Assembly (NCBI GenBank): GCA_050946775.1
Contig: JBMNVL010000001.1
Coordinates: 3,229 to 67,228 of the forward strand
From: Acutalibacteraceae bacterium
GTDB lineage: Bacteria > Bacillota > Clostridia > Oscillospirales > Acutalibacteraceae
DNA length: 64,000 nucleotides
Direction of reading: 5' to 3'
Position 1 is the stretch's first letter, and each line of letters opens with the position of its first letter. The notes beneath the pieces are model-generated. The model was not told the origin of the DNA and did not search any database. It worked only from the letters and a program-made list of their open reading frames with translations. Positions 1 to 64,000 of this stretch are shown here, one piece after another. A program made the translations under genes and the position numbers.

Positions 1-1
1 G

Positions 2-499
2 TACAAACGCCTTTACGCCAACATGGAGGCTTCGCCCAAGGGCGAGCGGGAAGAGCTGCGCCGGCTGTACGGCGCTCAGGTCGACAGCATGCAGGTCACC
101 CGCATCCGGCGGATGAAGACCTATTTCCACCTGCCGGCGGAGCAGATCGCCGCCAATTTGCTGCCGGTGACCGGCAGCCTGTCCCGGCAAACGCTCAAGG
201 ATATGATCGAGGCCGAGACCGACGAGCAGGTGCTCGAGCGGTTTTTCGCCACCGCCGGGCGATACGTCGACGAGGAGCAGCGGCGGCATCCCGACGATCT
301 GCCCATGCGGCTGCCCTATAAAGCGGCGCGTCACGCGCTGCACTTTTCCCGCTATCCGCAGGTCGTCTTTTCGGCCTATATCATGCTGACGGAAATGGAA
401 CTGGACGACCTGGTCAACATCATCGAGGGCGTCCGTTACGGCCTGCCGCCGTCCGAGATCGCCGCCATGCTGGTGATGGACGCCGCGCAGGCGGGATAA
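2..499 (+). CDS. atpC: V/A-type ATP synthase subunit C (d-like), C-terminal part; the 5' end lies beyond the left window edge
   Basis: The frame is open from base 2, with no stop before the listed Met at 23. It sits directly upstream of the I-K-F-E-A-B-D genes. The C-terminal ...MLTEMELDDLVNIIEGVRYGLPPSEI... resembles the end of bacterial V-ATPase C subunits. Confidence 0.6.
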   Translation, partial: YKRLYANMEASPKGEREELRRLYGAQVDSMQVTRIRRMKTYFHLPAEQIAANLLPVTGSLSRQTLKDMIEAETDEQVLERFFATAGRYVDEEQRRHPDDLPMRLPYKAARHALHFSRYPQVVFSAYIMLTEMELDDLVNIIEGVRYGLPPSEIAAMLVMDAAQAG

Positions 500-534
500 C
501 GCCCGGCTTTTCGGGCAGGAAGGGAGAGACACCG

Positions 535-2463
535 TTGATCACCAAAATGAAACGCCTGACCGTCGTCGGGCCGCTGGACCGGCTGGACGACGCGATGGAA
601 ATATGCGGCGAAAGCGGCGTGTTTCATCCGGAGGACGCCCTGTCGTTTTATTCCGACACCAAGGACTTTTCCCCCATTCGGGAGGAAAACCCTTACGGCG
701 AGGCGCTCGGCCGGTTGAAGACCGCCATTCGCCGGATCGGCGGTACGCCCCGGCTGACCCGGCCGTCGCCCTTGCCGGCGGACCGCGTCGAGGAATACGT
801 CGCCGGGTTTGAGGCGGACGCCGACCGGGCGGCGGGAGAGACCGACCGGTGGGAAGAGAGGGCGCGTACCCTCGCGCAGGAGATCGAGCAGTTCGAGCAC
901 CTCAAGGGGCTCAACGTCGAGCTGAGCAGTCTGCTGGAATGCCAGACCATCAAGGTGCGGTTCGGCCGACTGCCGGCCGAGGGATACGACAAGCTGGCGC
1001 TTTACGACGACGATCCCTACGTGATGTTTTTCACCGCCGGGCGGGAAAAGCATTATTACTGGGGGATGTATTTTGCGCCGCTGGACTTCGTCGACGCGGT
1101 CGACCGGATCTTTTCGGGGCTGTATTTCGAGCGGGTGCGGCTGCCGGCCGAGACCGGCACGGTGGAGGAGATCCTCGCCCATCTGCGAAAGGAGCACGCC
1201 GACGCCGAGCAGGCGCTCAAAACGGCCCGCGCGGACGCCGCGGCGCTGTGGGAGAAGGAAAAGGACGCCTGCCTGGAGGCCTACACCGCCATGCACCGGC
1301 GGGAGTACCTCTTCGGTCTGCGGCGGTACGCGGCGAAATACCACGACGAGTTTATCGTCACCGGATGGGTGCCGGCCGCCGAGCAAAAAGCGCTGGCCGA
1401 CCGGTTTGCCCCCATCGACGGGGTCAAGGCGACTTTTGAGGCGGCTACCGTCGACGAGCGACATACCCCGCCGGTTAAGCTGCGCAACTGGCGGCTTTTC
1501 CGGCCGTTTGAGTTTTTGGTCGATATGTACGGGATGCCCCGTTACGGCGAGATCGACCCCACGCCCTTCGTGGCGATCACCTACGTGCTGCTGTTCGGCA
1601 TCATGTTCGGCGACGTGGGGCAGGGGCTGCTGGTGTCGCTGGTCGGCTGGCTGATGTGGCGGCTCAAAAAGCTGGACATCGGCCGGGTGCTGATCCCCTG
1701 CGGGATCTCGTCGGCGGTCTTCGGGCTGGTCTACGGGTCGGTGTTCGGATTCGAGCATTGGCTGGATCCGCTCTACAAGGCGGTGCTGGGACTGGACGAA
1801 AAGCCGGTCGAGGTGATGCGCTCGTCGATGACCACCACCATTTTGCTGGCGTCGGTGGGGATCGGCATCGTGCTGATCGTGGTGTCGATGGCGCTGGGGA
1901 TCTATTCCGGCATCCGGCAGAAAAACTGGGAAGCGGCCTTTTTCAGCCCCAGCGGACTGGCCGGAATGGTCTTCTACCTGGCGGTGATCGTCGGGTGCGT
2001 CCTCCAGTTCGTGCTGGGGGTGCCGGTGATGACAACGTGGTACGTCCTCGGGCTGATCGTGCTGCCGCTGATTGTGATGTTTTTGCGCCAGCCGCTGGGC
2101 AAGCTGGCGGCGCGGGATCCCGACTGGAAGCCGGACGGGTGGGGCGATTTCATCCTGCAAAACTTCTTTGAGCTGTTCGAGACGATGCTGTCCTATCTGT
2201 CCAACACCATGTCGTTTTTGCGGGTGGGCGCCTTCGTGCTGGTCCACGCCGGGATGATGATGGCCGTCTTCGCGCTGGCCGATCTGTTCGGGCCATTCGG
2301 GGCGACGGTGACGGTGGTGATCGGCAACGCGCTGGTGATGGTGATGGAGGCGACGCTGGTCGCCATTCAGGTGATGCGTCTGGAATTTTACGAGATGTTC
2401 AGCCGGTACTACAACGGCGACGGACAGATCTTCACGCCCTTGTCGGCTCAGGCCGATTCGTGA
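535..2463 (+). CDS. atpI: V/A-type ATP synthase subunit I (membrane a-subunit)
   Basis: 642 aa. A soluble coiled N-terminal half is followed by multiple hydrophobic helices. Starts at TTG 535 (RBS GGGAGAG) or ATG 547 (MKRLTVVGP...). Operon position fits. Confidence 0.9.
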   Translation: MITKMKRLTVVGPLDRLDDAMEICGESGVFHPEDALSFYSDTKDFSPIREENPYGEALGRLKTAIRRIGGTPRLTRPSPLPADRVEEYVAGFEADADRAAGETDRWEERARTLAQEIEQFEHLKGLNVELSSLLECQTIKVRFGRLPAEGYDKLALYDDDPYVMFFTAGREKHYYWGMYFAPLDFVDAVDRIFSGLYFERVRLPAETGTVEEILAHLRKEHADAEQALKTARADAAALWEKEKDACLEAYTAMHRREYLFGLRRYAAKYHDEFIVTGWVPAAEQKALADRFAPIDGVKATFEAATVDERHTPPVKLRNWRLFRPFEFLVDMYGMPRYGEIDPTPFVAITYVLLFGIMFGDVGQGLLVSLVGWLMWRLKKLDIGRVLIPCGISSAVFGLVYGSVFGFEHWLDPLYKAVLGLDEKPVEVMRSSMTTTILLASVGIGIVLIVVSMALGIYSGIRQKNWEAAFFSPSGLAGMVFYLAVIVGCVLQFVLGVPVMTTWYVLGLIVLPLIVMFLRQPLGKLAARDPDWKPDGWGDFILQNFFELFETMLSYLSNTMSFLRVGAFVLVHAGMMMAVFALADLFGPFGATVTVVIGNALVMVMEATLVAIQVMRLEFYEMFSRYYNGDGQIFTPLSAQADS

Positions 2464-2489
2464 TAACGTCAATTCAAAAACGGAGGTAA

Positions 2490-2936
<447 letters not shown>

Positions 2937-2954
2937 CCTCCGGAGGCGAGACGG

Positions 2955-3263
2955 ATGCGCTTTTTTCTGATCAGCGACAACGTGGATACCCAGGTGGGGA
3001 TGCGTTTGGCGGGGATCGAGGGCGTGGTGGTGCACGAGGAAAGCGAGGTGCGCCGGGCGCTGACCGACGCCATGGAACAGCCCGACGTGGCGGTCATTTT
3101 AATGACCGCGCCGCTGACGGCGCTTTGCCGGGAGCTGGTGGACGATCTCAAGCTCCATCGCGCCCGGCCGCTGATCGTCGAGATCCCCGACCGGCACGGC
3201 AACGGCCGCGCCGCCGATTCCATCACCCGCTACGTGCGGGACGCGATCGGGATCAAGATGTAA
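2955..3263 (+). CDS. atpF: V/A-type ATP synthase subunit F
   Basis: 102 aa. MRFFLISD..VGMRLAGIEG..VAVILMT matches the pattern of V-ATPase F subunits. Operon position fits. Confidence 0.85.
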   Translation: MRFFLISDNVDTQVGMRLAGIEGVVVHEESEVRRALTDAMEQPDVAVILMTAPLTALCRELVDDLKLHRARPLIVEIPDRHGNGRAADSITRYVRDAIGIKM

Positions 3264-3275
3264 GGAGATACCGGT

Positions 3276-3878
3276 ATGATCGACAACGATAAAAAGACCG
3301 CCAAATTCATCGAGGCGATCACCGCCTACGCGCAGCAGCAGAGTCAGCATATCCACCGGGAGGTGGAGGCGTACAAGGCCGAGCGGCTGGCGAAGGCGGA
3401 GCGGCAGGTGATGGCGGAATCCGCCCGGCTGATCCGGGGGGAACGGGAGAACGCCGGCAACCGGCTGCGGCAGGAGCTGGCCGGACGGGAAGCCGACCGC
3501 CGGGCCGGGCTGATCCGCGAGCGGCAAAAGCGGATGGACGAGGTGTTCGCCGACGCCCGCCGGGAGCTGCTGGCCTACACCGCCACCCCGGCGTACGCCG
3601 ACTGGCTGGCGGCGTCGCTGAGGGAAATGGCGGCGGCGCTGCCGGGCGAGGGTACGGTCTTTTACCTGTGCGAGCGGGACAAAGAGCGGATCCCGGCGCT
3701 GCAGGCGCTTTGTCCGGCCGGCTGCCGCTTTGAGGTGGCCGGGGATATCGCCATCGGCGGTATCCGGGGGATCCAGCCCGCGGCCGGCCTGCTGGCGGAC
3801 GATACGCTGGATACCCGGCTGGAGGAGCAGCGGGACTGGCTGATGGAGAGCATGGGACTGACCATCCAGCCGGTGTAA
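3276..3878 (+). CDS. atpE: V/A-type ATP synthase subunit E (peripheral stalk)
   Basis: 200 aa. A highly charged helical N-terminus (AERLAKAERQVMAE...) precedes a globular C-terminus. Located between F and A. Confidence 0.75.
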   Translation: MIDNDKKTAKFIEAITAYAQQQSQHIHREVEAYKAERLAKAERQVMAESARLIRGERENAGNRLRQELAGREADRRAGLIRERQKRMDEVFADARRELLAYTATPAYADWLAASLREMAAALPGEGTVFYLCERDKERIPALQALCPAGCRFEVAGDIAIGGIRGIQPAAGLLADDTLDTRLEEQRDWLMESMGLTIQPV

Positions 3879-3891
3879 GAAAGGAACGCGT

Positions 3892-5649
3892 ATGAACACG
3901 ACGATATACGGGATCAACGGGCCGGTGGTCACCATTCAGGGGGCGACGGGTCTGGCGATGATGGATATGGTGCTGGTCGGCCACGAGCGGCTGGTGGGCG
4001 AGGTGATCGGCGTCACCGCCGACAAGACCACCATCCAGGTCTACGAAAACACCACCGGTCTGCGGCCGGGCGAGCCGGTGGAGTCTACCGGCGGCCCGCT
4101 GTGCGCCACCCTGGGTCCGGGGATCCTCGACAATATTTACGACGGCATCGAGCGGCCGCTGCGGGCGCTGGCCGGGCAGTCGGGGGATTTTCTCTCCCGG
4201 GGCGCGTCGGTGGCGGCGCTGGACGGGGAAAAGGTCTGGCAGGTGACGCTCACCGTTCAGCCGGGCGACCGGCTGGAGCCGGGCGACGTTTACGCCACCT
4301 GTCCCGAGACCGCCGTCATCACCCACCGCTGCATGGTGCCGCCGGGAGTGGCCGGCACCGTGACGGCCGTCGTGCCAAACGGCGGCTACCGGGTGAACGA
4401 CACGGTGGTTACCCTGACCGACGACAAGGGGAAGGAGCGCCCGCTGACGCTGTGCCAGCGCTGGCCCATCCGCACCCCACGGCCGGTCCAAAAACGGCTC
4501 TACGCCAACACCCCGCTGATCACCGGTCAGCGGGTGATCGACACCCTGTTCCCGGTGGCCAAGGGCGGCGCCGCCGCCATTCCCGGCGGATTCGGCACCG
4601 GCAAGACCATGACCCAGCACCAGCTGGCCAAGTGGTGCGACGCCGATATCATCGTCTACGTCGGCTGCGGCGAGCGGGGCAACGAAATGTCCCAGGTGCT
4701 GGAGGAGTTTTCGAGTCTGATCGACCCCAAATCCGGCCGGCCGATGACCGACCGGACGGTGCTGATCGCCAACACCTCCAATATGCCGGTGGCGGCGCGG
4801 GAAGCGTCGATCTATACCGGTATCACCTTGGCGGAGTATTACCGCGATATGGGGTATCACGTCGCCATTATGGCCGATTCCACCTCCCGGTGGGCGGAAG
4901 CCCTGCGGGAAATCAGCGGCCGGCTGGAGGAAATGCCGGCCGAGGAAGGATTTCCGGCCTATCTGCCCTCCCGGCTGTCGGCCTTTTACGAACGGGCCGG
5001 GATGATGCAGACGCTGGGCGGTCAATCCGGCAGCGTGACCATCATCGGCGCGGTGTCGCCCCAGGGCAGCGATTTTTCCGAGCCGGTCACCCAGAACACC
5101 AAGCGGTTCACCCGCTGCTTCTGGGCGCTGGACAAGGCGCTGGCCTACGCGCGGCATTATCCCGCCATCAACTGGATGGATTCTTACAGCGAGTACGTGG
5201 GGGATCTGTCCGCCTGGTACGCCGAAAACGTCGGCGAGGATTTTACCGCCTGCCGGGGAAAGATCGCCGCGCTGCTGCAGGAAGAAAGCAAGCTGATGGA
5301 GATCGTCAAGCTGATCGGCTCCGACGTGCTGCCCGACGACCAGAAGCTGGTCATCGAGACGGCGCGGGTGATCCGGGTGGGCTTTTTGCAGCAAAACGCC
5401 TATCACAAAGACGATACCTTCGTTCCGCTTCAAAAGCAGCTCAAAATGATGCGGGTGATCCTGCGGCTGCACCGGGCGGCGTCGACGGCGGTGGCCGCCG
5501 GAGTGCCGCTCAGCCGGATCGTGGGATTGGGACTGTTCGACAAGGCGGCGCGGATGAAATTCGACGTGCCCAACGATCAGCTCGACCGGCTCGACGGGAT
5601 GATCGACGAGATCGACGACAAGATCCGCGGCCTGGTGCAGGCCGACTGA
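3892..5649 (+). CDS. atpA: V/A-type ATP synthase catalytic subunit A
   Basis: 585 aa. Walker A GGFGTGKT, plus the conserved ...GERGNEM..., ...[19 protein letters not shown]... blocks. Confidence 0.95.
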
Positions 5650-5669
5650 CGAAACAGGGATGTGAGCGT

Positions 5670-7106
5670 GTGGTTATTGAATATGTGGGCGTGAAGGATA
5701 TCGCCGGGTCGCTGATCGAGGTGGACGGGGTGAAAAACGCCTCGTTCGACGAGACGGTGACCATCCGGCTGGACGACGGATCCACCCGTGCCGGGCGGAT
5801 CGTCGAGCTGGCGGGTGAGCGGGCGATCATCCAGGTGTTCGAGGGTACCGCCGGCATATCGCTGGACAATACCCGTACCCGGCTGGAGGGACATCCGGTG
5901 GAAATGCCGCTGTCGCCCGAGCTGCTGGGGCGGATCTTCGACGGCGCCGGACGCCCGATCGACGGACTCGGCCCGATCTATGCCAAGACCCGCCGGGACA
6001 TCAACGGCTCGTCCATCAACCCGGTTTCCCGGATTTATCCCCGCAACTATATCGCCACCGGCATTTCCTCCATCGACTGCCTGATGACCCTGATCCGGGG
6101 GCAAAAGCTGCCCATTTTCTCGGGTTCGGGTATGCACCACAACGAGCTGGCGGCGCAGATCGTCCGCCAGGCCAAGATCGCCGACAGCCGGGACCAGGAA
6201 TTCGCCGTGGTGTTCGCCGCAATGGGGGTCACCAGCGACGTGGCGGATTATTTCCGCCGCAATTTCGAGGCCGGCGGCGTGCTGGGCAAGGTGGCGATGT
6301 TCCTCAATCTGTCCAGCGATCCGGTGATCGAGCGGATCCTGACTCCTCGCTGTGCGCTGACGGCGGCGGAATACCTCGCCTTTGACTGCAATATGCACAT
6401 TTTGGTGATCATGACCGATATGACCTCCTACGCCGAGGCCTGCCGGGAATTTTCCTCCTCCAAAGGGGAGATCCCCGGGCGAAAAGGGTATCCCGGTTAT
6501 ATGTACTCCGATCTGGCGTCGCTGTATGAACGGGCGGGTATGATCCGCTCGAGCAGCGGCTCGGTGACCCAGATCCCGATCTTGACCATGCCCAATGACG
6601 ACATCACCAACCCGGTGCCCGATCTGACCGGCTACATCACCGAAGGGCAGATCGTGCTGGACCGCGGGCTGGACAACCGGGGGATCTATCCGCCGGTGTC
6701 GGCGCTGCCGTCGCTGTCCCGGCTGATGAAGGACGGCATCGGCGAGGGCTTTACCCGTGCCGATCACGCGGCGGTGGCCAACCAGTTGTTCGCCTGCTAT
6801 GCCCGGGTGCAGGACGCCCGGTCGCTGGCGTCGGTGATCGGGGAGGAGGAATTATCGGCCACCGACAAAAAGCTGATGGCCTTCGGGCGCCGGTTTGACG
6901 AGGAATTCATCCGCCAGGGGGAAAACGTCAACCGCACCATCGACCAGACGCTGGATCTGGGATGGCGGCTGTTGTCCACCCTGCCGCGGGAGGAGCTGGA
7001 CCGGATCGACGACAAGCTGCTCGACGAGCATTACCGGCCGGAGCCGGACGTGGCGGATCCCGAGGCGGTCAAGGCCGCCGAGGACGCCGAAAACGAGGAA
7101 GAATAG
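5670..7106 (+). CDS. atpB: V/A-type ATP synthase subunit B
   Basis: 478 aa from GTG 5670 (RBS AGGGA). [20 protein letters not shown]... is a typical B start. The 1001-aa ORF in the track (4101..7106) is this gene plus an upstream shadow-frame extension over atpA. Confidence 0.93.
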
Positions 7107-7109
7107 GCG

Positions 7110-7262
7110 CCGCGGGCAAACGCTATCCCTACGGGTTGCCGTCGGCTGTCGCCATCGCGCCTGCCGATCCAGCCCCTTTACACAAGGGGGCCACACATCG
7201 CCCGAAGAATCGTTTATCGTCATCCCGCGGGCAGATGATATCCGTGTCTGCGGCACGCGGAC
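7110..7262 (-). repeat. Composite REP-like intergenic repeat (short version), inserted between atpB and atpD
   Basis: Its reverse complement contains ..cggcaacccgtaggg.. and ..gggatgacgataaacgattcttcgggcga..gtggccc.. These match modules at 46183-46260 and 46451-46488. Confidence 0.7.
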
Positions 7263-7267
7263 GGCTA

Positions 7268-7300
7268 TCTAACGTCTAACGTCTAATATCTAACGTCTAA
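7268..7300 (+). repeat. Tandem CTAACGT heptamer run placing TAA stops in all three frames, abutting the atpD RBS
   Basis: The sequence reads tctaacgtctaacgtctaatatctaacgtctaa, followed by AAGGAGGTGA and ATG 7317. Confidence 0.7.
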
Positions 7301-7316
7301 AAGGAGGTGACGGTCG

Positions 7317-7934
7317 ATGGCCGATCAGGTGTTCGCCACCAAGGGCAACTTGATCCAGACCCGCAAATCGCTGCAGCTGGCGACGCTGGGGTTTGAACTG
7401 CTGGATCGCAAACGCAACGTGATCGTGCGGGAGATGATGGCGCTCATCGACCGCGCCGCCGTGCTGCAGACCAGAGTCGACACCGCTTACGCCGACGCCT
7501 ATCTGGCGCTGCAGCGCGCCAACGTGATGCACGGCCTGTGCGCCGACGTGGCGGCCGCCGTGCCGGTGGAAACCGGTCTGCGGCTGAGCGGGCGAAGCGT
7601 GATGGGGGTGGAGATCCCGCTTTTGGAGCTGCAGGAAACGCCGCCGTCGCTCAGCTACGGCTTTATGTTCACCGGCCCAAGGGTGGACGAGGCGTACATC
7701 CGCTTTGACGAGGTCAAAAAACTGACGGTGGAGCTGGCCGAGGTGGAAAACAGCGTTTACCGGCTGGCCACGGCGGTCAACAAGACCCAAAAACGCGCCA
7801 ACGCGCTGAAAAACATCATCATTCCCCGGCTGACGGCGACGGTGAAATTCATCTCCGATTCGCTGGAGGAAAAGGAACGGGAGGAATTCTCCCGTCTGAA
7901 GGTGATCAAGGAACAAAAGAAACGCCGCAGATAA
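7317..7934 (+). CDS. atpD: V/A-type ATP synthase subunit D (central stalk)
   Basis: 205 aa. MADQVFATKGNLIQTRKSLQLATLGFELLDRKRNVI... is a canonical D-subunit N-terminus. The RBS is a perfect AAGGAGGTGA. Confidence 0.92.
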   Translation: MADQVFATKGNLIQTRKSLQLATLGFELLDRKRNVIVREMMALIDRAAVLQTRVDTAYADAYLALQRANVMHGLCADVAAAVPVETGLRLSGRSVMGVEIPLLELQETPPSLSYGFMFTGPRVDEAYIRFDEVKKLTVELAEVENSVYRLATAVNKTQKRANALKNIIIPRLTATVKFISDSLEEKEREEFSRLKVIKEQKKRRR

Positions 7935-7976
7935 ACCGTCCGGGCGAGGACACACTGGACTATGGGAGGCGAGACG

Positions 7977-8921
7977 ATGAACAACAACCGCAAAATCGTG
8001 CTGGTGGGTACCGGCATGGTGGGGATGAGCTTTGCCTACGCCGCGCTCAACCAACGGGTGGGCGACGAGCTGGTGCTCATCGACCTCGACCGCAAACGGG
8101 CCGAGGGCGAGGCGATGGATCTCAACCACGGTCTGGCCTTTTCGGGCGCGTCGATGAAGATCTCCGCCGGAGACTACGCCGACTGCGCCAACGCCGACAT
8201 CGTGGTGATCTGCGCCGGCGTGGGGCAAAAGCCGGGTGAAAGCCGGCTGGAGCTGCTTCAGCGCAATACCCAGGTGTTTCGCTCCATTGTGGAGCCGGTG
8301 GTGGCGTCGGGGTTTGCCGGGATCTTTTTGGTGGCCACCAACCCGGTGGACATCATGACCCGGGTCACCTACGAGCTGTCGGGCTTCAACGCCAACCGGG
8401 TGCTGGGCACCGGCACCTCGCTGGATACCGCCCGGCTGCGATATCTGCTGGGCGAGTATTTCGGGGTGGATACCCGCAATATGCACGCCTACGTGATGGG
8501 CGAGCACGGCGACAGCGAATTCGTTCCCTGGTCGCAGGCGATGCTGGCCACCCGGTCGGTGGTGGATCTGTGCCGCGACGAGGAACGCTATCGCCGGGAG
8601 GATCTGGAGACCATCAGCTGTGAGGTGCGCGAAGCGGCGCAAAAGATCATTCTGGCCAAAAAAGCGACCTATTACGGGGTCGGGATGGCGATCACCCGCA
8701 TCGTAAAGGCGATCCTTTACAACGAGAACAGCGTGCTGACGGTGTCGGCGCGTCTGCGGGGCGAATACGGGCAAAAGGACGTTTTCGTCGGCGTGCCCTG
8801 CATCGTCAACCGGATGGGGGTCGACCGGATCCTCGAGGTGGGGCTGACCGACGAGGAGCTGGAAAAAATGGCGCATTCCTGCGCCGTTTTGCAGGAAAAC
8901 TTCGACGGGCTGAAGCTGTAA
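7977..8921 (+). CDS. ldh: L-lactate dehydrogenase
   Basis: Contains KIVLVGTGMVG (NAD fold), ..ATNPVDIMT.., ..GEHGDSEFVPWS.. Start moved to ATG 7977 (MNNNRK, RBS GGGAGG). Confidence 0.93.
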   Translation: MNNNRKIVLVGTGMVGMSFAYAALNQRVGDELVLIDLDRKRAEGEAMDLNHGLAFSGASMKISAGDYADCANADIVVICAGVGQKPGESRLELLQRNTQVFRSIVEPVVASGFAGIFLVATNPVDIMTRVTYELSGFNANRVLGTGTSLDTARLRYLLGEYFGVDTRNMHAYVMGEHGDSEFVPWSQAMLATRSVVDLCRDEERYRREDLETISCEVREAAQKIILAKKATYYGVGMAITRIVKAILYNENSVLTVSARLRGEYGQKDVFVGVPCIVNRMGVDRILEVGLTDEELEKMAHSCAVLQENFDGLKL

Positions 8922-8924
8922 GTC

Positions 8925-8957
8925 AAAAGGCAACCGCGCCGGCGGTTGCCTTTTTTT
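8925..8957. terminator. Bidirectional intrinsic terminator between ldh and the convergent 81-aa gene
   Basis: aaaaGGCAACCGCgccgGCGGTTGCCttttttt: a 9-bp GC stem flanked by an A-run and a T-run. Confidence 0.8.
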
Positions 8958-9201
8958 AACCGAAATCGTGGCGGACACCGCCGTTGCTGCCAATGGATTC
9001 CAGCACACAAACGATCTCTTCGATCTGTTCAAAGCATTCGGCATCCTCCGGATTTTCATCCTCCAAAATGGCTTTGATCCGCTCCAACGCGCGGTAACAA
9101 ACGCCTTCGACCCGTCCGGTGAGCGCCATTTCATCCCGCAGCCATTCCGGCAGATTTTCCTGCCGCAGCAGTTGAGCGGTTATGTCGTCAAATAGAGACA
9201 T
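8956..9201 (-). CDS. Hypothetical acidic 81-aa protein, divergent partner of an XRE regulator
   Basis: An intact ORF in a compact divergent arrangement with 9291..9521. It shares a promoter region holding two palindromic operators. I recognise no family. Confidence 0.45.
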   Translation of the reverse strand: MSLFDDITAQLLRQENLPEWLRDEMALTGRVEGVCYRALERIKAILEDENPEDAECFEQIEEIVCVLESIGSNGGVRHDFG

Positions 9202-9224
9202 ACTGCATCACCTCACATACAGTA

Positions 9225-9266
9225 TACACAGTTTCTGTGTAAAAGCGATACACAAGTATTGTGTAT
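9225..9266. promoter_or_regulatory. Two palindromic operator-like sites sharing a TACACA half-site in the divergent promoter region
   Basis: TACACAG-TTT-CTGTGTA (9225-9241) and ATACACAA-GTA-TTGTGTAT (9248-9266). They overlap TATACT -10-like hexamers at 9264-9274. Confidence 0.55.
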
Positions 9267-9290
9267 ACTATACTGGTGGCGGTGATGTTT

Positions 9291-9521
9291 ATGCAGCTGC
9301 GCATACGGGATTTGCGGGAAGACCGCGATTTGACCCAAGCGGATATGGCGGCGTTTTTGGGGTGCCGGCAACAAACCTATTCCCGCTATGAAAACGAACA
9401 GGCACAGCCCTCGTTGGAAACGCTGGCGCGCCTGGCGGCGTATTTCGGCACCAGCGTCGACTATCTGCTGGGGATCACCGATGAGCCGCGCCCCTATCCT
9501 CCCGCGAAAAGACGCAGATAA
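9291..9521 (+). CDS. XRE-family helix-turn-helix transcriptional regulator
   Basis: MQLRIRDLREDRDLTQADMAAFLGCRQQTYSRYENEQAQPSLETLARLAAYFGTSVDYLLG is a classic HTH_3 domain. Confidence 0.85.
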   Translation: MQLRIRDLREDRDLTQADMAAFLGCRQQTYSRYENEQAQPSLETLARLAAYFGTSVDYLLGITDEPRPYPPAKRRR

Positions 9522-9526
9522 ACCCA

Positions 9527-9566
9527 TCCCGCCGGTGTGAAAACACCGGCGGGATTTTTGCTTTTT
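9527..9566 (+). terminator. Intrinsic terminator after the XRE gene
   Basis: TCCCGCCGGTGTgaaaACACCGGCGGGAtttttgcttttt. Confidence 0.8.
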
Positions 9567-9573
9567 ACGCCCA

Positions 9574-9666
9574 TTGGCGGCGTGCCGTAGGGACGGATAT
9601 TATCCGCCCGCCGACTATTGAACAAACCGGTGGCGGCACCGTAGGGGAGGGGTTTCCCCTCCCGCC
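9574..9666 (+). repeat. Two tandem REP-like units (GGCGGC-N-CGTAGGG + GC-rich hairpin + GCC)
   Basis: ttggcggcgtgCCGTAGGGACGGATATTATCCGCCCgcc and ggtggcggcaCCGTAGGGGAGGGGTTTCCCCTCCCgcc. The same motif recurs at 46183-46220, 46451-46488 and, inverted, at 7127-7150. Confidence 0.75.
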
Positions 9667-9689
9667 AAACCGCACAAACCCGTGGCAGG

Positions 9690-11042
9690 TCATTGTTCCA
9701 GCCAGTCGGCCAGCTTCAGCGGGCCAAAGGCGGGGAGAGGCCGGCCGGCGGCGTCGGTGATATTGGCGTAACGGCCGTTGCCGAAATAATAGGACAGATA
9801 CATCTCGCCCAGCTGATCCCGGGGAACCTCGTGATAGATCAGCGCCCGGCCGCCCATCAGTTCGATCCGGAAGATGCTCATGGTGTCGATCTGATCGGGC
9901 ACGCGGGACAGGGCAAAGCCCGCCGGTACGCCGGGGGATCGCAGATCGCCGTGGACGTGATCGAAGGTGACCGCCAGCGTTTCCCCGAAGGTGTCGGGAT
10001 CGTCGATCGCCCGGATGGAGGCCAGCGCCGGCGCCGGCAGGGACCGCAGTCCCCGCGGGTCAAAGCAGAGCCGGTACATACTTTCGGCGGCGTTTTCGCC
10101 CAGCCGCTCGTGGTACCCGGCCTGCAGATGGATGCCGTCGGCGTAATCGGCGTCGGTCACCGCCACCGTATCCAGCCGGTCGATTTTTTCACTCAGCCGC
10201 CGCTGATGCTCCCGAATGGCGCTCCAGACCGCGTCTTCGGTCAGCGGCGTGTTGGTAAAGCGCCCGATCTGCACCTGCACGAAGGGCAATGCCGGGTCGC
10301 CGCAATCCCGCCGGAAGGCGTCCACCAGGGCGATCATCCGCTCGGTGAAACGGGCGGCGGCGTCGGGGTTGGCGTCGGAACAGCCCTGATACCAGAAGAT
10401 CCCGGCCACGTGGCTGCCGCTCAGCCGAAACCGCTCGATGGTCATGGCGTAGAGCTTATCCGGCGCCTCGGGATCCCAGTCGCCCATGTTGGAGCCGCCC
10501 AGCGCACAGGGGATCACCCCTTGCGGCACGCCGGTGCGCCGGTACATCGCCCGGGCAAAATAGTAGCCCGGGCCGACGCCCCGCTCCTGTACCCCGCCGT
10601 GACCGGCAAAGTGGCGGGTCATAAAGGGATGGGGGTTGAGCCAGCCACGGTGCATCCGGGGCTCGGCCGGTTCCCAATGGGCGTTGTCAAAGGAAAACTG
10701 CCGCCAAAAGGGAAAAACCCGTACCCCGGCGGCGATATCCCGGTAATAGCCGACCCCTTCCATATTGGACTGGCCGCCCAACAGCCAGACGTCCCCGACG
10801 TAGAGGTTATCGACGGTGACGGCGCCCTGATCGTCGGTCAGGGTGACGGTGTAAGGGCCGCCGATGGGGATGCCGGTCAACCAGAATACCCGGTGACCGT
10901 CCTCTACGCCGTCCTCCTCGATCCGGGCGTGAAAGCCCTCGACGGCGACGTCGCCGTCGGCGTCGGCCACAAACCGGCCGCGGCACAGTTCGCCGGTTCG
11001 GCCGATCACCATTCCCGGCAGCAATCCGTATACGATGTTCAT
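9690..11042 (-). CDS. Sialate O-acetylesterase-like (SASA/DUF303 family) carbohydrate esterase
   Basis: 450 aa. Carries the LLGGQSNMEG catalytic-Ser motif and the downstream ..IFWYQG.. block of the SASA family. Confidence 0.7.
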   Translation of the reverse strand: MNIVYGLLPGMVIGRTGELCRGRFVADADGDVAVEGFHARIEEDGVEDGHRVFWLTGIPIGGPYTVTLTDDQGAVTVDNLYVGDVWLLGGQSNMEGVGYYRDIAAGVRVFPFWRQFSFDNAHWEPAEPRMHRGWLNPHPFMTRHFAGHGGVQERGVGPGYYFARAMYRRTGVPQGVIPCALGGSNMGDWDPEAPDKLYAMTIERFRLSGSHVAGIFWYQGCSDANPDAAARFTERMIALVDAFRRDCGDPALPFVQVQIGRFTNTPLTEDAVWSAIREHQRRLSEKIDRLDTVAVTDADYADGIHLQAGYHERLGENAAESMYRLCFDPRGLRSLPAPALASIRAIDDPDTFGETLAVTFDHVHGDLRSPGVPAGFALSRVPDQIDTMSIFRIELMGGRALIYHEVPRDQLGEMYLSYYFGNGRYANITDAAGRPLPAFGPLKLADWLEQ

Positions 11043-11884
11043 GTTCGATCCTCCCGTATTCCGATCTTTTCACCCATTTTCACGACGGTTTCCAGCCCGT
11101 CGCGGGTGTTTTGCAGCAATTCCTCGTCGATGCGGGCGACGCCCTTTTTCAGCAGCAGCACCACGGTAGAGCCGCCGTATTCAAAGCGGCCTTTTTCCTC
11201 GCCCCGCTTGAAGGCGTCCACCGGGCGGTTGACGATCCGCCCCACCAGCAAAGCGCCGACCTCCACCTGCGCCGCGTCGGCGAAATGGGCGGTGCGCAGC
11301 ACCGTGACGGCGCGGCAATTGCGTTTGTAGATATTGGCGTGGGACAGGGCGATGGGCTGCACCGTGTGGAGTACCCCGGGGATGAACCGGGTTTTGCCGG
11401 CGGCGCCGTCGTCGAAAAAGGCGTAGCGGTGGTAATCGTCCACCGTCAGCCGGAAGATCAGGCACCAACCGCCCCCAAAAGCGTCCGCCAGCGCCGGATC
11501 GTCCAGCAGCTCGGCGGCGGTGTAGGGACTGCCCTTGATGGTAAACGCCGCACCGTCGTTCAGCGGATAGACCGACAGCTTGCTGTCGCAGGGCGCGCAC
11601 AAATGGGTCGGATCGGGATCAAAGGGACGGCGCCCGGGGCGGATGCGGCGGGTAAAAAAGGCGTTGAAGCACCGCCAGTCCTCGACGACATACTCCCCGA
11701 GATCCACCCCGTTTTGGCGGATAAAGCGGCCGATCAGCGGCCGGGAGAGGCGGCTGTCGAGAAACCGTCCCGCCAAACGCGACACCGCCGGGCGCACCAT
11801 CCCCTTGAGGAGACAGCGCCCGACGGCGGTTTTATACAGAAAACGAAGGGCACCCGTTTCGGTCGCCCGTACGGTGGGACGCAT
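11039..11884 (-). CDS. psd: Phosphatidylserine decarboxylase proenzyme
   Basis: 281 aa. C-terminal ..EEKGRFEYGGSTVVLL.. is the G-S-T self-cleavage motif. Adjacent to pssA. Confidence 0.85.
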   Translation of the reverse strand: MRPTVRATETGALRFLYKTAVGRCLLKGMVRPAVSRLAGRFLDSRLSRPLIGRFIRQNGVDLGEYVVEDWRCFNAFFTRRIRPGRRPFDPDPTHLCAPCDSKLSVYPLNDGAAFTIKGSPYTAAELLDDPALADAFGGGWCLIFRLTVDDYHRYAFFDDGAAGKTRFIPGVLHTVQPIALSHANIYKRNCRAVTVLRTAHFADAAQVEVGALLVGRIVNRPVDAFKRGEEKGRFEYGGSTVVLLLKKGVARIDEELLQNTRDGLETVVKMGEKIGIREDRT

Positions 11885-11885
11885 C

Positions 11886-12512
11886 TTACATCCCCCAGAT
11901 CAGCAGTGCCACGAATTCCAGCAGACCGATCGAGAGCATGATCAGGATCTCTTTGGCGCCGGGCTTGGGCACGTGCAGCCATTTGCAGACGAAGGCGGCG
12001 GCGATCACCAGCAAGGCGCCGCCGTATACGAAGGGAAACGCCACCGCCGGCATCAGCCGGTGGAGCAGATAGACGAAGGGCAATATCAGCGATACCATCG
12101 TCACCGGCAGACCGAGATAGCCCACCGTGCGGTTGTTCTGGTCGGTCACCCGCTCTTCGGCGCCGATGTTGAAAAAGGCCAGCCGGATCATCGCCGCCAG
12201 GACGTAGAGGATGAAAACGGGGAAGAAGTACCACGCTCTGAGCCCGGCGGCGTAGCCGATGGTGGTGGGAAGCACGCCGAAGCAGACCAGATCGCACAGG
12301 GAATCCAGCTGGATGCCGAACCGCTTTTCCTCCACCGTGCTTTTGGTGCGGGTACGGGCGATCCGCCCGTCGAAGGTATCGCACAGTCCGCAGATCACCA
12401 AGCAGATGATCCCGCCCAGCGGATGTCCGGCGCAGGTCAGACCGATCCCCAGCACGCCGGTGGCGAGGCTGGCGAAGGTCAGCCAGACGGTGTAGTTATA
12501 AAATCCCAGCAT
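11886..12512 (-). CDS. pssA: CDP-diacylglycerol--serine O-phosphatidyltransferase
   Basis: 208 aa from ATG 12512 (RBS GGAGGA). CDP-alcohol phosphatidyltransferase motif DTFDGRIAR...GIQLDSLCDLV. The 607-aa track ORF is an upstream extension through the antisense frame of the next gene. Confidence 0.88.
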   Translation of the reverse strand: MLGFYNYTVWLTFASLATGVLGIGLTCAGHPLGGIICLVICGLCDTFDGRIARTRTKSTVEEKRFGIQLDSLCDLVCFGVLPTTIGYAAGLRAWYFFPVFILYVLAAMIRLAFFNIGAEERVTDQNNRTVGYLGLPVTMVSLILPFVYLLHRLMPAVAFPFVYGGALLVIAAAFVCKWLHVPKPGAKEILIMLSIGLLEFVALLIWGM

Positions 12513-12541
12513 TTTGTCCGTTCCTCCTCGATTGCGCGGGT

Positions 12542-13594
12542 CTACGCCCGCGGCTGACCGTGCAGGGTGCGTCCCGACAGCATCTGCCGGGTGATCAGGA
12601 ATACCACGCTGCACAGCAGCAAACAGCCGTAATAATTGAGTCCGCGGGTCAACAGCAGCGCCGGCTCCAGCAGATGGGGCGGGTAGACGGTGCCGTAAAG
12701 AGCCAAAAACATGGTCTCGGCGGCGCCGACCGCGCCGGGCAGGGGCAGCGAATCCACCGCGATGGAGATCACCACCTGCACCGCGATCAGATAAGGCAGG
12801 CTGAGCGCCCCGCCACCCAAGCTGAGATAGACCCAGTAGGAAACCGAGAACATCGCCAGCCGCTGCGCCAGCGTCCACAAAAAGGTACGCAGGGTGACCG
12901 ACGGGTTTTGCCGGATGAAGCGGGCGCCGTCGTGGTACTCCTTCAAGTGCCGTTCCAGTGATTCCAGCGCCGCTTTCGGGCGCTTGATCAGCCGCAGCTT
13001 TCCGCCCCAGCGGATCAGCCGCCGTCCCAACCGGGGCATCAGGGTGCGGGAAAACATCGCCAGCAAAAACAGCGCCATCACCACGACGTTGATGACCACG
13101 CCCAGCGCGAACAGCACCTTGAAATACCATTTGCCGTCGAAGATCAGCCCGGGAAAGACGCACACCGCGACCAGTCCCAGCGCCATCAGCACCGCCTTGT
13201 ACACCACCGTGTACAGCAGCAGCACCAGCCCGCTGCGCGCCACCGGAACGCCCCGCTTGGCCATGTAATACGCCACGGCGGGCTGGCCGCCGGTGGCCGA
13301 CGGGGTGATGGCGGCGAAATAAAAGTCGATGCAGGCGTAGGAAAAGCCGTGGTACAGCGGGACGCGGTTGCCCAGCGGCTTCAGGATGACCTGATAGCAG
13401 CGCCCTTCGCCCCACAGAAAGGCCAGCACCATCGCCAGCCCCACCAGCAGATATTTCTTGTCGGCCCGCAGCATGACCGCCCACATGGCCCCGGGATCCA
13501 GCCGCCGCAGCAGCAGATAAAATGTCAACACGATCAGCGCGGCCAGCACCAACAGGTTGCGGACCTGCGATCTTGAATTTTTGAACATACACAC
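12542..13594 (-). CDS. Flippase-like / lysylphosphatidylglycerol-synthase transmembrane-region family protein (UPF0104)
   Basis: About 350 aa and polytopic, with a central RLGRRLIRWGGKLRLIKRPK loop typical of the MprF-like TM region family. Lies in the phospholipid gene block. Confidence 0.6.
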   Translation of the reverse strand: MCMFKNSRSQVRNLLVLAALIVLTFYLLLRRLDPGAMWAVMLRADKKYLLVGLAMVLAFLWGEGRCYQVILKPLGNRVPLYHGFSYACIDFYFAAITPSATGGQPAVAYYMAKRGVPVARSGLVLLLYTVVYKAVLMALGLVAVCVFPGLIFDGKWYFKVLFALGVVINVVVMALFLLAMFSRTLMPRLGRRLIRWGGKLRLIKRPKAALESLERHLKEYHDGARFIRQNPSVTLRTFLWTLAQRLAMFSVSYWVYLSLGGGALSLPYLIAVQVVISIAVDSLPLPGAVGAAETMFLALYGTVYPPHLLEPALLLTRGLNYYGCLLLCSVVFLITRQMLSGRTLHGQPRA

Positions 13595-13687
13595 AGCCCT
13601 CTTTATAAGGGTAACCAGATAACGCTATCGCTATTATACACGATTGCGGCGCAAATGTCCAGCCGAAAAGAAAAATGTCACGAAAAC

Positions 13688-13728
13688 GCAAGGAAAACGC
13701 CCGTGTCAAAGAAAACGCGGGCGTTTTG
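13688..13728 (-). terminator. Intrinsic terminator after the small export protein gene
   Basis: The minus strand reads AACGCCCGcgttttctttgacaCGGGCGTTttccttgcgtttt. Confidence 0.55.
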
Positions 13729-13730
13729 CG

Positions 13731-14234
13731 TTAAAACAGGGTGATCAGCCAGGGGATCAGATAGGTGGCCGTACACATGATGGCGGTGGCGAGCAGCAGT
13801 CCCACCAGAATGGCGGGAAAGGCTTTTTTGAAGGGGATCCCGAGCAGCGAGGCGATCAGCGCGCCGGTCCAGCCGCCGGTGCCCGGCAGGGGAATGCCGA
13901 CGAACAGCACCAGTCCCCAGAACTCGTACTTCTGGATCTTGTCGCTTTTGCCCAGCGATTTTTTCTCCAGCTTTTCCACCAGCGGACGGAACAGCCGGGT
14001 GCGCTTGAGCCAATCGAAAAGAGGGGTGATGAACCACAGAATAAAGGGGATGGGCAGAATGTTGCCCAGAAGACAGATGGCGATGGCCGGCGCCACGTCC
14101 AGTCCCAGCAGCGCCGCGGCGATCAAGCCGCCGCGCAGCTCCAGTATCGGGATCATCGAGATGATCAACGGGATCAGCCAGGGCGGTATCCCGCTGAGCG
14201 CCTCGGTGAACCATTGCGCTAACGATTCCGTCAT
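13731..14234 (-). CDS. Small multidrug export protein-like membrane protein (COG2426 type)
   Basis: 167 aa, 4-5 TM. ..PILELRGGL.. and ..GIPLPGTGGWTGALIASLLG.. motifs. Confidence 0.6.
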   Translation of the reverse strand: MTESLAQWFTEALSGIPPWLIPLIISMIPILELRGGLIAAALLGLDVAPAIAICLLGNILPIPFILWFITPLFDWLKRTRLFRPLVEKLEKKSLGKSDKIQKYEFWGLVLFVGIPLPGTGGWTGALIASLLGIPFKKAFPAILVGLLLATAIMCTATYLIPWLITLF

Positions 14235-14237
14235 GGC

Positions 14238-15617
14238 TTAAAAGCGGAGCTTGTCCGCCAGATAGGCCGACAGGCCGTCGATGGCCACCCGCTCCTGCGC
14301 CATGGTGTCGCGGTCGCGCACGGTGACGCAGCCGTCGGCGGCCGATTCGAAATCGTAGGTGACGCAGTAGGGGGTGCCGATCTCATCCTCCCGGCGATAC
14401 CGCTTGCCGATCGAGCCGGTCTCGTCGTAGTCCACCATGAAGTCTTTGGAAAGCATTTCGTGGATTTTCAGCGCTTCCTCGCCCAGCTTCTTGGACAGGG
14501 GCAGCACCGCCGCCTTGAAGGGCGCCAGCGCCGGATGCAGCCGCAGCACCACCCGGACGTCGTTTTTCTCGGCGTCGACGAGCTCCTCGTCGTAGGCGTC
14601 ACACAGGAAGGCCAGCACCACCCGGTCGGCGCCCAGCGACGGCTCGATGACGTAGGGGATGTAATGCTCGTTCGATTCCTGATCGAAATACTCCAGCTTC
14701 TGCCCGGAATGGTTGGAATGCTGGGTCAGATCGTAGTCGGTGCGGTCGGCGATGCCCCACAGCTCGCCCCATCCGAAGGGGAAGAGGAACTCGAAGTCGG
14801 TGGTGGCGTTGGAGTAGTGGGACAGCTCCTTTTGCTCGTGATCCCGCAGCTTGAGGTTTTCCGCCTTCATGCCCAGCCCCAGCAGCCAGTTTTTGCAGAA
14901 CTCCTTCCAGTAGCCGAACCACTCGAGATCGGTGCCGGGCTTGCAGAAGAATTCCAGCTCCATCTGCTCGAATTCCCGGGTGCGGAAGGTGAAGTTGCCG
15001 GGGGTGATCTCGTTGCGGAAGCTCTTGCCGATCTGCGCCACGCCGAAGGGGATCTTTTTGCGGGAGGAGCGCTGGATGTTGCCGAAGTTGACGAAGATGC
15101 CCTGCGCCGTTTCGGGGCGCAGATAGATCTCGTTTTTGGCGTCCTCGGTGACCCCCTGGAAGGTCTTGAACATCAGATTGAAGGTGCGGATATCGGTGAA
15201 ATTGTGTTCGCCGCATTCGGGGCAGCGGATGTCGTGCTCGTCGATGTAGGCCTTCATCTCGTCGAAGCTCCAGCCGCCGGGATTGACGCCGGTGTCCTCG
15301 ATCAGCTTGTCGGCGCGATGGCGGGTCTTGCAGCTTTTGCAGTCCATCAGCGGGTCGGAAAAATTGCCCACGTGACCCGACGCCACCCACACCTGCGGGT
15401 TCATCAAAATGGCGCTGTCCAGCCCGACGTTGAGGGGATTTTCCTGGACGAATTTCTTCCACCAGGCGCGCTTGACGTTGTTTTTCAGCTCCACGCCCAG
15501 AGGGCCGTAATCCCAGGTGTTGGCCAGTCCGCCGTATATATCCGAACCGGGGTAGACGAAACCCCGCCCTTTGCAAAGGGAGACGATCTTGTCCATGGTT
15601 TTGTCCGCGTTGTTCAT
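14238..15617 (-). CDS. glyQS: Glycine--tRNA ligase (homodimeric GlyQS type)
   Basis: 459 aa from ATG 15617 (RBS AAGGAGGAA). ..[24 protein letters not shown].., ..[25 protein letters not shown].. Confidence 0.95.
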
Positions 15618-15784
15618 TGGCGTTTCCTCCTTGGTCATAAAAACGTTCGTTGTTTTAGTGTAATCCAAAACGCAAATCTTGTCAACCTTTCCAATTGTTT
15701 TTGGCAGGAAAATGTGGTAAAATTAAAGGTAGGCGAAAGGGAACATACCGACGCAAAGCCAAAAAAGAAAGAAGAGGGATTACG

Positions 15785-18715
15785 ATGAAAAAAACAGCCA
15801 TCCGCGCCCTGCTGGGGCTGGTGCTGGCCGCGGCGCTGCTGATCGGCGCCCCGCCGGCCGGCGCGCAGGCGGAGCCTGCCGTGAGCAAGCCCGGGTCGAT
15901 CCTGATCCTGGGCGATTCCATCGCCGCCGGCTATCTGGACGAAAACCCCGGCCAGTACGGCGATAACGCCACCTACCGCTACAGCACCCTGATCCAAAAC
16001 GACACCGGCATCCCGGTGACCAACCGCGCCGTCAGCGGCTGGACCACCGGCACGCTGCTGAACGGTCTGAACGAAAAGACCGCCGGCATCGCAAGCGTCG
16101 ATCTGATCGGTATCTCCATCGGCGGCAACGACATCATGGGCGGCGATACCGGCGCCATCAACACCGCGACCAATAATCTGCGCGGCATTTTCGACGGCCT
16201 GCTGACCAAATATCCCGCCGCGACGATCGTCATCCATTCGGTCTACAACCCGATAGGAGCCCAGGCGGAGTCGATCATCACCGCCATGAACGGCGCCATC
16301 GCCGGCCTGGCGGAGGAGTACGACGGCCAGGTGGTGGTACTGGACACCTACACCGCCTTCCTCGGGAAAGAGGATACCCACGTTTGCGACGACCACATCC
16401 ATCCCAACATCGCCGGCCACCGGCTGATCGCCGATCTGTACGAGGCGCTGTGGGCGGCCCCCGAAACCCCGGACGAGCCGCCAAAGCCCGCCGTGGTTTA
16501 CGGCGATATCGACGGCAACCCCGGCGTGACCGCTGCCGACGCGCTGATGGCGCTGCAGGCCGCCACCGGCAAGATCCTGCTGGATGAGAGCCAGGCGGCT
16601 GCCGCCGACGTGGACGGCAATCCCGGCGTGACCGCCGCCGACGCGCTGCTGATCCTGCAGCGTGCCACCGGCAAGATCAACGCCTTCCCGGTGCAGGACG
16701 AGCCGCTGCCGGTCCGCACCGCCGGCAACCCCATCTTCACCGACATCTTCACCGCCGACCCGTCGGCCCACGTCTGGAGTGAGGCCGGGGACGAGCGGCT
16801 GTACGTGTATCCCTCCCACGACCAGTTCCCGGCGCAGGGCTGCGATTTCATGGACAAATACCACGTCTATTCCACCACCAATATGGTCGACTGGTACGAC
16901 CACGGGCAGATCCTCTCCTCCGACGACGTGGAGTGGGGCCGTCCCGAGGGCGGCTTCATGTGGGCGCCCGACGCGGCGTATAAGGATGGCACCTACTACT
17001 ATTTCTTCCCCCATCCCAGCGAGACCGATTGGGACCGCTCCTGGAAGATCGGCGTCGCCACCAGCGACAAGCCGGCCGAGGACTTCTCCGTTGTGACCCA
17101 AAAGCCCGACGGCAGCCCCTATCAGGGCTATATCGAGGGGATCCCCTACGCGTCCACCCGCGGTTTGATCGATCCCTGCGTCTTCAAGGACGACGACGGC
17201 AAGTACTATATGTCGGTGGGCGGCGGCGGCAAATGCTATCTCGCCGAGATGACCGACGATCTGCTGGGCATTAAAGAGGACACCTGGACCGATATCACCG
17301 CCCAGCTGTACTATCCCGGCGCCGACCGCCATCCCGGCGGCGACGCCCGCGATTTCCACGAGGGCTCGTGGATCTTCAAGCGGGGCGATATCTACTATCT
17401 GATGTTCCCCGACGGGGTGAGCGACGCTGATGGCGGCAACCGGATGCGGTATGCCATGGCCGACAGCGTCATGGGCCCGTACGTTACCCAGCCCGAGCCT
17501 TTCCTCGATTCGGTGCTGGACTGCGATACCACCCACGGCTCGATCGTCGAGTATAAGGGGCATTGGTATATTTTCTACCATAATTCCGCTTTGTCGGGCG
17601 CCGGCAATCTGCGTTCGGTCTGCGTGGACGAGGTCTTCTTCAACGACGACGGCACCATCCAAAAGGTGACCCAGACCGCCGAGGGCGTTTCGGCGATCGG
17701 CCCGGACGAGACCGGCGCGTACGCCCCCAACCAGACCGGCGCGCTGATCATCAGCGACGAGACCATCGAAGGCTACAAGCAGACTTACACCCATGGGTAT
17801 GATTACGATCTCAACTTCGCCACGGTGGACGTGGATCTGACCAAGCTGTCCGACAGCCAGAAAAACCCCGACGGCACCGCCAAGGAGTATCCCCAGATCG
17901 TGGGTGCCGGCGCGAGCCGCCACACCGTGACCCTGACCGCGCCGGGCGCTTATCTGCAGTTCGACGGCGTGGTGGGCGGCAAGCAGGACGGCAAGGCGCT
18001 GCTGGAGGTGCATTACGGCGCCGGCGACAAACCCAACTTCCAGGTGAAGACCACCGGGATGGAGGGCGGTCTGAACGCCACCACCAGCTACTACATGAAG
18101 ATGGACACCACCGGCAGTTGGGAGGAATTCACCGGCGTGGCCTACTGCATCATTGATCTCAAGGCCGGGGCGGACAACTCCGTCTGGCTGGCCAGCGGAT
18201 CGGGCGGCGCCAACTTCACCGGCATTACGGTGTATCTGCCCGAGGACAACGTCGATCCCACCCTGCAGCCCAAGGATCCCACCGTGGTGGATTACAGCGT
18301 TTACACCGGCCCGGCGACCACCTACACCCTGAAGGACGCCACGGTCGGCTCCACCACCGGCAACCCGGATAACTACCCGGTGATCGAAGGCGATCTGACC
18401 CTGCACAACATGGAGCGCGGCGGCGCCTACGTCGACATTCCGAACATCGACGGCGGCAAGGGCGGTAAGGCGATGGTCACGCTGGAATACTGCTCCTTCA
18501 ACGACGGCTCGCTGACCCTGTCGGCCAACGGCGTGGCGCTGGAGCTTGGCTCCAAGCTGGGCTTCGAGTCCAACGAGAGCTGGGACAGCTATGCCGGCAA
18601 GCTGGTCGGACAGGTCGAGCTCAACGCCGGCACCGGCAACGTCATCCGGATCGCCGGCGGTGGCGGCGGCGTCAATCTGCGCAACATCACCGTCACCCTG
18701 CTCCCGCAGGATTAA
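15785..18715 (+). CDS. Secreted multidomain carbohydrate-active enzyme: SGNH/GDSL hydrolase + internal dockerin-type repeat pair + GH43 + C-terminal CBM-like domains
   Basis: Signal peptide MKKTAIRALLGLVLAAALL. GDSIAAGY (SGNH block I). YGDIDGNPGVTAADAL...DVDGNPGVTAADALLILQ (dockerin). NPIFTDIFTADPSAHVW.., DPCVFKDDDGKYYM, FHEGSWIFKRGDIYYLMF (GH43). Confidence 0.8.
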   Translation: MKKTAIRALLGLVLAAALLIGAPPAGAQAEPAVSKPGSILILGDSIAAGYLDENPGQYGDNATYRYSTLIQNDTGIPVTNRAVSGWTTGTLLNGLNEKTAGIASVDLIGISIGGNDIMGGDTGAINTATNNLRGIFDGLLTKYPAATIVIHSVYNPIGAQAESIITAMNGAIAGLAEEYDGQVVVLDTYTAFLGKEDTHVCDDHIHPNIAGHRLIADLYEALWAAPETPDEPPKPAVVYGDIDGNPGVTAADALMALQAATGKILLDESQAAAADVDGNPGVTAADALLILQRATGKINAFPVQDEPLPVRTAGNPIFTDIFTADPSAHVWSEAGDERLYVYPSHDQFPAQGCDFMDKYHVYSTTNMVDWYDHGQILSSDDVEWGRPEGGFMWAPDAAYKDGTYYYFFPHPSETDWDRSWKIGVATSDKPAEDFSVVTQKPDGSPYQGYIEGIPYASTRGLIDPCVFKDDDGKYYMSVGGGGKCYLAEMTDDLLGIKEDTWTDITAQLYYPGADRHPGGDARDFHEGSWIFKRGDIYYLMFPDGVSDADGGNRMRYAMADSVMGPYVTQPEPFLDSVLDCDTTHGSIVEYKGHWYIFYHNSALSGAGNLRSVCVDEVFFNDDGTIQKVTQTAEGVSAIGPDETGAYAPNQTGALIISDETIEGYKQTYTHGYDYDLNFATVDVDLTKLSDSQKNPDGTAKEYPQIVGAGASRHTVTLTAPGAYLQFDGVVGGKQDGKALLEVHYGAGDKPNFQVKTTGMEGGLNATTSYYMKMDTTGSWEEFTGVAYCIIDLKAGADNSVWLASGSGGANFTGITVYLPEDNVDPTLQPKDPTVVDYSVYTGPATTYTLKDATVGSTTGNPDNYPVIEGDLTLHNMERGGAYVDIPNIDGGKGGKAMVTLEYCSFNDGSLTLSANGVALELGSKLGFESNESWDSYAGKLVGQVELNAGTGNVIRIAGGGGGVNLRNITVTLLPQD

Positions 18716-18726
18716 GCGCAAACGGC

Positions 18727-18759
18727 AACCGCCCGGTCGGGAAACCCGACCGGGCGGTT
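18727..18759. terminator. Hairpin terminator; left copy of a 32/33-nt direct repeat flanking an AT-rich cassette
   Basis: AACCGCCCGGTCGggaaaCCCGACCGGGCGGTT followed by tgtgtt. A near-identical copy lies at 19653-19684. Confidence 0.75.
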
Positions 18760-18774
18760 TGTGTTGCGGAAAAA

Positions 18775-18999
18775 TTATTTGCTTGTTTGAGGGTTGTTTG
18801 TCCTGTCTAAAAGATAATCTATGCTGCAATTATAGAAGTTTGCCAACGTGATTAATGTCTCTGCCGTTAAAGCGATTACGCCGGTTTCATACTGCGAATA
18901 CGTGTTTTGTGAAACATGAAGAATCTTGGCAATGTCCTTTTGTTTGAGGTCATTATCTTCCCGAATATTCCTTATATTTCTATAAACCATTTTAATCAC
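18775..18999 (-). CDS. XRE-family HTH regulator (in the AT-rich cassette)
   Basis: IRNIREDNDLKQKDIAKILHVSQNTYSQYETGVIALTAETLITLANFYNCSIDYLLDRT. Confidence 0.8.
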   Translation of the reverse strand: MIKMVYRNIRNIREDNDLKQKDIAKILHVSQNTYSQYETGVIALTAETLITLANFYNCSIDYLLDRTNNPQTSK

Positions 19000-19083
19000 C
19001 GAGTGTATTATGGCTTATCTGGAAAAAAGATGTTGACTTTTATCTGTAATACAGATATAATCAAACATAAAGGAGGTATAAAT

Positions 19084-19288
19084 ATGAGAGCACCCGACAA
19101 ATGCCCGATGTGTGACAATGCACTCCGGTGGGAAAAGTGGATTAAACGAAAAAAGGATTCAGCATGGGCAAAGATGCTGTGGGCGGCTTACTGCTGAGAC
19201 CAGTTGGACTTTTAGGAGGAGCGCTCGGCAAGAAAAATCCTATCATTGTTGCGGAGCGTGTGGATTTGAACATGAGTACGATGGATAA
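19084..19288 (+). pseudogene. Zinc-ribbon small membrane protein gene interrupted by two -1 frame changes at A-runs (or homopolymer assembly errors)
   Basis: RBS AAAGGAGG + ATG 19084 gives MRAPDKCPMCDNALRWEKWIKRKK. After A6 (19149-19154) the -1 frame reads GFSMGKDAVGGLLLRPVGLLGGALGKKN. After A5 (19233-19237) the next -1 frame reads SYHCCGACGFEHEYDG*. Joined, this gives CxxC...Gly-rich helix...CxxC. Confidence 0.55.
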
Positions 19289-19297
19289 GGAGCACTT

Positions 19298-19642
19298 ATG
19301 AAAAAAATTATATGTATCCTTGCGGTTTTGATTATAACTGTCAGTATGGGAGCGTGTGATCCAACCAAGAAAGAGGCGACATCCTCTTCTGTCAACGTTA
19401 CTCGGTATTACCCGCAGAGGAATAGTTCGGGAAACAATGATTCCGGTTCCATTAGCTTTACAAATAAATATGGCACACCAACAACAATTTGCGCCCACGC
19501 CGGATGCAGTAATTACATAGCGTCATCCGGCGACACCAACTGTTGTACGCTCCATTCACAACGGTGCCTCAACTGCAACAAATTCATTGATGAAGATGCG
19601 TTGTATTGTGTCGACTGCCTAGCAAGTGCATTTGCACAATAA
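19298..19642 (+). CDS. Lipoprotein with a Cys-rich C-terminal domain
   Basis: MKKIICILAVLIITVSMGAC lipobox. C-terminal CAHAGC..CC..H..C..C....C..C pattern. RBS AAGGAG. Confidence 0.65.
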   Translation: MKKIICILAVLIITVSMGACDPTKKEATSSSVNVTRYYPQRNSSGNNDSGSISFTNKYGTPTTICAHAGCSNYIASSGDTNCCTLHSQRCLNCNKFIDEDALYCVDCLASAFAQ

Positions 19643-19652
19643 TCAAACAAAC

Positions 19653-19684
19653 AACCGCCCGGTCGGAAACCCGACCGGGCGGTT
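19653..19684. terminator. Hairpin terminator; right copy of the direct repeat flanking the AT-rich cassette
   Basis: AACCGCCCGGTCGgaaaCCCGACCGGGCGGTT followed by gttttctgttttttt. It serves the convergent DHHW gene and the cassette. Confidence 0.75.
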
Positions 19685-19697
19685 GTTTTCTGTTTTT

Positions 19698-21131
19698 TTA
19701 CGACAGCGCGACCCGTTCCACCATGTCGGCCAGACTGCCGACCGCCTGGACGTTGTTGATGATCACCGCGTCGGTGATGGCGTACTGTTTGATCAGTTTG
19801 GCGGTGCTGCCGTCAAAATGGCGGATGTCGGCCACCACCACCCGCTGGTAGTAATCCAGCATATACGGCACGAAAGCGTTGCCGTAGGATTCCTTGAAGA
19901 CCAGCAGGGAGCGGCCGTTATGGTTTTCGGTCTCGAAAACGGTCAGCGGCAAATCGCCGCCGATGTACATCCCGGCGTAGCTGTTGGACGACGAATCGAT
20001 GGCGGTGCCGGGATACCAGTTGCCGCCCGACTGATAGCTCATGGTGTAGCCGACGTGGGGATAATGGCCCACGGTATAGTCGGGATTTTTCTCCAGACAC
20101 GCCGGGTAATCGGCGTAATAATGCAGGGTGCCGATAAACCCGGTGTTGGTCACCGTGTCGTAACTGCTCAGCTCGTAGGGCGTGATCCCGTTGGCCCGGC
20201 AGTAGGCGACGCTGGCGTAATACGCGCCCAGTCCCGTCCAGTGGTGGTCGGTGCGGTAAAACATATACTCGCCCGCGTGCTGGGCCATGATCCCCATTGC
20301 GTCGGCGGTTTTCACCCGCTTGTCCATCTTTTTGTAGGTGTTGGCGATGAAAGCGGCGGTGTCCTTGCGGGGATCGGGATAGCCCTTGGGGCTTTCAAAG
20401 GCGGCGCATTTGGGAACGATCAGACTGGTGACGTTGAGCTTTTGGTATTTGGCGGCAAAGGCGTTGACCACCCCGGCGTAGTATCCGCTGCCGGAGGGAT
20501 CGGGGTCGAAATACTCCATTGCGTAATCCCCGCAGACCAGTACAGCGTTCGCGTAATAGGCGTTGAGGTTGTTGTGGTAGTGGCCGGTGTTCTGGGTTTC
20601 GGGGATCAGGGAAGCCGGCTTTTGGGCATCGTTCGAGGCCGGACCGCCGGGCGGGGTATAGCGGGCCTCGTTTTGCTTGGCGACCACCTGCGCGCCGCAG
20701 ACGGTGCATTTGCCGTTTGCGCCCACCTTGTGGCCGGTGGCCTTGACCAGCTCCTTGCCGCAGACCTGACAGGTCTGGGGCGTGGTACAGGTGGCGGCCG
20801 GGCCGGGGGTGTGCTCTTTGGGCGGGGTCAGCTCCTCGCCGCAGACGGTGCACACCTGCGCCGACGAACAGGTGGCCTCGGGTCCCGGAGTATGCCCCAG
20901 CGGCTGAGCCAGTACCTCGCCGCAAACGGCGCAGGTCTGGGGGAAGGTACAGGTGGCGTCGGCGCCGGGGGTATGCCCCAGCGGCTGAGCCAGCACCTCG
21001 CCGCAATCGACGCAGATCTGGGGTGCGGTACAGGTGGCGGCCGGGCCGGGAGTATGCTCGTGCCGGCAGCCGGCCAGCGGCAAAACGCTTATCGCCGCCG
21101 CCAGCGCGATCAAACGTATGGACCGATTCAT
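19698..21131 (-). CDS. DHHW-family lipoprotein (AlgX/AlgJ-like SGNH fold) with N-terminal tandem Cys-rich repeats
   Basis: ...FYRTDHHWTGLGAYY... motif. Lipobox LPLAGC. Four to five repeats of roughly 24 aa, HTPGPxATCxxPQxCxVCGExL. Confidence 0.75.
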   Translation of the reverse strand: MNRSIRLIALAAAISVLPLAGCRHEHTPGPAATCTAPQICVDCGEVLAQPLGHTPGADATCTFPQTCAVCGEVLAQPLGHTPGPEATCSSAQVCTVCGEELTPPKEHTPGPAATCTTPQTCQVCGKELVKATGHKVGANGKCTVCGAQVVAKQNEARYTPPGGPASNDAQKPASLIPETQNTGHYHNNLNAYYANAVLVCGDYAMEYFDPDPSGSGYYAGVVNAFAAKYQKLNVTSLIVPKCAAFESPKGYPDPRKDTAAFIANTYKKMDKRVKTADAMGIMAQHAGEYMFYRTDHHWTGLGAYYASVAYCRANGITPYELSSYDTVTNTGFIGTLHYYADYPACLEKNPDYTVGHYPHVGYTMSYQSGGNWYPGTAIDSSSNSYAGMYIGGDLPLTVFETENHNGRSLLVFKESYGNAFVPYMLDYYQRVVVADIRHFDGSTAKLIKQYAITDAVIINNVQAVGSLADMVERVALS

Positions 21132-21178
21132 AGCATCGCTCTTTTCCGAAAAAATGCGGTATTCCGCGAACGGGCTCT

Positions 21179-21207
21179 ATTGTAGGCGCTTCGCCGTGAA
21201 AAGTCAA
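21179..21207 (-). promoter_or_regulatory. Sigma-70-type promoter for the DHHW gene
   Basis: Minus strand: TTGACT-17 nt-TACAAT. Confidence 0.5.
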
Positions 21208-21513
21208 GAGGTGAAAAAACCCCTTGTCAAGCACTGCCGCGGGTGATAGAATGAGAAAAAAGGCGCTTTCGCGCCCAAACGGGGGAGACGCGTATGGCCA
21301 AAAAAGCACAGGAATCCCGCGCCGATGGAGCCCTTCGTTCAAAAGATGCGTGGGATCCGTGCCAACGCTCCGCAGAATGACCCTCCACAAGTGGGATCGG
21401 TTTATTTGACAGGCAAAGGAATACAAAGCAAGCGCTTGCGCATATGCCGCGCAAGCGCTTGCGTTTTGGTATTGAGCAAAAAGGGCGGCAAATACCCGAT
21501 CCGGCAGGGGGCG

Positions 21514-22161
21514 TTACAGCTTGGAAAAGCCGTAACTGTTGACCAGCGCGTCCAGCGGCTTTCCCGCCTTGCACATGGGGCATTCGTGCGAGTTATAGCT
21601 GGCGTAATCGGCCAGATCCTTCGGGTTGAAGGCCGATTTTACCGGGAAACCCTCGCAATCGTCGGTCGTGGCAAAGATGGCGGCCACTCCCGCGACGATT
21701 CCGCCGTAATACTGGATCGCCTCGATGGCGCCTCTGGCCGTAAAGCCGGTGGTCACCGAAGCCGCCACCACCAAAACGTGCTTGCCCTCGATCATCGGCA
21801 GGGTGTTGTCCCGGAAAATCAACTGACTGCCGGAGGTGTGTTCCGGCGTCACGATATAAATGGTCTTGTGGGCGTTCAGATTGATGAAGGACCCTTCCGT
21901 CAGCGCCTCGGCCAGACAGGTGCCGATCACCTGCGTCCCGTCCAGACAAAGGATGGTGTCGACGATGGTGTTGGCGTTATAGTAGGAAACCAGCTCTTCG
22001 GCTATGGCTTTCGCCTCGGAAAGGCGGGATTTTTGGGACGTCACGTCGATATAATAATTGATATGGCTGTGGCTGGTGGCAAAATGCCCCTTGGCGACGC
22101 GCAAAAAGAGGTTGCTGCGCTTGGTCTGGATTTTATAGGATTGAACGGAAGGCATAACCAT
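21514..22161 (-). CDS. Phosphoribosyltransferase-family protein
   Basis: 215 aa. ..KHVLVVAASVTTGFTARGAIEAI.. is a PRPP-binding-loop-like motif. A C-terminal CPMC is present. RBS AAAGGAGAATGG. Confidence 0.55.
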   Translation of the reverse strand: MVMPSVQSYKIQTKRSNLFLRVAKGHFATSHSHINYYIDVTSQKSRLSEAKAIAEELVSYYNANTIVDTILCLDGTQVIGTCLAEALTEGSFINLNAHKTIYIVTPEHTSGSQLIFRDNTLPMIEGKHVLVVAASVTTGFTARGAIEAIQYYGGIVAGVAAIFATTDDCEGFPVKSAFNPKDLADYASYNSHECPMCKAGKPLDALVNSYGFSKL

Positions 22162-22199
22162 TCTCCTTTTCCGGCAGGGCTTTTCCCTGTTTTTTCTTC

Positions 22200-22228
22200 A
22201 TTATACAGGCGATCGCCGGCAAAGTCAA
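22200..22228 (-). promoter_or_regulatory. Sigma-70-type promoter for the PRTase gene
   Basis: Minus strand: TTGACT-17 nt-TATAAT. Confidence 0.55.
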
Positions 22229-22261
22229 CACAAAACGGCGGCCAAAAGCCCAATGCCGCGC

Positions 22262-22947
22262 GGCGCAGGACGAATAGAGCTGAAAACACAAAAAGTGATA
22301 TATCTCGCTTGCGCTCGATGTGATATTTTTCGCTGGCGCGAAAAGTGATATTGCTCCCTTCGGTCGCAGTGATATTCTATTCGCCTTTTTAGCTGCGCGC
22401 AGCGCAATATCACTCGGCGCAAGCCGAATATAACGCAACGCAATATCACTCGCCGCAAGGCGAATAGAGTTGAAAAAAGCACGCTTTCGCGTGCTTTTTT
22501 CTGTGCTTACCGAACGAATATGCAAAACGGATATAATTAGTAAAAACTGTGTTTTTCGCCTGATTTCGGTTCTCTATGTAATACCCATCCTTAAACGAAT
22601 GAAACCACAAAAGTGAAATATCGAGCTTTGCTCGATGTGATATGTTTGCCTTGCGGCAAACGTGATATTTTTCGCTTGCGCGAAAAGTGATATTATATTC
22701 GTTCCTTCACTCGTCCGCAGGACGAATATCACTGCGAAGCAATATCACTCGACCGAAGGTCGAATATAACTCGTTCCGAAGGAACGAATATAGTTGAAAA
22801 AAACCTCGTCTTTCGACGAGGTTTTTTCTGTGATTATCGAACAAATATGCAAAATGGGAGAAATGGGTAAAAAAGTGTGTTTTGAACCCTGTTTCAGTTC
22901 TATGTATATTACCCAGACTTAAACGAACGAAATCACAAAACCAAACC
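22262..22947 (+). repeat. Tandemly duplicated (2 x ~330 bp plus a partial unit) array of short GC-stem hairpins flanked by GTGATAT / ATATCAC heptamers; each unit ends in an intrinsic terminator and an AT-rich tail
   Basis: Examples: gtgatatttttcgcTTGCgcgaaaagtgatat, gtgatatgtttgccTTGCggcaaacgtgatat, atatcactcgaccGAAGgtcgaatata. Unit ends are ..gaatagagttgAAAAAAGCACGCtttcGCGTGCTTTTTT and ..gaatatagttgAAAAAAACCTCGTCtttcGACGAGGTTTTTT. Confidence 0.8.
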
Positions 22948-23120
22948 AGTATCCTAAAAAGAAAGACTGCAGAAGTGTACTGGTCTTGCAAAAAGAAAAT
23001 CACCCTTCATCGAACACGAATGGTTTAGACTTGAAGAGGAACTCATTCACTAATTCTTGTACAAGCTCATTGAATATCGGCTGCATTTTTTTGGTATATG
23101 GCAGCACAAAAGGAACTGTA

Positions 23121-23387
23121 TCAATTGTCTTGGATGATTATTTTATAAACTTCACGGGCAATTCTTTCAAGGCAACCAAGATAATTACATTCTATTAATC
23201 CCTGAATATGTGGTTTAATTCCTGAAATAATTTCTTCACTGTACTCTTTAGAAAGACATGCTTCCGTTTGCACCTTCTCTACACCACCAAATGGCGTTTC
23301 ACAAACCTCTTCAGAACGAGCATAAATGTGACTAGTATCGTTAGGAGAATTGAACATGTACTTAATTATCAAAATGTTTTCCTCCAT
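23121..23387 (-). CDS. Hypothetical protein (island-borne)
   Basis: 88-aa ORF in AT-rich DNA, co-oriented with the KilA-N-like gene. May start at the internal Met (23357). Confidence 0.35.
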   Translation of the reverse strand: MEENILIIKYMFNSPNDTSHIYARSEEVCETPFGGVEKVQTEACLSKEYSEEIISGIKPHIQGLIECNYLGCLERIAREVYKIIIQDN

Positions 23388-23970
23388 CTAATAACATGAC
23401 TCTTTTAGAAATCAGCTTTATCAATTCATATCTACGCTCCGGGTATAGCCATGTAATGAAATCAATCGCAATCGGTTCGACGGCAAGGGTTCCGCCACCG
23501 GAACCCTGCTTCGATTCAATACCCCGAGCGTTTGTTTCGGTGATCCAAGCCTTCGCAGTCAAAGTGAAGGACGGCTCGTGTGTTTTCTCAATCAATGTCT
23601 TCGCCGCCTCATCGTTAAAATAATGAGGGTTATGCTCCTTTTCCCAAAGTCGCAGGAATTCCAAAGTATTCCGATCCCGCAGCCACGATTGAATCATATA
23701 TCCGGGGTTTGTTTCATTTTTGCGTTTGGCGAATTGAGTGAGCGAAACCATACGGCGCTCGTTGTTCTTTCGATATATTTGCAAATCAAACAAAAGCTTG
23801 GCGTATTCTTTATTCGTCGCTATGAGTTTTTCAATCTTTTCTTTTTCATCTTGAATCTGCAATTCTATTTCTGCTTGCGGTATTTTTATCTTTTTTAGAA
23901 CGCGACGAATGTTTTCTGAATATTCAGTCAAATACTCTTGAACAGCGTCACCGTAAAAATCAAAATCCAT
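23362..23970 (-). CDS. KilA-N-domain-like DNA-binding protein with an N-terminal coiled coil
   Basis: ..SWLRDRNTLEFLRLWEKEHNPHYF..FTLTAKAWITETNARGIESKQGSGGGTLAVEPIAIDFITWLYPE.. resembles KilA-N family proteins of phages and islands. Confidence 0.55.
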   Translation of the reverse strand: MDFDFYGDAVQEYLTEYSENIRRVLKKIKIPQAEIELQIQDEKEKIEKLIATNKEYAKLLFDLQIYRKNNERRMVSLTQFAKRKNETNPGYMIQSWLRDRNTLEFLRLWEKEHNPHYFNDEAAKTLIEKTHEPSFTLTAKAWITETNARGIESKQGSGGGTLAVEPIAIDFITWLYPERRYELIKLISKRVMLLDGGKHFDN

Positions 23971-24034
23971 ATCTACTTCCCCCTGTTATTTTAAATAATA
24001 TCACATTTTTTCAAAAAATAACAGGGGGTATTTG

Positions 24035-24325
24035 TTAACACGCCTTTTTGGATCTACGATCCTTTTCGATGCACATCTTGTAAAACATATCAAACGAAAC
24101 GATGTCAATATAGTTTTTACTGGATAACACATTATCAATATACTGCGCCGACCACCGATCTTTACCGGAAGGAGACTTAATCCCTCTGCTGAAAAGTTCA
24201 TCGGCTATTTTTCTCAAACTGCAACCGCCAAGATACATATCGTAAATCAATTTGATTGCCTTTGCCTCATCTTCTTTAATGCAAATTCTGTCACCGACAA
24301 CTTGATAACCATAAATAATTCTCAT
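24035..24325 (-). pseudogene. Fragment of a large serine recombinase (recombinase-domain segment only)
   Basis: ..GYQVVGDRICIKEDEAKAIKLIYDMYLGGCSLRKIADELFSRGIKSPSGKDRWSAQYIDNVLSSKNY.. matches the 'recombinase' domain. The N-terminal resolvase catalytic domain and the C-terminal zinc-ribbon region are absent. Confidence 0.6.
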
Positions 24326-24526
24326 CGTAAAACCATCCTTTCTATTCCACTTATTTTTATGTTTAGGTTTTGTAAAAAAGCAAACCTACAGTTTTTTAGG
24401 TTTGCAAGCGGTAAATATGTGTTTTTGAGCCTGTTTTGAGGCCAAAACGCGTCTTTTTGGTCAAAAATCGCCCGGAAAAAGCAACAAACCCACTCCATTT
24501 TATGTATGGAATGGGCTTGTCAATCA

Positions 24527-24601
24527 TGGAGGCGCCACCCAGATTTGAACTGGGGAATCAGGGTTTTGCAGACCCATGCCTTACCACTTGGCTATGGCGC
24601 C
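24527..24601 (-). tRNA. tRNA-Cys (GCA)
   Basis: Reverse complement GGCGCCATAGCCAAGTGGTAAGGCATGGGTCTGCAAAACCCTGATTCCCCAGTTCAAATCTGGGTGGCGCCTCCA. It folds as a cloverleaf with anticodon loop CTGCAAA and an encoded CCA. Confidence 0.95.
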
Positions 24602-24642
24602 ATATTGCAAAAGGCGCCAAACCCTTTGACGCCTTTTGTGTT

Positions 24643-24718
24643 TGGAGCGGCTTACGAGGCTCGAACTCGCTACCTCCACCTTGGCAAGGTGGCGCTCTAC
24701 CAGATGAGCTAAAGCCGC
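24643..24718 (-). tRNA. tRNA-Gly (GCC)
   Basis: Reverse complement GCGGCTTTAGCTCATCTGGTAGAGCGCCACCTTGCCAAGGTGGAGGTAGCGAGTTCGAGCCTCGTAAGCCGCTCCA. Anticodon loop TTGCCAA. Confidence 0.95.
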
Positions 24719-24723
24719 ATGCG

Positions 24724-24799
24724 TGGTGCCTCCGGACGGAATCGAACCATCGACACGGGGATTTTCAGTCCCCTGCTCTACCGACTGAGCTACAGAGGC
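24724..24799 (-). tRNA. tRNA-Phe (GAA)
   Basis: Reverse complement GCCTCTGTAGCTCAGTCGGTAGAGCAGGGGACTGAAAATCCCCGTGTCGATGGTTCGATTCCGTCCGGAGGCACCA. Anticodon loop CTGAAAA. Confidence 0.95.
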
Positions 24800-24897
24800 A
24801 TACGGCACCGTTTGAAAACGGTGCGTCGATTATTATAGCATCCCGGTTTTTCCTTGTCAAGACAAAATTGTGAAAACCCGGAAACTTTTTTGCGGGA

Positions 24898-25113
24898 TCA
24901 ATTTCGCCGCAGCCGTCGCTGCAGCCGGAGGATCCGCTGGCGGCGGGCTTCGGTGGCGGCGGAATCGACGGTATAGACCCCGTCGGTTTCGATCACCACG
25001 TCGCCCGGGCGGATTTGCGGCGGCAATTGTGCCAGCGGCAGATCGTGCAGCCCTTCGGCGTCGTCCTGCAGCACGGCGAAGCCCTCTTCCAGGCGATCCA
25101 CAACGTATCTCAT
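24898..25113 (-). CDS. DUF3006-family small protein
   Basis: 71 aa from the internal ATG 25113 (MRYVVDRLEEGFAVLQDD...). ATGA overlap with the upstream MBL hydrolase gene, the usual partner of DUF3006. Confidence 0.6.
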   Translation of the reverse strand: MRYVVDRLEEGFAVLQDDAEGLHDLPLAQLPPQIRPGDVVIETDGVYTVDSAATEARRQRILRLQRRLRRN

Positions 25114-26063
25114 GCGGCGGCCTTCCTTTCTTTTTGGGCTTGGACGTCGACGGTTTGCCCGTCGCTGATCATTACGATGGTGCCGCACCGATCGGTGCGC
25201 CAGACGGTGACGGCGTGCTTTTGAAGAATTTGCAGGGTTTCGGGATGGGGATGGCCGTACCGGTTATCCACGCCGCAGGACAGCACCGCGTGGGTGGGCG
25301 CCACCGCGGAAAGAAATTTTTCGGACGTGGACGAGCGGCTGCCGTGGTGGCCGGCTTTCAGAACGTCGGCCCGCAGATCGGCGCCGCTTTTGAGCAGGGC
25401 GGTTTCGGCCTTGCGCTCGGCGTCGCCCATCATCAAAAACCGGGTTTTGCCGAAGGTGATCTTGCAGACCACCGACATGTTGTTGGTGTCCTCGTATTCT
25501 CCGACCGGGCCGAGGACGTCGACGACGGCTTCTCCCAGTTCCCAGTGCTGCCCGGGTTTGGCCTCGGTCACGGGAATGTCCCGCTCTTCCAGAGCGGTGA
25601 GCAGCCGCTCGTAGGACGCGGAGGTGGGGGTGTGTTCGTCGTCCATGAAACTCATCAAAAACCGGTCGACCTCCAGTTGGGTCAACACCGTCGGCAACCC
25701 GCCGATATGGTCGGCGTCGGGATGGGTGGCCACCACCAGATCCAGCCGTTTTACCCCCTGCTTGCGCAGATAATCGACCACCGCGCCGCCGTCGTCCGGT
25801 TCGCCGCCGTCGATCAGCATCTGCTTGTCGCCGCAGCGGATCAGGGCGGCGTCGGCGTTGCCCACGTCGATGAAATGCACCTGCATCGTCCCATCGGGAA
25901 GCGGCAGGTCGGTTTTCTCAAGCCCCAGCAGCGCCTTCCAGGTGAAGGCGGGCGCCGGCGGCGAGGGCAGCAGGCTGTTGACGGAGATGGCGATCACCGC
26001 GATCAGGGCGATCACCGCCAGGGTTTTGAGTGAAGACGATCGGGACGCGGTTTTCCGGCTCAT
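25110..26063 (-). CDS. Membrane-anchored metallo-beta-lactamase-fold hydrolase (ComEC C-terminal-domain-like)
   Basis: N-terminal TM anchor. ..MQVHFIDVGNADAALI.., ..ATHPDADHIGG.., ..AGHHGS.., ..RYGHPH.. motifs. RBS AAGGAG. Confidence 0.8.
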   Translation of the reverse strand: MSRKTASRSSSLKTLAVIALIAVIAISVNSLLPSPPAPAFTWKALLGLEKTDLPLPDGTMQVHFIDVGNADAALIRCGDKQMLIDGGEPDDGGAVVDYLRKQGVKRLDLVVATHPDADHIGGLPTVLTQLEVDRFLMSFMDDEHTPTSASYERLLTALEERDIPVTEAKPGQHWELGEAVVDVLGPVGEYEDTNNMSVVCKITFGKTRFLMMGDAERKAETALLKSGADLRADVLKAGHHGSRSSTSEKFLSAVAPTHAVLSCGVDNRYGHPHPETLQILQKHAVTVWRTDRCGTIVMISDGQTVDVQAQKERKAAA

Positions 26064-26082
26064 AATACGGCTCCTTACCGAT

Positions 26083-26721
26083 TCAGAATTTGCGCTTGCT
26101 TTCCATCACCCGGCCGACGATCCGCACCTTGGCGGCGTCGTCGCCGCGAAAGCGGCGGGGCGGGTAATAGGGATTGACGCTGTGCAGCTCGATGCCGTCG
26201 GGCAGATAGCGGATCTGCTTGACGGTGCCCTCTTCGTTGTCGATCACCGCCACGGCGTAATCGCCCGAGTCCACCCGGTCCTGCCGGCGGATCAGCACCA
26301 GATCCCCTTCGTTGATCAGGGGCGTCATGCTGTCGCCCGACACGGTGAACCAGCAGTACGGCTCGTTTCCCCGCACCGAGGAAGCAGCCGCCGGCTCGTA
26401 GCCGACGATCTCCTCGAACACCGCGCCGCCGAAGCCGCCCTTGACCACCCCGAGAATGGGCAGGCGCACCGTGCCGTCGACCGCCGGGCGTACCGGCCGC
26501 ACCGTGTTGTCGCCCTGCAGCCAGCCGACGGTGACCCCGTAATGCTCGGCCAGCAGACTGAGAGTGGCGCGGCTGATGTTGGCGGTGGAGCCGCTTTCCC
26601 ACCGCATGACGGTGGTCTTGTTGACCCCCAGCACCGCCGCCACCTGCTCCAGCGTTTCGCGGCGCTCTTCCCGGCATTGGCGTAGCCGCCGCGCCGTGAT
26701 CGACAGGGCTTCCCGCTCCAT
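26083..26721 (-). CDS. Phage CI-type repressor: XRE HTH + S24 (LexA-like) autopeptidase domain
   Basis: 212 aa from ATG 26721 (RBS AAGGAGG). ..LEQVAAVLGVNKTTVMRWESG.. is the HTH. ..VSGDSMTPLINEGDLVLI...VKQI.. is the S24 Ser/Lys dyad region. Confidence 0.85.
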   Translation of the reverse strand: MEREALSITARRLRQCREERRETLEQVAAVLGVNKTTVMRWESGSTANISRATLSLLAEHYGVTVGWLQGDNTVRPVRPAVDGTVRLPILGVVKGGFGGAVFEEIVGYEPAAASSVRGNEPYCWFTVSGDSMTPLINEGDLVLIRRQDRVDSGDYAVAVIDNEEGTVKQIRYLPDGIELHSVNPYYPPRRFRGDDAAKVRIVGRVMESKRKF

Positions 26722-26745
26722 CGCATCCGCCTCCTTTTTTTCTTT

Positions 26746-26773
26746 AGTATAACACATTTTGCAACGAGGTCAA
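26746..26773 (-). promoter_or_regulatory. Promoter of the repressor gene
   Basis: Minus strand: TTGACC-16 nt-TATACT. Overlapped by a GTTGCAAAATG box (26755-26765, inverted). Confidence 0.55.
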
Positions 26774-26804
26774 GCATATTTTCAAAAAAAGTTGCAAAAT
26801 GCTA

Positions 26805-26855
26805 TTGACAAGTGGAAAAAATGGGGCTATCATAGACATAGAACATTTGTTCTAT
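26805..26855 (+). promoter_or_regulatory. Promoter of the phage head/packaging operon, with an SOS-box-like palindrome at +1
   Basis: TTGACA (26805-10)-17 nt-TATCAT (26828-33), then the perfect palindrome ATAGAACA-TT-TGTTCTAT (26838-55) containing GAAC-N4-GTTC. A GTTGCAAAATG box at 26791-26801 abuts the -35. Confidence 0.6.
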
Positions 26856-27036
26856 GTTCTCCGCCGTTGGGGGACGGCGGGAAAAAGAAAACGCCGCAGG
26901 GGGAAAGACAAACCGGGAGCGCCGCGGGAGAAGCGAAAACGGTTCCGGCGGAAAAGCGACGCTGGGGAAGCCGGATCCGCTTTACAGGCAGACGCTTCCG
27001 GGGGAAGGAATCCGTCCAGGTGAGAAAGGAGGCCGT

Positions 27037-27093
27037 ATGACCGCAAAGCATCCGCGGCAAACGCGAAACCGGCAGGGGATCGGGGATGGTTGA
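27037..27093 (+). CDS. 18-codon upstream ORF translationally coupled to the small terminase gene
   Basis: A perfect RBS, AAAGGAGG, lies 6 nt before ATG 27037 (MTAKHPRQTRNRQGIGDG). Its TGA overlaps the ATG of the next gene (ATGGTTGA). Confidence 0.3.
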   Translation: MTAKHPRQTRNRQGIGDG

Positions 27094-27460
27094 TCTTCAC
27101 CGTCCCGCCCGGATCCGGGCGGCGATCCGACGGGCCGAGGCCTACGCCGAGGAGCGCAAGGTACCGCTGACCGCCGAACGGCTGGCGGCGGAATTGGGAC
27201 TGGACGGCGAGGGATACCGCCGGCTGATCGATCCCGCGTTTACCCCGCCCGACGGGGAATGCGCCGCCGCCCTGGAGGCGATCCGCGCCGCCAACACCCG
27301 GGCGCTGGCAAGCGTGCTGGAGCACGCCCTGACCAAAGGCTCAGGGGTGCATATGCACCTGATGTATCTCAAGCAATACGCCGGTTACACCGACGCCGCC
27401 GCGCCGGCGCCGACCGACGGACCGGTCCGGTTTTTCGGGGAATCCGAGCTGCCGGAATAA
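27086..27460 (+). CDS. Putative terminase small subunit
   Basis: 124 aa, immediately upstream of terL. The N-terminal HTH-like segment ..LTAERLAAELGLDGEGYRRL.. fits. The assignment rests mainly on position. Confidence 0.45.
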   Translation: MVDLHRPARIRAAIRRAEAYAEERKVPLTAERLAAELGLDGEGYRRLIDPAFTPPDGECAAALEAIRAANTRALASVLEHALTKGSGVHMHLMYLKQYAGYTDAAAPAPTDGPVRFFGESELPE

Positions 27461-27498
27461 CGGCGAAAGCCGCATTTTTTTAAGCGGAAAGTTGCAAA

Positions 27499-27723
27499 AT
27501 GCAATTTTCGGAAAGGAACAACGCATTGAAGGATATGATACGGGCATACCGGCAAACGCGGCAGATCCTGGCGCGCCGGCGGGAGGATCTGATCGGCCAG
27601 CGGGGCAACTGTGAGCGGCGGATCCTGGTGCTGGAGGCCGAGATCGACGAGGTGGACGAGGTGCTGCGGATGCTGGCCAAATACGATGACGAATCAACCG
27701 CGACCGGCCGACGCGCCGGATGA
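27499..27723 (+). CDS. Hypothetical coiled-coil phage protein
   Basis: 74-aa ORF between terS and terL that overlaps the terL start. The RBS is weak. Confidence 0.35.
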   Translation: MQFSERNNALKDMIRAYRQTRQILARRREDLIGQRGNCERRILVLEAEIDEVDEVLRMLAKYDDESTATGRRAG

Positions 27724-29020
27724 AAAAGGGGTGTATCTGCCCGCCGTGGTCGGCGGGGGATACCGGGCGTTCTGGAACTGCCGCAAGCGCTACCGGGTGG
27801 TCAAGGGAGGCAAGGCCTCCAAAAAATCCTCCACGGCGGCGCTGTGGTACGTCTGGCAGATGATGAAATACCCCGACGCCAACGTGATGGTGATCCGGGC
27901 GGTGCAGCGCACCCACGAAAACAGCACCTTTGCCCAGCTTCGGTGGGCGATCCGCCGGCTGGGGGTGGAGCATTTGTGGGACGCGACCCGCCATCCGCTG
28001 GAGCTGACCTATCGCCCGACCGGGCAAAAGATCTTTTTCCGGGGGATGGACAAGGTGGAAAAGCTGGCTTCCACCACGGTGGAGCGGGGCGTGATCTGCT
28101 GGGTGTGGATCGAGGAAGCGTACGAGATCGCCGACGAGGAGGATTTTCTAAAGCTGGATCTGTCGATGCCCCGCGGGGTGGTGACGCCGCCCCTGTTCAA
28201 GCAGACCACCCTGACCTTCAACCCCTGGAGCGACCGGCATTGGCTCAAGCGGCGGTTTTTCGATCAGCCCCATCCCGACGTGCTGGCCATGACCACCACC
28301 TATCGCTGCAACGAGTTTCTCGACGACGCCGACCGGGCGGTCTACGAGAATCTCAAGCGGCGCTCGCCCCGGCGGTACGCCGTGGCGGGACTGGGGGAAT
28401 GGGGCGTGGCGCAGGGGCTGGTGTTCGACCGCTGGCGGGTGGAGGCGTTTGACAAAAGCGCCCTGCCCGAAAGCTGCCGGTTCATTTTCGGGCTGGACTA
28501 CGGCTACGCCAACGATCCCACCGCCTTCATCGGGGCGGCGGTTGATCAGCCCGGCCGGACGCTGTATATCTTCGACGAGCATTACGGCAAACGGATGCTC
28601 AACAGCGATATCGCCGCCATGATCCGCCAAAAGGGCTACGCCAAGGAGCGCATCCGCGCCGACAGCGCCGAGCCCAAATCCAACGAGGAGCTGCGCCGGA
28701 TGGGGCTGCAGCGGATCTGCCCGGCGATAAAGGGTCCGGATTCGGTGCTGCACGGCATCGCCCGGCTGCAGGAGTACGATATGGTGGTGCATCCCGACTG
28801 CGTCAACACCGTCGCCGAGCTGTCGGCTTACTGCTGGGACAAGGATCAGGCGGGACAGCCGGTCAACCGCCCGGTCGACCGGGACAACCATCTGATGGAC
28901 GCGCTGCGCTACGCCATGGCCGACGTGCCGCTTCCCCGGCGGGAAGAGCGTCGCCGCCCGTCCGTCAGCACAAACGGGGTGCTGCCCGCCCATTTGCGGG
29001 GACAATGGGGCGGCGCCTGA
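27686..29020 (+). CDS. terL: Phage terminase large subunit (PBSX-like family)
   Basis: About 444 aa from ATG 27686. ..RVVKGGKASKKSSTAALW.. is Walker-A-like. ..WVWIEEAYEI.. is Walker B. The C-terminal nuclease shows ..DYGYANDPTAF.. and ..DNHLMDALRYA.. Confidence 0.85.
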   Translation: MTNQPRPADAPDEKGVYLPAVVGGGYRAFWNCRKRYRVVKGGKASKKSSTAALWYVWQMMKYPDANVMVIRAVQRTHENSTFAQLRWAIRRLGVEHLWDATRHPLELTYRPTGQKIFFRGMDKVEKLASTTVERGVICWVWIEEAYEIADEEDFLKLDLSMPRGVVTPPLFKQTTLTFNPWSDRHWLKRRFFDQPHPDVLAMTTTYRCNEFLDDADRAVYENLKRRSPRRYAVAGLGEWGVAQGLVFDRWRVEAFDKSALPESCRFIFGLDYGYANDPTAFIGAAVDQPGRTLYIFDEHYGKRMLNSDIAAMIRQKGYAKERIRADSAEPKSNEELRRMGLQRICPAIKGPDSVLHGIARLQEYDMVVHPDCVNTVAELSAYCWDKDQAGQPVNRPVDRDNHLMDALRYAMADVPLPRREERRRPSVSTNGVLPAHLRGQWGGA

Positions 29021-29037
29021 CAGAAAGGGAGAACGCA

Positions 29038-29256
29038 ATGGCATTTTTATTGGGAACGACGGGGGCGTTGGCGGTGGTGATCGCCTACGCGCTCGGGGTA
29101 TGGCGGGGATCGGCCGCCGCCCGACGGGATCGCCTTGCCCGCACCGCTCCCGCCGGCGAGCCGTCGCCGGAGGAAAAGCGGCGAATGCGGGAGATCTACA
29201 ATTTCTGGCACTTCGACGGGGACGCCATGCCCCGCCCGTCGGAGGATGAGCGATGA
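29038..29256 (+). CDS. Small phage membrane protein
   Basis: 72 aa from ATG 29038 (RBS AAGGGAG). Single TM segment MAFLLGTTGALAVVIAYALGVW. Confidence 0.4.
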   Translation: MAFLLGTTGALAVVIAYALGVWRGSAAARRDRLARTAPAGEPSPEEKRRMREIYNFWHFDGDAMPRPSEDER

Positions 29257-29270
29257 AAGGAGAAACGCCA

Positions 29271-30980
29271 ATGGCCAACAGCGCCATCACCCCCGAGCGG
29301 GTGTTTGAGGAATACGAACGGGGCGCGCGGTACAAAAACGGACTGGGCAAACGGGGCTTGTACGAGCAAAACCGGATCAACGAGCGGTTTTACGCCGGGG
29401 ATCAGTGGCGAGGCGCCAACTGCGGCGACGAGCGTCCGCTGGTGCGCTACAACGTCATCAAGCGGATCGGCGAGTACAAGATCGCCGCGGTGGGATCCAC
29501 CCCGGTCGGGGTGCGGTATCTCGCCGAAGGGGTCCCCGATACCCTCGCCACCCGCCAGAAGACCGAACAAATGCGTCAGCGGATTGCCGCCGGGGACGCC
29601 GACACTCTCGGCGATCTGCCCCGCGAGGAGGAGATCGCCGCCGTGACCCAGGCGATGTCGGACTATTACAAGATCACCGGCGCCCGGGTGGGGCTGGAGG
29701 ACTGCAAGGAGCGGGTGCTGCGAAACGCCTATCTGACCGGCACCGGCATCCTCTACACCTACTGGGACGAGGGCGTGGCCACCGGTCAGTTCGCCGACAG
29801 GGATCGCGCCCAGCCCATCCGGGGAGATATCGCCTGTGAGGTGCTCGACGTGGAGAACGTCACCTTCGGCGATCCCGCGGTGGAGGAGATCCAGCGCCAG
29901 CCCTACCTGCTGATCGCCCAAAGGCGGCCGGTATCCTCCCTGCGGGCGCTGGCGCGCCGCTATGGCCGCACGGCGGCGCAGCAGGCGCTGATCCGCCCCG
30001 ACGACGAGCCGGTCTACGGCGACGACCCGGTACAGGAGGGCGGGCGCAAGGCCACCCTGCTGACCCGCTTTTGGAAGCGGGAAAATCCCGACGGCAGCGT
30101 GACCGTCAAGGGGATCCAGGTCTGCCGGGGGGTGGTGGTGCGTCCCGAGTGGGATCTGGGGATCCGGCTGTATCCGCTGGCAAATTTTGCATGGGATCGC
30201 CGCCGCGGCTGCGCTTACGGCGACAGCGAGATCACCTGGCTGATCCCCAACCAGATCGCCATCAACCGGATGATGACCGCCTCGGTGTGGGCGGTGATGA
30301 TGATGGGGATGCCCATCATGGTGGTCAACGGGGACGTGGTCAACCAGCCGGTCACCAACGATCCCGGCCAGATCATCCCGGTCTACGGCTCGCCCGAGGA
30401 GGTGGAAAAGGCGATCCACTACGTGGCGCCGCCGGCCTTTTCGGCGCAGTACGACGAGCTTTGCTCGTCGCTGATCGTCAACACCCTCAACCAGGCCGGC
30501 GTCAACAGCGCCGTGCTGGGCGACATGACCCCCGACAACACCTCCGCCATTCTGGCGGTGCGCCAGGCGGCGATGATGCCCCTGACCATGATCAGCCAGC
30601 GGTTTTACCGCTTCATCGAGGACGTCGCCCGGATCTTCGCCGAGTTCTGGGTGACCCAGTACGGCTGCCGCCGGTTGAAAATGGAGGACAGCCGGGGGGT
30701 GTGGTATCTGCCCTTCGACGCCGATCGCTACCGCGATCTGGTGCTCAGCGTGCAGGTGCAGGTGGGCGCGTCCTCGCTGTGGAGCGAAAACCAGACCCTG
30801 CAGACGCTGGACAACCTGTTCGCCCGCCAGGTGATCGACTCCCGCCAGTATCTCGAGCGGCTGCCCGACGGGGCGGTGCCCGATCTGGCGGGACTCAAGC
30901 GGGAGTTCAAAACGGCGGATCAGCCGCCAGAGAAAGGAGACACGCCGGATGCATCTGATCGAGAAGGAACCGCCGATTGA
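29271..30980 (+). CDS. Phage portal protein
   Basis: About 569 aa from ATG 29271 (RBS AAAGGAGAA). Its size and its position after terL fit. ..NRINERFYAGDQW.. is an N-terminal motif common in portal proteins. Confidence 0.8.
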   Translation: MANSAITPERVFEEYERGARYKNGLGKRGLYEQNRINERFYAGDQWRGANCGDERPLVRYNVIKRIGEYKIAAVGSTPVGVRYLAEGVPDTLATRQKTEQMRQRIAAGDADTLGDLPREEEIAAVTQAMSDYYKITGARVGLEDCKERVLRNAYLTGTGILYTYWDEGVATGQFADRDRAQPIRGDIACEVLDVENVTFGDPAVEEIQRQPYLLIAQRRPVSSLRALARRYGRTAAQQALIRPDDEPVYGDDPVQEGGRKATLLTRFWKRENPDGSVTVKGIQVCRGVVVRPEWDLGIRLYPLANFAWDRRRGCAYGDSEITWLIPNQIAINRMMTASVWAVMMMGMPIMVVNGDVVNQPVTNDPGQIIPVYGSPEEVEKAIHYVAPPAFSAQYDELCSSLIVNTLNQAGVNSAVLGDMTPDNTSAILAVRQAAMMPLTMISQRFYRFIEDVARIFAEFWVTQYGCRRLKMEDSRGVWYLPFDADRYRDLVLSVQVQVGASSLWSENQTLQTLDNLFARQVIDSRQYLERLPDGAVPDLAGLKREFKTADQPPEKGDTPDASDREGTAD

Positions 30981-31383
30981 GGAAGAGGAGTCCCTGTCGC
31001 CGCAGGAGAGTGAGCCGCAGGAGGAATGCCCCGCGTCGCCCGATCCGGTCGGGGAAGAAGAGGCGGGAACGGATGATCCCGCCGAGGAGCGGGCGCTGAT
31101 CGACCGGCTGGCCGACGAGTTTGTCGCCCTGGCCGAGGAGATGGACGGGGTGGCGCAGCCGGAGGATCTGCCCGACGAGATCTGGCAGACGGCGGCCGAG
31201 GGAGTGCCCTTGCGGGACGCCTGCCTGCGCTACTGGTACGCCGAATACTGCCGCCGTCAGGCGGCGCAGCGGGCGGCGGCCCGCGCCGGCGCCGGGTCGG
31301 CGGGATCGCTGCGGGACGTGCCCGACGATCCCCGGCCCGAGGAAGCCGCTTTCGCCCGGTCGTTTCGTACGGCCGTCAACTGA
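30949..31383 (+). CDS. Acidic scaffolding-like protein
   Basis: 144 aa and very acidic (EEEESLSPQESEPQEE...). It lies between portal and capsid genes, and no prohead protease gene is present. Confidence 0.45.
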   Translation: MHLIEKEPPIEEEESLSPQESEPQEECPASPDPVGEEEAGTDDPAEERALIDRLADEFVALAEEMDGVAQPEDLPDEIWQTAAEGVPLRDACLRYWYAEYCRRQAAQRAAARAGAGSAGSLRDVPDDPRPEEAAFARSFRTAVN

Positions 31384-31409
31384 TGGAATTTTGAAAGGAT
31401 GGAATCACT

Positions 31410-32315
31410 ATGAATATGATCACTTTCGCGCAGACCATGACCGCCGAGCTGGACAAGGCCGTCGTGCAAAAGCCGGTCACCGGCTTTTTCGCCGACAACA
31501 ACCTGCGCAGCAAATTCGTGGGCGCCAAAACGGTGCTGATCCCCGAAATGGAAATGTCGGGGCTGGGCGATTACGACCGGGATTCCGGCTTCGTCAAGGG
31601 CACCATCACGGTGACCAGCCAGCCCTATACCCTGCAGATGGACCGCGGACGCTCCTTCCAGCTTGACCGGGAGGACAACGACGAGAGCGGCGTTGCCGGT
31701 CTGGCCGGCCAGGTGCTGGGCGAGTTCGTGCGTACCAAGGTGGTGCCCGAAATGGACGCCTACTGCCTGTCCAAGCTGGCGGGTCTGGCGGTGCAGAACA
31801 GCCAGACCGTCTCCGGCACGCCGGCGACCCAGGCCTACAAGATGCTTTGCGAGGCCATCGCCAAGGCGCAAAACGAGATCGGCTACGACGAGGAGCTGGT
31901 CGCCTTTGTCGACGGCGCCATGTTCACCGCGCTGCAAAACAGTGCCGAGGTCAGCCGCCACATCGAGATGTCTTCCTTCTCCAAAGGCGGGCTGGACACC
32001 ACCGTGCGCTCCCTCAACGGCACGGCGATCATCCCGGTGCCCGATTCGCGGATGAAGACCGCCTACACCTTCCAAAACGGGGTGGACGCCGGCCAGCAGG
32101 ACGGCGGGTTCGTGCCTGCCGCCAACGCCAAGAGCATCGGGCTGCTGGTGCTGCCCAAACGGGCGGCGTCGCTGGTCAAGAAGACCGAGCAGGTGCGCAC
32201 CTTCGATCCGGCGCACAACCTGCAGGCCGACGCCTGGAAGTTCGACTACCGGCTGTACTATGACCTGTTCGTGAAAAACAGCATGAGCAAGGGCATCGTC
32301 GCCTACACCTATTGA
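31410..32315 (+). CDS. Phage major capsid protein
   Basis: 301 aa after the scaffold-like gene. Size and composition are typical of small HK97-fold coat proteins. RBS AAAGGATGG. Confidence 0.7.
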   Translation: MNMITFAQTMTAELDKAVVQKPVTGFFADNNLRSKFVGAKTVLIPEMEMSGLGDYDRDSGFVKGTITVTSQPYTLQMDRGRSFQLDREDNDESGVAGLAGQVLGEFVRTKVVPEMDAYCLSKLAGLAVQNSQTVSGTPATQAYKMLCEAIAKAQNEIGYDEELVAFVDGAMFTALQNSAEVSRHIEMSSFSKGGLDTTVRSLNGTAIIPVPDSRMKTAYTFQNGVDAGQQDGGFVPAANAKSIGLLVLPKRAASLVKKTEQVRTFDPAHNLQADAWKFDYRLYYDLFVKNSMSKGIVAYTY

Positions 32316-32364
32316 TCCGATGACCAATGGAGCGGGTGGGCGGGATGACTGCGGAGGAATGGAT

Positions 32365-32742
32365 ATGACGGGATACGAGGTGCTGGAGCAGGCGCTTTGT
32401 CTGCTCCACTACACCGACAACGACGGGCATCCCGACAGCCGGCTGTGGGCCGATACCGACCGCCAGGGTCTGGCGGCGGTCAATCAGGTATACGCCGAGC
32501 TGTGGTATGCCCACAGACGGGACGCCTTCACGCCGCTGGCGCGGCTGAGCGATCCGCTGGCGCTGACCGATCAAAGCGCCCGCGAGGCGATGCCGCTGGG
32601 GGTGGCGATGTGGATGGCGCAGGGCGAGGGCGACGCCGCTCAGCAGGCGGTGATGGCGCAGGCCTACACCCAAAAGCGCAACCGCGTCACGCCGCCTGCC
32701 GCCCGGCGGCAGGACGTGCTGCCCCGGGGGGAATGGGTATGA
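32365..32742 (+). CDS. Hypothetical phage protein (possible head completion/adaptor)
   Basis: ORF 32320..32742. ATG 32365 has the best-spaced RBS (GGAGGAA). ATGA overlap with the next gene. Confidence 0.4.
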   Translation: MTGYEVLEQALCLLHYTDNDGHPDSRLWADTDRQGLAAVNQVYAELWYAHRRDAFTPLARLSDPLALTDQSAREAMPLGVAMWMAQGEGDAAQQAVMAQAYTQKRNRVTPPAARRQDVLPRGEWV

Positions 32743-34628
32743 GATACGCACCCATGCCCGCGCCGCCGCTCTGGCGGGAGGAAGTCTTCCCCGGCTTTGA
32801 CGGCGGGCTGGTCAGCCAGCCGGATCGGCAGCCGCCGGGAGAATGTCTGCTGCGCCAGGCGGACAATCTGTGGCGGCGGCCCGACGGACTGCGTACCCGT
32901 CCGTCGGTGAAGGCGGTCAGCCGGTTCAGCCGCCGTCAGGGAACGCTGGAGCCGCTGCGGCAGGTCGAGCAGACGACGGGGTATTCCTGGTGGGTGGAAG
33001 CCTTCACCCAAAACGGCGCCGCCGCGCTGCAGCTGTTCCGGCTGGACGCCGACGGGCGGCAAATCACGGTGGGCGATCCGCTGGCGGTCTCCTACGCGGT
33101 GATCACCCCCACCGTGTCGGGATGGCTGGCCATTGCCGACAACCACGTCTACAGGCTGACCGGCGGACAGGGCGCCTGGATCAACGCCGACGGGGATATC
33201 CATATCCCCGTTATCCGGCGGGGATGCCGGGGATGTCTGCCCACCGAGGTCCAGCCGCTGGCCGGCCGGGAACACGAGGAGCTCAACCATCTGACCGACC
33301 GGTTTTCGGTCGATTACACCACCGACGGCGAATCGCCCCGGTTTTATCTGCCCTACAGCGGGTTGGACGACGGGGAGGTGACGGCGGTGCTGACCACCGA
33401 CACCGGGCAGAGGCTGACCTACCGGGTGACGGCGGGACAAACCGACAGCGCGCCGGCCGACGGGCGGTATATGCGGGTCAGCCGGGCGGGCGGTTACGTG
33501 CAGTTTCGCAGCGCCCTGTGGGACGACCAGGACGATCCGCCCCCGGTCAGCGGCCGGGAGGACAACCTGCGGATCACCGCCGCCAAAGCCGGGATCAGCG
33601 GCAATCTGACCCGGCGGATGCGCCAGGGCGCCTGGCTGACCGGGGACGATCGCCGTGCCACGCTGGTGCTGACCGGCAACGCCTTTGACTCCTCGCTGAT
33701 CTGCTGGAGCGCCGCGGGCGACCCGTTGTATTTTCCGGCCAGCCACACCGCCCGGGTGGGCGATCCGCAAGGCTATATCAGCGCCATCCAGCCGCTGCGC
33801 GACCGGCTGCTGCTGTTCAAAAAAAGCTGCATCTATATGCTGACGGCGACCACCGCCATCGGCGCCGAGCCGGAGAAGGTGTATGTGACGCTTTATCCCT
33901 CGGCGACCGGCTGCGACCGGCCGCAGACCATCTGCATGGGCGACGACCGGCTGTTCTGGGTGGACACCCACGGACGGGTGCGCAGTCTCTCCTTTTCGCA
34001 GATGACCACCCGTCAGCCGCCCGAGCTGCTGTCCACGGCGATCACCGATCCCCTGCGGGAAGCGCTGACCGCCGCCGGGAGCGATACCGCGGCGGTCTGG
34101 TGGCGTGGGCAGTATCTGCTGCGGGTCGGCGGCGCGATCTGGACCTTTTCCCCGGGCAAACGGCCGGCTTGGGGTCGCTGGACGCTGGACGGGCGGTTGT
34201 CGCCCGACCGGATGGCGGTCGTCGGCGACCGGGCGGAGCTGCTTTGCCGGGATCAAAACGGCGGACAGGCCACCTGGGTGGTCTGCCATTTGTCCGACGA
34301 CGAAAGCGGCGAAGACCGGCTGGAGATCGGCGGGCAGACGGTCAACGCGCCCATCGCCTACGCCGCCGCCACTACCCTGTGGGACGTGAAGGCTCCCGAC
34401 CGCAAGCGGATGGACGCCGCGGCGCTCGACGCCGATCTTCCGCCGGGACAGGCGCTGGTGCTGCATTTCGACACCGAATGGGGCGCGGCCGAACGGCTGC
34501 GGCTGACGCCGGGGCAATCCGGCGGGCATTGGCTGCCCTTTCGGCTGTCCCGGTTTTCCCGGCTGGCGGTCCGCTTTGCGGGGAAAGGCTTTTTGCGGAT
34601 CCGGCGATTGCGGATACGGGTGAGGTGA
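32739..34628 (+). CDS. Large orphan phage structural-like protein (629 aa)
   Basis: Starts at ATG 32739 within track ORF 32397..34628. It is the last large gene of the operon. I recognise no motif. Repeated W/G-rich beta-like segments suggest a propeller-type fold (inference). Confidence 0.5.
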   Translation: MRYAPMPAPPLWREEVFPGFDGGLVSQPDRQPPGECLLRQADNLWRRPDGLRTRPSVKAVSRFSRRQGTLEPLRQVEQTTGYSWWVEAFTQNGAAALQLFRLDADGRQITVGDPLAVSYAVITPTVSGWLAIADNHVYRLTGGQGAWINADGDIHIPVIRRGCRGCLPTEVQPLAGREHEELNHLTDRFSVDYTTDGESPRFYLPYSGLDDGEVTAVLTTDTGQRLTYRVTAGQTDSAPADGRYMRVSRAGGYVQFRSALWDDQDDPPPVSGREDNLRITAAKAGISGNLTRRMRQGAWLTGDDRRATLVLTGNAFDSSLICWSAAGDPLYFPASHTARVGDPQGYISAIQPLRDRLLLFKKSCIYMLTATTAIGAEPEKVYVTLYPSATGCDRPQTICMGDDRLFWVDTHGRVRSLSFSQMTTRQPPELLSTAITDPLREALTAAGSDTAAVWWRGQYLLRVGGAIWTFSPGKRPAWGRWTLDGRLSPDRMAVVGDRAELLCRDQNGGQATWVVCHLSDDESGEDRLEIGGQTVNAPIAYAAATTLWDVKAPDRKRMDAAALDADLPPGQALVLHFDTEWGAAERLRLTPGQSGGHWLPFRLSRFSRLAVRFAGKGFLRIRRLRIRVR

Positions 34629-34632
34629 GAGC

Positions 34633-34743
34633 ATGACGCGACCGGTACAAGCGGACAAACGGGCGATCGCCCGGCAGGTGATCATCCGGCGGCTGGACCG
34701 CCGCATCCGCCGCTGCTGTCTGACGAAAGCCGTCAAAAAATAA
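34633..34743 (+). CDS. Small basic ORF (36 aa) ending the phage operon
   Basis: RBS GGTGAGGTGA + ATG 34633. MTRPVQADKRAIARQVIIRRLDRRIRRCCLTKAVKK. Below the ORF-track size cut-off. Confidence 0.3.
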   Translation: MTRPVQADKRAIARQVIIRRLDRRIRRCCLTKAVKK

Positions 34744-34747
34744 AACG

Positions 34748-34783
34748 ACGCCCGCGGGATCGCACGATCCCGCGGGCGTTTTG
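34748..34783. terminator. Bidirectional intrinsic terminator closing the phage operon and the glg/XRE transcript
   Basis: aaaACGCCCGCGGGATCGcaCGATCCCGCGGGCGTtttg. Confidence 0.8.
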
Positions 34784-34784
34784 C

Positions 34785-34988
34785 TCATTCATCCGCCGTA
34801 TATGCGGCAATGTCCTCCAACCGGCAATTCAAAGCGGCGCAAAGCTTGTTCAAGGTTTTGGCTTCGATGTTGTCGTTGGCGCGAAGACGGCGGATCGTTT
34901 TGCTGTCGATTCCGCAGCGCTCCCGCAATTGATAGGTAGACATCCCGCGTTGCGCCATTGTTTTCCATAACCGATCAAACCGAATCAT
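34785..34988 (-). CDS. XRE-family HTH regulator (HTH_26-like), start overlapping the glgA stop
   Basis: 67 aa from an internal ATG of track ORF 34785..35585. MIRFDRLWKTMAQRGMSTYQLRERCGIDSKTIRRLRANDNIEAKTLNKLCAALNCRLEDI. ATGA overlap with glgA. Confidence 0.75.
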   Translation of the reverse strand: MIRFDRLWKTMAQRGMSTYQLRERCGIDSKTIRRLRANDNIEAKTLNKLCAALNCRLEDIAAYTADE

Positions 34989-36406
34989 GATTTGAGTACT
35001 TCCTTGTACATCCGGATGTACTCGTTTGCCGAACGGGCCCAGCTGAAATCGCATCGCATCGCCCGCTCCACCAGCACCGGCCAGCCGGTCTTGCCGGCGT
35101 AAACGTCCAGCGCCCGGTGGATGGCGTAGAGCATATCGTTGGCGTTGTAGGTCTGGAAGGTGAAGCCGTTGCCCACGCCGTCGCCGCAGTCGCGGATGCT
35201 GTCCTTGAGTCCGCCGGTCTGCCGCACGACGGGCAGGGTGCCGTACCGGCAGGCCACCATCTGCGCCAGACCGCAGGGCTCGCTCTTGGAGGGCATCAGG
35301 AAGATATCGGCGCCGGCGTAGATCTTGCGGGCCAGCTCCGGCACGAAGCCGCTGCAGAAGCAGAACTTGTCCCGGTATTTCTCCTGCATCTCCCGGAAAA
35401 AGCTTTCGTACTGCCAGTCGCCCGAGCCCAGCACCACCATCTGCACCTTGTCCTGCAGCAGCTCGTCGAGGATGTATTTGACCAGATCCAGTCCCTTGGG
35501 CGGCACCAGCCGGGTGACCATGCCGATCAGCGGAACGTCGGGGCTGACGGTCAGTCCCAGCCGTTCCTGCAGCGCCTTTTTGCACGCCGCCTTGCCCGAC
35601 GGATCGTCGGCGGAATAGTGGGCGGGAATATCCGGATCGGTCTCGGGGTTATAGGCGTCCACGTCGATGCCGTTGAGAATGCCGCTGACCTTCCAGCTGC
35701 GATCCCGCAGGATGCTGTCCAGACCGAAGGCGTACCACGGATCCATGATCTCCTGCGCGTAGGTGGGACTGACGGTGGTCACCTTGTGCGCCGCTTCGAT
35801 GCCGCCCTTCATCAGGTTGATATCGCCGCCGTGCTCCAGCAGGCTCTTGTCCCGGTCGTCGATGCCGAAAACGTCCCCCAGAATCTCCATCCCGTACCGC
35901 CCCTGGTACTGGATGTTGTGGATGGTGTAGACGGTCTTGATATGCTGATAGTCCTTCCGGTTGGCGTAGAACAGGTGGTGATACACCGGCACCAGCGCCG
36001 CCTGCCAGTCGTTGGCGTGGATGATGTCGGGATAAAAGTCGATCGCCGGCAGCATCTCCAGTACCGCCCGGGCGAAAAAGGCGAACCGTTCGGCGTCGTC
36101 GTAATGCCCGTACAGGCCGGGACGTTTGAAATAGTACTGATTGTCCAGCAGATAATAGATCACGCCGTTTCGGCGGGCTTCAAACACGCCGCAGTACTGC
36201 CGCCGCCAGGAAACCGGCACCGACAGGCTGGTCAGAAAGGTCATCTGCTCCCGCAGCTCCTGCGGAACCGATTCATACAGCGGCAGCACCACCCGGCAGC
36301 CGACCAGCCGCCGGCGCAGCGCCTGGGGCAAGCTGCCCGCCACGTCCGCCAGTCCGCCCGACGCCGCGAAGGGCGCCGCTTCACTGGCAACATACAAAAC
36401 TTTCAT
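34985..36406 (-). CDS. glgA: Glycogen synthase (ADP-glucose type)
   Basis: MKVLYVASEAAPFAASGGLADVAGSLP... The length (473 aa) is canonical. Confidence 0.95.
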   Translation of the reverse strand: MKVLYVASEAAPFAASGGLADVAGSLPQALRRRLVGCRVVLPLYESVPQELREQMTFLTSLSVPVSWRRQYCGVFEARRNGVIYYLLDNQYYFKRPGLYGHYDDAERFAFFARAVLEMLPAIDFYPDIIHANDWQAALVPVYHHLFYANRKDYQHIKTVYTIHNIQYQGRYGMEILGDVFGIDDRDKSLLEHGGDINLMKGGIEAAHKVTTVSPTYAQEIMDPWYAFGLDSILRDRSWKVSGILNGIDVDAYNPETDPDIPAHYSADDPSGKAACKKALQERLGLTVSPDVPLIGMVTRLVPPKGLDLVKYILDELLQDKVQMVVLGSGDWQYESFFREMQEKYRDKFCFCSGFVPELARKIYAGADIFLMPSKSEPCGLAQMVACRYGTLPVVRQTGGLKDSIRDCGDGVGNGFTFQTYNANDMLYAIHRALDVYAGKTGWPVLVERAMRCDFSWARSANEYIRMYKEVLKS

Positions 36407-36431
36407 GGTAAAACCTCCTTGGCAGCCGCCG

Positions 36432-37544
36432 TTACACCACGGCGCCTTTGGCGACGAACATGGGATAATCCGCCGCGCCCTGCAAAACGACGCCGTCCTT
36501 GATGGTGACGTTTTTGTCCAAAACGGCGCCCCGCAGCACCGCGCCGGCGCCGATATGGGCGCCCTGCATCACGATGCAGTTCTCCACCACCGCGCCTTTT
36601 TCGATCACCACGTTGCGGAAAACGATGGACCGGCGCACCGTCCCCTCGATCCGGGCGCCGTCGGCGACCAGCGAATCGGCCGCGTCGGCGTGCAGACCGT
36701 ATTTGGCCGGCGCGCAGTCCCGCACCTTGGTGTAGACCGGACGTCCGGCCGGGAAAAGGGCGGCGCGGATGTCGGCGTTCAAAAAGTCCATGTTGACGGC
36801 GAAGTAGCGCGCCAGCGAACAGACCGGCTCGACGTATTCGGTGATGGCGATGCCGTGAATGGGCATGGTGTCGACCTGCTTTTGCAGGATGTCCCGCTCA
36901 AAATCCAACCGGTTGTGCCCCGCGGCGTCGGCCACCAGCTGGCACAGCCGGTCGCGGCGCAGGATCACGATCCCCAGCCCGTAACAGCCGTCGGCCGGCT
37001 CGCCGCCGGTCACCCGCAGATCGGTCACCCGGCCGGACGGGTCCATCGTCAGGGCCAGCGTTCCCGGCAGCGCCGGGAAGGGTCCCCGTTTGTAAGCCAG
37101 CGAGATCTCGGCGCGGGATTCCAGATGCTCGTCGATCAGCCGGTCGTAGTCGATGTTGCCCAGCAGATGGCAGTCGCTGAGGATGACGTATTCCTCCTGC
37201 GCGTGGCGCAAAAAGCTGTCGATCTCGCTGAGCACCGCGATCCGCCCGTCGTACGCCTCCTTCCGGGGATCGGAGGAGGGCAGGAAGGTCAGCCCGGCGT
37301 GCTTGCGGGACAAATCCCACGCCTTGCCCGAGCCGATGTGGTCGAACAGCGATTGATAGTGGCTTTTGGTGACGATCCCCACCCGGCTGACGCCGGCGTT
37401 GACCAGCCCCGACAGGGTGAAGTCGATCAGCCGGTACCGCCCGCCGACCGGAAGGGATCCCATTGCCCGCACGGCGGTCATATCCCGCAGCGCCTCGTCG
37501 TGCCGGTTGGCGAAGATCAGCGCCAATACGTTGTTGTTACGCAT
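36432..37544 (-). CDS. glgD: Glucose-1-phosphate adenylyltransferase, GlgD (regulatory) subunit
   Basis: 370 aa. ..[36 protein letters not shown].. Sits between glgC and glgA, as in Firmicutes. Confidence 0.9.
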
Positions 37545-38754
37545 CCTTTTCGCCTCCCTTTACGTCGTGCTCGACCATGGCCTTGGGCGGTACCGCGGCG
37601 CCGGCGCCGACGGTCACGCCCGCGGCGACCACCGCCACGCCCCAGTCCTCCGTATGCTCCTCCGGCCGGGCGCCGACGACGGCGTTTTCCTCCACCGTCA
37701 CGTTCTCCGCCAAAATGGCGTACTGCACCGTGGCGCCGGCTTTGACGACGGCACCGGGCATCAGGATGGAATCGCGCACCGTGGCGCCCTTTTCCACCGT
37801 CACGCCCGAGAAGATCACCGAAAAGTCGACCTCGCCGCGGATGTCGCTGCCTTCGGAGATCAGGGCGTTTTCCACCTTGGCCTCCGGGCCGATGTAGTGG
37901 GGCGGATGGCCCTCGGTGCGGGAGTAGATCCGCCAGGTGGGATCGGCCAGATCCAGCGAGGTCTGCGGCGCCAGCATATCCATATTGGCTTCCCACAGAC
38001 TGTCGATGGTGCCCACGTCCTTCCAGTAGCCGTCGAAGCGGTAGGCGAACATCCGCTGGCCGTCGCCCAGCATGGCCGGCAGGACGTTCTTGCCGAAATC
38101 GTTTTGGGACGCGGGATCGTTTTCGTCCAGGGTGAGATAGTGCTTGAGTTTGTCCCAGGTGAAAACGTAGATGCCCATCGAGGCGAGATTGCTCTTGGGA
38201 TGGGCGGGCTTTTCCTCAAATTCGTAGATGGAGTCGTCGGGGTTGGTGTTCATGATGCCGAACCGGCTGGCCTCCTCCATCTCCACCTCCAGCACGGCGA
38301 TGGTGCAGTCGGCCCGGTTGCGCTTGTGGGCGGCGATCATTTTGGAATAATCCATTTTGTAGATGTGGTCGCCCGACAGCACCAGCACGTATTCCGGCTG
38401 ATACCGCTCGATGAAATCCATGTTCTGGTAAATGGCGTTGGCGGTGCCCTTGTACCAGTCGGCGCCCTGGTTGCGCTGATAGGGCGGCAGCACGTGTACC
38501 CCGGCGCCCAGCCGGTCGAGATCCCACGGCTCGCCGGCGCCGATGTAATCGTTGAGCTCCAACGGCTGGTACTGGGTCAGCACCCCCACCGTTTCGATGC
38601 CGGAATTGACGCAGTTGGACAGGGGAAAGTCAATGATCCGGTATTTGCCGCCGTAAGGAACGGCGGGCTTGGCGATCTTGCGGGTCAGCGCGTAGAGCCG
38701 GCTTCCCTGACCGCCGGCCAGCAGCATGGCCACGCACTCCTGTTTGCGATACAT
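37537..38754 (-). CDS. glgC: Glucose-1-phosphate adenylyltransferase
   Basis: ..[40 protein letters not shown].. 405 aa. Confidence 0.95.
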
Positions 38755-38849
38755 CTCATCACTCCTTGCGTTTGTACGCCCGGTACGCCATAGGGTATTG
38801 GCCCGGCGGGCGGCGCCGGGACGCCTCTTTCGCGGTCGATTCTCCTTTT

Positions 38850-38877
38850 ATTGTACCATCCATAGCGCAAAAATCAA
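38850..38877 (-). promoter_or_regulatory. Promoter of the glgCDA operon
   Basis: Minus strand: TTGATT-16 nt-TACAAT, about 95 nt upstream of glgC. Confidence 0.5.
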
Positions 38878-39017
38878 GTATTTTTTTGCTTTTTTAATAA
38901 GAATTGCGCGACAAGATGACTTCAATTTGTTTGATTGCACAAAAAACGCCGGGCTGTCCTGTCTAATCTATCCTAACGCGCCGGCGGGGAGAAAAATGCC
39001 GAAACAGCGGATGCGTC

Positions 39018-39046
39018 TTGCTTTTTTGATAGGGTGCGGGTATAAT
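39018..39046 (+). promoter_or_regulatory. Promoter of the membrane-protein gene
   Basis: TTGCTT-17 nt-TATAAT. Confidence 0.5.
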
Positions 39047-39079
39047 ACGGATAGTATCACGCAAAAAGGAGCGACGGCC

Positions 39080-39796
39080 ATGGCTTTTGGCGTTTCCCGT
39101 CTGTCGGACGACGAGCTTTTTCGCAAGGTGTTGTTGATCTTCCCGCCGGCGCAGCTGGTGCTGGGGCTGATCCTGTACGCCGCCACTGCCGCCAACGGCG
39201 GGGTGTTGGTCGTGCTGTTTGTGTTGGCGGGGATCGGGTATCTGCTCGCCCGGCTGGGCTGGGAATCCCGCGGCGGCCGGATCGCCGGGCGGATTTTGTG
39301 GCTGGCGCCGCCGGCGCTCTTTTTGACGGCGGCCGGTATGGCGCTGGCGGCGTCGGACGCCGACTTCGGCCAGGGCTGGATGATGCTCGGGGTCAACGCG
39401 CTGGTCATGCTGCACACCCTGTCGCTGTTCTGGATCCCTTCGATGGCGGTTGCGGCGCTGAACGCCCGCCGGTGGGACGTCACGGCGCTGCGGATCGCCT
39501 GTCTTCTTCAGCTCGCGCTGGGAATCGTGATGGACTTTCCGCTTGCCGGACAGATCCAGTGGGGCGTGGACAACGTGTATTTCCGCTTGTTCTGTCTGGC
39601 CTGCGCGGCGGCGGTCACGGTGACGGCGTTTTTGATCCCGCCGGCACCGGCGGCGCTGTCCCGCCGGGTGAAAAAAAGCGAAAAAACCGTCCCGACGAAA
39701 GCCGGGACGATCCGAAATCCTGATTATTTCACGGCGTTTACCGCCTCGTCGGCCTGCCGGGCCATCCGGTCCAGCGCGGCGGCGAAATACGGATAG
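39080..39796 (+). CDS. Hypothetical polytopic membrane protein
   Basis: 238 aa from ATG 39080 (RBS AAAGGAG) within track ORF 38726..39796, with about 6 hydrophobic helices. Its 3' end overlaps the convergent XRE gene by about 70 nt, so the true stop or frame near the end is uncertain. Confidence 0.5.
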   Translation: MAFGVSRLSDDELFRKVLLIFPPAQLVLGLILYAATAANGGVLVVLFVLAGIGYLLARLGWESRGGRIAGRILWLAPPALFLTAAGMALAASDADFGQGWMMLGVNALVMLHTLSLFWIPSMAVAALNARRWDVTALRIACLLQLALGIVMDFPLAGQIQWGVDNVYFRLFCLACAAAVTVTAFLIPPAPAALSRRVKKSEKTVPTKAGTIRNPDYFTAFTASSACRAIRSSAAAKYG

Positions 39797-40311
39797 CTGC
39801 GGCGCAGATCCTCGGCGGAAACCGCCGGGGCGGCGGATCCGGTCATCGAGCTGATCCGGGCGCTTGCCCGGGCGATGGCCGCCAGCGACGCGGCGGCCTG
39901 GGCCGCGTCGGCCTTGCTGACGATCTGGCGCAGCAGGGTGATCACCTGCACCGACAGGGCGTTGGTGACCTCGTCGGTCAACTCCTCCCGCCCGGTGGCG
40001 TTCAGCGCGGCGTAAAGCAGATGCACCGCCTGCAGCACCTGCCGCTGGCGCTCGTCGGTGGGATCGCCGTTGGCGGACGCCAGCTCAGGCGCCATGCCCG
40101 AGCGGTCGGCGGTGCGCCCCAAAAGATAGTCGCAGGTGACGTGGTAGTAGTCCGCCGCCCGTACCACGAAGGACAACCCGCATTCCCGCACCCCTTTTTC
40201 ATAGTGGGAAAGCAGCGCGGGCGATACCCCCAGATCGGCCGCCGCCTGTTTTTGGGTCAGCCGCCGCTCCTTGCGCAGGCTGAGCAGGATATGGGAAAAA
40301 CGCGAGGTCAT
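39724..40311 (-). CDS. XRE-family HTH regulator with a helical C-terminal domain
   Basis: ..LRKERRLTQKQAAADLGVSPALLSHYEKGVRECGLSFVVRAADYYHVTCDYLLGRT.. ATG 40311 is preferred (SD GGTGAT) over GTG 40320. Confidence 0.78.
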   Translation of the reverse strand: MTSRFSHILLSLRKERRLTQKQAAADLGVSPALLSHYEKGVRECGLSFVVRAADYYHVTCDYLLGRTADRSGMAPELASANGDPTDERQRQVLQAVHLLYAALNATGREELTDEVTNALSVQVITLLRQIVSKADAAQAAASLAAIARASARISSMTGSAAPAVSAEDLRRSYPYFAAALDRMARQADEAVNAVK

Positions 40312-40414
40312 ACCGATCACCGGACTTTCTGAAAAATATACAATGGGTTTATATTTTAATGAAAATCCGGCGATTTGTAAAGAGACAAACCGTAGAAATT
40401 TACGAGGTGTTTTT

Positions 40415-41047
40415 ATGCAGAGTTACAAAATTCATCTGATACGGCATGGCGAGACCCAGGCCAACGCCGAGGGGCGGTACGTCGGGCGGACCGACGAGCC
40501 GTTGTCCCCGCGGGGATTGACCCGGCTGCTGCAGATGAAGGAGCGGTACGGTTATCCCGGCGCCGGACGGTTTTATTCCAGTCCTCTGACCCGCTGCCGC
40601 CAGACTTTGCAGGTGCTGTATCCCGGCTGCCAGCCCAAGGTGGTGCCGGGACTGGCGGAATGCGATTTCGGCGAGTGGGAGGGCAAAAGCGTCATCTCGC
40701 TCAAGCAGGATCCCCGGTTCGGCCGGTGGCTGAGCGGGGAGGAGGACGTTATCCCCGGCGGCGAAAGCGGGCAGGAATTTCAGCAGCGGGTCAGCGCCGC
40801 GTTTGAGGCGGTGGTGGACGAGATGTTCCACACCGGCACCACCGAAGCGGTGATCTGCACCCACGGCGGCGTGATCATGATGCTGATGGCGGCTTACGCC
40901 CTGCCGCGGGCGCCGATGCACGAATGGGCGGCGGAAAACGGCGGCGGCTTCACCCTGCGGATCACCCCGACTCTCTGGCTGCGGGAGCCGGTGGCCGAGG
41001 CGATCGAGACCCTGCCGCTGATCCGATCCGATCAAAAGGAGGGCTGA
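40415..41047 (+). CDS. Histidine phosphatase family protein (phosphoglycerate-mutase-like)
   Basis: 210 aa from ATG 40415. ..IHLIRHGETQANAEGRYVGRTD.. is the RHG catalytic motif. Confidence 0.85.
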   Translation: MQSYKIHLIRHGETQANAEGRYVGRTDEPLSPRGLTRLLQMKERYGYPGAGRFYSSPLTRCRQTLQVLYPGCQPKVVPGLAECDFGEWEGKSVISLKQDPRFGRWLSGEEDVIPGGESGQEFQQRVSAAFEAVVDEMFHTGTTEAVICTHGGVIMMLMAAYALPRAPMHEWAAENGGGFTLRITPTLWLREPVAEAIETLPLIRSDQKEG

Positions 41048-41049
41048 CC

Positions 41050-41982
41050 GTGTTTGACCGTTTCAAGAAAAAGCCCCTGCCGCCGGGGGTGCGGGTGATT
41101 CGCCAAGCCCCGCCGGACGTTTGCGGCGGCACCGACGCCACGGTGGACGACAACGCCCCCAAGACGATCGACAGCGAGGATATGACCGCCTTTTGCGCCG
41201 ATTCGCGGCTGCCCTTTTCGATGGACGAGCAGCCGGCCGGCGATCCGCTGGAATACCTGTCGGCCTTTGCCGCCCCGGCGGCGGACGGGGTGTTTTTGTT
41301 TTTGGAAACCGCCCGTGCCTCCGACCGGCGCAGCGGAAAAGCCGGCTGGGCGCTGGTGAAGCAGCCGCTGATGCCCGCTCTGGCCCGCCGGGTGCGGGAA
41401 TGGGATCTGGCCAAAAATAACGGCTGCCATTCCCAGACCCACGGCCTGCCCGAAAACTTCGGCGGCCGGGTGGATATCCGCTACGCCGGGGGTGAAACGA
41501 TCCGTTTTTCGAACAATCAGACCCCGATCCTCTCCCGCCGGGTCGGCGAGGAGATGGCCGCCTTTTTCGAGGAGGCGATGGCCGGCGAGTGGGTGGCGCT
41601 GCCCTCGCTCGATTCCCTGCGGGAGATCCGCTTTTCTGAAGAGAGCCGGGACGGCGGCTTTACCCGGGCGACCATGACCCTGCTGCCCGACGGCACCGCC
41701 GTCAACCGCAAACAGATGAAATTCGACGATCCGCAGATCTACGACAGCGAAAAACCGATGGACGCCGATACCGTGGCGGCCATCAAGCAAACCGTCGAAA
41801 CCAACGGCATCCTCGGCTGGGCGGGTCTGCCCCACAATGGCTTTCGGTTGAGCGGGGAAAAGCGGCTGACCTTCGTGTTTGACGACGGGCGGCAGATCAC
41901 CGTCGAAGGCGACCGTTTGCTCCCCGATCCCATCCGGGGCGGGTTTTTCAGCGTCGAGCTGGAAATGACCACCAAGGGCTGA
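41050..41982 (+). CDS. Hypothetical protein
   Basis: 310 aa from GTG 41050 (RBS AAAGGAGG) within track ORF 40924..41982. Co-oriented and nearly contiguous with the phosphatase gene. Confidence 0.5.
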   Translation: MFDRFKKKPLPPGVRVIRQAPPDVCGGTDATVDDNAPKTIDSEDMTAFCADSRLPFSMDEQPAGDPLEYLSAFAAPAADGVFLFLETARASDRRSGKAGWALVKQPLMPALARRVREWDLAKNNGCHSQTHGLPENFGGRVDIRYAGGETIRFSNNQTPILSRRVGEEMAAFFEEAMAGEWVALPSLDSLREIRFSEESRDGGFTRATMTLLPDGTAVNRKQMKFDDPQIYDSEKPMDADTVAAIKQTVETNGILGWAGLPHNGFRLSGEKRLTFVFDDGRQITVEGDRLLPDPIRGGFFSVELEMTTKG

Positions 41983-42003
41983 CCCGCGATAAGGACACAG
42001 AGT

Positions 42004-42546
42004 CTATACGGTTGTCTCGGGATTCCCGTTGGCTTTGGCCAGATAGCGCTGAATGGTGTTCACCATCTTTTCGTTTTGGAAGTTCGCCTTTATTTCGTCC
42101 ATATCCACGGTACGCCCGGAAAGGATCCCCTGGATGAGCACCTCCGCGTACATGACCTCCCGGGTCGCCGGCTCCTTTAGATAGGTCAACAGGTCGATAT
42201 TCATTTTTTCGTTGATCCCCTCGATCATGCCCACGAAAAAAGAACAGTCTTCGCCGAAAAGCTTTCCTATGCTTTCTATATACTGAAAGCCGGTTGCAAC
42301 GTCCTCCAGCCTCATAAGCCGGCGCTCGAGCGTCGCGTAACTTCCTCCGTTGAGCAGCTTATCTGCCGTGGTATTCAGTATATCGCACAGATCGAGAAGA
42401 ATACCGGTATCGGGAAGCGTGTCCCCGTTTTCCCATTTTGAGACGGCCTGAAAAGACATATTCAGCTTCTCCGCCAGTTCTTTCTGCGTCATGCCGGCAG
42501 CCTTCCGCAAATGCTGGATATACCGTCCGATTTTCAAAGTGTCCAT
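42004..42546 (-). CDS. XRE-family HTH regulator with a C-terminal sensor-like domain
   Basis: ..IQHLRKAAGMTQKELAEKLNMSFQAVSKWENGDTLPDTGILLDLCDIL.. GC is lower than in the neighbours. Confidence 0.78.
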   Translation of the reverse strand: MDTLKIGRYIQHLRKAAGMTQKELAEKLNMSFQAVSKWENGDTLPDTGILLDLCDILNTTADKLLNGGSYATLERRLMRLEDVATGFQYIESIGKLFGEDCSFFVGMIEGINEKMNIDLLTYLKEPATREVMYAEVLIQGILSGRTVDMDEIKANFQNEKMVNTIQRYLAKANGNPETTV

Positions 42547-42760
42547 ACTATGCTCCTTTGTTGTTTCTTATTTTTGCGATTCTTGCGGCCCGCGATTCCA
42601 TGATACGGTAAGAGCAGCCGTTTGTAAATAACGGGAAAATTGAGAAAATTCTACTTCCGGTGGAATAAGCCTTCCGGGCATATCCCGACGTTTTTGGATG
42701 TTTTTGGACGGACTCAAAGTCAAAGCCGCCTCGCGCGAACGCGAGGCGGCTTTTTGGCGT

Positions 42761-45700
42761 TTATTTTTGCACCCGCAGGGTCATTTGCCCGGCAAAGGTG
42801 AATTCCGGCGCGTCCAGCCGGTATTGAGGCAGCAGCTCGGGACCGCAGCTTTGAGAGCCGACGCCGCTTTGCATGGCGTCGACGCACAGCACGGTGTCGC
42901 CGCAGGGCTGCAGTTCAAAATTGTGCCGCTTGCCGGCCAGCTCCTCCTGGGTGAAGGGAGAGGCGTTGAAGGAGAGATCCCGGTCGGTCGCCTCCACCGC
43001 CACCGTCCAGCCGCCGCCCGACAGGGTGACGTCGGTGCAGCCGAAGTGGCTGCCGTTTTCCTGGGGACGGATGTAGTCCTCGTGCAGATCCATCAGCGAT
43101 CCCTCAAACTTGCCGAACCAGCAGGCGCGGTGCTTGTCGATATAGCTTTCGGTCGGGCCGTAGCCGGTATAGGCGACCTGGCGGATGGTGCTCGGCAAAA
43201 ACAGCCGCAGCCCGAACCGGGGCAGCCAGGGCATCGACGGGCGGCGTTTGACCGTCATCTGCCAGCCGATCGTGCCCTTGCCGTCCACCGTCCAGACGGC
43301 GCGGATGTCCAGCATCCGCTGCCGGGCGTCGGCCGATACCGCCAGATCGGTGGTGATGAACACCTTTTCGCCGTCGCTGTACACCTCGGTGGCGTATCCG
43401 CGGGAAACGGTGCGGTCGTAACCGGCGGCGTAGTATTGGCCGACGATCTGGCGCTCGTTGTCGATGGGGGCGCGGAACAGATTGTACTGCATCGGGCGGC
43501 GCAGCAGCGGCACGCCGTCGACCGTCAGCTCGTCAAACACGCCGGTGTCCTTGTCGTAGACGTAGCGGAATCGCTCGCCGCAGACCACGATCTGCCGGTC
43601 GTCGGGCAGATACCGCGGCGCGCGCTCGCCGGTCGGCTCGGCCGGCTTGCGGGGATGACGGGCCAGCTCGATCTGATCGAAGCCCACCGATTCGCCCGCC
43701 CGTGCCCAGGGCGTTTCCTTCAGGGCGATATAGTCCACCTTGATGTGCACCCGGCCGTGATCGGGCAGGGTGTAAGGGATGCGCAGGCTCGCCTTTCGGC
43801 GGGCCGGCAGCGGCGGGCAGGGCAGATCGCCCTCGGCGACCGGCTCGCCGTCCACCGTCAGGGTGTAGTGCAAAGAGATCCGCTCGCTCAGCTCGGCAAA
43901 ATCCAGCTTGCTTTGCAGGGTGAAGCGCCCTGCGGCCGGATCGTCGCAGGTCAGCCGCGCCGGGCGGAAGACGTTTTTCAGCTCCTTAAGCCCGGTGTGC
44001 GGCACCCGGTTGGGATAACAAAGCCCGTCCATGCAGAAGTTGCCGTCGTGCAGCCGCTCGCCCGAGTCGCCGCCGTAGAGGTATTTGGTCTTGCTCAACC
44101 CGGTCTTCCCGGCAAACACCGCATGGTCGCACCATTCCCAGATAAAGCCGCCCACCGCGCCGGGGTAGGACTCGAAGACCTGCTCGTAATCCTCCAGATC
44201 GCCCGGGCCGTTGCCCATGGCGTGGCAGTATTCGCACAAAATAAAGGGCTTGCCCCAGGGGCGGCGTTTGAGATAGCTTTCCAGATCGCCGGTGGAGGTG
44301 TACATCCCGCTGTGCAGATCGAGATCCTCTTTGGTCAGGGATTTGCCGGTGGGCATATACGCCGACCCCTCGTAGTGGGTCAGCCGGGTGGGATCGGTCT
44401 GCTTGACCCACCGCTGGGCGGCGACGAAGTTTTCGCCGTAGCCCGCTTCGTTGCCCATCGACCAGATCAGCACGCAGGTGCGGCTGCGATCCCGCAGCAC
44501 CAGCCGCTGGATCCGGTCGAGGATCGCGCCGCCAAAGGCGGGATCGTCGGCGATCAACGGATAGTAGGATTCGCTGCCGTAAAGGGTGACCACCCCGTGG
44601 GCTTCGATATCCGCCTCGCACAGCACGTACAGCCCCAGCCGGTCGCACATATCCAGCAGCAGGGGCGAGGGCGGGTAGTGGCTGGTGCGCAGGGCGTTGA
44701 CGTTGTGCTGCTTCATCAGCAGCAGATCCGCCCGCATCTGCCCGGCGGTGACGGCGTAGCCGTTGAGCGGGTCGCTGTCGTGGCGGTTGACGCCCCGGAT
44801 GCGCAGCTTGCGCCCGTTGAGGCGCACCACCCCGTCCACCACGGCGATCTGCCGCAGACCCACCGCGAAGGGGATGATCTCCTTGCCGCACTGCAGCAGC
44901 AGGGTGTAGAGATAGGGCTCCTCGGCGTTCCACAGGATGGGATCCGGCACCTCCAGCCGCAGTCTGCCGCCTTGCGCCGTGCCGGCCGCGACCGGCTTGC
45001 CCTCGGCGTCGACCAGCTCGGCGTGGACCGGCTGAGCGGCGCCGTTAAATTGCAGTCCCACCTCCACCGCGGCGGCGGAAAAATCCTCCGACAGGGGCGT
45101 GGTGATCACCGCGTCGGTGAGGTGGTTCTCGTCCCGCAAAAGCAGGTAGACGTCCCGGAAAATGCCCGACATCCGGAATTTGTCCTGATCCTCCAGATAG
45201 CTGCCGTCGCACCATTTGAGCACCAGCACCGCCAGGGTGTTTTCCCCGGTCTTGACGTGGTCGGTGATATCGAACTCGTCGGGGGAATGGGCCACCTGGC
45301 TGTATCCGACGAAATGGCCGTTGACCCAGACGTAGTAGGCGCTGTCCACCCCTTCAAAGCAGAGATGCACCCGGCTTTCGGCCTGCATCCGGGTCAGCTT
45401 GAAGGGCCGCAGATACGCGCCGCAGGGGGTGTCGACCGGCACGTAGGGCGGGTCGTAGGGGAAGGGGTACTGGATGTTGGTGTACTGGTTTTGATCGTAG
45501 CCGTGCATCTGCCAGACCGACGGCACCGGCAGCGGCGCGAATCCGCCGTGGGGATAGGGCGGCTTAAAGAACGGGTCGTTCATCCGCCGCACGCTGTCGT
45601 AATAGCGAAACTGCCATTGCCCGTTCAGCGAAACGAACCGGTTGGACTGCTCCCGCGCTCCTCGCAGCGCCTCCTGCGTCCCGGGGTAGGGAATGAAATA

Positions 45701-45766
45701 GGCGTGGGGCGGCAAGGTGCCGACGTGCAGGGTGTTCAGATCCTCAAAATAATTCTCCACCAGCAT
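42761..45766 (-). CDS. lacZ: Beta-galactosidase (GH2, LacZ-type)
   Basis: 1001 aa from ATG 45766 (RBS AGGAGGGA). ..NAVRTSHYP-like (NALRTSHYPPSP), ..WSMGNEAGYG.., ..ILCEYCHAMGNGPG.. are catalytic blocks. The 5' part of the track ORF is read-through into intergenic DNA. Confidence 0.93.
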   Translation of the reverse strand: MLVENYFEDLNTLHVGTLPPHAYFIPYPGTQEALRGAREQSNRFVSLNGQWQFRYYDSVRRMNDPFFKPPYPHGGFAPLPVPSVWQMHGYDQNQYTNIQYPFPYDPPYVPVDTPCGAYLRPFKLTRMQAESRVHLCFEGVDSAYYVWVNGHFVGYSQVAHSPDEFDITDHVKTGENTLAVLVLKWCDGSYLEDQDKFRMSGIFRDVYLLLRDENHLTDAVITTPLSEDFSAAAVEVGLQFNGAAQPVHAELVDAEGKPVAAGTAQGGRLRLEVPDPILWNAEEPYLYTLLLQCGKEIIPFAVGLRQIAVVDGVVRLNGRKLRIRGVNRHDSDPLNGYAVTAGQMRADLLLMKQHNVNALRTSHYPPSPLLLDMCDRLGLYVLCEADIEAHGVVTLYGSESYYPLIADDPAFGGAILDRIQRLVLRDRSRTCVLIWSMGNEAGYGENFVAAQRWVKQTDPTRLTHYEGSAYMPTGKSLTKEDLDLHSGMYTSTGDLESYLKRRPWGKPFILCEYCHAMGNGPGDLEDYEQVFESYPGAVGGFIWEWCDHAVFAGKTGLSKTKYLYGGDSGERLHDGNFCMDGLCYPNRVPHTGLKELKNVFRPARLTCDDPAAGRFTLQSKLDFAELSERISLHYTLTVDGEPVAEGDLPCPPLPARRKASLRIPYTLPDHGRVHIKVDYIALKETPWARAGESVGFDQIELARHPRKPAEPTGERAPRYLPDDRQIVVCGERFRYVYDKDTGVFDELTVDGVPLLRRPMQYNLFRAPIDNERQIVGQYYAAGYDRTVSRGYATEVYSDGEKVFITTDLAVSADARQRMLDIRAVWTVDGKGTIGWQMTVKRRPSMPWLPRFGLRLFLPSTIRQVAYTGYGPTESYIDKHRACWFGKFEGSLMDLHEDYIRPQENGSHFGCTDVTLSGGGWTVAVEATDRDLSFNASPFTQEELAGKRHNFELQPCGDTVLCVDAMQSGVGSQSCGPELLPQYRLDAPEFTFAGQMTLRVQK

Positions 45767-45788
45767 AGCGATCCCTCCTGTGGGTGAT

Positions 45789-46066
45789 GGCTGATCCGTG
45801 ATAAGGACAAAGCGCCGGAAAAGCGGCCAAACGCGGCGCTTTTCGACTTGTTGTCCTTGCCTTGCGTCAGCAAGGCGGCGTCCGTCGCACCGAAAATCCC
45901 GCGCATTTGGCACGCTTTCCGGTGCGCAGCCGTTTTGTAAGGCATAAAATTTTTTCGTAGGCAAAGCCGCAAGACGCAGACATATTCGCGTATGCCGAGG
46001 CTTTGCGGCACAGCATACGGGAAATTTTGCCTTCCAAAACCGCTTTGTACTTATCACGGATCAGCC
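45789..46066. repeat. 278-bp element bounded by 26-bp terminal inverted repeats (one mismatch), 22 bp upstream of lacZ
   Basis: GGCTGATCCGTGATAAGGACAAAGCG (45789-45814) pairs with CGCTTTGTACTTATCACGGATCAGCC (46041-46066). Confidence 0.7.
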
Positions 46067-46182
46067 AATATTCATATCCATTATACCGTATTTTTGAAAA
46101 AAAGGAAATACACGATTGTGACAAAAAACGCGCACATTTTTTGCCGACCGGAGACGGCGGACACCATCCGCCCGCCAAACTT

Positions 46183-46488
46183 GCGGCGGCATCGTAGGGG
46201 AAGGGGTTTTCCCCTCCTGCGGGATGACGATGAAAGATTCTTCGGGCGAACGCGTGGCCCTCTTGCGGTGCCCGGCTGAGGTGTGGCGCATGTGCGCTCA
46301 CCGATCGCCGACCGCGGCGCCCACCATTTTCTCCCTGTATCGCCCACCGGGCGCGGTCGAAAATGTTGCCCAGAATGACCCTGTTTGTGGTTGCGCTGTC
46401 ATCCTGAGGAGCACAGCGACGAAGGATCTTATCTCGCCCATTTGCACAAACCGGCGGCAACCCGTAGGGGCGGATACCGTCCGCCCGC
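46183..46488 (+). repeat. Composite REP-like element (long version) bounded by two GTAGGG-hairpin units
   Basis: gcggcggcatCGTAGGGGAAGGGGTTTTCCCCTCC at the left end and ccggcggcaaccCGTAGGGGCGGATACCGTCCGCCC at the right end. Internal modules are shared with 7110-7262 and 53970-54290, both inverted. Confidence 0.75.
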
Positions 46489-46538
46489 GAAAAAGACGCA
46501 AAAAACCGGTGCCGATCGATTTTATCGGCGCCGGTGGG

Positions 46539-47051
46539 TCAACTCGTTGTGTGAAATCCGGAAAAGGTCGCCTTGAGCGGTACGCCGGGCATTTCCAGCG
46601 ACAAAAGGCGGCCGTCGGCCGGATCGGCGGTCAGGGTGACGGCGCCGTTTTGTCCGGCGCCGGTCCAGGTGAGCGCCGCGCCGGTGATCCGCACCCCGTC
46701 GGAAGAGCGGGACGCCGCGTCCAGCGCGTCGATCAGCACCCGTCCCAACGCGCCGGCGGGCAGCGCCTGCTCCGACAGGGAAAAGGACAGCCCGTACAAG
46801 GACGCGGTCACGGCGTCGCCCTGCCATTCGACGGTGATCCCCTTGAGGGTGTCGGGCGCCGAAAACGCCAGCTTGAGCGTGCCGGCGCCGGCGCGGGACA
46901 GGGTGCCGGCCAGGCGCGTATCCTTGTAGGTGATATCCGCCTCACAGGTGAAGCCGTCGGTCACCGGGGCGTCGACGGCGCTTGGCGGCGCGCCGCGGCA
47001 TCCCGTCAAAAACGTCAACCATACGATCGCCAGCGCCAGCCACCGCTTCAA
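46539..47051 (-). CDS. Hypothetical lipoprotein
   Basis: MKRWLALAIVWLTFLTGC lipobox. 170 aa. Confidence 0.6.
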   Translation of the reverse strand: MKRWLALAIVWLTFLTGCRGAPPSAVDAPVTDGFTCEADITYKDTRLAGTLSRAGAGTLKLAFSAPDTLKGITVEWQGDAVTASLYGLSFSLSEQALPAGALGRVLIDALDAASRSSDGVRITGAALTWTGAGQNGAVTLTADPADGRLLSLEMPGVPLKATFSGFHTTS

Positions 47052-47057
47052 GCCGCC

Positions 47058-48605
47058 TCAACTCCTGTTTTCGATCATCAAAAGCAGCGGCCCCAGTTCG
47101 TCCAGCAGATCGCCGGGCAGCATGGCGTGTTGGCTCAGCCGTTCGGCGGCGTGATCGCCGGCCCGGCCGTGGAGATACACCCCGGCCATCGCCGCCTGCA
47201 AGGGCGTCATTCCCTGGGCGGCAAAGGAGGCGATCAGCCCGGCCAGTACGTCGCCGCTGCCGCCGGTCGCCATGCCGGGATTGCCGGTGTGGTTGACCAG
47301 CAGCTCCTGCGTGGGCGAGGCGATGACGGTGTCGTGGCCCTTGAGCACCACCCATACCCCGTTGTCCACGGCGAATTTGCGGGCGGCGCGGGGACGGTTT
47401 TGCTCGATCTGCTCCACCGTGGTGTGGCACAGCCGTGCCATTTCACCGGGATGCGGCGTCAGGATCAAGGGGGCTTTGCGTGCTTTGATACTATCTATAT
47501 GCGCCGCGACGGCGTTTATACCGTCGGCGTCCAAAATCACCGGACATTCGGCCTGCTCCAGCAGATAAAGGATCAGCCCGGTCAGTTCGTCGCTTTGTCC
47601 CAGCCCGCAGCCGATCAACAGGGCGGTGGCGTTTTTCAGCCCGTTTCGCAGCAGAGGACGGGCGGAAAGCGCCGCTTTGCCGTCGGCGTCCTCCGGCAGG
47701 GGCAGGCAGACGATCTCCGGCTGGGACACCGTCACCATCGGGTAGATCGAGCGGGGGATGGCGGCGCTGACCAGTCCCGCGCCGCCCCGTAAGGCGCCGC
47801 GGGCGGCCAAAACCGCCGCGCCGGCCATCCCGTAACTGCCGCAAAAGGCCAGCACGTGGCCGAAGGTGCCCTTGTGGCCGTCCACCGGCCGGGGCGAAAA
47901 GCACTCCTGCACCATCACCCGGTCGATGGGCGTCGGGGTGCAGGAATAGGCCTGCCAGAGCTTTTCGGGGATGCCGATCTCCACCACCTCCACCTGGCCG
48001 CACCAGGGAGCCAGAGCGGGCATCACCAGCGCCGGCTTGCGGGCGGTAAAGGTGACGGTCAGGGTGGCGCGCAGGGCGTCGGGATCGCGGACGCCGTCGT
48101 CGGCGTTGACGCCGCTGGGGATATCGATCGCCACCACCGGGGCGTCGCCCTCGTTGACCAGACGAAACAAGCCCCGCAGGGTTTCGGGCAGTACCCGCTT
48201 GAACCCGATGCCGAACACCGCGTCGACGATCAGCCGGGCGTCCCGTAGCACCGCGACGGTGCGGGCGGGATCGTCCATCCAGCGGTAGACCGGCACGGGC
48301 AGCTGCCGCAGCCGTTCGGCCATCGCCATGGCGTCGGCGGTGCGGGGCATCTCCCCGGCCAGCACGATCGACACCCGGGCGTTGTGCTCCAGCAGCTTGC
48401 GGGCAATGACGAAGCCGTCGCCGCCGTTGTTGCCGCTGCCGCACAGGATCACCACCGCCATCCCGCTGACCGGGTAGGTCTGGCGGATCACCCGGGCGGC
48501 GGCCGATCCGGCGTTTTCCATCAGCCGGACGCCGTCCAGCCCGATCTCCTTGGCGGACAGCTCCACCTGCCGCATCTCTTCACTCGTCAACACGTGCATA
48601 GCCAT
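47058..48605 (-). CDS. nnr: Bifunctional NAD(P)H-hydrate repair enzyme (epimerase + ADP-dependent dehydratase)
   Basis: 515 aa. The N-terminal YjeF_N region shows ..LCGSGNNGGDGFV.. The C-terminal carbohydrate-kinase domain shows ..GHKGTFGHVL.. and ..ATGGSGDVLAG.. Confidence 0.92.
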   Translation of the reverse strand: MAMHVLTSEEMRQVELSAKEIGLDGVRLMENAGSAAARVIRQTYPVSGMAVVILCGSGNNGGDGFVIARKLLEHNARVSIVLAGEMPRTADAMAMAERLRQLPVPVYRWMDDPARTVAVLRDARLIVDAVFGIGFKRVLPETLRGLFRLVNEGDAPVVAIDIPSGVNADDGVRDPDALRATLTVTFTARKPALVMPALAPWCGQVEVVEIGIPEKLWQAYSCTPTPIDRVMVQECFSPRPVDGHKGTFGHVLAFCGSYGMAGAAVLAARGALRGGAGLVSAAIPRSIYPMVTVSQPEIVCLPLPEDADGKAALSARPLLRNGLKNATALLIGCGLGQSDELTGLILYLLEQAECPVILDADGINAVAAHIDSIKARKAPLILTPHPGEMARLCHTTVEQIEQNRPRAARKFAVDNGVWVVLKGHDTVIASPTQELLVNHTGNPGMATGGSGDVLAGLIASFAAQGMTPLQAAMAGVYLHGRAGDHAAERLSQHAMLPGDLLDELGPLLLMIENRS

Positions 48606-48683
48606 TCTCCTTTTTTGCGGTTTGCTGAAAAATGAACGCCGATTTCCGGCGAGCGCACGGCGCCGCGGTTTTTCCGGGCGGCG

Positions 48684-49571
48684 TTACGCCAGCCCGTCTT
48701 TTTGCATCACGTACCGGACGATCTCGTCGGCGACGTCCACTCCGGTACAGGCGGTGATCCCCGCCATAAAGGCGTTGGAGTTGACCTCGCATACCAGCGC
48801 TTCACCCCGGTCGTCCCACAGCAGATCCACCCCGGCGAACTCCAGCCCCAGCACCCGGCAGCACCGCAGCGCCAGCGTCTCCTCGGCGGGTGTCGGCAAA
48901 TAGGCCTCGCCCCGGCCGCCGCCGCCGATGTTGGAACGGAAATCCACCCCCCGGCGGTGCATGGCGGCCACCACCCGGTCGCCCACCACGTACAGCCGGT
49001 GATCCTCGCCCGCGCAGGTGGGCAAAAACGCCTGCGCCAAAAAGGGCTTGTCGCCCATTTTCATCGCCAGCGCCCGCAGGTCGTCCGGCGTGCGCGCCAG
49101 ATACACCTGCCCGCCCAGCGAGCCGTAGCATTCCTTGACCACCATCGGGAACCCCAGCTCCGCCTCGGCGCGCCGCAGGAAAGCGGCGATTTGCGGGCCG
49201 ATCTCGCGGTAGGTCATCGGGGCGATCAGGGTGCGGGGCATGGGTACCCGAGCCGCCGCCAGCGCCAGATGGGTGGCGCTTTTGTCGTCGCAGACGGCGA
49301 TGGCGTCGACGGGGTTGTGTACCCTCACACCGCCGGAGGCCAGCGCCTGCCCCAGCCGGACGTCCTTGTCCCAAAACAGCACCGTGTCGCCCCTGTCGAT
49401 CCCCTCGACGGTGATCCCGTCGCCGCCGGCGGACACGATCAGCGAGGTGTTGGGCACCGGCGTCAGTGTCCAGCCGCGGTCCTTTGCCGCCCGGCAGAGC
49501 CGTTCGACCGGGTCGGGCGGGGTATCGGGGTTCCAGAATCCGTTGTAGATCGCCCATCCCGCCATGGTCAT
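48684..49571 (-). CDS. RimK-family ATP-grasp ligase
   Basis: ..FPMVVKECYGSLGGQVYLA.., ..EDHRLYVVGDRVVAAMHRR.., ..GVDLLW..ALVCEVNSNA.. Possible starts are TTG 49583, ATG 49571 and ATG 49565. Confidence 0.75.
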   Translation of the reverse strand: MTMAGWAIYNGFWNPDTPPDPVERLCRAAKDRGWTLTPVPNTSLIVSAGGDGITVEGIDRGDTVLFWDKDVRLGQALASGGVRVHNPVDAIAVCDDKSATHLALAAARVPMPRTLIAPMTYREIGPQIAAFLRRAEAELGFPMVVKECYGSLGGQVYLARTPDDLRALAMKMGDKPFLAQAFLPTCAGEDHRLYVVGDRVVAAMHRRGVDFRSNIGGGGRGEAYLPTPAEETLALRCCRVLGLEFAGVDLLWDDRGEALVCEVNSNAFMAGITACTGVDVADEIVRYVMQKDGLA

Positions 49572-50398
49572 CGTCCTTCCCAATCGGCCTGCAGATACAG
49601 CGCCACCCCGTCGGCGTCGTTGGCGCCGACGATCACGTCGGCCGCCCGTTTGGCCGATTCCACTCCGTTTTCCACAACGCAGGCGAGATCGGCCACCCGC
49701 AGCATCGGCAAATCGTTGTCGTTGTCGCCGAAGGCGACCAGCCGGTCGGCGCCGACGGCCCGCTTGACCCGCAGCGCGCCGTTGTCCTTGCCGGCGCGGC
49801 GGTCGAATATCTCCAAAAAGAAATTACCCTGTACGTAATTGTCCCGGTAGATGCTGCAGCGCACCTCGGGGATCTGCGCCTCCACCTCGGCGCGGATGGC
49901 GGTCAGCGTCTCCCGCCTGTCCTGCATCGAGAAATAGACCGCTTCCCGGGTGGAATCGTGCTCGTTCACCTGCCAAAACAGCTCCGGCAGCCGCGCCAGC
50001 CGCTGGCGCATAAAGGACTCCTCACCCGGCGAGGTGGGATGGGTGTAGGTACACGTCACCCCGCCGTTCTCCACCCGGTAGACCATCGGGGATTTGCCGT
50101 GACGGGCGGCGATTTCCAGCACGGTTTTCGCCACCGCCGGGGACATTTCCAGCGCGTCGGCCACCCGTTCGTGGATGGCGTCGTAGGTCATGGCGCCGTT
50201 CATCAGCACCATCGGCGCGGTGAAGCGCACCCCCTGCAGATCCAGCAGCTTGATCCCGATCAGACTGCGGGCGGTGCAGATGGAAAACAGACACCCGGCG
50301 TCGGCCAGGGCGTTGAGAATGCCGACGGTGCGCGTCGACAGGGCTTGGTCGGGCGTCAGCAGCGTGCCGTCCAGATCGGTCATGTACAGCGTTTTCAT
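49568..50398 (-). CDS. HAD-superfamily (Cof-like) phosphatase
   Basis: 276 aa from ATG 50398. MKTLYMTDLDGTLL.. is HAD motif I. ..FGDNDNDLPML.. is motif IV. Confidence 0.8.
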   Translation of the reverse strand: MKTLYMTDLDGTLLTPDQALSTRTVGILNALADAGCLFSICTARSLIGIKLLDLQGVRFTAPMVLMNGAMTYDAIHERVADALEMSPAVAKTVLEIAARHGKSPMVYRVENGGVTCTYTHPTSPGEESFMRQRLARLPELFWQVNEHDSTREAVYFSMQDRRETLTAIRAEVEAQIPEVRCSIYRDNYVQGNFFLEIFDRRAGKDNGALRVKRAVGADRLVAFGDNDNDLPMLRVADLACVVENGVESAKRAADVIVGANDADGVALYLQADWEGR

Positions 50399-50898
50399 AG
50401 GCCCTTGACGACCTCCGAAAGGGTGTCGAAATACTCCTTGCCGTAGTTGTGGAAGTCGTTTTGGCGGATCATCTCCCGCAGCAGCGCCGGCGATACCCAC
50501 CGCGCCTCGGCCACTTCCTCGCTTTGCAGCTGCACGTCCCGGTCGACCCGCACCTCACGGCGCAAGATCCACAGATCGCAAAAGGAGTTGCGCCGCTTGA
50601 GCCGCCGCAGCAGCGTCAGCTCGCCCGGCTGGGTGTTGAGCCCCAGCTCCTCCAGCAGCTCCCGTCTGGCGGCGGTCTCGCTGTCCTCGCCCGATACCGC
50701 CGATCCGCCGGTCGCCGCCCACATATTGGGCATCAGATGCAGATGCGCCGCCCGGCGTTGGATCAGGATCCCGCCCGCGGCGTTGAGCACCCAGATGTGC
50801 ACCACCAGATGGTACTGCCCGAAGGTCAGCCGTTCGCCCCGCATCATGGTGCGCCCGGTCGGCCGGCCCCGGTCATCCAGCAAATCCCATTTTTCCAT
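50395..50898 (-). CDS. NUDIX hydrolase
   Basis: 167 aa from ATG 50898. The Nudix box is GGSAVSGEDSETAARRELLEELGL. Confidence 0.85.
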   Translation of the reverse strand: MEKWDLLDDRGRPTGRTMMRGERLTFGQYHLVVHIWVLNAAGGILIQRRAAHLHLMPNMWAATGGSAVSGEDSETAARRELLEELGLNTQPGELTLLRRLKRRNSFCDLWILRREVRVDRDVQLQSEEVAEARWVSPALLREMIRQNDFHNYGKEYFDTLSEVVKGL

Positions 50899-51149
50899 TC
50901 CCGTTCGTTTGCTCCTTACAGGTGGCCGCAATTAGCCACGGTAACTTATAATACACTATCATACCGCATTTGGCGTCAAAAGTCCAGCAAAACTTGACAG
51001 ACCGGGCGTTTGCGTATTTGCATAAAAAATGAAGGATTGTTGACAAGTTATTGTAAATACTATATACTTTTATTAAAGCCAAAATGATTGGCGTTCGCGC
51101 ATAAAGATATGGTGTAAACCTGTTGTGAGGCAGAAAGGGTGAAGATGCT

Positions 51150-52631
51150 ATGAAAACCATTCGATGGATCACCGCGCTGCTGTTCACGCTGGCGGTGTGC
51201 GCCGCGCCGATGGGAATGGCGGCCGGGGACATCGGCCAGACCGATCCTCCGGAATCCGAGATAAGGTTGAGCGATTCGGTCCTCTATCTGGCCGTCGGTG
51301 AGGAAAAGGATATCACGATCGACTACGTGTATCTGAAAGAAAGCGAAGAACCCGCGGGCGATCCTTACCGGGAAATTTGGGATAACTCTCACCCGGAAAT
51401 CGCGCAAATGGCGCTGTCCGGCGGTGAACCGGCGGATATCAACCACGGCAGCGAGACGGCGCTGAACCAGACCGGCACCATCAAAGGCGTCCAACCCGGC
51501 AAAAGCGGCATCACGGTAACGCGCAGCGGGTTTGGCGCCTCTGCGAGCGCGACCTGTGACGTTTTCGTGTATCGAAAAGGGGATATGGACGATAAAAACA
51601 GCATCGCGGTTACCTTCACCGCCCCTGAAAACCGTTCCTTCTCCCCAGCGGATTTTCCCGGCGTACCATGCCGATCCGTTGTCGGAGTACAAAAATATAC
51701 GCGAGATACCGGCTTAGACTATCTGTTGATCCTCGCTCTGGACGACAGCGACTGGGATATGAAGGCCGTTTTGGAAACCGCCCGATCCGTGGACGGAGTG
51801 CAATCCGCCAAGCCGAACACCGATCACGTGCGGCGTGATTTGCGCATCCGGCTGAACGCTTCGTCGGTCATCCTGAAAATTGGCGAAGAAGTGCAGCTGT
51901 GTATCGACAGCGTGACCGAACCGCCCGTTCCGTGGCGGATCGCGCAGGGGATCTGCCTGAACGTGGATCCGGATCGGCTGCCGGATGGGCAAAGCATACG
52001 GGACTGTTTTCGTGAAATGGGCGTTTCCCGGTTCTGGCCGAGAAAAAGCGCGGACAGTCTGAACGGCATTTTGGAGCAAGAGGGAGAAGAAAGCCCGGAC
52101 GGATACTATACGGTCGACGTCCCCTTGCAGGCCGTTTTATACGAAATGACGGACGCGATCACAAGCGCCGATTTTGTGAAAGACGCGTATGTGTGGTGGG
52201 ATCCCATTCCCGGCGAGCCCGACGTGCCGGGCAGAGCGGAGCGGTGGGAATCGGACACGGAGGACGTGGTTTCGCTTCAGCTGTCCGGCGGATTCAAAGA
52301 CGCCGGCGATGAAACCATGATTTGCCAAACGGCAACAGTAAAGGCGCTGGCGCCGGGGACGGCATCCGTCACCGTCAGTTTTTCCGAAGGGACGCAAACC
52401 GACACGCAAACCTGCACCATAACGGTGTTGGGCGAATATCGGCCCGGTGACGTGAATATGGACGGGGATATCACCGCTGCCGACGCGCTGCTGGCGCTGC
52501 AGGCGGCGACCGAAAAGGTGTTATTGAGCGATCAGCAGCGGCGCTATGCCGACGTCGATGACGACGGCAGCGTAACGGCCGCCGACGCCTTGATGATTTT
52601 GCAAATCAGCACCGGGAAAATAAATCTTTAG
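51150..52631 (+). CDS. Secreted protein with Ig-like repeats and a C-terminal dockerin-type module
   Basis: Signal peptide MKTIRWITALLFTLAVCAAPMG. C-terminal GDVNMDGDITAADALLALQ...DVDDDGSVTAADALMILQ. Confidence 0.7.
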   Translation: MKTIRWITALLFTLAVCAAPMGMAAGDIGQTDPPESEIRLSDSVLYLAVGEEKDITIDYVYLKESEEPAGDPYREIWDNSHPEIAQMALSGGEPADINHGSETALNQTGTIKGVQPGKSGITVTRSGFGASASATCDVFVYRKGDMDDKNSIAVTFTAPENRSFSPADFPGVPCRSVVGVQKYTRDTGLDYLLILALDDSDWDMKAVLETARSVDGVQSAKPNTDHVRRDLRIRLNASSVILKIGEEVQLCIDSVTEPPVPWRIAQGICLNVDPDRLPDGQSIRDCFREMGVSRFWPRKSADSLNGILEQEGEESPDGYYTVDVPLQAVLYEMTDAITSADFVKDAYVWWDPIPGEPDVPGRAERWESDTEDVVSLQLSGGFKDAGDETMICQTATVKALAPGTASVTVSFSEGTQTDTQTCTITVLGEYRPGDVNMDGDITAADALLALQAATEKVLLSDQQRRYADVDDDGSVTAADALMILQISTGKINL

Positions 52632-52656
52632 AAAAGGCCTGTATACAACTCAAAAC

Positions 52657-52686
52657 TTGACAGACCGGGCGTCCAGCGGGTACAAT
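52657..52686 (+). promoter_or_regulatory. Promoter of tlyA
   Basis: TTGACA-18 nt-TACAAT. The -35 region is part of a 22-bp direct repeat also found at 50989-51010. Confidence 0.5.
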
Positions 52687-52703
52687 AGTCCCGAGGTGAC
52701 GAC

Positions 52704-53507
52704 ATGGCGACCATGCGACTGGACGAAGTGGCCGCGGCGGCCTTCGGGGTGACCCGGGAGGAAGCGGCGGCGTTGATTATGGAAGGGCGGGTATGGATCG
52801 GGGATATTCCCGCCGACAAACCCGGCACTCCGGTGAAGGCCGGCGCGGCGCTGACCTTGCGCCAAAAAGGGCGCAAATACGCCAGCCGGTCGGGATATAA
52901 ACTGGAAAAAGCCCTGCGGTATTTCGCGCTGAACGTCGACGGGCAGACCGTCTGCGATATCGGCGCCAGCAACGGCGGGTTTACCGACTGCCTGCTGCAA
53001 AACGGCGCGGCGCGGGTGTTCGCGGTGGACGTCGCTTACGGCATTTTGGCGTGGGAGCTGCGCCAGGACGAGCGGGTGACGGTGATGGAACGCACAAACG
53101 CCCGGCATTTGACGGCGGAACAGCTCGGCGAAAGGTGCGATCTCGTCACGGTGGACGTGGCGTTTATTTCGCTGACGAAAATTTTTCCCGCCATCGACCG
53201 GATCCTGAAAGAGGACGGGCGGTGCGTCTGTCTGATCAAGCCCCAGTTTGAGTTAAAGCCCTTCCAGCTGGGCAAAAACGGGATGGTCAAGGATCCCGCC
53301 GTCCTGCCGGGGCTGATCGGCTCGCTGATCGATGCGGCGGCGGGAAACCGGCTGTATCTGCGGGGGTTGACGGTGTCGCCCATCCACGGCACCAACGGCA
53401 ACGTGGAGTATTTGCTTTTCCTCGACCGTCAGCCCGCCGTCCCCGACGACGAGCGGGAGCGGCTGATTGCCGAAACCGTCGCCCTGCGCCCCGACGAAGA
53501 GGGTTGA
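52704..53507 (+). CDS. tlyA: TlyA-family 16S/23S rRNA (cytidine-2'-O)-methyltransferase
   Basis: An S4-like N-terminus plus ..SRSGYKLEKAL..DIGASNGGFTDCLLQNGA..VFAVDV... Confidence 0.88.
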   Translation: MATMRLDEVAAAAFGVTREEAAALIMEGRVWIGDIPADKPGTPVKAGAALTLRQKGRKYASRSGYKLEKALRYFALNVDGQTVCDIGASNGGFTDCLLQNGAARVFAVDVAYGILAWELRQDERVTVMERTNARHLTAEQLGERCDLVTVDVAFISLTKIFPAIDRILKEDGRCVCLIKPQFELKPFQLGKNGMVKDPAVLPGLIGSLIDAAAGNRLYLRGLTVSPIHGTNGNVEYLLFLDRQPAVPDDERERLIAETVALRPDEEG

Positions 53508-53562
53508 CGCCGTTTTTTTGTCGTGATAGAATAGGATAAAACCGTAAAAGGATGGGGTATTT

Positions 53563-53964
53563 ATGAAAAAACGGATCGCTATTTTCCTCATTTGCATGCT
53601 GATACCGGGCGTTTTGGCCGGATGCCACCGGGATTCCCTTCGTTTGGTGGAGGACGAAAGCGCTTTCGGGGAATTTGCGGTGGAGGAAAACGCGGTGATC
53701 CTCACCGCTGCGGTAACGGTCGAAAACGTCAGTGATACCAACAAAACCTTTGCCATCCGTGCCGATTTCTCAAAAGATCAGCGGGGCGATTTGCTCAAAG
53801 AAGCGGAGCTTTGGGCTGTGGACGACGAAGGGAATACCGCCAAATTCACCGTCCCCGCCAAAGGCAAAACGGAGTTTGAGGTGCGGTTTTGCGGCACCTT
53901 CGGCGGCAAGGAACAAAGGGCGGATCGCCTGCTCCCGCCGCTGACGTTCGTGGAAGCGGGATGA
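53563..53964 (+). CDS. Hypothetical lipoprotein
   Basis: MKKRIAIFLICMLIPGVLAGC lipobox. 133 aa. Confidence 0.6.
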   Translation: MKKRIAIFLICMLIPGVLAGCHRDSLRLVEDESAFGEFAVEENAVILTAAVTVENVSDTNKTFAIRADFSKDQRGDLLKEAELWAVDDEGNTAKFTVPAKGKTEFEVRFCGTFGGKEQRADRLLPPLTFVEAG

Positions 53965-53969
53965 CGACG

Positions 53970-54440
53970 CACAGTATGCGGAGTGCGTCTGCCTCCCTCT
54001 GACGGGCAGCGTTTGCGAGCGCCGCCGGGGGCGGAAACAGCGAGCAATAAGCTGGCGCCGCGGTCGGTGATCGGTGAGCGCGTATGCGCCACACCGGAGC
54101 CGGGCACCGCAAGAGGGCCTGAGGTGGATTTCGCCGCCAGGCGAAAGACGGAGGGAGAGAGGGGCGTGCCGCTAATCTCGTTATCTCTCCCTCAGTCTCG
54201 CTGCGCTCGACAGCTCCCTCGTCAGAGGGAGCCGTTTTGTATACCGCCGGATTGATACGGCGGGCGGATGATATCCTCCGTTTGCGGAACACCGATGAAT
54301 TGCGTTGCAAGCGCACGCCTCGTGCAAAGGGTGGCTTGCCGAACGCACCGCGTGAGGCAAGTCGGAGGGATAGTCGCCCTTTGGGCGACATACCGCGCTT
54401 GCCTGCCACCGGCTTGTGCGGTTTTTGCGGGCTTTATACC
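53970..54440 (-). repeat. Composite REP-like element(s), inverted relative to 46183-46488
   Basis: The reverse complement of 54054-54119 matches 46256-46322 (ggccctcttgcggtgcccggct..ggtgtggcgcat..gcgctcaccgatc.ccgaccgcggcgcc). Extra hairpins are GAGGGAGAGA...TCTCTCCCTC, CTCCCTCgtcaGAGGGAG and an inverted ggatatcatccgcccgcc unit. Confidence 0.75.
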
Positions 54441-54443
54441 ATC

Positions 54444-54483
54444 AAAAAAACGAAATGACCCGGTCGGGTCATTTCGTTTTTTT
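54444..54483. terminator. Bidirectional intrinsic terminator overlapping the rarA stop codon
   Basis: aaaaaaaCGAAATGACCCggtcGGGTCATTTCGttttttt. Confidence 0.8.
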
Positions 54484-55743
54484 CTTGATCGTCTGCCAGT
54501 AGCTTTCAAACGCCTGCTCGTTTTTGTTGTCGCCGGGATGGTAGTAGACCCGATCCTTGATGGCGTCGGGAAGATACTGCTGTTCCACCCAGTGATCGGG
54601 GAAGGAATGAGGGTACAGATAATGCTGCCCCTTAACGGCGGCGTCCTCGCCGTCGTAGTGTTTGTTTTGCAGCTGCCGGGGGATCGGGCCGGTGCGGCCG
54701 GCCTTGACGTCGGCCATCGCCGCTTCGATGGCGAGGCATCCGGCGTTGGATTTGGGCGCCCGGCAGACCATGATCACCGCGTCGGCCAGCGGCAGCTGCG
54801 CCTCGGGCAGTCCCACCTGCAGCGCCGCGTCCACCGCCGCCTTGACGATGGGGATGATCATCGGGTAGGCCAGCCCCACGTCCTCGCAGGCGCAGACCAT
54901 CAGCCGCCGGCAGGCCGAGGGCAGATCGCCCGCTTCCAGCAGCCGCGCCAGATAATGCAGCGCCGCGTCGGTATCGGATCCCCGCATGGATTTTTGGTAA
55001 GCGGAGATGATGTCGTAATGCTCGTCGCCCTCCCGGTCGTACCGCATGGAGCTGCGCTGGGCGAGCTGCCGGGCGGTCTCCTCGGTGACCAAAACGGCGC
55101 CGTCGGCGTCGGGCGGCGTGGCCATCACGCACAGCTCCACCGCGTTGATCGCCTTGCGGACGTCGCCGCCGCAGGAGGTGGCGATGACCCGCACCGCCTC
55201 GTCGGCGGCCGCCACCGGTACGCCCCGTTCGCCCTGCAAAAAGGCAAAACCGCGGCGCACCGCTTTTTCGATCTCATCGGGCTGTACCGACTTGAACTCA
55301 AAAACGGTGGAACGGCTCAAAATGGCGTTGTAAACGTAAAAATAGGGATTTTCGGTGGTGGAGGCGATCAGGGTGATCCGGCCGTTTTCGATATGCTCCA
55401 GCAGGGTTTGCTGCTGGCGCTTGTTGAAATACTGGATCTCGTCGAGATACAACAGGATCCCGTTGATCCCGGCCAGGGTGTCGATCTCGTCCACCACCGC
55501 TTTGATATCGGCGGTGGAGGCGCTGGTGCCGTTGAGCTTGTGCAGCCGCATATCGGTGCGCTTGGCAATGATCCGGGCCAGGGTGGTCTTGCCCACGCCG
55601 GACGGGCCGTAAAAGATCAAATTGGGGATGGCGCCGCCCTCGATGATCCGGCGCAGCGCCTTGCCCTCGCCCAGCAGATGCTGCTGGCCGACCATATCTT
55701 CCAGCGTTTCAGGGCGCATGCGATCCGCTAACGGAGCCGCCAT
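54469..55743 (-). CDS. rarA: Replication-associated recombination protein A (AAA+ ATPase)
   Basis: 424 aa from ATG 55743 (RBS GGAGGTGA). ..MRPETLEDMVGQQHLLG.., Walker A GPSGVGKTT, ..LLYLDEIQYFNK.. Confidence 0.92.
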   Translation of the reverse strand: MAAPLADRMRPETLEDMVGQQHLLGEGKALRRIIEGGAIPNLIFYGPSGVGKTTLARIIAKRTDMRLHKLNGTSASTADIKAVVDEIDTLAGINGILLYLDEIQYFNKRQQQTLLEHIENGRITLIASTTENPYFYVYNAILSRSTVFEFKSVQPDEIEKAVRRGFAFLQGERGVPVAAADEAVRVIATSCGGDVRKAINAVELCVMATPPDADGAVLVTEETARQLAQRSSMRYDREGDEHYDIISAYQKSMRGSDTDAALHYLARLLEAGDLPSACRRLMVCACEDVGLAYPMIIPIVKAAVDAALQVGLPEAQLPLADAVIMVCRAPKSNAGCLAIEAAMADVKAGRTGPIPRQLQNKHYDGEDAAVKGQHYLYPHSFPDHWVEQQYLPDAIKDRVYYHPGDNKNEQAFESYWQTIKKKTK

Positions 55744-55766
55744 GCCCTCACCTCCCGTGGGTGTGA

Positions 55767-57017
55767 TCAGTAAAGCGGGTACCGGGCGCACAGGGCGTCG
55801 ACCCCGGCGCGGATGGCGTCCGCCTTCCCGTCAAAATCGGTGATCGCGTCGTGGATGAATCCGGCGATCAAATCCATATCCGCCTCGTTCAGTCCCCGGC
55901 TGGTGACGGCCGGGGTGCCCAGCCGCAGACCGCTGGTGACAAAGGGAGACAGCGGCTCGTCCGGGATGGTGTTTTTGTTGGCGGTGATGAACACCTCGTC
56001 CAGCCGGTGCTCCAGCTCCTTGCCGGTGATGCCGGTCTGGCGCAGATCCATCAGCATCAGATGGTTGTCGGTGCCGCCCGAGACCAGCTGCAGCCCGCGT
56101 TCGAGCAGACCCTGCGCCAGCGCGGACGCGTTGAGCCGGATCTGATGCTGATAGGCCTTGAATTCGGGCTTCAGCGCCTCGCCGAAGCAGACCGCCTTGG
56201 CGGCGATGACGTGCATCAGCGGGCCGCCTTGAGAGCCGGGGAAGATCGCCTTGTCGATCGCTTTGGCGTACGGCTCTTTGCACAGGATCAGACCGCCACG
56301 CGGACCCCGCAGGGTCTTGTGGGTGGTGGTGGTGACCACGTCGCAGTAGGGCACCGGATTCATATGCTCCCCGGCGGCGACCAGACCGGCGATGTGGGCC
56401 ATGTCGACCATCAGCAGGGCGCCGACCTCGTCGGCGATCTGGCGCAGACGGTCAAAGCGGATCTCCCGCGGATAGGCGCTGGCGCCGGCGACAATCAGCT
56501 TGGGCTTGTGCTCTTTGGCCAGCGCCTCCACCACGTCGTAGTCGATGCGGCCGGTCTGCTTGTCCACACCGTAAGGCACGAAGTTGTACAGTTTTCCCGA
56601 GAAATTGACCGGCGAGCCGTGGGTCAGATGGCCGCCGTGGGCCAGATCCATCCCCAGCACGGTATCGCCCGGCTGGATCAGGGCGAAATAGGCCGCCTGA
56701 TTGGCCTGTGCGCCGGAATGAGGCTGGACGTTGGCGTGGTCGGCGCCGAACAGTTTTTTGGCGCGGTCGCGGGCGATGTCCTCCACCACGTCGACCTCCT
56801 GACAGCCGCCGTAATACCGCTTGCCGGGATAGCCCTCGGCGTACTTGTTGGTCAGCACGCTGCCCATCGCCGCCATCACCGCCGGAGAGACGATGTTCTC
56901 CGACGCGATCAGCTCCAGATTGCGGCGCTGACGGGCCAGCTCCCGTTCCATCGCTTCACCCACGGCGGGATCGGCGGCTTTGACAAATCCAATGGTGTCC
57001 ATCATCTCGGCGTACAT
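55767..57017 (-). CDS. glyA: Serine hydroxymethyltransferase
   Basis: 416 aa from ATG 57017 (RBS AAGGAG). ..[36 protein letters not shown].., ..[14 protein letters not shown].. includes the PLP Lys. Confidence 0.95.
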
Positions 57018-57149
57018 AGCATCGCGCTCCTTGTTCGTATAATTATACCTTATAGTAGCACATTTTCTGTAAAGTTGCAAGACAATATCGCACCGAAAAC
57101 AACGATTTGACAGGTTTCGACAGAGTGTGGTACACTATGGCGAAAAGGA

Positions 57150-57791
57150 GTGGTGACCATGACCAAAAAACAACGCGCAAATCGGGCGGTCGAGGTGCTC
57201 AAGGAGCGGTATCCCGAGGCGATCTGTTCGCTGACGTACACCGATCCGCTGCAATTGCTGATCGCCACCCGTCTGTCGGCGCAGTGCACCGACGCGAGGG
57301 TCAATATGGTCACCCCGGCGCTGTTCGCCCGCTTTCCGACGCTGGACGCCTTTGCCGACGCCGACGCCGGGGAGGTAGGGGAGTATATCCGCTCCTGCGG
57401 GCTGTACAAAACCAAGGCGCGGGATATCGTCGCCATGGCGCGGATGCTGCGGGACGAGTACGGCGGGGACTTTCCCCGCACGGTGGAGGAATTGGTCAAG
57501 CTGCCCGGCGTCGGGCGCAAGACCGCCAATCTCTTTTGCGGCGACGTGTACGGCACCCCGTCGGCGGTGGTGGCGGATACCCATTGCATCCGCATCGCCG
57601 GTCGGTTGGGGCTGGTGGATTCCACCGATCCGTATAAGGTGGAGCTGCAGCTGCGCCGTCTGCTGCCGCCCGACGAGAGCAACGCCTTTTGCCACCGCAT
57701 CGTCCTGTTCGGCCGGGACGTCTGCTCGGCGCGATCCCCGCAATGCGGGGCGTGTCCGCTGCGGGACGTCTGCCCGTCTAAGCAGGGATGA
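57150..57791 (+). CDS. nth: Endonuclease III
   Basis: HhH-GPD ..LVKLPGVGRKTANL.. C-terminal 4Fe-4S cluster CSARSPQCGACPLRDVC. Confidence 0.93.
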   Translation: MVTMTKKQRANRAVEVLKERYPEAICSLTYTDPLQLLIATRLSAQCTDARVNMVTPALFARFPTLDAFADADAGEVGEYIRSCGLYKTKARDIVAMARMLRDEYGGDFPRTVEELVKLPGVGRKTANLFCGDVYGTPSAVVADTHCIRIAGRLGLVDSTDPYKVELQLRRLLPPDESNAFCHRIVLFGRDVCSARSPQCGACPLRDVCPSKQG

Positions 57792-57811
57792 GAAAGGAAT
57801 AGACAGCAATA

Positions 57812-57848
57812 CTCCCGCCGGTGTGATGCACACCGGCGGGAGTTTTTT
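57812..57848 (+). terminator. Intrinsic terminator between the convergent nth and phosphoesterase genes
   Basis: CTCCCGCCGGTGTGatgCACACCGGCGGGAGtttttt. Confidence 0.8.
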
Positions 57849-60147
57849 AGTCGTGCAGGGCGTCGTTAACGCCGTCGCCCGAGCCGATATCGGCCGGGAC
57901 GCCGCCCGGTTGTTCCGCCGCAAACGCCCCGATCTTGCCGGTGGCGTATTGGAGGATCAGCAGGGCGTCGGCGGCGGTAACGCCGGATTGGCCGTCCACG
58001 TCGGCCGCCGTCTCCTGTGCGTCGGTCAGGGCGATCTTTCCGGTGGCCGCCTGCAGCGCCATCAGCGCGTCGGCCGCCGCCACGTCGCCGCTGTCGTCCA
58101 CGTCGCCGGGAATGACGGCGGGGGAGAGGACGATTTGGCGGGGAATGACGTAGGGCGTCAGGATCTCTTCACCGGCGTTTTCCACCCCGTAGTTTTTCAT
58201 CTGCAGCACGATCCGGTCGGTGTAAACGTAGATCATCAGCACCTGCACCACCTTGGAATCGTTCGGCCCGACGTGGACGTCCTTGGAAGTGCTGTAATAC
58301 CGCATCGACCCCATAAACGAGGTGATGAAGCCCGGCTGCGCCTCGTCGGCCGGTGCCTCCGGAGGGGATACCGACTCGATCACCGTCCGCCCGGCGCCGG
58401 CATCGGCCGGGACAAGACGGCGTTCGCTGCCCGACTGGCCGTTGCTGACCGCCGTCAGCGCCTTGCCGGAGGAGGCGTCGACAAAAAAGACGACGTCGCC
58501 GGCGTTCAGCTCGGTCACGGCGACCCATCCGCCGTCTTTTTCGGCATACACCAGGGTGTCGGTGGCGTTGCCCAGCGACCAGCCGCTGCCGCCGTAATGC
58601 AGATCGCAGTAGATATCCACCGCCGCTTTGCCGGTGTTGCGCCATTTCAGCGCACCGTTCCCGTCGCCGGCGCGGGCCGTCCAGTCGACGGCGTTCGCGG
58701 CGGTAAAGGCGTCGAGCGGCTGGACGTGCAGATTGCCGTCATACCCGAGATAGCCGCCGTTTTCGCTGACAAAGCGATAGACGTCGCCCTCTTTTTCCAC
58801 CGTGAAGCGGCCGGCTTTGGGCGCGCCGACGCCGCTTTGGGCGGTGCGGATGACGTCGATGGCGGCCATCCGTTCGCTGTTGATGGGGGAGCGCTTGTTG
58901 GTCAGCGCCCGGGTTTGATTAGCGGCGATGACGTATTCGCCGCCGTCCTTGATCCCGTCGGCTTCGACGTAGACGGTCGCGTCGCCTTCGGTAATCTTCT
59001 CATAGAAAGTCAGGGTGGAGGCGTCGCCGTGGGAATAGGTTTCGGTGTTGGTGCTGTAATGGACGAAACGGCCGCCGGTCACGTTTTGCAGGGTGTAGGC
59101 GCCGTTGGCGTTGCCGCCCAGCTTCCAGACCGACGGGTCGCTGACCGGCGCCAAATTGGAGGCGACGCCGAGATATTTGCCGTTTTCCACGCTTTGCACC
59201 AGATACCCTTCGCCGCTGGCGATCAGCTTCCATACCGCCGCGTCGGTCAGGGTGGGATCCACCGCCGGTTCACCTCCGCCGATCACCTCGCCGTGGGTGT
59301 CGTACTGGGTCACCCGCTGGGCGGTGTCCTCGTGGATGTGAGCGCCGTCGTGACCGCCGTGGTCGTGGCCGTACACGTAGATCAGGTTGGGATAGTTTTT
59401 GAAGATGTCGATCATCCGCCTGGATGACGCCGGCAGCTGCCCTTTGTCGGCCCGCAGACTGTTGGAGCCGGCGATGGGCAGATGCCCTACCGCGAAAACG
59501 GTTTTGTCGGCGCCGATGGCGGCCAGCTTTTGCTCCACCCAGTCAAAGGTGCCGTCGGTGTAGACGTAGTTGGTGTGCTGCAGCCCGCCGGCCAGCGATT
59601 CGTGGGAGGTGTTGATCCCGATGAAATCGAATCCGCCCAGCCGATAGTGATAGGCCAGCAGGTATTTTTCGCCTTGATAGGTCTCGTAATAGGCGTCCTC
59701 GTCCGAAAGGGCGCCGACGCTGTCCTTCATCAGCAGATCGTAATAGGGAGCGGAGTTGTATTTTTCCGATCCCTCGCCGGCGTTGTAATCGTGGTTGCCG
59801 GTCACCCACAGGACGTTTGGGGTCAGGGCGTCGGTCTGCGCCTTGACCTGCTCGAGAATGGACACCACCCGATCCCGGGAAACGTAACTGTCGCTGGTCA
59901 CGTCGCCGCCGATCAGGATAACGTCCACCTGGTCCTCTTCCTGCGCCATTTTGGTCAGGGTCTGGGTGATGGTGCCCCGGATATGGGGCGGGGTATCGGT
60001 CAGCAGGGTTTCCTGGTTGTGCAGATCGGACAGACAGGCGATGGTCAGCAGGGGCGTTTCCTTTTCGGCGACGCCGGACAGCGGCGCGGCCAAAAGAGCC
60101 CCGATCGACAGGACGACCACCATCAGCTGCAAGATCCGTTTTTTCAT
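57847..60147 (-). CDS. Secreted calcineurin-like metallophosphoesterase with middle beta-rich domains and a C-terminal dockerin-type module
   Basis: Signal peptide MKKRILQLMVVVLSIGALLAA. ..IACLSDLHN.., ..GGDVTSD.., ..VTGNHD.., ..VYGHDHGGH.. are phosphoesterase motifs. C-terminal GDVDDSGDVAAADALMALQ...DVDGQSGVTAADALLILQ. Confidence 0.78.
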   Translation of the reverse strand: MKKRILQLMVVVLSIGALLAAPLSGVAEKETPLLTIACLSDLHNQETLLTDTPPHIRGTITQTLTKMAQEEDQVDVILIGGDVTSDSYVSRDRVVSILEQVKAQTDALTPNVLWVTGNHDYNAGEGSEKYNSAPYYDLLMKDSVGALSDEDAYYETYQGEKYLLAYHYRLGGFDFIGINTSHESLAGGLQHTNYVYTDGTFDWVEQKLAAIGADKTVFAVGHLPIAGSNSLRADKGQLPASSRRMIDIFKNYPNLIYVYGHDHGGHDGAHIHEDTAQRVTQYDTHGEVIGGGEPAVDPTLTDAAVWKLIASGEGYLVQSVENGKYLGVASNLAPVSDPSVWKLGGNANGAYTLQNVTGGRFVHYSTNTETYSHGDASTLTFYEKITEGDATVYVEADGIKDGGEYVIAANQTRALTNKRSPINSERMAAIDVIRTAQSGVGAPKAGRFTVEKEGDVYRFVSENGGYLGYDGNLHVQPLDAFTAANAVDWTARAGDGNGALKWRNTGKAAVDIYCDLHYGGSGWSLGNATDTLVYAEKDGGWVAVTELNAGDVVFFVDASSGKALTAVSNGQSGSERRLVPADAGAGRTVIESVSPPEAPADEAQPGFITSFMGSMRYYSTSKDVHVGPNDSKVVQVLMIYVYTDRIVLQMKNYGVENAGEEILTPYVIPRQIVLSPAVIPGDVDDSGDVAAADALMALQAATGKIALTDAQETAADVDGQSGVTAADALLILQYATGKIGAFAAEQPGGVPADIGSGDGVNDALHD

Positions 60148-60200
60148 ACACATTCACTCCCGTCCGGAAATGTTCGCCCTCATTGTACCACATATTCCGG

Positions 60201-60252
60201 CAAAAGAAAAGACAAAAAGCAACCGCCCTCTGCCGGACAGGACAGAGGGCGG
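60201..60252 (-). terminator. Intrinsic terminator ending the repeat-containing non-coding unit
   Basis: The minus strand reads CCGCCCTCTGtcctgtccggCAGAGGGCGGttgctttttgtcttttctttt. Confidence 0.75.
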
Positions 60253-60695
60253 GGATTATAACGAAGTTTTTGGACTCACCTATTTCTGTAATGTATTTTA
60301 TATGGAATGGTGTGCATCTATATAAAATGCTTACTTACGGGGTAGGAAAAGTCGCTTTCGTTAGTCCATGGGACCCACCTTTTCGTTTAAGACTTTGGAT
60401 CTTGTCTTTATCGGGAAACCCCGATGCGTTAGGTCATGGGACTCAACCTTTCGTTTTTTCGGCGCTTTTCCGCAGGGTTTTGGCCCTGCCGCCGTAGAGT
60501 AGTTGTTGGAGTCGCGTTTTTCAGAACATGGGACTCACCCTTCGGTTAAGCTGCCGTCCTTGACGGGAGTTCCTGGCCGCATCCATGCACCAAGGCTTGG
60601 ATCTGCGGTTCAACGTCCGTGTACATGGGAGCCACCTCGTTTCGTTCCGGATTGATCCTCATGTGGAGGACCGGGACTCTTTCTTTCCCTTTCGT
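60253..60695 (-). ncRNA. Candidate ~440-nt structured or non-coding transcript carrying repeated SD-ATG units (function unknown)
   Basis: It is bounded by a near-consensus promoter (60703-60731) and a terminator (60201-60252). It holds 5-6 copies of (A)GGTG(A/G)GTCCC, four of them followed by ATG. Only a 26-codon ORF and three 2-codon ORFs are present. Confidence 0.45.
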
Positions 60696-60702
60696 CATCC
60701 AT

Positions 60703-60731
60703 AGTATAGCACGGGCATTTGACGATGTCAA
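60703..60731 (-). promoter_or_regulatory. Near-consensus sigma-70 promoter driving the repeat-containing unit
   Basis: Minus strand: TTGACA-17 nt-TATACT. Confidence 0.6.
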
Positions 60732-60810
60732 TAGGTTTTTTGAAAAAAGTTTATTTATTTTATGAACTTTTTATAAACCCCTGCTGACGTCGGCCGGGAG
60801 AAGTTTCCCC

Positions 60811-60839
60811 TTGACGGCGACGGCGGTTCGGGGTAAAAT
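60811..60839 (+). promoter_or_regulatory. Promoter of the DUF1292 gene
   Basis: TTGACG-17 nt-TAAAAT. Confidence 0.45.
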
Positions 60840-60904
60840 AAGGGTGCGGAAAAGAACGCGTGAAAGCATGCGTCAAACGCGACAAACAAAGGAGGCGATA
60901 CGCC

Positions 60905-61204
60905 ATGGCGGAAGAATTCGGCGCCGATCTGATGACCATCGTGGACGACGAGGGCAACAAGCATCAATTTGAGCTGCTGGACGCGATCGAGACCGACGAC
61001 GGGCGCTACGTGGCGCTGATGCCGGTTTACGATCAGCCGCAGGACGCGGTGGAGGATGACGGCGAGCTGGTCATTCTGGAAGTGACCGAGGAAGACGGCG
61101 AGGAATTGCTGGTGACCATCGAGGACGACGACGTTTTCAACGAGATCGCGGAGATCTTTGAGGAGCGGTTGAGCGATCTGTACGAGATCGACAGCGAGGA
61201 GTGA
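60905..61204 (+). CDS. DUF1292-family small acidic protein
   Basis: 99 aa from ATG 60905 (RBS AAAGGAGG). ..IVDDEGNKHQFELLDAIETDDGRYVALMPV.. is the typical DUF1292 core. Confidence 0.75.
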   Translation: MAEEFGADLMTIVDDEGNKHQFELLDAIETDDGRYVALMPVYDQPQDAVEDDGELVILEVTEEDGEELLVTIEDDDVFNEIAEIFEERLSDLYEIDSEE

Positions 61205-61416
61205 CGACGCATCCTGCCCTGTGCGTGGACCGCTGCCTTTTGACCCTACTACAGTTTTGATTCGGGAGCCCGGCTCCGGCGCCGGGATGCAGACCTCCCC
61301 GCTTTGGGCGGGACGAAGGGAGCGCGAACGCGCCGGGCGGCACCCACCTGTTACGTGTCGTAGCAGGTCACTTCGGCAGCATTACGGCAGGGCGGGATAT
61401 TGTTGTTAACAGAAAA

Positions 61417-61447
61417 AGGACAGGATCATCCGATCCTGTCCTTTTTT
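61417..61447. terminator. Bidirectional intrinsic terminator
   Basis: aaaAGGACAGGATCatccGATCCTGTCCTttttt. Confidence 0.8.
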
Positions 61448-61910
61448 ATATCGCTATGATCCGCCGGCCCTGCTTTTGGGCGTAGGCGACGGTGTAGGCG
61501 GTGCCGCCGGCGGGTGCGTCCAGACAGACGCACACGGTGCTTTCGTCCACCAGATGCCGGTTGCGCCGCTGCATACATCCCGGGGCGTACCGCTCCTGCA
61601 GCACGGTGATTTTGTCGGCCTGCCGCAGTATCCCGTCCCAGCGGCGGCGATCGCCTTCGTCCCACCGGGCGTTCCAGTCGCCGCAGGGAAGCACCGCGAT
61701 CAGCCGGATGGCGGGATGGATTCCCCGGCGGGAGAGCACCGCCCGGGCGGCCAGCTCGTCAAATCCCAGCGCGCCGCCGACGCCGAAGTAGCGATAGCCC
61801 TCGCCGATCAGCCGGTCGACGGCGGCGCACACCCGCTCGTAAAGCGCGGCGGGATCTTCCGGCAGGCGGCGCGGTCCGGTGAAGCAGACCGTCTTTTCCC
61901 GGGCGGTCAC
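61446..61910 (-). CDS. SLOG-fold / DUF1273-family protein
   Basis: 154 aa from GTG 61910 (GTGA overlap with the ABC gene stop). It is the C-terminal part of shadow track ORF 61446..63122. ..VCFTGPRRLPED..GYRYFGVGGALGFDELAARAVL.. and ..GGTAYTVAYAQKQG.. Confidence 0.6.
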   Translation of the reverse strand: MTAREKTVCFTGPRRLPEDPAALYERVCAAVDRLIGEGYRYFGVGGALGFDELAARAVLSRRGIHPAIRLIAVLPCGDWNARWDEGDRRRWDGILRQADKITVLQERYAPGCMQRRNRHLVDESTVCVCLDAPAGGTAYTVAYAQKQGRRIIAI

Positions 61911-63640
61911 GCCGATTCCTCCGAGGCGAACTGGGCGTTGTACAGCCGGTAATAGAAGCCCTGCTTTCGCAGCAGCTCCTCGTGGGTGCCGCTCTCCACC
62001 ACGTTGCCGTGGTCGAGCACCAGAATCCTGTCGGCGTCCCGTATGGTGGACAGCCGGTGGGCGATCACGAAGGTGGTGCGCCCTTCCATCAGCCGCCGGA
62101 AGGCCTTTTGGATCCGCTGCTCGGTCAGAATATCCACCGAGCTGGTCGCCTCGTCGAGGATCAGCATGGGCGGATCGAGCAGCATGGCGCGGGCGATGGT
62201 CAGCAGCTGTTTTTGCCCCTGCGACAAGCCGCCGCCGTCCTCGGCGAGAAGGGTGTCGTATCCCTGCGGCAGCCGCCGGATAAAGCTGTGGGCGTGGGCG
62301 GCGCGGGCGGCGGCCTCGATTTGTCCGTCGGTCGCGTCGGGACGGCCGTAAGCGATGTTGTCCCGCACGGTGCCGGCGAACAGCCAGGTGTCCTGCAGCA
62401 CCATTCCGAACCGGCGGCGCAATTCGTCCCGCGGCGGCGCTGTGACGGGCTGACCGTCGACGTAGATGGCGCCCCGGTCGGTTTCGTAAAACCGCATCAG
62501 CAGGTTGACCAGGGTGGTCTTGCCGGCGCCGGTCGGGCCGACGATGGCCACCGTGGTGCCCGGCTCGACCGACAGATCGAACTGCCGGATCAGCGGTTTT
62601 TGGGGATCGTAGGCGAAATCCACCCCCTCGAACCGGACCCGGCCCTGGGGCGGCGAGGGCAAAGCGGCGTCGCCGTCGGGGGATTGCTCGTCCTCGTCGA
62701 GCACCTGAAAGATCCGCCCCGCCGACGCCACCGCGAGCTGCAATTGCAGGGTGATGGCGGTGATTTCGTTGAAGGGCTTGGCAAATTGGGCGGTGTAGGT
62801 CAGAAAACCGGCGATGGCGCCGGGCGTCAGTCCCGCCAGAATGCCGAACACTCCCACCAGAACGTAGGCGACGTGGTTGACGAAGCGGGTGCTGGGATTG
62901 ACCAGCGCCGAGGCAAACTGCGCTTTCCAGCCGCAGCGGTACAATTCCTCGTTGATCGCCCCGAAATCCGCCGCCGCGGCGGCCTCGCGGCCAAACGCCT
63001 TGACGGTGCGCTGACCGGCGACCAGCTCTTCCGCCCGGCCGGTCAGCTCGCCCTGCACCCGGGTCTGCTGGGCGAATTTGCGGTGCCCGTAGCGGGCGAT
63101 GACGAAGCCCACCAAAAAGCACAGCGGGGTCACCAGCACCGCCACCAGCGTCACCCGGGGGTCCAGGGTGAGCATAAACGCCAGGGTCAGCACCACCGTG
63201 ATCACCCCGGTCACCAGCTGAACGATGCCCTGGTTGAGCCCGTCGGAAACGGCGTCGATATCGTTGGTAAAGCGGCTGATCATGTCGCCGCGGGAATGGG
63301 AGTCGAAGTATTTCACCGGCAGGCGGCCGAGCTTTTCAAACAGCTCCTGCCGCAGACGGCAGACGGTGCGGTTGGCCGCCAAATTGGCCAGCAGCGCCGT
63401 GATCCAGGTCAACAGACACCCCGCGCCCACCGTCAGGCTGATCAGCGCCAAAAGCTGGGTCAGCGTAGCCCCGGGACCGTTCGGCGCGCCGATGCGGTCG
63501 ATCGCCAGAGCGATCAGCCTGGGCGCCGTCAGCATGGCGGCGCTGCCGGTCAGGGCGCAGAGCACCGCGCCGATCAGCAGTCCCCGCTGACGCCCGACGG
63601 CCCGCAAAAGCCGGGGCACGACCCGCGATCGTTTGCTCAT
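61907..63640 (-). CDS. ABC exporter, fused permease/ATPase (MsbA/MdlB-like)
   Basis: 577 aa. Six-TM N-terminal half. Walker A GPTGAGKTT, signature LSQGQKQLL, Walker B ILDEATS. Confidence 0.9.
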   Translation of the reverse strand: MSKRSRVVPRLLRAVGRQRGLLIGAVLCALTGSAAMLTAPRLIALAIDRIGAPNGPGATLTQLLALISLTVGAGCLLTWITALLANLAANRTVCRLRQELFEKLGRLPVKYFDSHSRGDMISRFTNDIDAVSDGLNQGIVQLVTGVITVVLTLAFMLTLDPRVTLVAVLVTPLCFLVGFVIARYGHRKFAQQTRVQGELTGRAEELVAGQRTVKAFGREAAAAADFGAINEELYRCGWKAQFASALVNPSTRFVNHVAYVLVGVFGILAGLTPGAIAGFLTYTAQFAKPFNEITAITLQLQLAVASAGRIFQVLDEDEQSPDGDAALPSPPQGRVRFEGVDFAYDPQKPLIRQFDLSVEPGTTVAIVGPTGAGKTTLVNLLMRFYETDRGAIYVDGQPVTAPPRDELRRRFGMVLQDTWLFAGTVRDNIAYGRPDATDGQIEAAARAAHAHSFIRRLPQGYDTLLAEDGGGLSQGQKQLLTIARAMLLDPPMLILDEATSSVDILTEQRIQKAFRRLMEGRTTFVIAHRLSTIRDADRILVLDHGNVVESGTHEELLRKQGFYYRLYNAQFASEESA

Positions 63641-64000
63641 GCCGTGGCGCCTCCTTTCTCCTGCGAGGCGCAGATCTCCCGGTAGACCGGGCAGTCGGCC
63701 AGCAGCTGCTCGTGAGTGCCCACACCCTTGAGCTCGCCGTCGTCCAGCACCAGCAGCAGATCCGCCCGCTTGACGGTGCTGACCCGTTGGGAGACGATGA
63801 ACACGGTCATATCCCCGGTGGTTTCCCGGATGGCCCGGCGCAGCGCCGCGTCGGTGGCGTAATCCAGCGCGCTGGAGGCGTCGTCGAGGATGAGGATCTC
63901 GGGTCGGCGCACCAGCGCCCGGGCAATGGTCAGCCGTTGCCGCTGACCGCCCGACAGGTTGATCCCGCCCCGTTCCACCGGCGCGTCGTAGCCCAGCGGG
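63637..64000 (-). CDS. ABC exporter, fused permease/ATPase; C-terminal part (the 5' end lies beyond the right window edge)
   Basis: LSGGQRQRLTIARAL signature, Walker B ILILDDASSALD. ATGA-type overlap with the downstream partner. The frame is open to base 64000. Confidence 0.85.
   Translation of the reverse strand, partial: PLGYDAPVERGGINLSGGQRQRLTIARALVRRPEILILDDASSALDYATDAALRRAIRETTGDMTVFIVSQRVSTVKRADLLLVLDDGELKGVGTHEQLLADCPVYREICASQEKGGATA

Follow-up and report, generated by a model that had tools for sequence, protein, structure and literature searches.

The 64-kb window analysed here, a stretch of an Acutalibacteraceae contig, carries at 22244–22947 a dense array of small hairpins, which raises the questions of what kind of element this is and what its repeated structure could serve. 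By sequence reading, Tandem Repeats Finder, repeat search and pairwise alignment, the array was resolved into two ~327-bp tandem units (unit A, 22295–22612, and unit B, 22613–22947, with a mean column identity of 83%) and the remnant of a third, so that the tandem duplication of diverged units with a partial unit, as read in the original prediction, was recovered by repeat finding and alignment alike. Each unit comprises four modules of a GTGAWAT heptamer plus hairpin, a centre, three or four modules of a hairpin plus ATATCAC, a bidirectional terminator hairpin (P0) and a conserved stretch of ~115 nt (the tail), laid out as follows.

22244–22294, no strand assigned: third-unit remnant; the closing part of a terminator-side half (…cgcaggacgaatagag) runs straight into the final tail bases (ctgaaaa joined to cacaaaaa)
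22295–22375, no strand assigned: unit A long-stem half; four GTGATAT heptamers and three 17–18-nt palindromes, the first and third imperfect
22376–22406, no strand assigned: unit A centre; X element TCTATTCGCCTT (22376–22387), linker and palindrome GCTGCGCGCAGC; inverted repeat I15
22407–22472, minus strand: unit A short-stem half, the Rfam Gut-1 motif; short hairpins between heptamers
22473–22500, no strand assigned: unit A P0 hairpin, AAAAAAGCACGC-TTTC-GCGTGCTTTTTT; like a bidirectional intrinsic terminator; inverted repeat I11, 13 nt, 100% complementary
22501–22612, plus strand: tail A, the conserved ~115 nt; TATAAT at 22532–22537; 76% identical to tail B
22613–22693, no strand assigned: unit B long-stem half; GTGAAAT (22613) and GTGATAT (22637, 22662, 22687); three perfect 7–9-bp hairpins
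22694–22725, no strand assigned: unit B centre; X element TATATTCGTTCCTTC (22694–22708), then hairpin tcgtcc-gca-ggacga; inverted repeat I3
22726–22796, minus strand: unit B short-stem half, the Rfam Gut-1 motif; four short hairpins with GAA/GCA loops on the plus strand
22797–22828, no strand assigned: unit B P0 hairpin, AAAAAAACCTCGTC-TTTC-GACGAGGTTTTTT; like a bidirectional terminator; inverted repeat I12
22829–22947, plus strand: tail B, a diverged copy of the conserved tail; AGAAAT where tail A has TATAAT

Array architecture and Gut-1 membership

Unit A carries its GTGATAT or GTGAAAT heptamers at 22295, 22320, 22345 and 22369 and its ATATCAC or ATATAAC heptamers at 22407, 22428 and 22443; in unit B the former are at 22613, 22637, 22662 and 22687 and the latter at 22726, 22742 and 22764. 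A 17–18-nt palindrome follows each heptamer of the first kind, and an 8–17-nt palindrome precedes each of the second. The short-stem series closes on a degenerate copy in both units, being ATATCAC, ATATAAC, ATATCAC and ATAGAG in unit A, which ends in GTTG (CAAC on the minus strand), and ATATCAC, ATATCAC, ATATAAC and ATATAG in unit B. The units are offset by one module, modules 1–2 of unit A corresponding to modules 2–3 of unit B (repeat family D1), and the third-unit remnant (repeat families D2 and D5) is 70–89% identical to the matching parts of units A and B. Perfect hairpins, claimed throughout, were found in the long-stem half of unit B, whereas hairpins 1 (22302–22319) and 3 (22352–22368) of unit A are imperfect, so that unit A looks degraded. 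The bidirectional terminators said to close each unit are indeed present as hairpins with flanking A and T runs (22473–22500 and 22797–22828), whose stems differ between the units at every position with pairing kept. Folding of the array is far beyond chance, with z-scores against dinucleotide shuffles of −8.9 for the plus and −9.8 for the minus strand. The five ORFs across the array had no Pfam match, in keeping with their earlier dismissal as artefacts of non-coding repeats, and ORFs called across such arrays in genome annotation are likewise artefacts. Nor is this a CRISPR array, as had been argued from the sequence, since its constant part is only 7 nt (versus a 24–40-nt repeat) and its variable parts are palindromic; cas-like domains were absent from the flanking ORFs scanned.

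The further claim that each unit as a whole is a long imperfect palindrome able to form a cruciform held for the heptamers and for one helix of 11–15 bp, but not for the rest of the stems: the units are palindromic in architecture only, with inverted heptamers and stems that differ between the two halves. The sole true long-range complements join the X element to the far end of the short-stem half, over 12 nt in unit A (22376–22387 with 22457–22468, a perfect complement) and over 15 nt in unit B (22694–22708 with 22778–22792, 100% complementary), and the unit B helix is present in the RNA minimum-free-energy fold of a shorter unit B stretch on both strands.

The novelty implied by the original prediction did not survive the Rfam search that it had itself proposed, as Gut-1 (RF01706) matched both halves of both units, once above the curated gathering score of 50 bits. 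That match lies on the minus strand of unit B (22721–22796, 51.3 bits); its counterpart in unit A (22402–22472, minus strand) scored 45.0 bits, below the gathering score, and weak plus-strand matches cover 22293–22380 of unit A (34.3 bits) and 22597–22673 of unit B (32.5 bits). The three hairpins with GUGAWAU linkers are seen in the alignment of the window to the model, and covariation supports them. The original Gut-1 alignment runs from a terminator through GUGAUAU hairpins to hairpin-AUAUCAC, a layout as here (Weinberg et al. 2010, PMC2864571). We are therefore in little doubt that the window holds two tandem Gut-1 modules, B intact and A decaying, plus the remnant of a third. The array is thus not a new kind of element and belongs to the catalogued Gut-1 motif of gut Clostridia, an orphan since 2010 on which our literature search found nothing beyond the 2010 description; what is new is the full two-sided architecture, the fixed place behind tRNA genes and the link to a small four-helix-bundle gene.

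Covariation and strand symmetry in related loci

About 45 related loci were collected from gut and rumen Clostridia MAGs (labelled Oscillospiraceae, Acutalibacteraceae, Christensenellaceae or Clostridia), and the closest homologues of one window protein likewise come from Clostridia or Ruminococcaceae MAGs. Sixteen of the related loci scored 52–80 bits for Gut-1, with the match beginning at CAAC/CAGT just past P0 in canonical loci. All share a layout of ~175 nt: past P0 comes the short-stem half, which is the Rfam motif, then the long-range helix of 11 bp and, inverted, the long-stem half; a P0-homologous hairpin stands at the corresponding position in every one. Read on the minus strand, the full module begins with the GC-rich P0 hairpin with A/T runs and CAAC, continues with a first hairpin and three GUGAWAU-plus-hairpin units, which together form the short-stem half and the 77-nt Rfam motif, then with a segment of 11–15 nt that pairs back to the start of that half, and ends with the inverted long-stem half of three or four AUWUCAC-plus-hairpin units. 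The heptamer pattern ‘++++---’ was shared by 44 elements from 120 genome loci, with 150–191 nt from CAAC to the last heptamer.

Selection on structure, proposed earlier because the stems vary and yet stay complementary, was borne out in this set. Long-stem-half hairpins were 92.7% paired in 37 elements versus 53% in shuffles, a value reached by 0 of 500 shuffles, and double-sided changes occurred in all 18 of the pairs tested. The 11-bp long-range helix was 98.3% paired in the same number of elements, with double-sided changes in 9 of 11 pairs and a mean exact complement of 10.2 nt versus 4.4 nt in shuffles. Only 6 changes in stems were one-sided versus 236 double-sided. Since the first hairpin cannot form together with the long-range helix, the terminator-side half has two alternative folds. 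A ‘rod’ formed by heptamer pairing between the halves was considered and set aside, because RNA folding gave it in some loci only and one lineage (L020) has GTTATAT against ATATCAC, the heptamer pairing thus being not conserved.

Across 44 elements the stems were 92–95% Watson–Crick, with 867 Watson–Crick pairs, 12 G-T and 16 A-C, and as G-U pairs are nearly absent both strands fold equally well. The loops are biased as read on the ATWTCAC strand, with GNA in 70 of 110 triloops, GNNA in 43 of 66 tetraloops and a C:G closing pair in 171 of 210 hairpins; half of all loops are C(GNA)G triloops on that strand, while just half of the GNNA tetraloops are GNRA. C(GNA)G is a signature of very stable DNA mini-hairpins. 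The strand carrying the favoured loops flips between the two halves.

These properties bear on a serious rival to the RNA scaffold proposed below, namely a role as DNA. The palindromes would extrude as single-stranded hairpins (on the lagging-strand template, in transfer or in recombination) or as cruciforms, a structure-specific enzyme or recombinase would read hairpin plus heptamer, and the array would flag a site of recombination or integration behind tRNA genes, a place that gathers cassettes and mobile elements. The lack of any G-T versus A-C bias on either strand, the loop bias on the ATWTCAC strand, and the flip of the favoured-loop strand, as expected if both DNA strands are used, all favour such a role. 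Stems differ between copies in one genome, so these are not recent transposition products, which speaks against it, and we hold the DNA role, its genomic evidence considered below, to be on the unlikely side.

The tail is restricted to the window's lineage. The AT-rich stretch noted earlier as conserved between the units is so, the two tails being 76% identical, but it is better taken for a conserved element that precedes, on the plus strand, the array 3′ of it than for the end of the preceding one. It is more than 90% conserved in contigs L278–L280 and L282 and recurs in L281/L283, L277 and L284; in the 8 metagenome contigs carrying it, the long-stem half of any array present always comes immediately after it, a T-run or terminator-like hairpin immediately precedes it in nearly all, and it has TATAAT or TAAAAT when an array follows. 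Tail A may thus be the promoter and leader of unit B (plus strand) or a 3′ extension (minus strand). On the plus-strand reading its −35 box is weak, and a general promoter before the long-stem half was rejected, as no −10 box was enriched at a fixed position there across lineages. Pairing of the tail with the X element was likewise rejected, being not conserved in other tail-carrying loci. No array follows tail B, which adjoins a low-GC island.

Genomic position and linked genes

In 19 loci, which between them represent 12 amino-acid identities, a co-oriented tRNA gene was found 39–85 nt away from the last strict heptamer, and in most loci the gap from the tRNA gene to the start of the Gut-1 match is 36–46 nt. 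Where no tRNA is present, the upstream neighbour is a co-directional protein gene ending 72–129 nt away; at such loci a T run is often missing from P0, and the first terminator comes after the array. One-direction terminators on the far side pointed outward in the minus-strand orientation in 5 cases versus 1 opposite. In the window, a mobile-element remnant of 1.6 kb stands between the array and the tRNA genes:

22950–24520, minus strand: low-GC integrated-element remnant; 88-aa ORF, KilA-N (23362–23970, Pfam 1.5e-8) and serine-recombinase fragment (24035–24325, Pfam Recombinase 8e-12); GC 39–46% versus ~63% in the rest of the window
24527–24799, minus strand: tRNA-Cys, tRNA-Gly and tRNA-Phe; the cluster type that the element normally abuts

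At one related locus (L097) the same Cys-Gly-Phe cluster has its array just 57 nt away. Synteny with the downstream phosphoribosyltransferase-like gene was considered and discarded, since its orthologues (77–87% identity) have no upstream array; the array therefore belongs to the tRNA side. Other strains of the window's species contributed one other contig, which breaks inside unit A. Among the loci examined, each MAG had one to four. Plasmids gave no match, the phage search gave a single match, an unverified human-faeces record with the layout of tRNA, array and four-helix-bundle gene, and the few true IMG/VR contig matches lie at tRNA genes.

Several of these contexts would suit the DNA role. 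Behind tRNA-Pro and behind tRNA-Arg stand copies, 97.8% identical to each other, of a 1.09-kb cassette that comprises P0, array, four-helix-bundle gene and MazG-like gene; mobile elements lie exactly at the junction between CAG and P0 in L242 (two serine recombinases), in L254 (phage-like genes) and in the window, whose own island carries the recombinase fragment; and the window, like L004, L031, L065, L074, L085, L118 and L249, has tandem units that enclose cargo. The array was itself rejected as an IS or MITE end, yet its boundary does harbour mobile elements, array-plus-gene cassettes among them. Against the DNA role, flanking-protein clustering linked no recombinase, HUH nuclease or integrase consistently to the array, an empty-site search for the tRNA-Arg locus in JGI metagenomes gave no match, in itself uninformative, and the integration events may follow simply from tRNA 3′-ends being attachment sites in general. 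Moreover, the orientation is fixed relative to the upstream gene, even a protein-coding one, which points to a link with transcription.

The only recurring protein in the flanking-protein clustering was a four-helix-bundle protein of the PF05635 family, whose gene is immediately adjacent and co-directional in at least 11 loci and nowhere else among the 241 loci scanned; in L078 it starts 15 nt past the array. The PF05635 subgroup partitions perfectly with the heptamer type (GTGAAAT, GTGATAT or ATGAAAT), a match that could be simple co-inheritance of linked DNA. Searching with two four-helix-bundle proteins by tblastn found no PF05635 gene in the 64-kb window. The literature on PF05635 that we found consists of one note on PF05635 genes inside cas loci and a Coxiella study of 23S-rRNA intervening sequences, which are selfish elements with terminal stems excised by RNase III (PMC4990558).

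Another reading takes the array for the non-coding, decaying shell of a selfish cassette in which the four-helix-bundle gene once travelled, like a 23S-rRNA intervening sequence with its inverted-repeat stem cut by RNase III; solitary arrays such as the window's would be functionless relics. On the plasmids of seven distant bacteria, PF05635 genes are each bracketed by inverted arrays of 7–8-nt repeats, with 7–91 complementary 8-mers between the flanks versus ~0.7 expected by chance (by our own estimate), and the selfish nature of the intervening sequences and the degraded look of unit A and tail B would fit as well. In Gut-1 loci, however, both halves lie upstream of the gene and do not flank it, and solitary arrays are the majority, with near-perfect pairing and covariation across Clostridia families that require ongoing selection. 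We consider this relic reading highly improbable.

Candidate roles and comparison with known systems

The best explanation overall, to which we give about even weight, is that the arrays are transcribed, strand-symmetric scaffolds that display their heptamers to a protein; that the element acts as an RNA is in our judgement likewise about evenly poised. The module would be transcribed either on the minus strand, by read-through from or as a 3′ trailer of the upstream tRNA or gene unit, or on the plus strand, from the conserved stretch with TATAAT (22532–22537) to the P0 terminator, and P0 would act as a bidirectional terminator when behind a tRNA gene. Either transcript is predicted to fold into a row of short, rigid, perfectly Watson–Crick hairpins, and since no G-U is tolerated both strands fold identically, so that the element would work in either reading direction. 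The hairpins would keep the heptamers single-stranded and regularly spaced as a multivalent binding platform, and the terminator-side half could take up either of its two folds. As binder we favour, among the candidates, the PF05635/TIGR02436 four-helix-bundle protein, of the family of the 23S-rRNA intervening-sequence protein, which is encoded next to the array in many relatives and in the window's genome would act in trans; as the named partner it is plausible, though we lean against it.

Several observations count against the scaffold. Rfam lists Gut-1 under the type gene, sRNA, but for such a role the genomic context gives mixed signals as to the strand. The minus-strand reading puts the terminator P0 ahead of the RNA at tRNA-adjacent loci, and the near absence of G-U pairs is atypical for RNA; the common C(GNA)G triloops and the share of GNRA among the GNNA tetraloops count against it too. 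The flip means that no one RNA strand can present favoured loops in the two halves at once, and the heptamer pairing between halves fails in L020. For the protein partner, the window lacks the gene, and co-inheritance could account for the subgroup match.

A passive counterpart of the scaffold would be a stability or insulator element like REP/BIME, in which a very stable hairpin block at the 3′-end of highly expressed units stops exonucleases and read-through both ways with no dedicated protein. Its position behind tRNA operons or protein genes and between convergent genes, its constant coupling to a strong P0 hairpin that is often a bidirectional terminator, its symmetric design, which works both ways, and its very stable folding (z of about −9) are all consistent with this. 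The strict conservation of the heptamer linkers, the conserved long-range helix with its competing local hairpin, the loop bias, and the tight linkage to the four-helix-bundle gene with its subgroup–heptamer match would go unexplained, and one to a few copies per genome is unlike REP; we regard such a passive role as improbable.

Beyond the scaffold, we put forward tentatively, as a rather doubtful generalization, that Gut-1 arrays, rather than being ordinary small RNAs, are the cis-acting nucleic-acid partners of PF05635 proteins. On this view they would exemplify a cross-phylum rule by which these genes travel with inverted 7–8-nt repeat arrays. Both strands of the arrays would fold, whether in single-stranded DNA or in RNA made both ways, and the arrays would define small cassettes settling between CCA and G behind tRNA genes, solitary arrays being served in trans. 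Were the PF05635 link to hold, it would tie Gut-1 arrays both to the proteins of the 23S-rRNA intervening sequences and to the arrays of heptamer repeats that surround these genes in cyanobacteria and spirochaetes. The motif is in any case now a testable object, a module of ~210–330 nt with two inverted halves, a switch-like conserved helix, a fixed post-tRNA position, G-U-avoiding stems and a specific candidate protein partner.

Among known systems, type III toxin–antitoxin RNAs (ToxI-like, with 34–40-nt direct repeats, a terminator and a ToxN-type gene) were rejected, since the modules here are inverted between halves; no toxin-like gene was found adjacent to the array. REP/BIME elements of enterobacteria are alike in having palindromic units with a short conserved flank in both orientations, clustered at the 3′-ends of transcription units, and in showing no strand bias in pairing. 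REP elements, however, occur in hundreds of near-identical copies mobilized by RAYT transposases, whereas Gut-1 arrays have one to a few copies per genome, varying stems and no linked RAYT-like gene; a REP/BIME or MITE identity was rejected on the one to four loci per MAG, the stems differing between copies and the absence of any transposase recurring in the flanks.

The 23S-rRNA intervening sequences and PF05635 cassettes share with the arrays the same protein family (beside the array in relatives), an association with stable-RNA operons, inverted repeat arrays around or beside the gene, and cassette-like, varied contexts. In Gut-1 loci, by contrast, hairpins stand between the heptamers, so that no continuous RNase III stem is formed, and the window was not assigned to such a cassette (an ORF enclosed by inverted repeats) because it contains no PF05635 gene. 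The sponge RNAs CsrB/RsmZ likewise carry many short hairpins with a repeated short motif, suggesting multivalent protein binding, but there the motif is GGA in loops, G-U pairs are used and the RNA is not strand-symmetric, whereas in the Gut-1 arrays the motif itself links one hairpin to the next and is present as its reverse complement at half of the sites. Integron attC and cassette arrays also keep structure while sequence varies, are consistent with single-stranded DNA folding and form tandem units with cargo. An attC site, though, is one imperfect hairpin with extrahelical bases and R/L boxes beside an intI integrase gene, in contrast to the about eight perfect hairpins and no linked integrase here; an integron cassette array was accordingly rejected on the count of about eight hairpins per element and the lack of a tyrosine recombinase next to the arrays.

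The closest likeness is to the Gut-1 RNA motif of gut-associated Clostridia, as both window units match its model and three short GUGAWAU-linked hairpins directly follow the terminator. The Rfam model covers just the 77-nt terminator-side half; the full element adds the boundary hairpin P0, the 11-bp long-range helix and the inverted long-stem half, which resembles Gut-1 itself on the other strand.

The window array belongs to the Gut-1 family

Reading of window positions 21600-23600 matched almost base for base the array given in the original prediction, and the hairpin-array observation itself was confirmed. Two tandem units of ~327 bp each lie between the start of a phosphoribosyltransferase-like gene and a low-GC island:

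21514-22155, − strand: phosphoribosyltransferase-like gene
22228 to 22200, − strand: promoter-like site of this gene, TTGACT-17-TATAAT
22244-22294: remnant of a third unit
22295-22612: unit A
22473-22500: A/T-run-flanked hairpin, unit A
22613-22947: unit B
22797-22828: A/T-run-flanked hairpin, unit B
22950-24520: low-GC island between the array and tRNA-Cys, 1.6 kb, 39-46% GC versus ~63% for the window

On the + strand, each unit starts with four GTGAWAT heptamers with three 17-18-nt palindromes between them, passes through a centre into 3-4 short palindromes, each with ATATCAC or ATATAAC behind it, and ends with the A/T-run-flanked hairpin followed by a stretch of ~115 nt, here called the tail. 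Units A and B were aligned with a mean column identity of 83%. Unit B is intact; in unit A two hairpins are imperfect and the conserved stretch in front is mostly lost, and behind unit B this stretch has only the low-GC island beyond it. Fold z-scores of the array region against shuffled sequence were −8.9 and −9.8 for the two strands, and no Pfam match was obtained for the ORFs across the array.

An Rfam scan revealed four matches in the array to Gut-1 (RF01706), a family described by Weinberg et al. (PMC2864571). The terminator-side halves matched on the − strand, with 51.3 bits for unit B, exceeding the gathering score of 50, and 45.0 bits for unit A, while the other half of each unit matched more weakly on the + strand (34.3 and 32.5 bits). 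The structural interpretation of the original prediction largely stands, but its claim of novelty does not, since the window array is Gut-1, a known family.

Architecture, pairing and loops of the full element

By a pattern scan over one genome per species, at least 120 loci were collected, mostly from gut or rumen MAGs labelled Oscillospiraceae, Acutalibacteraceae, Christensenellaceae or Clostridia, and 44 of the elements in them carry 3-4 forward and then 3-4 reverse heptamers. A GC-rich terminator-like hairpin, P0, precedes the element in all cases, and the element spans 150-191 nt from CAAC to the final heptamer. Its halves differ, namely short stems are found in the half beside the terminator and long stems in the other; the short-stem half is the Rfam motif, scoring 52-80 bits in 16 loci and beginning at CAAC or CAGT. 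Variant linkers (ATGAAAT/ATTTCAT, GTGATGW/ACATCAC, ATGATGC) were seen among L249 3247-3470, L262 1270-1480, L281/L283 and L004 3400-3950, and one-half arrays followed by a terminator in L055 and L063. The MAG SGB_6406 holds at least four array loci (L084, L092, L094, L102) with stems differing among the copies; its 2.7-kb contig L092 has half-arrays at both ends around a thiamine-salvage operon, and these contig ends suggest that assemblies break at array repeats.

The structure of the element is under selection. Pairing in the three long-stem-half hairpins was 92.7% versus 53% in shuffles, double-sided changes were seen at all 18 pairs, and 236 double-sided changes compared with only 6 one-sided ones of the G-C to G-U kind. 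In addition, right behind the fourth long-stem-half heptamer there is a 10-12-nt segment, with at least eight different sequences among the loci, that is a perfect complement of the terminator-side hairpin's 3′ arm and the bases beyond it (mean exact complement 10.2 nt versus 4.4 nt shuffled). In an alignment of 37 elements, this 11-bp long-range helix was 98.3% paired, with both-sided changes in 9 of 11 pairs. Since the long-range helix and the local hairpin compete for one 3′ arm, the terminator-side half has two alternative folds. The helices in the window are:

22376-22387 with 22457-22468: long-range helix, unit A
22694-22708 with 22778-22792: long-range helix, unit B

Over all stems, 867 Watson-Crick pairs were counted along with only 12 G-T and 16 A-C pairs, so that the two strands form these stems equally well, an uncommon trait in an RNA family. 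Among 210 loops read on the ATWTCAC strand, 110 were triloops, 70 of them GNA; tetraloops conformed to GNNA in 43 of 66 cases, but to GNRA in only 22, and the closing pair was C:G in 171 of the 210 hairpins. C(GNA)G is a classic, very stable DNA mini-hairpin. The strand bearing the favoured loops switches between the two halves of the element, and the heptamer plus hairpin module is therefore an oriented unit that occurs in both orientations.

tRNA context and a linked PF05635 gene

In 19 loci, a tRNA gene was located 39-85 nt from the last strict heptamer, every time on the terminator side and in constant relative orientation, with 12 amino-acid identities represented; P0 occupies the 36-46 nt that separate the tRNA from the beginning of the Gut-1 match. 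The tRNA Cys-Gly-Phe cluster of the window recurs at the locus L097, where 57 nt separate it from the array; another strong Gut-1 match (1755-1831, − strand, 74 bits) lies ~1.7 kb from that array. At loci that lack a tRNA, the upstream neighbour is a co-directional protein gene whose end lies 72-129 nt away, P0 often has no T run and the first terminator comes beyond the array. The far side of the element carries a terminator, or else a promoter and gene, and one-direction-only terminators there pointed in the Rfam orientation in five cases versus one in the opposite. The low-GC island of the window encodes an 88-aa ORF, a KilA-N protein and a large serine recombinase reduced to a 96-aa fragment with nothing but its 'Recombinase' domain. 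It resembles what is left of an element that had integrated at the tRNA/P0 junction; insertions of this kind, by other mobile elements, lie exactly at the CAG/P0 junction in L242 and L254. The window also contains a 6S RNA (RF00013, 61208-61402, + strand, 55.1 bits), unconnected with the array.

Clustering of flanking ORFs gave one recurrent neighbour only, a ~115-aa protein right beyond the long-stem half that belongs to PF05635/TIGR02436, i.e. the 'four helix bundle protein' or 23S-rRNA intervening-sequence protein family. By tblastn over 241 loci, the gene was detected in 11, adjoining the array and directed away from it each time (beginning 15 nt past the array in L078), and never away from arrays; none was detected in the 64-kb window. 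Protein subgroup followed heptamer type with no exceptions: GTGAAAT accompanies L037-like proteins, GTGATAT the L009-like ones and ATGAAAT the L262 protein. The surroundings of a close homologue revealed a cassette of ~1.0-1.09 kb comprising P0, Gut-1 array, promoter, four-helix-bundle gene and a 110-aa MazG-like gene, whose copies behind tRNA-Pro and tRNA-Arg are 97.8% identical:

L243 2229-3253: cassette copy
L249 2229-3253: cassette copy

The right boundary lies exactly after ...CTTTCGCA, where the next P0 starts in L249, and directly behind the tRNA-Arg copy of the cassette stands another array, whose heptamers are ATGAAAT.

The tail, the strand and known systems

A degenerate pattern from the window tail retrieved eight metagenome contigs. 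The ~115-nt tail is >90% conserved in L278-L280 and L282, in unrelated contexts, and was further found in L281/L283, L277 and L284; it is a conserved sequence element in its own right. It was found only ahead of arrays of the window's lineage, and whenever it comes with an array it immediately precedes the long-stem half on the window's + strand; L277 and window tail B are copies without an array. A T-run or terminator-like hairpin precedes it in nearly all contigs. When an array follows, the tail holds a TATAAT (window 22532-22537) or TAAAAT box, and the box at this position is mutated in the two array-less copies, which is weak evidence since both have also diverged overall. Read on the + strand, the succession of terminator, promoter with leader, array and P0 terminator would make a putative ~285-nt sRNA gene. 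Read on the − strand, the tail would be a 3′ extension ending at a terminator, which in L282 functions only in the − direction.

The evidence on the transcribed strand is conflicting. For the − strand (Rfam orientation) speak the fixed place downstream of co-directional genes, the loci whose only terminator lies beyond the array, the one-directional far-side terminators and L078; for the + strand in the window's lineage speak the tail, which is conserved and holds a −10 box, and P0 as its terminator. In other lineages, no general promoter was found ahead of the long-stem half. All this is most simply reconciled if the element is built to fold alike whichever strand is read, which would explain the ban on G-U pairs. 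Such folding would suit single-stranded DNA as much as RNA transcribed from either strand or from both. We give about even chances to a transcribed scaffold, place a DNA-level site second as a less likely but serious rival, and leave the remainder to a passive stabiliser or relic.

PF05635 genes were also found between operon genes on plasmids of Nostoc, Euhalothece, Planktothrix, Gloeocapsa, Chondrinema, Treponema and Monoglobus (L261, L263-L268), the interrupted operons including type I R-M, DISARM/BREX, an RND efflux system and a DUF1156-HEPN pair. Each lies between inverted arrays of 7-8-nt tandem repeats, such as (AATTCGT)n upstream and (ACGAATT)n downstream, with 7-91 complementary 8-mers between the two flanks versus ~0.7 by chance, the latter being our own estimate. 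No description of repeat-bracketed PF05635 genes was found in the searched literature. Heptamer arrays of GTGAAAG or GTGAAAT type without hairpin spacers stand beside PF05635 in Treponema (L263) and one Oscillospiraceae MAG (L015), and a comparable simple array, at which no PF05635 gene was found, occurs in L088:

L263 860-1190 and 1549-1640: spacer-less heptamer arrays
L015 972-1090: spacer-less heptamer array
L088 1-95: spacer-less heptamer array

The 23S rRNA intervening sequences are regarded as selfish, and their terminal inverted repeats form a stem cut by RNase III (PMC4990558).

No later work on Gut-1 was found in the searchable literature. The raw alignment of Weinberg et al. (PMC2864571) has the same order as the elements here, i.e. 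tRNA or terminator, GUGAUAU hairpins, centre and hairpins with AUAUCAC. New to this family are the full layout of the element, its tRNA context, stems confined to Watson-Crick pairs and capped by GNA loops, a leader conserved in the window's lineage and the link between Gut-1 arrays and PF05635 genes, and the function of Gut-1 is now open to testing.

Follow-up and report, generated by a model that had tools for sequence, protein, structure and literature searches.

The locus described here is a domesticated operon of short-tailed (podo-) phage origin, and its domestication is well supported: it is fixed in the chromosome and vertically inherited under purifying selection. As to its activity, the chances appear about even that this block, as a vertically inherited derivative of a Page-like podophage, acts as one DNA-damage-inducible operon building capsids that are filled with DNA and closed off by a tail stub. 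In gut and rumen Clostridia it is probably a GTA-like particle locus of the kind represented by FpGTA from Faecalibacterium prausnitzii; a GTA-like function is plausible but unproven.

Layout and control region

The block, intact throughout, comprises a CI-type repressor gene and nine to ten co-directional ORFs, with divergent promoters between them and a bidirectional terminator at the end. Its ORF layout was already described in an initial annotation made from the sequence, and genes called independently on an identical contig of a different sample agree with it, giving Rep at 212 aa followed by proteins of 124, 74, 444, 72, 569, 144, 301, 125 and 629 aa. The rest of the window (the whole 64-kb stretch of DNA analysed) is occupied by housekeeping genes (V-ATPase, LDH, lipid synthesis, tRNA synthetase, glycosidases and glgCDA). 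No integrase, replication, lysis or long-tail gene was found on either flank, as that annotation had stated, or elsewhere in the 64 kb, nor was any receptor-binding, ejection or plug gene. The base composition is host-like, again as claimed, with a GC3 of 0.838 for the module against 0.836 +/- 0.044 for the host and 0.27-0.42 for ORFs of the AT-rich islands; codon usage is fully host-like.

Rep (26083..26721, minus strand) combines an XRE helix-turn-helix with an S24 self-cleaving peptidase, in line with the divergent CI-type repressor recognised earlier. Pfam searches returned HTH_3 (3.5e-10) and full-length Peptidase_S24 (1.1e-24; 1-116/116), and the protein is a phrog_4 repressor (1.8e-40) with weak resemblance to the C-terminal part of LexA. 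Its 212 residues are counted from the Met with AAGGAGG upstream, the reading frame itself remaining open to 26757, and its dN/dS is 0.03-0.29. A promoter-like site that would serve rep (TTGACC-16-TATACT with a TG; 26746..26773, minus strand) and the operon promoter (TTGACA-17-TATCAT; 26805..26833, plus strand) are arranged back to back. The latter fits the consensus at 11 of 12 positions, which bears out its description as strong, and its -35/-10 arrangement is kept across type-A relatives. Inverted 9-mers, TTTTGCAAC and GTTGCAAAA (26757..26799), flank both -35 boxes as a candidate Rep operator, and the TTGCAAAA repeats are probably the sites that Rep binds. The motif GCAAAATGC/GCATTTTGC, directly 5' of the -35, is kept in Rep-bearing relatives and was not found in those lacking Rep.

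A LexA (Cheo/SOS) box, missed in the initial annotation, is located 8 nt 3' of the -10. Its perfect core, GAACATTTGTTC (26841-26852), sits within a perfect 10+10 palindrome, ACATAGAACA-TT-TGTTCTATGT (26836..26857), at which the known Gram-positive consensus suggests that LexA binds. Taken from the 64-kb window alone, the box is not significant (one match seen, 1.0 expected); however, 24 of the 25 type-A loci have promoter and box in the orthologous place (binomial P 1.7e-30), among them eight that have lost Rep. The leader further contains the 18-codon uORF noted previously (27037..27093, plus strand), with a strong RBS, GAAAGGAGG, and a stop codon overlapping the g124 start. Its product is not conserved in relatives, where unrelated small ORFs (c12/c52) occupy the leader. 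At the far end, a putative 36-codon basic ORF (34633..34743, plus strand), with no homologue among relatives, is followed by the expected hairpin, a bidirectional intrinsic terminator (34748..34779; 14-pair stem, 11 G-C pairs, T-runs on both strands) common to the operon and a convergent XRE gene (34785-34988, minus strand).

Packaging, head and tail-stub genes

Three of the structural assignments made earlier were confirmed by family searches, all for plus-strand genes, as are those that follow. TerL (27686..29020) matches Terminase_3 (1.6e-46) and Terminase_3C (7e-29), both over their full length, as well as the PBSX-family model TIGR01547 (9.7e-45), and has a dN/dS of 0.03-0.19. The podovirus-type portal (29271..30980) matches phrog_156 (1.8e-17) and, weakly, P22/T7 portal Pfam families, and is 41-69% identical to its counterparts in 60 genome loci. 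The major capsid protein (31410..32315; phrog_422, 1.2e-79) shares 30-40% identity with capsid proteins of cultured phages; its dN/dS is 0.03-0.14, and in relatives its conservation equals that of the flanking SufB/SufC. The proposed small terminase fared less clearly. Its position is constant, and g124 (27086..27460; dN/dS 0.04-0.31) precedes TerL or portal in each of 33 relatives, but no family or PDB match was obtained and hhalign against the Pascal TerS was negative; it is thus termed TerS-like by position only.

Three further proteins have no family match. The small coiled-coil-like g74 (27499..27723), to which no role is assigned, is conserved in type-A relatives. The 72-aa protein (29038..29256) has a membrane helix in its N-terminal part and the conserved motif NF(W/L)xYDGxxMP in its C-terminal part, and its homologues (clusters c10/c11) come after TerL in all family members, including 31-39 kb viral contigs. 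The acidic protein encoded between portal and capsid genes (30949..31383), whose C-terminal motif is kept in relatives, is a putative scaffold.

The initial annotation regarded the operon as head-only; structure searches indicate otherwise. The AF2 model of g629 (32739..34628; 629 aa; pLDDT 87, pTM 0.83) was compared with the PDB using Foldseek, and the best 26 matches were all podovirus nozzles (E 1e-17 to 1e-8), with 8eap at rank 13. Matches in BFVD include 'P22 Gp10' and 'tail tubular protein B', and identity to the Pascal gp14 virion protein is 24%. Judged from its model, g629 is therefore a podovirus tail nozzle of the T7 gp12 / P22 gp10 fold; its dN/dS is high between species (0.4-0.5) and 0.18 within a species. 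The ORF directly before it, g140 (~125 aa; 32365..32742), was modelled as a four-helix bundle with a C-terminal arm (pLDDT 84). Its best 12 PDB matches, headed by 7sp4, are Sf6 gp7 / P22 gp4 adaptors (TM 0.47-0.59, with weak E-values of 0.06-1), and the predicted fold looks like such a tail adaptor. The gene occurs in every relative with a contig covering that part, directly 5' of the nozzle gene wherever the latter is present.

With g629 as nozzle and g140 as adaptor-like protein, the products of the operon thus include a TerS-like protein, a TerL of the PBSX type, portal, scaffold, capsid protein, adaptor and nozzle. The former orphan ORFs would form a podovirus tail core, so that of a full tail and lysis set the operon holds the tail stub, with neither fibres nor lysis genes. 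Most clade members have lost the nozzle gene, which fits poorly with a self-sufficient delivery particle. In some of these nozzle-less relatives, holin-like membrane proteins (phrog_1863; weak XhlA match) are encoded directly after the adaptor, and sister loci encode Phage_holin_1 and an SH3/NlpC-P60 lysin.

Relatives and inheritance

A second species (three loci) has the same truncated block, with identical ends, flanked by DUF3006-MBL-Rep on one side and the glg operon on the other, and in a third species it again follows DUF3006-MBL-Rep, with the same left flank. The ComEC-like MBL neighbour, offered earlier as a hint of function, lends no support: it adjoins the element in this sub-lineage only, and left flanks of other members are unrelated. 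In a portal tree the type-A loci are monophyletic and nested among 31-39 kb viral contigs with many further genes, which represent complete related phages (portal identity 55-57%; same adaptor and nozzle families). Among the best 80 viral contigs, a single short fragment falls inside the type-A clade, and no integrase, excisionase, replication or primase gene was found within 10 kb of any of the 25 type-A loci.

Divergence of the module keeps step with that of its host. Between the window and one second-species locus (L054), dS is 0.71-1.06 for the module, 0.98 for glgA and 0.82 for MBL; in another pair (L037 and L040) it is 0.18 for both capsid protein and SufB. Pairwise identities of module proteins follow those of SufB/SufC/TrmL (Spearman 0.5-0.9). 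This fixed position and parallel divergence indicate an immobile element. Most module genes have a dN/dS of 0.03-0.3, and 91 synonymous against 33 nonsynonymous changes were counted within one species (pN/pS 0.12). Every ORF has stayed intact in at least four species-level lineages and more than 20 further clade species, with zero frameshifts over the synonymous divergence of 0.7-1.4 that has built up since truncation. Selective retention rather than random decay, as originally proposed, is borne out by the block in the second species, dS equal to that of the flanks and dN/dS well below 1; together with synteny in the third species, the same data reject a recent, neutral truncated arm. A rearrangement in one strain (L148) has cut the operon off from Rep and its promoter.

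Precedents, proposed mechanism and competing explanations

FpGTA (Nat Commun 2026), from the same bacterial order, comprises a ~10 kb chromosomal operon I, near-ubiquitous in the genus, encoding a possible TerS, TerL, portal, head-assembly protein, capsid protein, an Sf6 gp7-like adaptor (matched to PDB 7sp4) and a P22 gp10-like nozzle (matched to 8eap), but no replication, integration, fibre or lysis genes (PMC12946183). Fibre, receptor-binding and lysis genes reside in a second operon 125 kb away; no such locus lies within the present 64-kb window. Particles with packaged host DNA were demonstrated experimentally (~40-nm capsids, 8.4-8.9 kb of host DNA) and emerge in late stationary phase, with no repressor or LexA box reported (PMC12946183). 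The present locus has the gene order of FpGTA operon I from TerL to nozzle. However, the FpGTA capsid protein belongs by name to the N4-gp56 family, with a Prp-like protein between portal and capsid genes, whereas the present phrog_422 capsid protein has no N4-gp56 or NCBIfam match and is preceded by the acidic scaffold gene, and TerL is of the PBSX family. Because capsid and terminase families differ (as compared by description), the precedent is architectural rather than orthologous, and the two loci probably reflect independent domestication. FpGTA would still be a better precedent for a GTA-like than for a satellite-like reading.

The operon descends from a Page-like podophage. Podophages of the Pagevirus group that infect Bacillus megaterium (Page, Pascal, Pony, Pookie) have portals 29-30% identical over 93-95% of length, and their genes come in matching order: TerS, TerL, a small protein, portal, a protein of scaffold size, capsid protein and small proteins. 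Pascal gp14 is related to the nozzle. These phages, however, are lytic, measure ~40 kb and possess tail spike, fibres, a protein of 1672 aa, holins, endolysin and a complete set of replication genes, all absent here. PBSX-type prophages of Bacillus subtilis are SOS-inducible, repressor-controlled and chromosomally fixed, and package host DNA without self-propagation. The present locus resembles them in terminase family, chromosomal fixation and (predicted) repressor and SOS control, but the ~28 kb PBSX locus encodes a contractile tail of the myovirus type together with a lysis cassette, and PBSX kills targets without DNA transfer. RcGTA-type elements of Alphaproteobacteria are likewise phage-derived structural clusters, vertical, slow-evolving, host-like in composition and host-regulated, with accessory genes at other loci; they differ in phylum, siphovirus origin, a complete tail in the main cluster, lack of sequence kinship and regulation by CtrA and quorum sensing, rather than by a predicted operator directly at the promoter.

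In the proposed course of events, in which SOS induction, particle formation, packaged DNA and any transfer to recipient cells are all predictions, host LexA would occupy the SOS box past the -10 in unstressed cells and Rep probably its repeats, jointly shutting the consensus promoter. Upon DNA damage, active RecA would promote self-cleavage of both proteins; procapsids would then assemble from portal, scaffold and capsid protein, be loaded with DNA by the TerS-like protein and PBSX-type (headful) terminase, and be sealed at the portal by the gp4-like adaptor and gp12/gp10-like nozzle. Receptor binding, DNA ejection and cell lysis would most likely be provided by a second chromosomal locus outside the window. 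The lack of receptor-binding, ejection, plug and lysis genes in the window, the capsid and terminase families that differ from those of FpGTA, the frequent loss of the nozzle gene, the high nozzle dN/dS, the L148 rearrangement, the positional TerS and the weak adaptor E-values count against this reading.

The element might instead be a helper-dependent capsid-forming satellite, which we consider unlikely. It would make its own heads, adaptor and nozzle, obtain spikes or fibres, ejection proteins and lysis from a related Page-like podophage, co-resident or superinfecting, and spread its own or neighbouring DNA. Related complete phages do exist, a type-A element (L037) shares MAG contig JAZNJO010000063 with a type-C phage-like region (L044), each of two other MAGs contains two family members, and under SOS control the element would be switched on together with prophages. 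Tail spikes of P22-type phages, moreover, join finished heads after packaging; ejection proteins, however, normally become part of the procapsid during its assembly, which would require co-expression of the helper. Capsid-forming cf-PICIs similarly encode terminase, portal, capsid and connector proteins and take remaining virion parts from elsewhere, but they are mobile, with integrase, AlpA-type regulators and a replication module, and lack tail parts. The present locus lacks those three, passes vertically and does have a nozzle gene; the missing mobility genes within 10 kb of all 25 type-A loci, the kept position with host-paced divergence and the near-absence of type-A sequences from the best 80 viral contigs all speak against a satellite.

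Exaptation for a non-transfer role seems more doubtful: an SOS-triggered anti-phage or abortive module might titrate tail or packaging components of an infecting relative, or capsids might sequester damaged or foreign DNA, and particles need not exit or enter cells. Absence of release and delivery genes from the window agrees with this, as do loss of the nozzle in a derived clade where terminase, portal and capsid genes are retained and strongly selected, and faster evolution of the nozzle than of head genes, as expected of a surface contacting phage partners. Nevertheless, no known defence gene is evident beside the operon, the holin and lysin genes of nozzle-less relatives and sister loci point to release by lysis, and we know of no precedent for such a mechanism. 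That the block is a functionless, decaying Page-like left arm, with disabling mutations still to come, is highly improbable. The genes are ordered as at the left end of Pagevirus genomes, nothing is kept to the right of the nozzle, and the L148 operon is severed from its promoter; yet the selection and conservation data already contradict decay, through intact ORFs in many species, low dN/dS and pN/pS, long divergence free of frameshifts, host-like codon usage and a retained promoter and operator.

Operon layout and gene identities

The repressor gene (Rep, 212 aa; 26083-26721, minus strand), found in both the ORF map and an independent gene call, is faced by a divergent promoter-like site of its own. 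The operon promoter, TTGACA-17-TATCAT (26805-26833), matches 11 of 12 consensus positions. Downstream of it, plus-strand ORFs of 124, 74, 444, 72, 569, 144, 301, 125, 629 and 36 codons (27086-34743), closely packed or overlapping throughout, run to a hairpin terminator with a 14-bp stem (34748-34779), which has T-runs on both sides and is common to a convergent XRE gene. The promoter and terminator proposed in the initial annotation were borne out, as were its ORFs, both by this map and by the independent gene call on L144, an identical contig from another sample. Its description of the base composition as host-like also held, with a GC3 of 0.838 for the module vs 0.836 +/- 0.044 for 37 host genes; the composition of the AT-rich island to the left of the tRNAs clearly differs from both. 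The remaining genes of the 64-kb window are all housekeeping.

Searches of Pfam, PHROGs and NCBIfam identified Rep as an HTH_3 plus Peptidase_S24 protein, the S24 domain being covered from 1 to 116 of 116 positions, and the translation contains both GDSM and TVKQ. With an N-terminal helix-turn-helix, a C-terminal S24 peptidase, the GDSM serine and a downstream lysine, Rep is predicted to be a self-cleaving repressor of the CI/LexA type. The same databases identified TerL as a full-length large terminase of the PBSX family, the portal as podovirus type and the capsid protein as phrog_422; none of them returned a match for the 124-codon ORF (g124), the 74-codon ORF (g74), the 72-aa membrane protein, the scaffold or the 36-codon ORF (g36). 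A profile of 24 g124 homologues matched neither the small terminase (TerS) of Pascal, a Pagevirus podophage of Bacillus megaterium, in hhalign nor PDB sequences; its assignment as TerS is thus by position only and is not firm. The 250-nt leader had no match to any Rfam RNA family.

The 72-aa protein (29038-29256) and the corresponding clusters of the relatives (c10/c11) are 50-90 aa long, with a single membrane helix at the N terminus and a C-terminal motif that looks invariant, NF(W/L/M)xYDG(T/D)xMP. This protein, which has no database family match, follows TerL in every family member, 31-39 kb viral contigs included.

The initial annotation described the operon as head-only, with two orphan ORFs and no tail gene, a description that did not survive structure prediction. 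For the 629-aa orphan (g629), 20 homologues were gathered, and the AlphaFold model (pLDDT 87, pTM 0.83) was compared with known structures. Its best 26 PDB matches are without exception podovirus tail nozzles (E 1e-17 to 1e-8), including T7 gp12, P22 gp10, Sf6, E1004, PhiM1, Kp9, SU10 and crAss001, and in a viral structure library it matched "P22 Gp10", "tail tubular protein B" and "tail knob". A metagenome scan and an exact-sequence look-up with the nozzle protein were both without a match. In the model of the 125-aa orphan (g140; pLDDT 84), four helices form a bundle from which a C-terminal arm extends, and its top 12 PDB matches are the tail adaptors Sf6 gp7 and P22 gp4. Because these matches are weak (E 0.06-1, TM 0.47-0.59), g140 is a probable tail adaptor, an assignment helped by its position directly before the nozzle gene wherever the latter occurs among the relatives; its profile had no match among PDB sequences, so that fold comparison is what points to an adaptor.

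Portals of Bacillus megaterium Pageviruses share 29-30% identity with that of the element, whose nozzle is a relative of the gp14 virion protein of Pascal, and the gene order corresponds to the left end of the ~40-kb Pagevirus podophages. The element therefore encodes a head, a packaging motor, an adaptor and a nozzle. Tail spike or fibre, receptor-binding, ejection or internal, and lysis genes were found nowhere within the 64-kb window, nor were genes for replication, integration or autonomous propagation.

Relatives, inheritance and selection

A portal search recovered relatives in 60 GTDB species representatives, most of them Acutalibacteraceae, "Ruminococcaceae" or Clostridia MAGs. Synteny was established by tblastn, our own codon-model gene caller, with which these mostly MAG-derived contigs were annotated, and protein clustering. 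Several gene orders emerged. In type A, Rep is divergent from g124, g74, TerL, the small membrane protein, portal, scaffold, capsid and adaptor. On a portal neighbour-joining tree (no bootstrap values), type A forms one clade nested among type-C sequences, which include viral contigs of 31-39 kb. Complete relatives carry a ~300-aa protein after the nozzle and many small early-type ORFs upstream; in one contig, L068, the gene caller resolved a ~1900-aa protein after the ~300-aa one. The small proteins of the relatives matched only PHROGs families of unknown function.

Within the type-A clade, the window and the related loci L054, L001 and L004 branch first and have kept the nozzle. In a derived group (~18 informative loci), the operon stops at the adaptor and passes straight into host genes, read by sequence as P-loop/PqqD-like/peptidase/ABC, TrmL and SufC/SufB-like genes, in a neighbourhood kept across at least 9-12 species. 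The nozzle-less members include L008, L016, L025, L032-L035, L037, L040, L042, L043 and L046, which end in the adaptor and ORFs of 45-100 aa. The clusters that follow the adaptor there (c14-c19) were considered as tail genes and rejected; by sequence they are host genes for P-loop/HprK-like, PqqD-like and S24/S26-like peptidase proteins, an ABC transporter, TrmL and SufC/SufB-like proteins. Likewise, c20, which lies beside Rep in some loci, was tried as an integrase and proved to be a MatE transporter; no integrase was found in any locus examined.

Two further arrangements were observed. Sister chromosomal loci of ~9 kb (L049-L055; e.g., L052, 6352-15475) carry TerS-like, TerL, scaffold, 399-aa capsid protein, portal, adaptor and nozzle genes, followed by a small c27 protein, a lysin (SH3/NlpC-P60), a membrane protein that matches phrog_1863 and a protein of the Phage_holin_1 family. 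L049-L055 have a single-locus GTA-like design, in which neither a repressor or other regulator nor a LexA box, integrase or replication gene was seen; L052 is flanked by host genes read by sequence as DnaJ/DnaK. In type D (L018, L021, L026 and L048), a rearranged variant, portal, adaptor and TerL come first and are followed by a fibre-like protein with collagen repeats and CBM5_12 and by a holin-like ORF. Rep, encoded on the opposite strand, comes next, then a small Sigma70_r4/DUF1492 regulator and the scaffold (with the capsid gene next where the contig reaches), and host MatE and PALP genes lie on the left flank.

The position of the block is conserved. In L054 and in L145 and L146, two independent human-gut assemblies of the same species, it ends as in the window, with DUF3006, MBL and Rep on the left and the glg operon directly after the nozzle. 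The identity of module proteins correlates with that of SufB, SufC and TrmL (Spearman 0.5-0.9), and the capsid protein is conserved about as much as SufB. By our own Nei-Gojobori code, most genes have a dN/dS of 0.03-0.3 and the nozzle one of 0.4-0.5, ratios that are rough since the dS values of the window against L054/L001 (0.7-2.2) reach or approach saturation; the dS of the module is indistinguishable from that of adjacent host genes. Between two strains that are 98.4% identical, and that belong to the L054-like species rather than to that of the window, the module differs by 91 synonymous and 33 nonsynonymous changes (pN/pS 0.12); glgA was discarded from this comparison owing to a 1-nt offset. 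These values lead us to reject a recent, neutrally decaying remnant, the outcome that the initial annotation had named as fatal to its proposal of selective retention, and the shared block ends also speak against a recently truncated prophage arm. That the module is a functionless remnant is accordingly a highly improbable reading. The competence link suggested from the neighbouring ComEC-like gene was dropped, as there was no evidence for it.

The surroundings of the block vary in some genomes. The glg operon is inverted in the window (34985-38754) relative to L054 (15997-21623), where the gene immediately after the nozzle is glgB-like; in the window, that place is occupied by a small XRE gene (34785-34988, minus strand). 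In a human-gut strain, L148 (1-5067), the operon is 98.4% identical to that of L145, and its junction with unrelated host genes (cytidylate-kinase-like, RpiR-like and a 590-aa surface protein) lies 570 nt before g124. Rep, promoter and LexA box are absent there, a separation that may be a real rearrangement or an assembly artefact. The leader between LexA box and g124 is unusually long in this species, at ~1.1 kb.

A predicted LexA box at the operon promoter

Eight nucleotides after the -10 element lies a perfect palindrome, ACATAGAACA-TT-TGTTCTATGT (26836-26857). Its core, GAACATTTGTTC, fits GAAC-N4-GTTC, the established Gram-positive LexA (Cheo) consensus for a palindrome overlapping the promoter or transcription start, making it a candidate LexA box. 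One such match is expected by chance per 64 kb, so that the box is not significant in the window alone and draws its weight from positional conservation. Across 61 sequences (976 kb), the scan returned only 30 matches; 24 of them are this same site, behind a conserved TTGACA-17-TAxxAT promoter upstream of a g124 homologue, so that all but one of 25 related chromosomal loci have it (24 of 25; binomial P 1.7e-30). Eight of the derived type-A loci have also lost Rep, yet keep both promoter and box. Since it persists without the repressor gene, the box would most simply be a site for host LexA.

A second motif, GCAAAATGC/GCATTTTGC, lies beside the -35 element and occurs in repressor-bearing loci only; in the window it forms an inverted pair (26757-26765 and 26791-26799) that is a candidate Rep operator. 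Binding by LexA and by Rep is in both cases inferred from motifs. The sole type-A locus without a LexA box is L004 (7130-7200), where Rep, the GTTGCAAAATGCA motif and the TTGACA-17-TATCAT promoter are kept and TTAACAAAGCGATAC stands in place of the box.

Affinities of the element and neighbouring features

GTA-like packaging is widespread in gut Ruminococcaceae and Oscillospiraceae, and a locus has been identified in Faecalibacterium only (FpGTA), homologues not having been found in Gemmiger or Subdoligranulum (PMC12946183, Nat Commun 2026). Operon I of FpGTA (~10 kb) encodes a possible TerS in which no DNA-binding domain is obvious, together with TerL, portal, a Prp-like protein, an N4-gp56-family capsid protein, and an adaptor and a nozzle matched to PDB 7sp4 and 8eap, respectively (PMC12946183). 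Operon II, 125 kb away, carries fibre, receptor-binding protein, holin and endolysin genes, and the particles are ~40 nm across with no visible tail and contain 8.4-8.9 kb of host DNA (PMC12946183). The present element has the same TerS-TerL-portal-capsid-adaptor-nozzle plan with short-tailed-phage homologues, and its adaptor and nozzle models match the same structures. However, going by the description of FpGTA, its capsid protein has no N4-gp56 or any other NCBIfam match, its TerL belongs to the PBSX family rather than the "Terminase-like family", and an acidic scaffold stands where FpGTA has the Prp-like protein. This combination of shared adaptor and nozzle structures with different capsid and terminase families suggests an architectural analogue of FpGTA that was probably domesticated independently. 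Among the papers searched, there was no account of the Acutalibacteraceae element family or of its LexA control.

The element shares portal, adaptor and nozzle homologues with Pageviruses, but the window has no tail spike or fibre gene, no gene for an internal or ejection protein and neither a lysis cassette nor a replication module, features that complete relatives carry. Unlike PBSX-like prophages, it has neither a contractile tail nor the xhlAB-xlyA lysis genes. We hold with high confidence that the element, which encodes head, motor, adaptor and nozzle, derives from a Page-like podophage, is kept by selection, is inherited vertically and is wired to the SOS response. As in gene transfer agents, a phage-derived cluster stands without replication, integration or propagation genes, and it is inherited vertically under purifying selection; that it forms the head-and-nozzle locus of a GTA-like system, with fibre and lysis genes elsewhere, is an evenly balanced proposition. 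A helper-dependent satellite could find its partner in genomes with paired family members: L037 and L044, a nozzle-less type-A element and a type-C phage-like region with a nozzle and many small early-type ORFs, lie ~40 kb apart on contig JAZNJO010000063.1 of an Acutalibacteraceae MAG, and the MAGs HGM12783 and RGIG337 hold two members each, all of which could be helper-satellite pairs. Capsid-forming satellites of the cf-PICI type encode head and connectors but no tail component, carry an integrase and a replication or primase module, and move between sites, whereas the element has a nozzle gene, has no integrase or replication/primase module and is not mobile between sites; a satellite is unlikely here. 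An intracellular or defensive exaptation of the particle genes is a poorer prospect still.

A wider proposal, which we put forward only tentatively, is that the element represents a second, independently domesticated family of podovirus-derived GTAs, chromosomally fixed in a whole clade of Acutalibacteraceae and relatives (at least 25 species). A LexA operator at the promoter would place it directly under SOS control, and it would show a natural reduction series from repressor plus nozzle through loss of the nozzle to loss of the repressor. Such a family could explain GTA-like packaging that has been seen in gut Oscillospirales but lacks an identified locus, and would place a second, non-orthologous locus of FpGTA design in a neighbouring family. 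Natural variants that have or lack the nozzle or the repressor would record the reduction of a phage to a host-controlled particle. DNA damage is a simple predicted trigger, so the element is directly testable; were it active, exposure to SOS inducers, antibiotics among them, would be a direct driver of capsid-mediated gene flow in these fibre degraders, which are abundant in gut and rumen.

Other features of the window were also recorded. The AT-rich island (22400-24500, GC 39-46%) beside the tRNA-Cys/Gly/Phe cluster contains a KilA-N domain ORF (23362-23970, minus strand) and a 96-aa fragment with a serine-recombinase "Recombinase" domain (24035-24325, minus strand), and is probably the stump of another, recently acquired mobile element unrelated to the capsid operon. 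Gathering-level Rfam matches were obtained for a Gut-1 RNA within this island (22721-22796, minus strand; 51 bits) and for 6S RNA (61208-61402, plus strand; 55 bits). Three large secreted proteins with dockerin type I domains (15785-18715, 51150-52631 and 57847-60147), among them a GH43 plus GDSL esterase, point to a host that is a cellulosome-type fibre degrader.

Follow-up and report, generated by a model that had tools for sequence, protein, structure and literature searches.

A region on the minus strand of the analysed DNA (a stretch of 64 kb, hereafter the window) appears to encode a member of a previously undescribed RNA family, predicted to be independently transcribed and carried by Oscillospirales-type Clostridia. 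The family RNAs are ~0.3–0.9 kb long and hold three to eight tandem units, each of which can be read as an A-rich tract, a nearly invariant core with the consensus GGUGAGUCC and, separated from it by one base, an AUG or GUG that is in most cases followed by one sense codon and then a stop. The family has definable boundaries, its motif is strand-specific, selection acts on the spacing and on the start and stop codons, and the RNA is linked to a DUF1292 gene and to 6S RNA. From these properties we infer that the RNA is transcribed, binds ribosomes and has a physiological effect, and we propose that it may serve as a sink for ribosomes or for translation initiation.

Promoter, terminator and boundaries of the RNA

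A promoter and a terminator on the minus strand bracket a predicted transcript of ~490 nt. The near-consensus promoter anticipated by the original prediction, TTGACA-17-(TG)cTATACT at 60731–60703, is of the sigma-A type, matches the consensus at 11 of 12 positions and has a TG extension; an A/T-rich, UP-like tract lies directly upstream of it (60732–60777), and its position places the predicted start of the RNA at ~60696. At the other end, the strong intrinsic terminator proposed at 60252–60201 is indeed present, with a 12-bp G+C-rich stem (60252–60223, nine of the 12 pairs being G-C), a 6-nt loop and a T-rich tail that extends to ~60201. The promoter and a conserved leader recur at equal distance in ~41 related loci, and the terminator stems of one subfamily, the short type described below, show compensatory changes. 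With both boundaries identified in the sequence, the proposal of an independent promoter-to-terminator unit is supported. The terminator lies ~50 nt upstream of the start of a phosphoesterase gene, which, as had been claimed, has a separate promoter: an extended −10 promoter of its own located beyond the terminator.

The leader and units of the window RNA

The RNA opens with a purine-only 5' leader, GAUGACGAAAGGGAAAGAAAGAGUCCC (60698–60673, minus strand), in which an SD-like AAAGGRAAGA lacking a start codon is combined with a degenerate copy of the core. The leader is conserved across the RNA family as (R)TAGATGACAAAAGGAAAGA, and so is its startless AAAGGRAAGA, at about +8 to +20 of the RNA; the degenerate copy, AAAGAGTCCC (60682–60673), is the sixth in the window RNA and is matched at RNA index 20 by the weight matrix described below. 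The window RNA contains five or six copies of AAARR-GGTGAGTCC-N-ATG. Copies of GGTGAGTCCCATG with zero to two mismatches are found at 60624–60636, 60527–60539, 60435–60447 and 60367–60379, all on the minus strand, and a copy with three mismatches and no ATG is found at 60268–60280 on the same strand. The sole other match to GGTGAGTCCCATG with at most two mismatches in the 64-kb window (3851–3863) falls within coding sequence and has no A-rich flank.

The first unit (60636–60546, minus strand, as are all that follow) has the core GGTGGCTCC at 60636–60628 and an ATG at 60626 that opens a 26-codon ORF, MYTDVEPQIQALVHGCGQELPSRTAA, the stop of which ends at 60546. Unit 2 (60539–60521) consists of the core GGTGAGTCC at 60539–60531, a C, and ATG-TTC-TGA at 60529–60521; unit 3 (60447–60429) of GTTGAGTCC at 60447–60439, a C, and ATG-ACC-TAA at 60437–60429; and unit 4 (60379–60361) of GGTGGGTCC at 60379–60371, a C, and ATG-GAC-TAA at 60369–60361. 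The 26-codon ORF and the three two-codon ORFs (MF, MT and MD, each followed by a stop) had all been predicted at these positions. Unit 5 (60280–60272) is startless, its core GGTGAGTCC being followed by AAAAAC. The earlier description of this last copy as one that had lost its ATG is correct in that no ATG is present, but not in its implication of decay: the unit belongs to a conserved terminal class, and a startless GGTGAGTCC-AAA/AAG precedes the terminator in many relatives, including the loci L001, L002, L119, L122, L105 and L080.

Small hairpins separate the units, as predicted. Two of them, GCAGGG-ccaaaa-CCCTGC (60489–60472) and ATCGGG-gttt-CCCGAT (60425–60410), were read from the sequence, while the third (60328–60295) is an AU-rich inverted repeat that includes a conserved element, AUAUAGAUG (~60323–60315); all three are on the minus strand. 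Inter-unit hairpins comparable to the first are present in relatives. The AUAUAGAUG element is also located 3' of the −10 box at the 5' end of the RNA, and it recurs in L001, L002, L003, L076 (Youxingia wuxianensis NSJ-64) and L079 (Anaerotruncus massiliensis AT3), the last two being cultured relatives with divergent members of the family.

Distribution of the family and its genomic neighbourhood

The RNA was detected in ~35 of 76 species loci from the Acutalibacteraceae, Oscillospiraceae and Ruminococcaceae and in further metagenome contigs, so the repeated unit is neither absent from relatives nor unconserved among them. It is consistently divergent from a DUF1292 (PF06949) gene, which in the window occupies 60905–61204 on the plus strand and has its own promoter-like site at 60811–60839; this adjacency persists down to ~40% DUF1292 identity. 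Three nucleotides past the DUF1292 stop codon lies the gene for 6S RNA (ssrS; 61208–61402, plus strand), identified by Rfam RF00013 at 55.1 bits (gathering score, 46.4), and the DUF1292-6S arrangement was found in 14 of 18 related loci. The gene downstream of the RNA varies by lineage (phosphoesterase, dockerin protein, Big_14, predicted membrane protein, lipoproteins); the phosphoesterase neighbour is unconserved, whereas the DUF1292/6S side is conserved. The DUF1292 protein gave no PDB sequence match and only uninformative “hypothetical protein” matches in NCBIfam, and its AF2 model (pLDDT 71.5) yielded no significant fold match.

Two types of RNA can be distinguished. Short-type RNAs, present in at least 14 species, are ~300–340 nt long and have four units together with the promoter, leader and terminator; the first ORF is absent. 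Long-type members, to which the window RNA belongs, retain it. Tandem 70-nt duplications were observed in L105 and L116, and the unit arrays appear to grow by duplication. Neither the rest of the 64-kb window nor the DNA flanking the related loci yielded clustered copies of the unit. A mobile or repeat element (REP, MITE or satellite) was considered and rejected, given the lack of dispersed copies in the window and locus flanks and the zero antisense matches in the RNAs. A scan of IMG/VR with a two-unit pattern returned 20 stretches, none of them more than a chance match or a 63-nt satellite with no relation to the family, and this gives no support to a phage or bar-like origin.

Constraints on the core, start, stop and spacing

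A weight matrix derived from the core alone was applied to 41 homologous RNAs and gave 131 sense matches, as opposed to none on the reverse complements and two in shuffled sequences, which rules out chance at the level of the family. Detection by the SD-like core only was also used to pool 163 distinct units. In 131 of these, ATG (103) or GTG (28) is found exactly one base past the core, bearing out the claim that the repeated SD-like sites have start codons at a set distance. TTG starts are absent and the first start position is always a purine, a restriction that could reflect recognition by something besides initiator tRNA. At the same position the non-start triplets are mostly AAG or AAA, and the startless units, ~20% of the total, retain the core.

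The ORFs opened by these start codons are closed almost immediately. A start followed by a sense codon is present in 129 units, and 79 of these have a stop as their third codon (TAA 43, TGA 25, TAG 11), while TGG does not occur there; the background share of stop triplets in the family RNAs is 4.5%. Three-codon ORFs account for ten of the 126 units listed, two units go directly from start to stop (ATG-TAA), and some unit ORFs are 3–36 codons long. The second codon varies freely, with 29 different codons represented, including common ones such as GGC, TAC and GCT, and ATG-TAC and ATG-CAC are frequent combinations. Orthologous units exchange TGA, TAA and TAG, ATG and GTG, and GGC and GGT with the ORF kept. 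These patterns show that the start (ATG/GTG), the stop (TAA/TGA/TAG) and the spacing are maintained by selection while the sense codon drifts. No clear signal of termination efficiency emerges from the base 3' of the stop (G 31, A 30, C 11, T 7). Adjacent units are at least 46 nt apart, mostly 46–69 nt, and this spacing would suit a ribosome-sized ligand.

In 0.8 Mb of DNA from related loci, a unit-type initiation region was not seen at any gene of 40 codons or more, and the RNA region has no conserved long ORF on either strand. Two structural readings of the unit were discarded. A small hairpin spanning the start codon, GUCC-NRU-GGNC, is compatible with the base preferences at codon 2, but changes at core position 5 are not accompanied by covariation, and it was not kept as a defining feature; a K-turn or C/D-box-like reading of GUGA...CUGA is at odds with the predominance of UAA stops.

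Predicted pairing with 16S rRNA and RNA structure

The core GGUGAGUCC can pair with the 3' tail of 16S rRNA (GGAUCACC...), leaving one bulged base; the 3' end used was the general Bacillota sequence, presumed to hold for the carrier organisms rather than read from them. The mean duplex energy of units with GGAUCACCUCCUUUCU was −14.8 kcal/mol, compared with −6.0 kcal/mol for shuffled units. The variation of the core fits the predicted pairing: either purine found at position 4 (A or G) can pair with U, all four bases occur at the predicted bulge (position 5), and the flanking UCC is invariant. The AGUCC in the spacer is near-invariant, which is beyond the usual needs of a Shine-Dalgarno (SD) site, and we infer that it pairs, with a bulge, to GGAUCA of the 16S tail. 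Partition function calculations did not show the cores as preferentially unpaired, an outcome that is uninformative, and the cores are not predicted in loops. RNAalifold analysis of the short-type subfamily gave no covariation support (term +0.45) outside the terminator, and the pairing that it predicts between units 1 and 3 involves invariant columns and is uninformative.

The first ORF

In ~20 species with long-type RNAs, the first ORF has a conserved N-terminus, M-[YHN]-x-[DE]-x-[ED]-[PAS]-Q, with variation at third positions: GA is invariant in codon 4 and its third base is free, and all four proline codons are found before CAG/CAA. The ORF is constrained at the amino-acid level in these long-type members. 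It cannot define the family, because the short-type members do without it.

Relation to known RNAs and minigenes

At the gathering threshold, a search of the whole window with Rfam 15 recovered only tRNAs, 6S and Gut-1, all located elsewhere, and a search of the RNA region at E ≤ 10 gave only chance matches of at most 19 bits. The same models detected only 6S, T-box and tRNA in 18 related loci, none within the RNA, and nothing in the long-type L002 homologue at E ≤ 1. A literature search on the motif, minigene arrays, ribosome sponges, DUF1292 and transcriptomes of the carrier genera found nothing relevant. The assertion that no RNA family with such a layout has been described therefore survives both the Rfam and the literature searches.

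Lambda bar minigenes are toxic in Pth-limited E. coli, and this toxicity is exerted through a particular scarce tRNA. The units share with them, and with synthetic E. coli minigenes, an SD-like site at functional spacing, an AUG, one sense codon and a stop. The bar sites, however, are isolated sites in a phage genome, known through the host pth phenotype, with the specific rare codon AUA, whereas the family described here places three to eight units in tandem on a chromosomal RNA of its own, which is conserved in several bacterial families; the sense codon of the units is free and their 9-nt core invariant, some units are startless, and the first ORF is longer and conserved. In E. coli minigenes, two codons, a strong SD and UAA maximise both re-initiation without dissociation and peptidyl-tRNA release (PMC8708949), and the units show all three features, UAA being their commonest stop (43 of 79). 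Two-codon ORFs also act as regulators in mRNA leaders, namely those of EHEC LEE1 and axe-txe mg2 (PMC3262186, PMC8708949). These are likewise SD-ATG-NNN-stop elements, translated and regulatory, but they are single cis elements at a critical distance from the adjacent cistron; the window family has no conserved downstream cistron, and its RNA ends at a terminator.

Stand-alone RNAs with many short SD-like motifs between hairpins, and a presumed role in titration, are familiar from CsrB/RsmZ (which bind CsrA) and CrcZ (Hfq). In contrast with CsrB/RsmZ, the motif of the window family is not A(N)GGA (GGA is present in 29% of units), it is joined to a start and a stop at fixed spacing, and its copies are at least 46 nt apart; the ligand would be the ribosome instead of a small protein. 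A possible common logic links the family to 6S RNA, in that an abundant RNA would mimic the substrate of a core machine, an open promoter for RNA polymerase in one case and an initiation region for the ribosome in the other. The two have no relation in sequence or structure, the 6S model matching the neighbouring gene only, and the functional analogy is speculative. The STAB-SD of cryIIIA is a Gram-positive 5' stabiliser; like it and the ribosome-protected hbs and aprE leaders, the family RNAs have near their 5' end an SD-like AAAGGRAAGA without a start, which might bind 30S subunits and block 5'-exonuclease. This parallel accounts for the leader only, not for the internal start-X-stop array. 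Finally, long-type members join a conserved small ORF with other RNA elements, as do the dual-function sRNAs SR1 of B. subtilis and RNAIII of S. aureus. In SR1 and RNAIII, though, the second function is base-pairing through defined seeds, whereas the family has minigenes in its place, and its short-type members have no small ORF.

A proposed function and its alternatives

The explanation that we favour, with a confidence somewhat below even, is that the RNA acts in trans as a ribosome or initiation sink by means of ribosome-loading, self-terminating minigenes. Each unit would capture a 30S subunit or 70S ribosome, which would initiate, form at most one peptide bond and terminate within reach of the SD-antiSD helix. 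In this way, the RNA would be a decoy for initiating ribosomes and thus for initiator tRNA, one aminoacyl-tRNA and the release and recycling factors. Not every site requires initiation, given that ~20% of units lack a start codon; 30S subunits would bind to these units and to the SD-like 5' leader without initiating, while in long-type members, including that of the window, unit 1 would also drive the conserved ORF of ~25 codons. The physiological effect may be to throttle or to sense translation, as the neighbouring 6S RNA does for RNA polymerase, and titration of ribosomes would demand a very high abundance of the RNA. Besides that demand and the startless units, the absence of TTG starts, the conservation of AGUCC beyond the usual needs of an SD site and the lack of a predicted preference of the cores for the unpaired state weigh against the proposal.

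The peptide itself might be the product, the RNA being an mRNA for the ~25-aa MYxDxEPQ... peptide and the minigenes and SD-like sites serving only ribosome coverage and stability, in the manner of a STAB-SD, or the tuning of expression. The amino-acid constraint on the first ORF and the leader's SD-like AAAGGAAAGA, startless as in 5' stabilisers, are in keeping with this reading, but short-type RNAs keep units, promoter, leader and terminator without the ORF, the units lie 3' of the ORF, where ribosomes give no shield from a 5'-exonuclease, and stabilisation has no need of their strict start/stop layout; we regard it as rather improbable. A bar-like sink for tRNA or peptidyl-tRNA, in which drop-off of fMet-X-tRNA or consumption of initiator and elongator tRNAs throttles growth (for example, on entry into dormancy or under phage attack), or in which fMet-X dipeptides are the product, is unlikely, though a little less so; in its favour, the units combine the traits reported to maximise minigene toxicity (two codons, a strong SD, UAA in 43 of 79), and their many second codons could draw in many tRNAs. 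Bar, however, needs a particular scarce tRNA, and here the sense codon is unconserved and common codons are included; moreover, ~20% of units are startless, some ORFs run to 3–36 codons, a near-consensus housekeeping-type promoter would be odd for a toxic element, and the family was not found in viral contigs with the IMG/VR two-unit pattern. The least tenable reading is that the array is non-functional debris, either decayed duplicated 5' ends of a small ORF or a chance repeat. In its favour, the first ORF has an initiation region and two opening codons similar to those of the units, ATG-TAC and ATG-CAC are frequent among the latter, and L105 and L116 contain 70-nt tandem duplications. Against it, units persist between species with DUF1292 proteins no more than 40–75% identical, while the inter-unit spacers diverge; start, stop and spacing are retained through compatible substitutions; and there are no antisense matches. 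The comparative data have effectively refuted this possibility.

The remaining alternatives place the ligand or the target elsewhere. The RNA could be a sponge for a protein or small RNA that recognises GGUGAGUCC and is normally bound at the initiation regions of its targets, with start and stop codons providing mimicry and aborting accidental translation. Conservation of the core, with the AGUCC “spacer” counted in, exceeds that of ordinary ribosome-binding sites and extends to the startless units, and repeated single-stranded motifs between hairpins recall CsrB/RsmZ- or CrcZ-type RNAs. Yet only 48 of the 163 units have the CsrA-defining GGA within −6 to +8 of the core, so that the RNA-binding-protein sponge offered by the original prediction is disfavoured where CsrA-type proteins are concerned, and a sequence-specific protein is unlikely to accept exactly AUG or GUG at a set distance while ignoring the preceding base. 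Were translation unwanted, the starts should be purged, and 80% of units keep them; no gene in 0.8 Mb of related loci bears the motif at its start; the window has neither an excess of the complementary GGACTCACC nor complementary sites elsewhere; and the 46-nt minimum spacing exceeds what small RNA-binding proteins need. On balance, a sponge of this kind seems quite improbable. Far weaker is the case for an element acting in cis on the gene that follows, in the window the phosphoesterase, as a leader or attenuator in which ribosome loading on the minigenes would control terminator read-through. The terminator is close to the phosphoesterase start (~50 nt), and there is precedent for regulatory two-codon ORFs in the leaders of LEE1 and axe-txe (PMC3262186, PMC8708949), but the downstream gene is not constant between lineages, it has its own extended −10 promoter past the terminator, and the conserved linkage is on the opposite, divergent side. 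With a lineage-dependent downstream gene and a covarying terminator that ends the RNA, the “unusual leader” of the original prediction is hardly plausible.

The sink that we favour can be extended, more doubtfully, to a translational counterpart of 6S RNA: an abundant RNA from a locus beside ssrS, whose minigenes hold ribosomes in futile cycles of one peptide bond, or in idle 30S complexes, and so set or sense the free capacity for initiation. Because each unit offers a freshly initiated ribosome a different A-site codon, the array might also report on the supply of aminoacyl-tRNAs, for instance to RelA, as a multi-amino-acid “hungry codon” platform.

Implications

To our knowledge, two-codon minigenes have so far been laboratory curiosities, as in the lambda bar and synthetic examples, or single cis elements of leaders. 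Here, selection has maintained minigene arrays on a dedicated RNA in several families of Clostridia that are abundant in the gut and rumen, and their retention would imply a purpose in the initiating and immediately terminating ribosomes themselves. The family may offer a natural system for the study of SD-tethered re-initiation, early peptidyl-tRNA drop-off and pairing of mRNA with the GGAUCA of the 16S tail. Even if it proved to be only a small-peptide mRNA stabilised by ribosome-binding units, it would be a new, widespread and recognisable RNA family missed by annotation. Should the RNA prove to titrate or sense ribosomes, it would be the first decoy RNA of natural origin directed at the ribosome, a translational analogue of the 6S RNA that adjoins it.

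A conserved minigene RNA and its genomic setting

The minus strand of the window was predicted to carry a promoter-to-terminator unit, here called the repeat RNA (60731-60201), and scans recovered both of its ends: a promoter, TTGACA-17-TATACT with a TG extension (60731-60703, 11/12 in the consensus scan), and a terminator whose 12-bp G+C-rich stem (60252-60223) is followed by a T-rich tail. Four minus-strand copies of the 13-mer GGTGAGTCCCATG, with 0-2 mismatches, are confined to 270 nt of the window (60624-36, 60527-39, 60435-47 and 60367-79), and a fifth lacks the ATG (60268-80). The single close match elsewhere in the 64 kb (3851-63) lies within coding sequence and has no A-rich flank. Re-reading reproduced the predicted 26-codon ORF starting at 60626 and the three two-codon ORFs (ATG-TTC-TGA, ATG-ACC-TAA and ATG-GAC-TAA), while direct-repeat analysis of the region recovered a 38-nt unit family. 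In Rfam, where a known family explaining the motif would have counted against the original prediction, the repeat RNA region had no match, whether the cut-off was E≤10 or the gathering threshold. Elsewhere in the window, a Gut-1 RNA (RF01706) scores 51.3 bits, just over the gathering score of 50 (22721-22796, minus), and three tRNA genes are clustered at 24530-24799 (minus).

DUF1292 homologues were looked up and their contigs fetched and compared, and the DUF1292 protein was scanned against one genome per GTDB species, yielding 76 loci. The promoter and leader signature was present upstream of DUF1292 in 37 of these, roughly half, and 34 of the 37 contain at least one scored unit. The shared minus-strand layout consists of an A/T tract, TTGACA-17-(TG)nTAtAnT, a purine-only conserved leader (R)TAGATGACAAAAGGAAAGA and the repeat copies, closed in most loci by a strong terminator. 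Short-type RNAs are about 300-340 nt long and have four units; long-type RNAs, which include that of the window, reach about 450-1,040 nt and up to eight units. Searching metagenomes with a DNA pattern of two units brought in more lineages, some with arrays of 4-7 units produced by recent 70-nt tandem duplication. In one of these (L105 4030-4270, plus; L116; L112) the array is made of 4-5 near-identical tandem repeats of ~70 nt, GGTGAGTCC-C-ATG-AGA-TAA plus a GNRA-loop hairpin, GTTCC-GAAA-GGGGAAC, which shows that recent tandem duplication enlarges arrays. Carriers come from the guts of humans, ruminants and other hosts and bear the labels Acutalibacteraceae, Oscillospiraceae, Ruminococcaceae or "Clostridia"; among them are two cultured species, Youxingia wuxianensis NSJ-64 and Anaerotruncus massiliensis AT3, whose members of the family are divergent. 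Scanning of IMG/VR viral contigs gave chance matches and a satellite, with no repeat RNA member. The satellite (L083/L089, IMGVR_UViG_3300033233_000046), a 63-nt tandem containing GGTGAGTCC-TGTG, was judged unrelated because it lacks the A-rich flank and the short ORF and lies in another context.

On every sufficiently long metagenome contig DUF1292 is adjacent and divergent, at identities down to about 40%. In the window this gene (60905-61204, plus) encodes a 99-aa acidic protein that matches one of an Acutalibacteraceae MAG at 100% identity and for which database comparisons and a structure model yielded no functional lead. Its stop codon lies 3 nt before 6S RNA (ssrS, identified with Rfam; 61208-61402, plus). 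Of 18 related loci tested, 14 have 6S RNA after DUF1292, some of these being loci without the repeat RNA; it starts a few nucleotides past the stop in the window (60905-61402, plus) and in L001-L003, L009, L011, L024, L046, L058, L066, L072, L076, L078, L105 and, tentatively, L007. The arrangement suggests that in these Clostridia DUF1292 and ssrS are transcribed together as a conserved unit. On the far side of the repeat RNA an extended -10 promoter-like sequence, TGTGGTA(C/A)AAT (60182-60192, minus), directly follows the terminator; it is shared with the Youxingia (L076) and Anaerotruncus (L079) loci, and the signal-peptide proteins downstream differ. At L002, another related locus, a T-box leader (104 bits; 2003-2244, minus) precedes a PALP-domain enzyme gene.

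Architecture of the units

So that the search would not be circular, the weight matrix covered only positions -6 to +8 (AAARR-GGTGAGTCC), leaving out the start codon and everything 3' of it. In 41 RNAs it found 131 sites on the sense strand, none in reverse complements and 2 in shuffles. Pooling with metagenome members gave 163 distinct units, whose counts are not phylogenetically independent. One base past the core, 103 units have ATG and 28 have GTG; nearly all the others have AAG or AAA and form a separate startless class, usually with the sequence GGTGAGTCC-AAAGG and often placed last ahead of the terminator. A start followed by a sense codon is found in 129 units, and the codon after these two is TAA in 43, TGA in 25, TAG in 11 and TGG in none, against a background of 4.5% stops among all triplets of the repeat RNAs. 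At the second codon, 29 different triplets are used. Two units read ATG-TAA, 10 of 126 individually listed units hold three-codon ORFs, and one conserved short-type unit opens an 11-codon ORF, which in the most divergent member keeps its length and not its sequence. Adjacent units are at least 46 nt apart, mostly 46-69 nt, and are nearly invariant while the spacers diverge freely. Unlike the raw counts, the compatible substitutions among orthologous units (TGA/TAA, TAA/TAG, ATG/GTG and GGC/GGT, all preserving the mini-ORF) are phylogenetically independent.

The core pairs with GGAUCACCUCCUUUCU, which we take to be the Bacillota 16S 3' tail and assume for the carrier genomes, at a mean of -14.8 kcal/mol versus -6.0 for shuffled units. 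In the minimum-energy duplex GGUGA and UCC are paired and one base is bulged. Position 4 is A or G, either of which pairs with U, UCC is essentially invariant, and all four bases occur at position 5, the predicted bulge; this variation fits the proposed pairing.

The window RNA folds better than its shuffles (z = -3.7), and small inter-unit hairpins occur in the window and in relatives. The short-type alignment showed no covariation outside the terminator, and the predicted accessibility of the cores was nothing special. In distant lineages a startless unit, GGGTGAGTCC-RAAGG, precedes a hairpin whose UGAAAG loop is conserved and whose stem covaries (AGUGA/UCACU, AAGCAA/UUGCUU or AGUGA/UCGCU; L078 about 3100-3400, minus; L105 4400-4470, plus; L073; L112), possibly a structured sub-module within the family. 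An (A)UAGAUG element (60315-60323 and 60695-60702, minus; also L001, L002, L003, L076 and L079) lies, in long-type RNAs, just past the -10 box and again inside the RNA, ~35-60 nt before a unit or array; it could be a processing site, or a remnant left when an ORF-bearing module fused with a short-type array.

Proposed function

Selection acts on a start codon, AUG or GUG, kept at constant distance from an anti-16S-tail sequence, on any stop codon after a free sense codon, and on ribosome-sized spacing; taken together, these features point to the units being read by the initiating ribosome. In E. coli minigenes, two-codon length, a strong SD and UAA favor re-initiation without dissociation and peptidyl-tRNA release (PMC8708949), and repeat RNA units show all three. 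From this pattern and likeness we propose a trans-acting RNA that would load ribosomes into cycles terminating at once and so soak up initiation capacity, as a sink or a decoy does; startless units and the SD-like leader at the 5' end would be sites for 30S alone. Its conserved place beside 6S RNA makes it attractive to imagine a parallel role as a "machine-mimic", an idea offered as an analogy.

Among the rivals, we place highest a bar-like tRNA or peptidyl-tRNA sink, to be set beside the two-codon format and the varied second codon. Next comes an mRNA for a small peptide, with the ribosome sites as stabilizers. Some 20 long-type RNAs have, at their first unit, an ORF of 20-36 codons with the pattern M-[YHN]-x-[DE]-x-[ED]-[PAS]-Q (84 codons in L111, minus, about 4086, a metagenome variant of the L002-type RNA). 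Given its third-position variation, GA-N at codon 4 and CCN in all four forms, this ORF is probably translated into a real peptide; short-type RNAs lack it, so the peptide cannot be the function that unites the family.

A sponge for a protein or sRNA ranks third: GGA, the hallmark of CsrA sites, occurs in only 29% of units, sites complementary to the core show no excess within the window, and no ORF of at least 40 codons with a unit-type initiation region was found in 0.8 Mb of related sequence. Below it stands a leader acting in cis. The gene past the window's terminator encodes a metallophosphoesterase-like secreted protein (768 aa, dockerin-like tail; minus), and the far-side neighbor varies from lineage to lineage. 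Debris ranks last; orthologous units keep their mini-ORFs.

Literature searches found no account of such an RNA, motif or architecture, and the repeat RNA is outside all known RNA families. The array is real, strongly non-random and conserved across families of gut Clostridia. The SD-start-X-stop minigene is already known as a kind of element; no precedent is known for a dedicated, conserved, stand-alone RNA built of minigene arrays.
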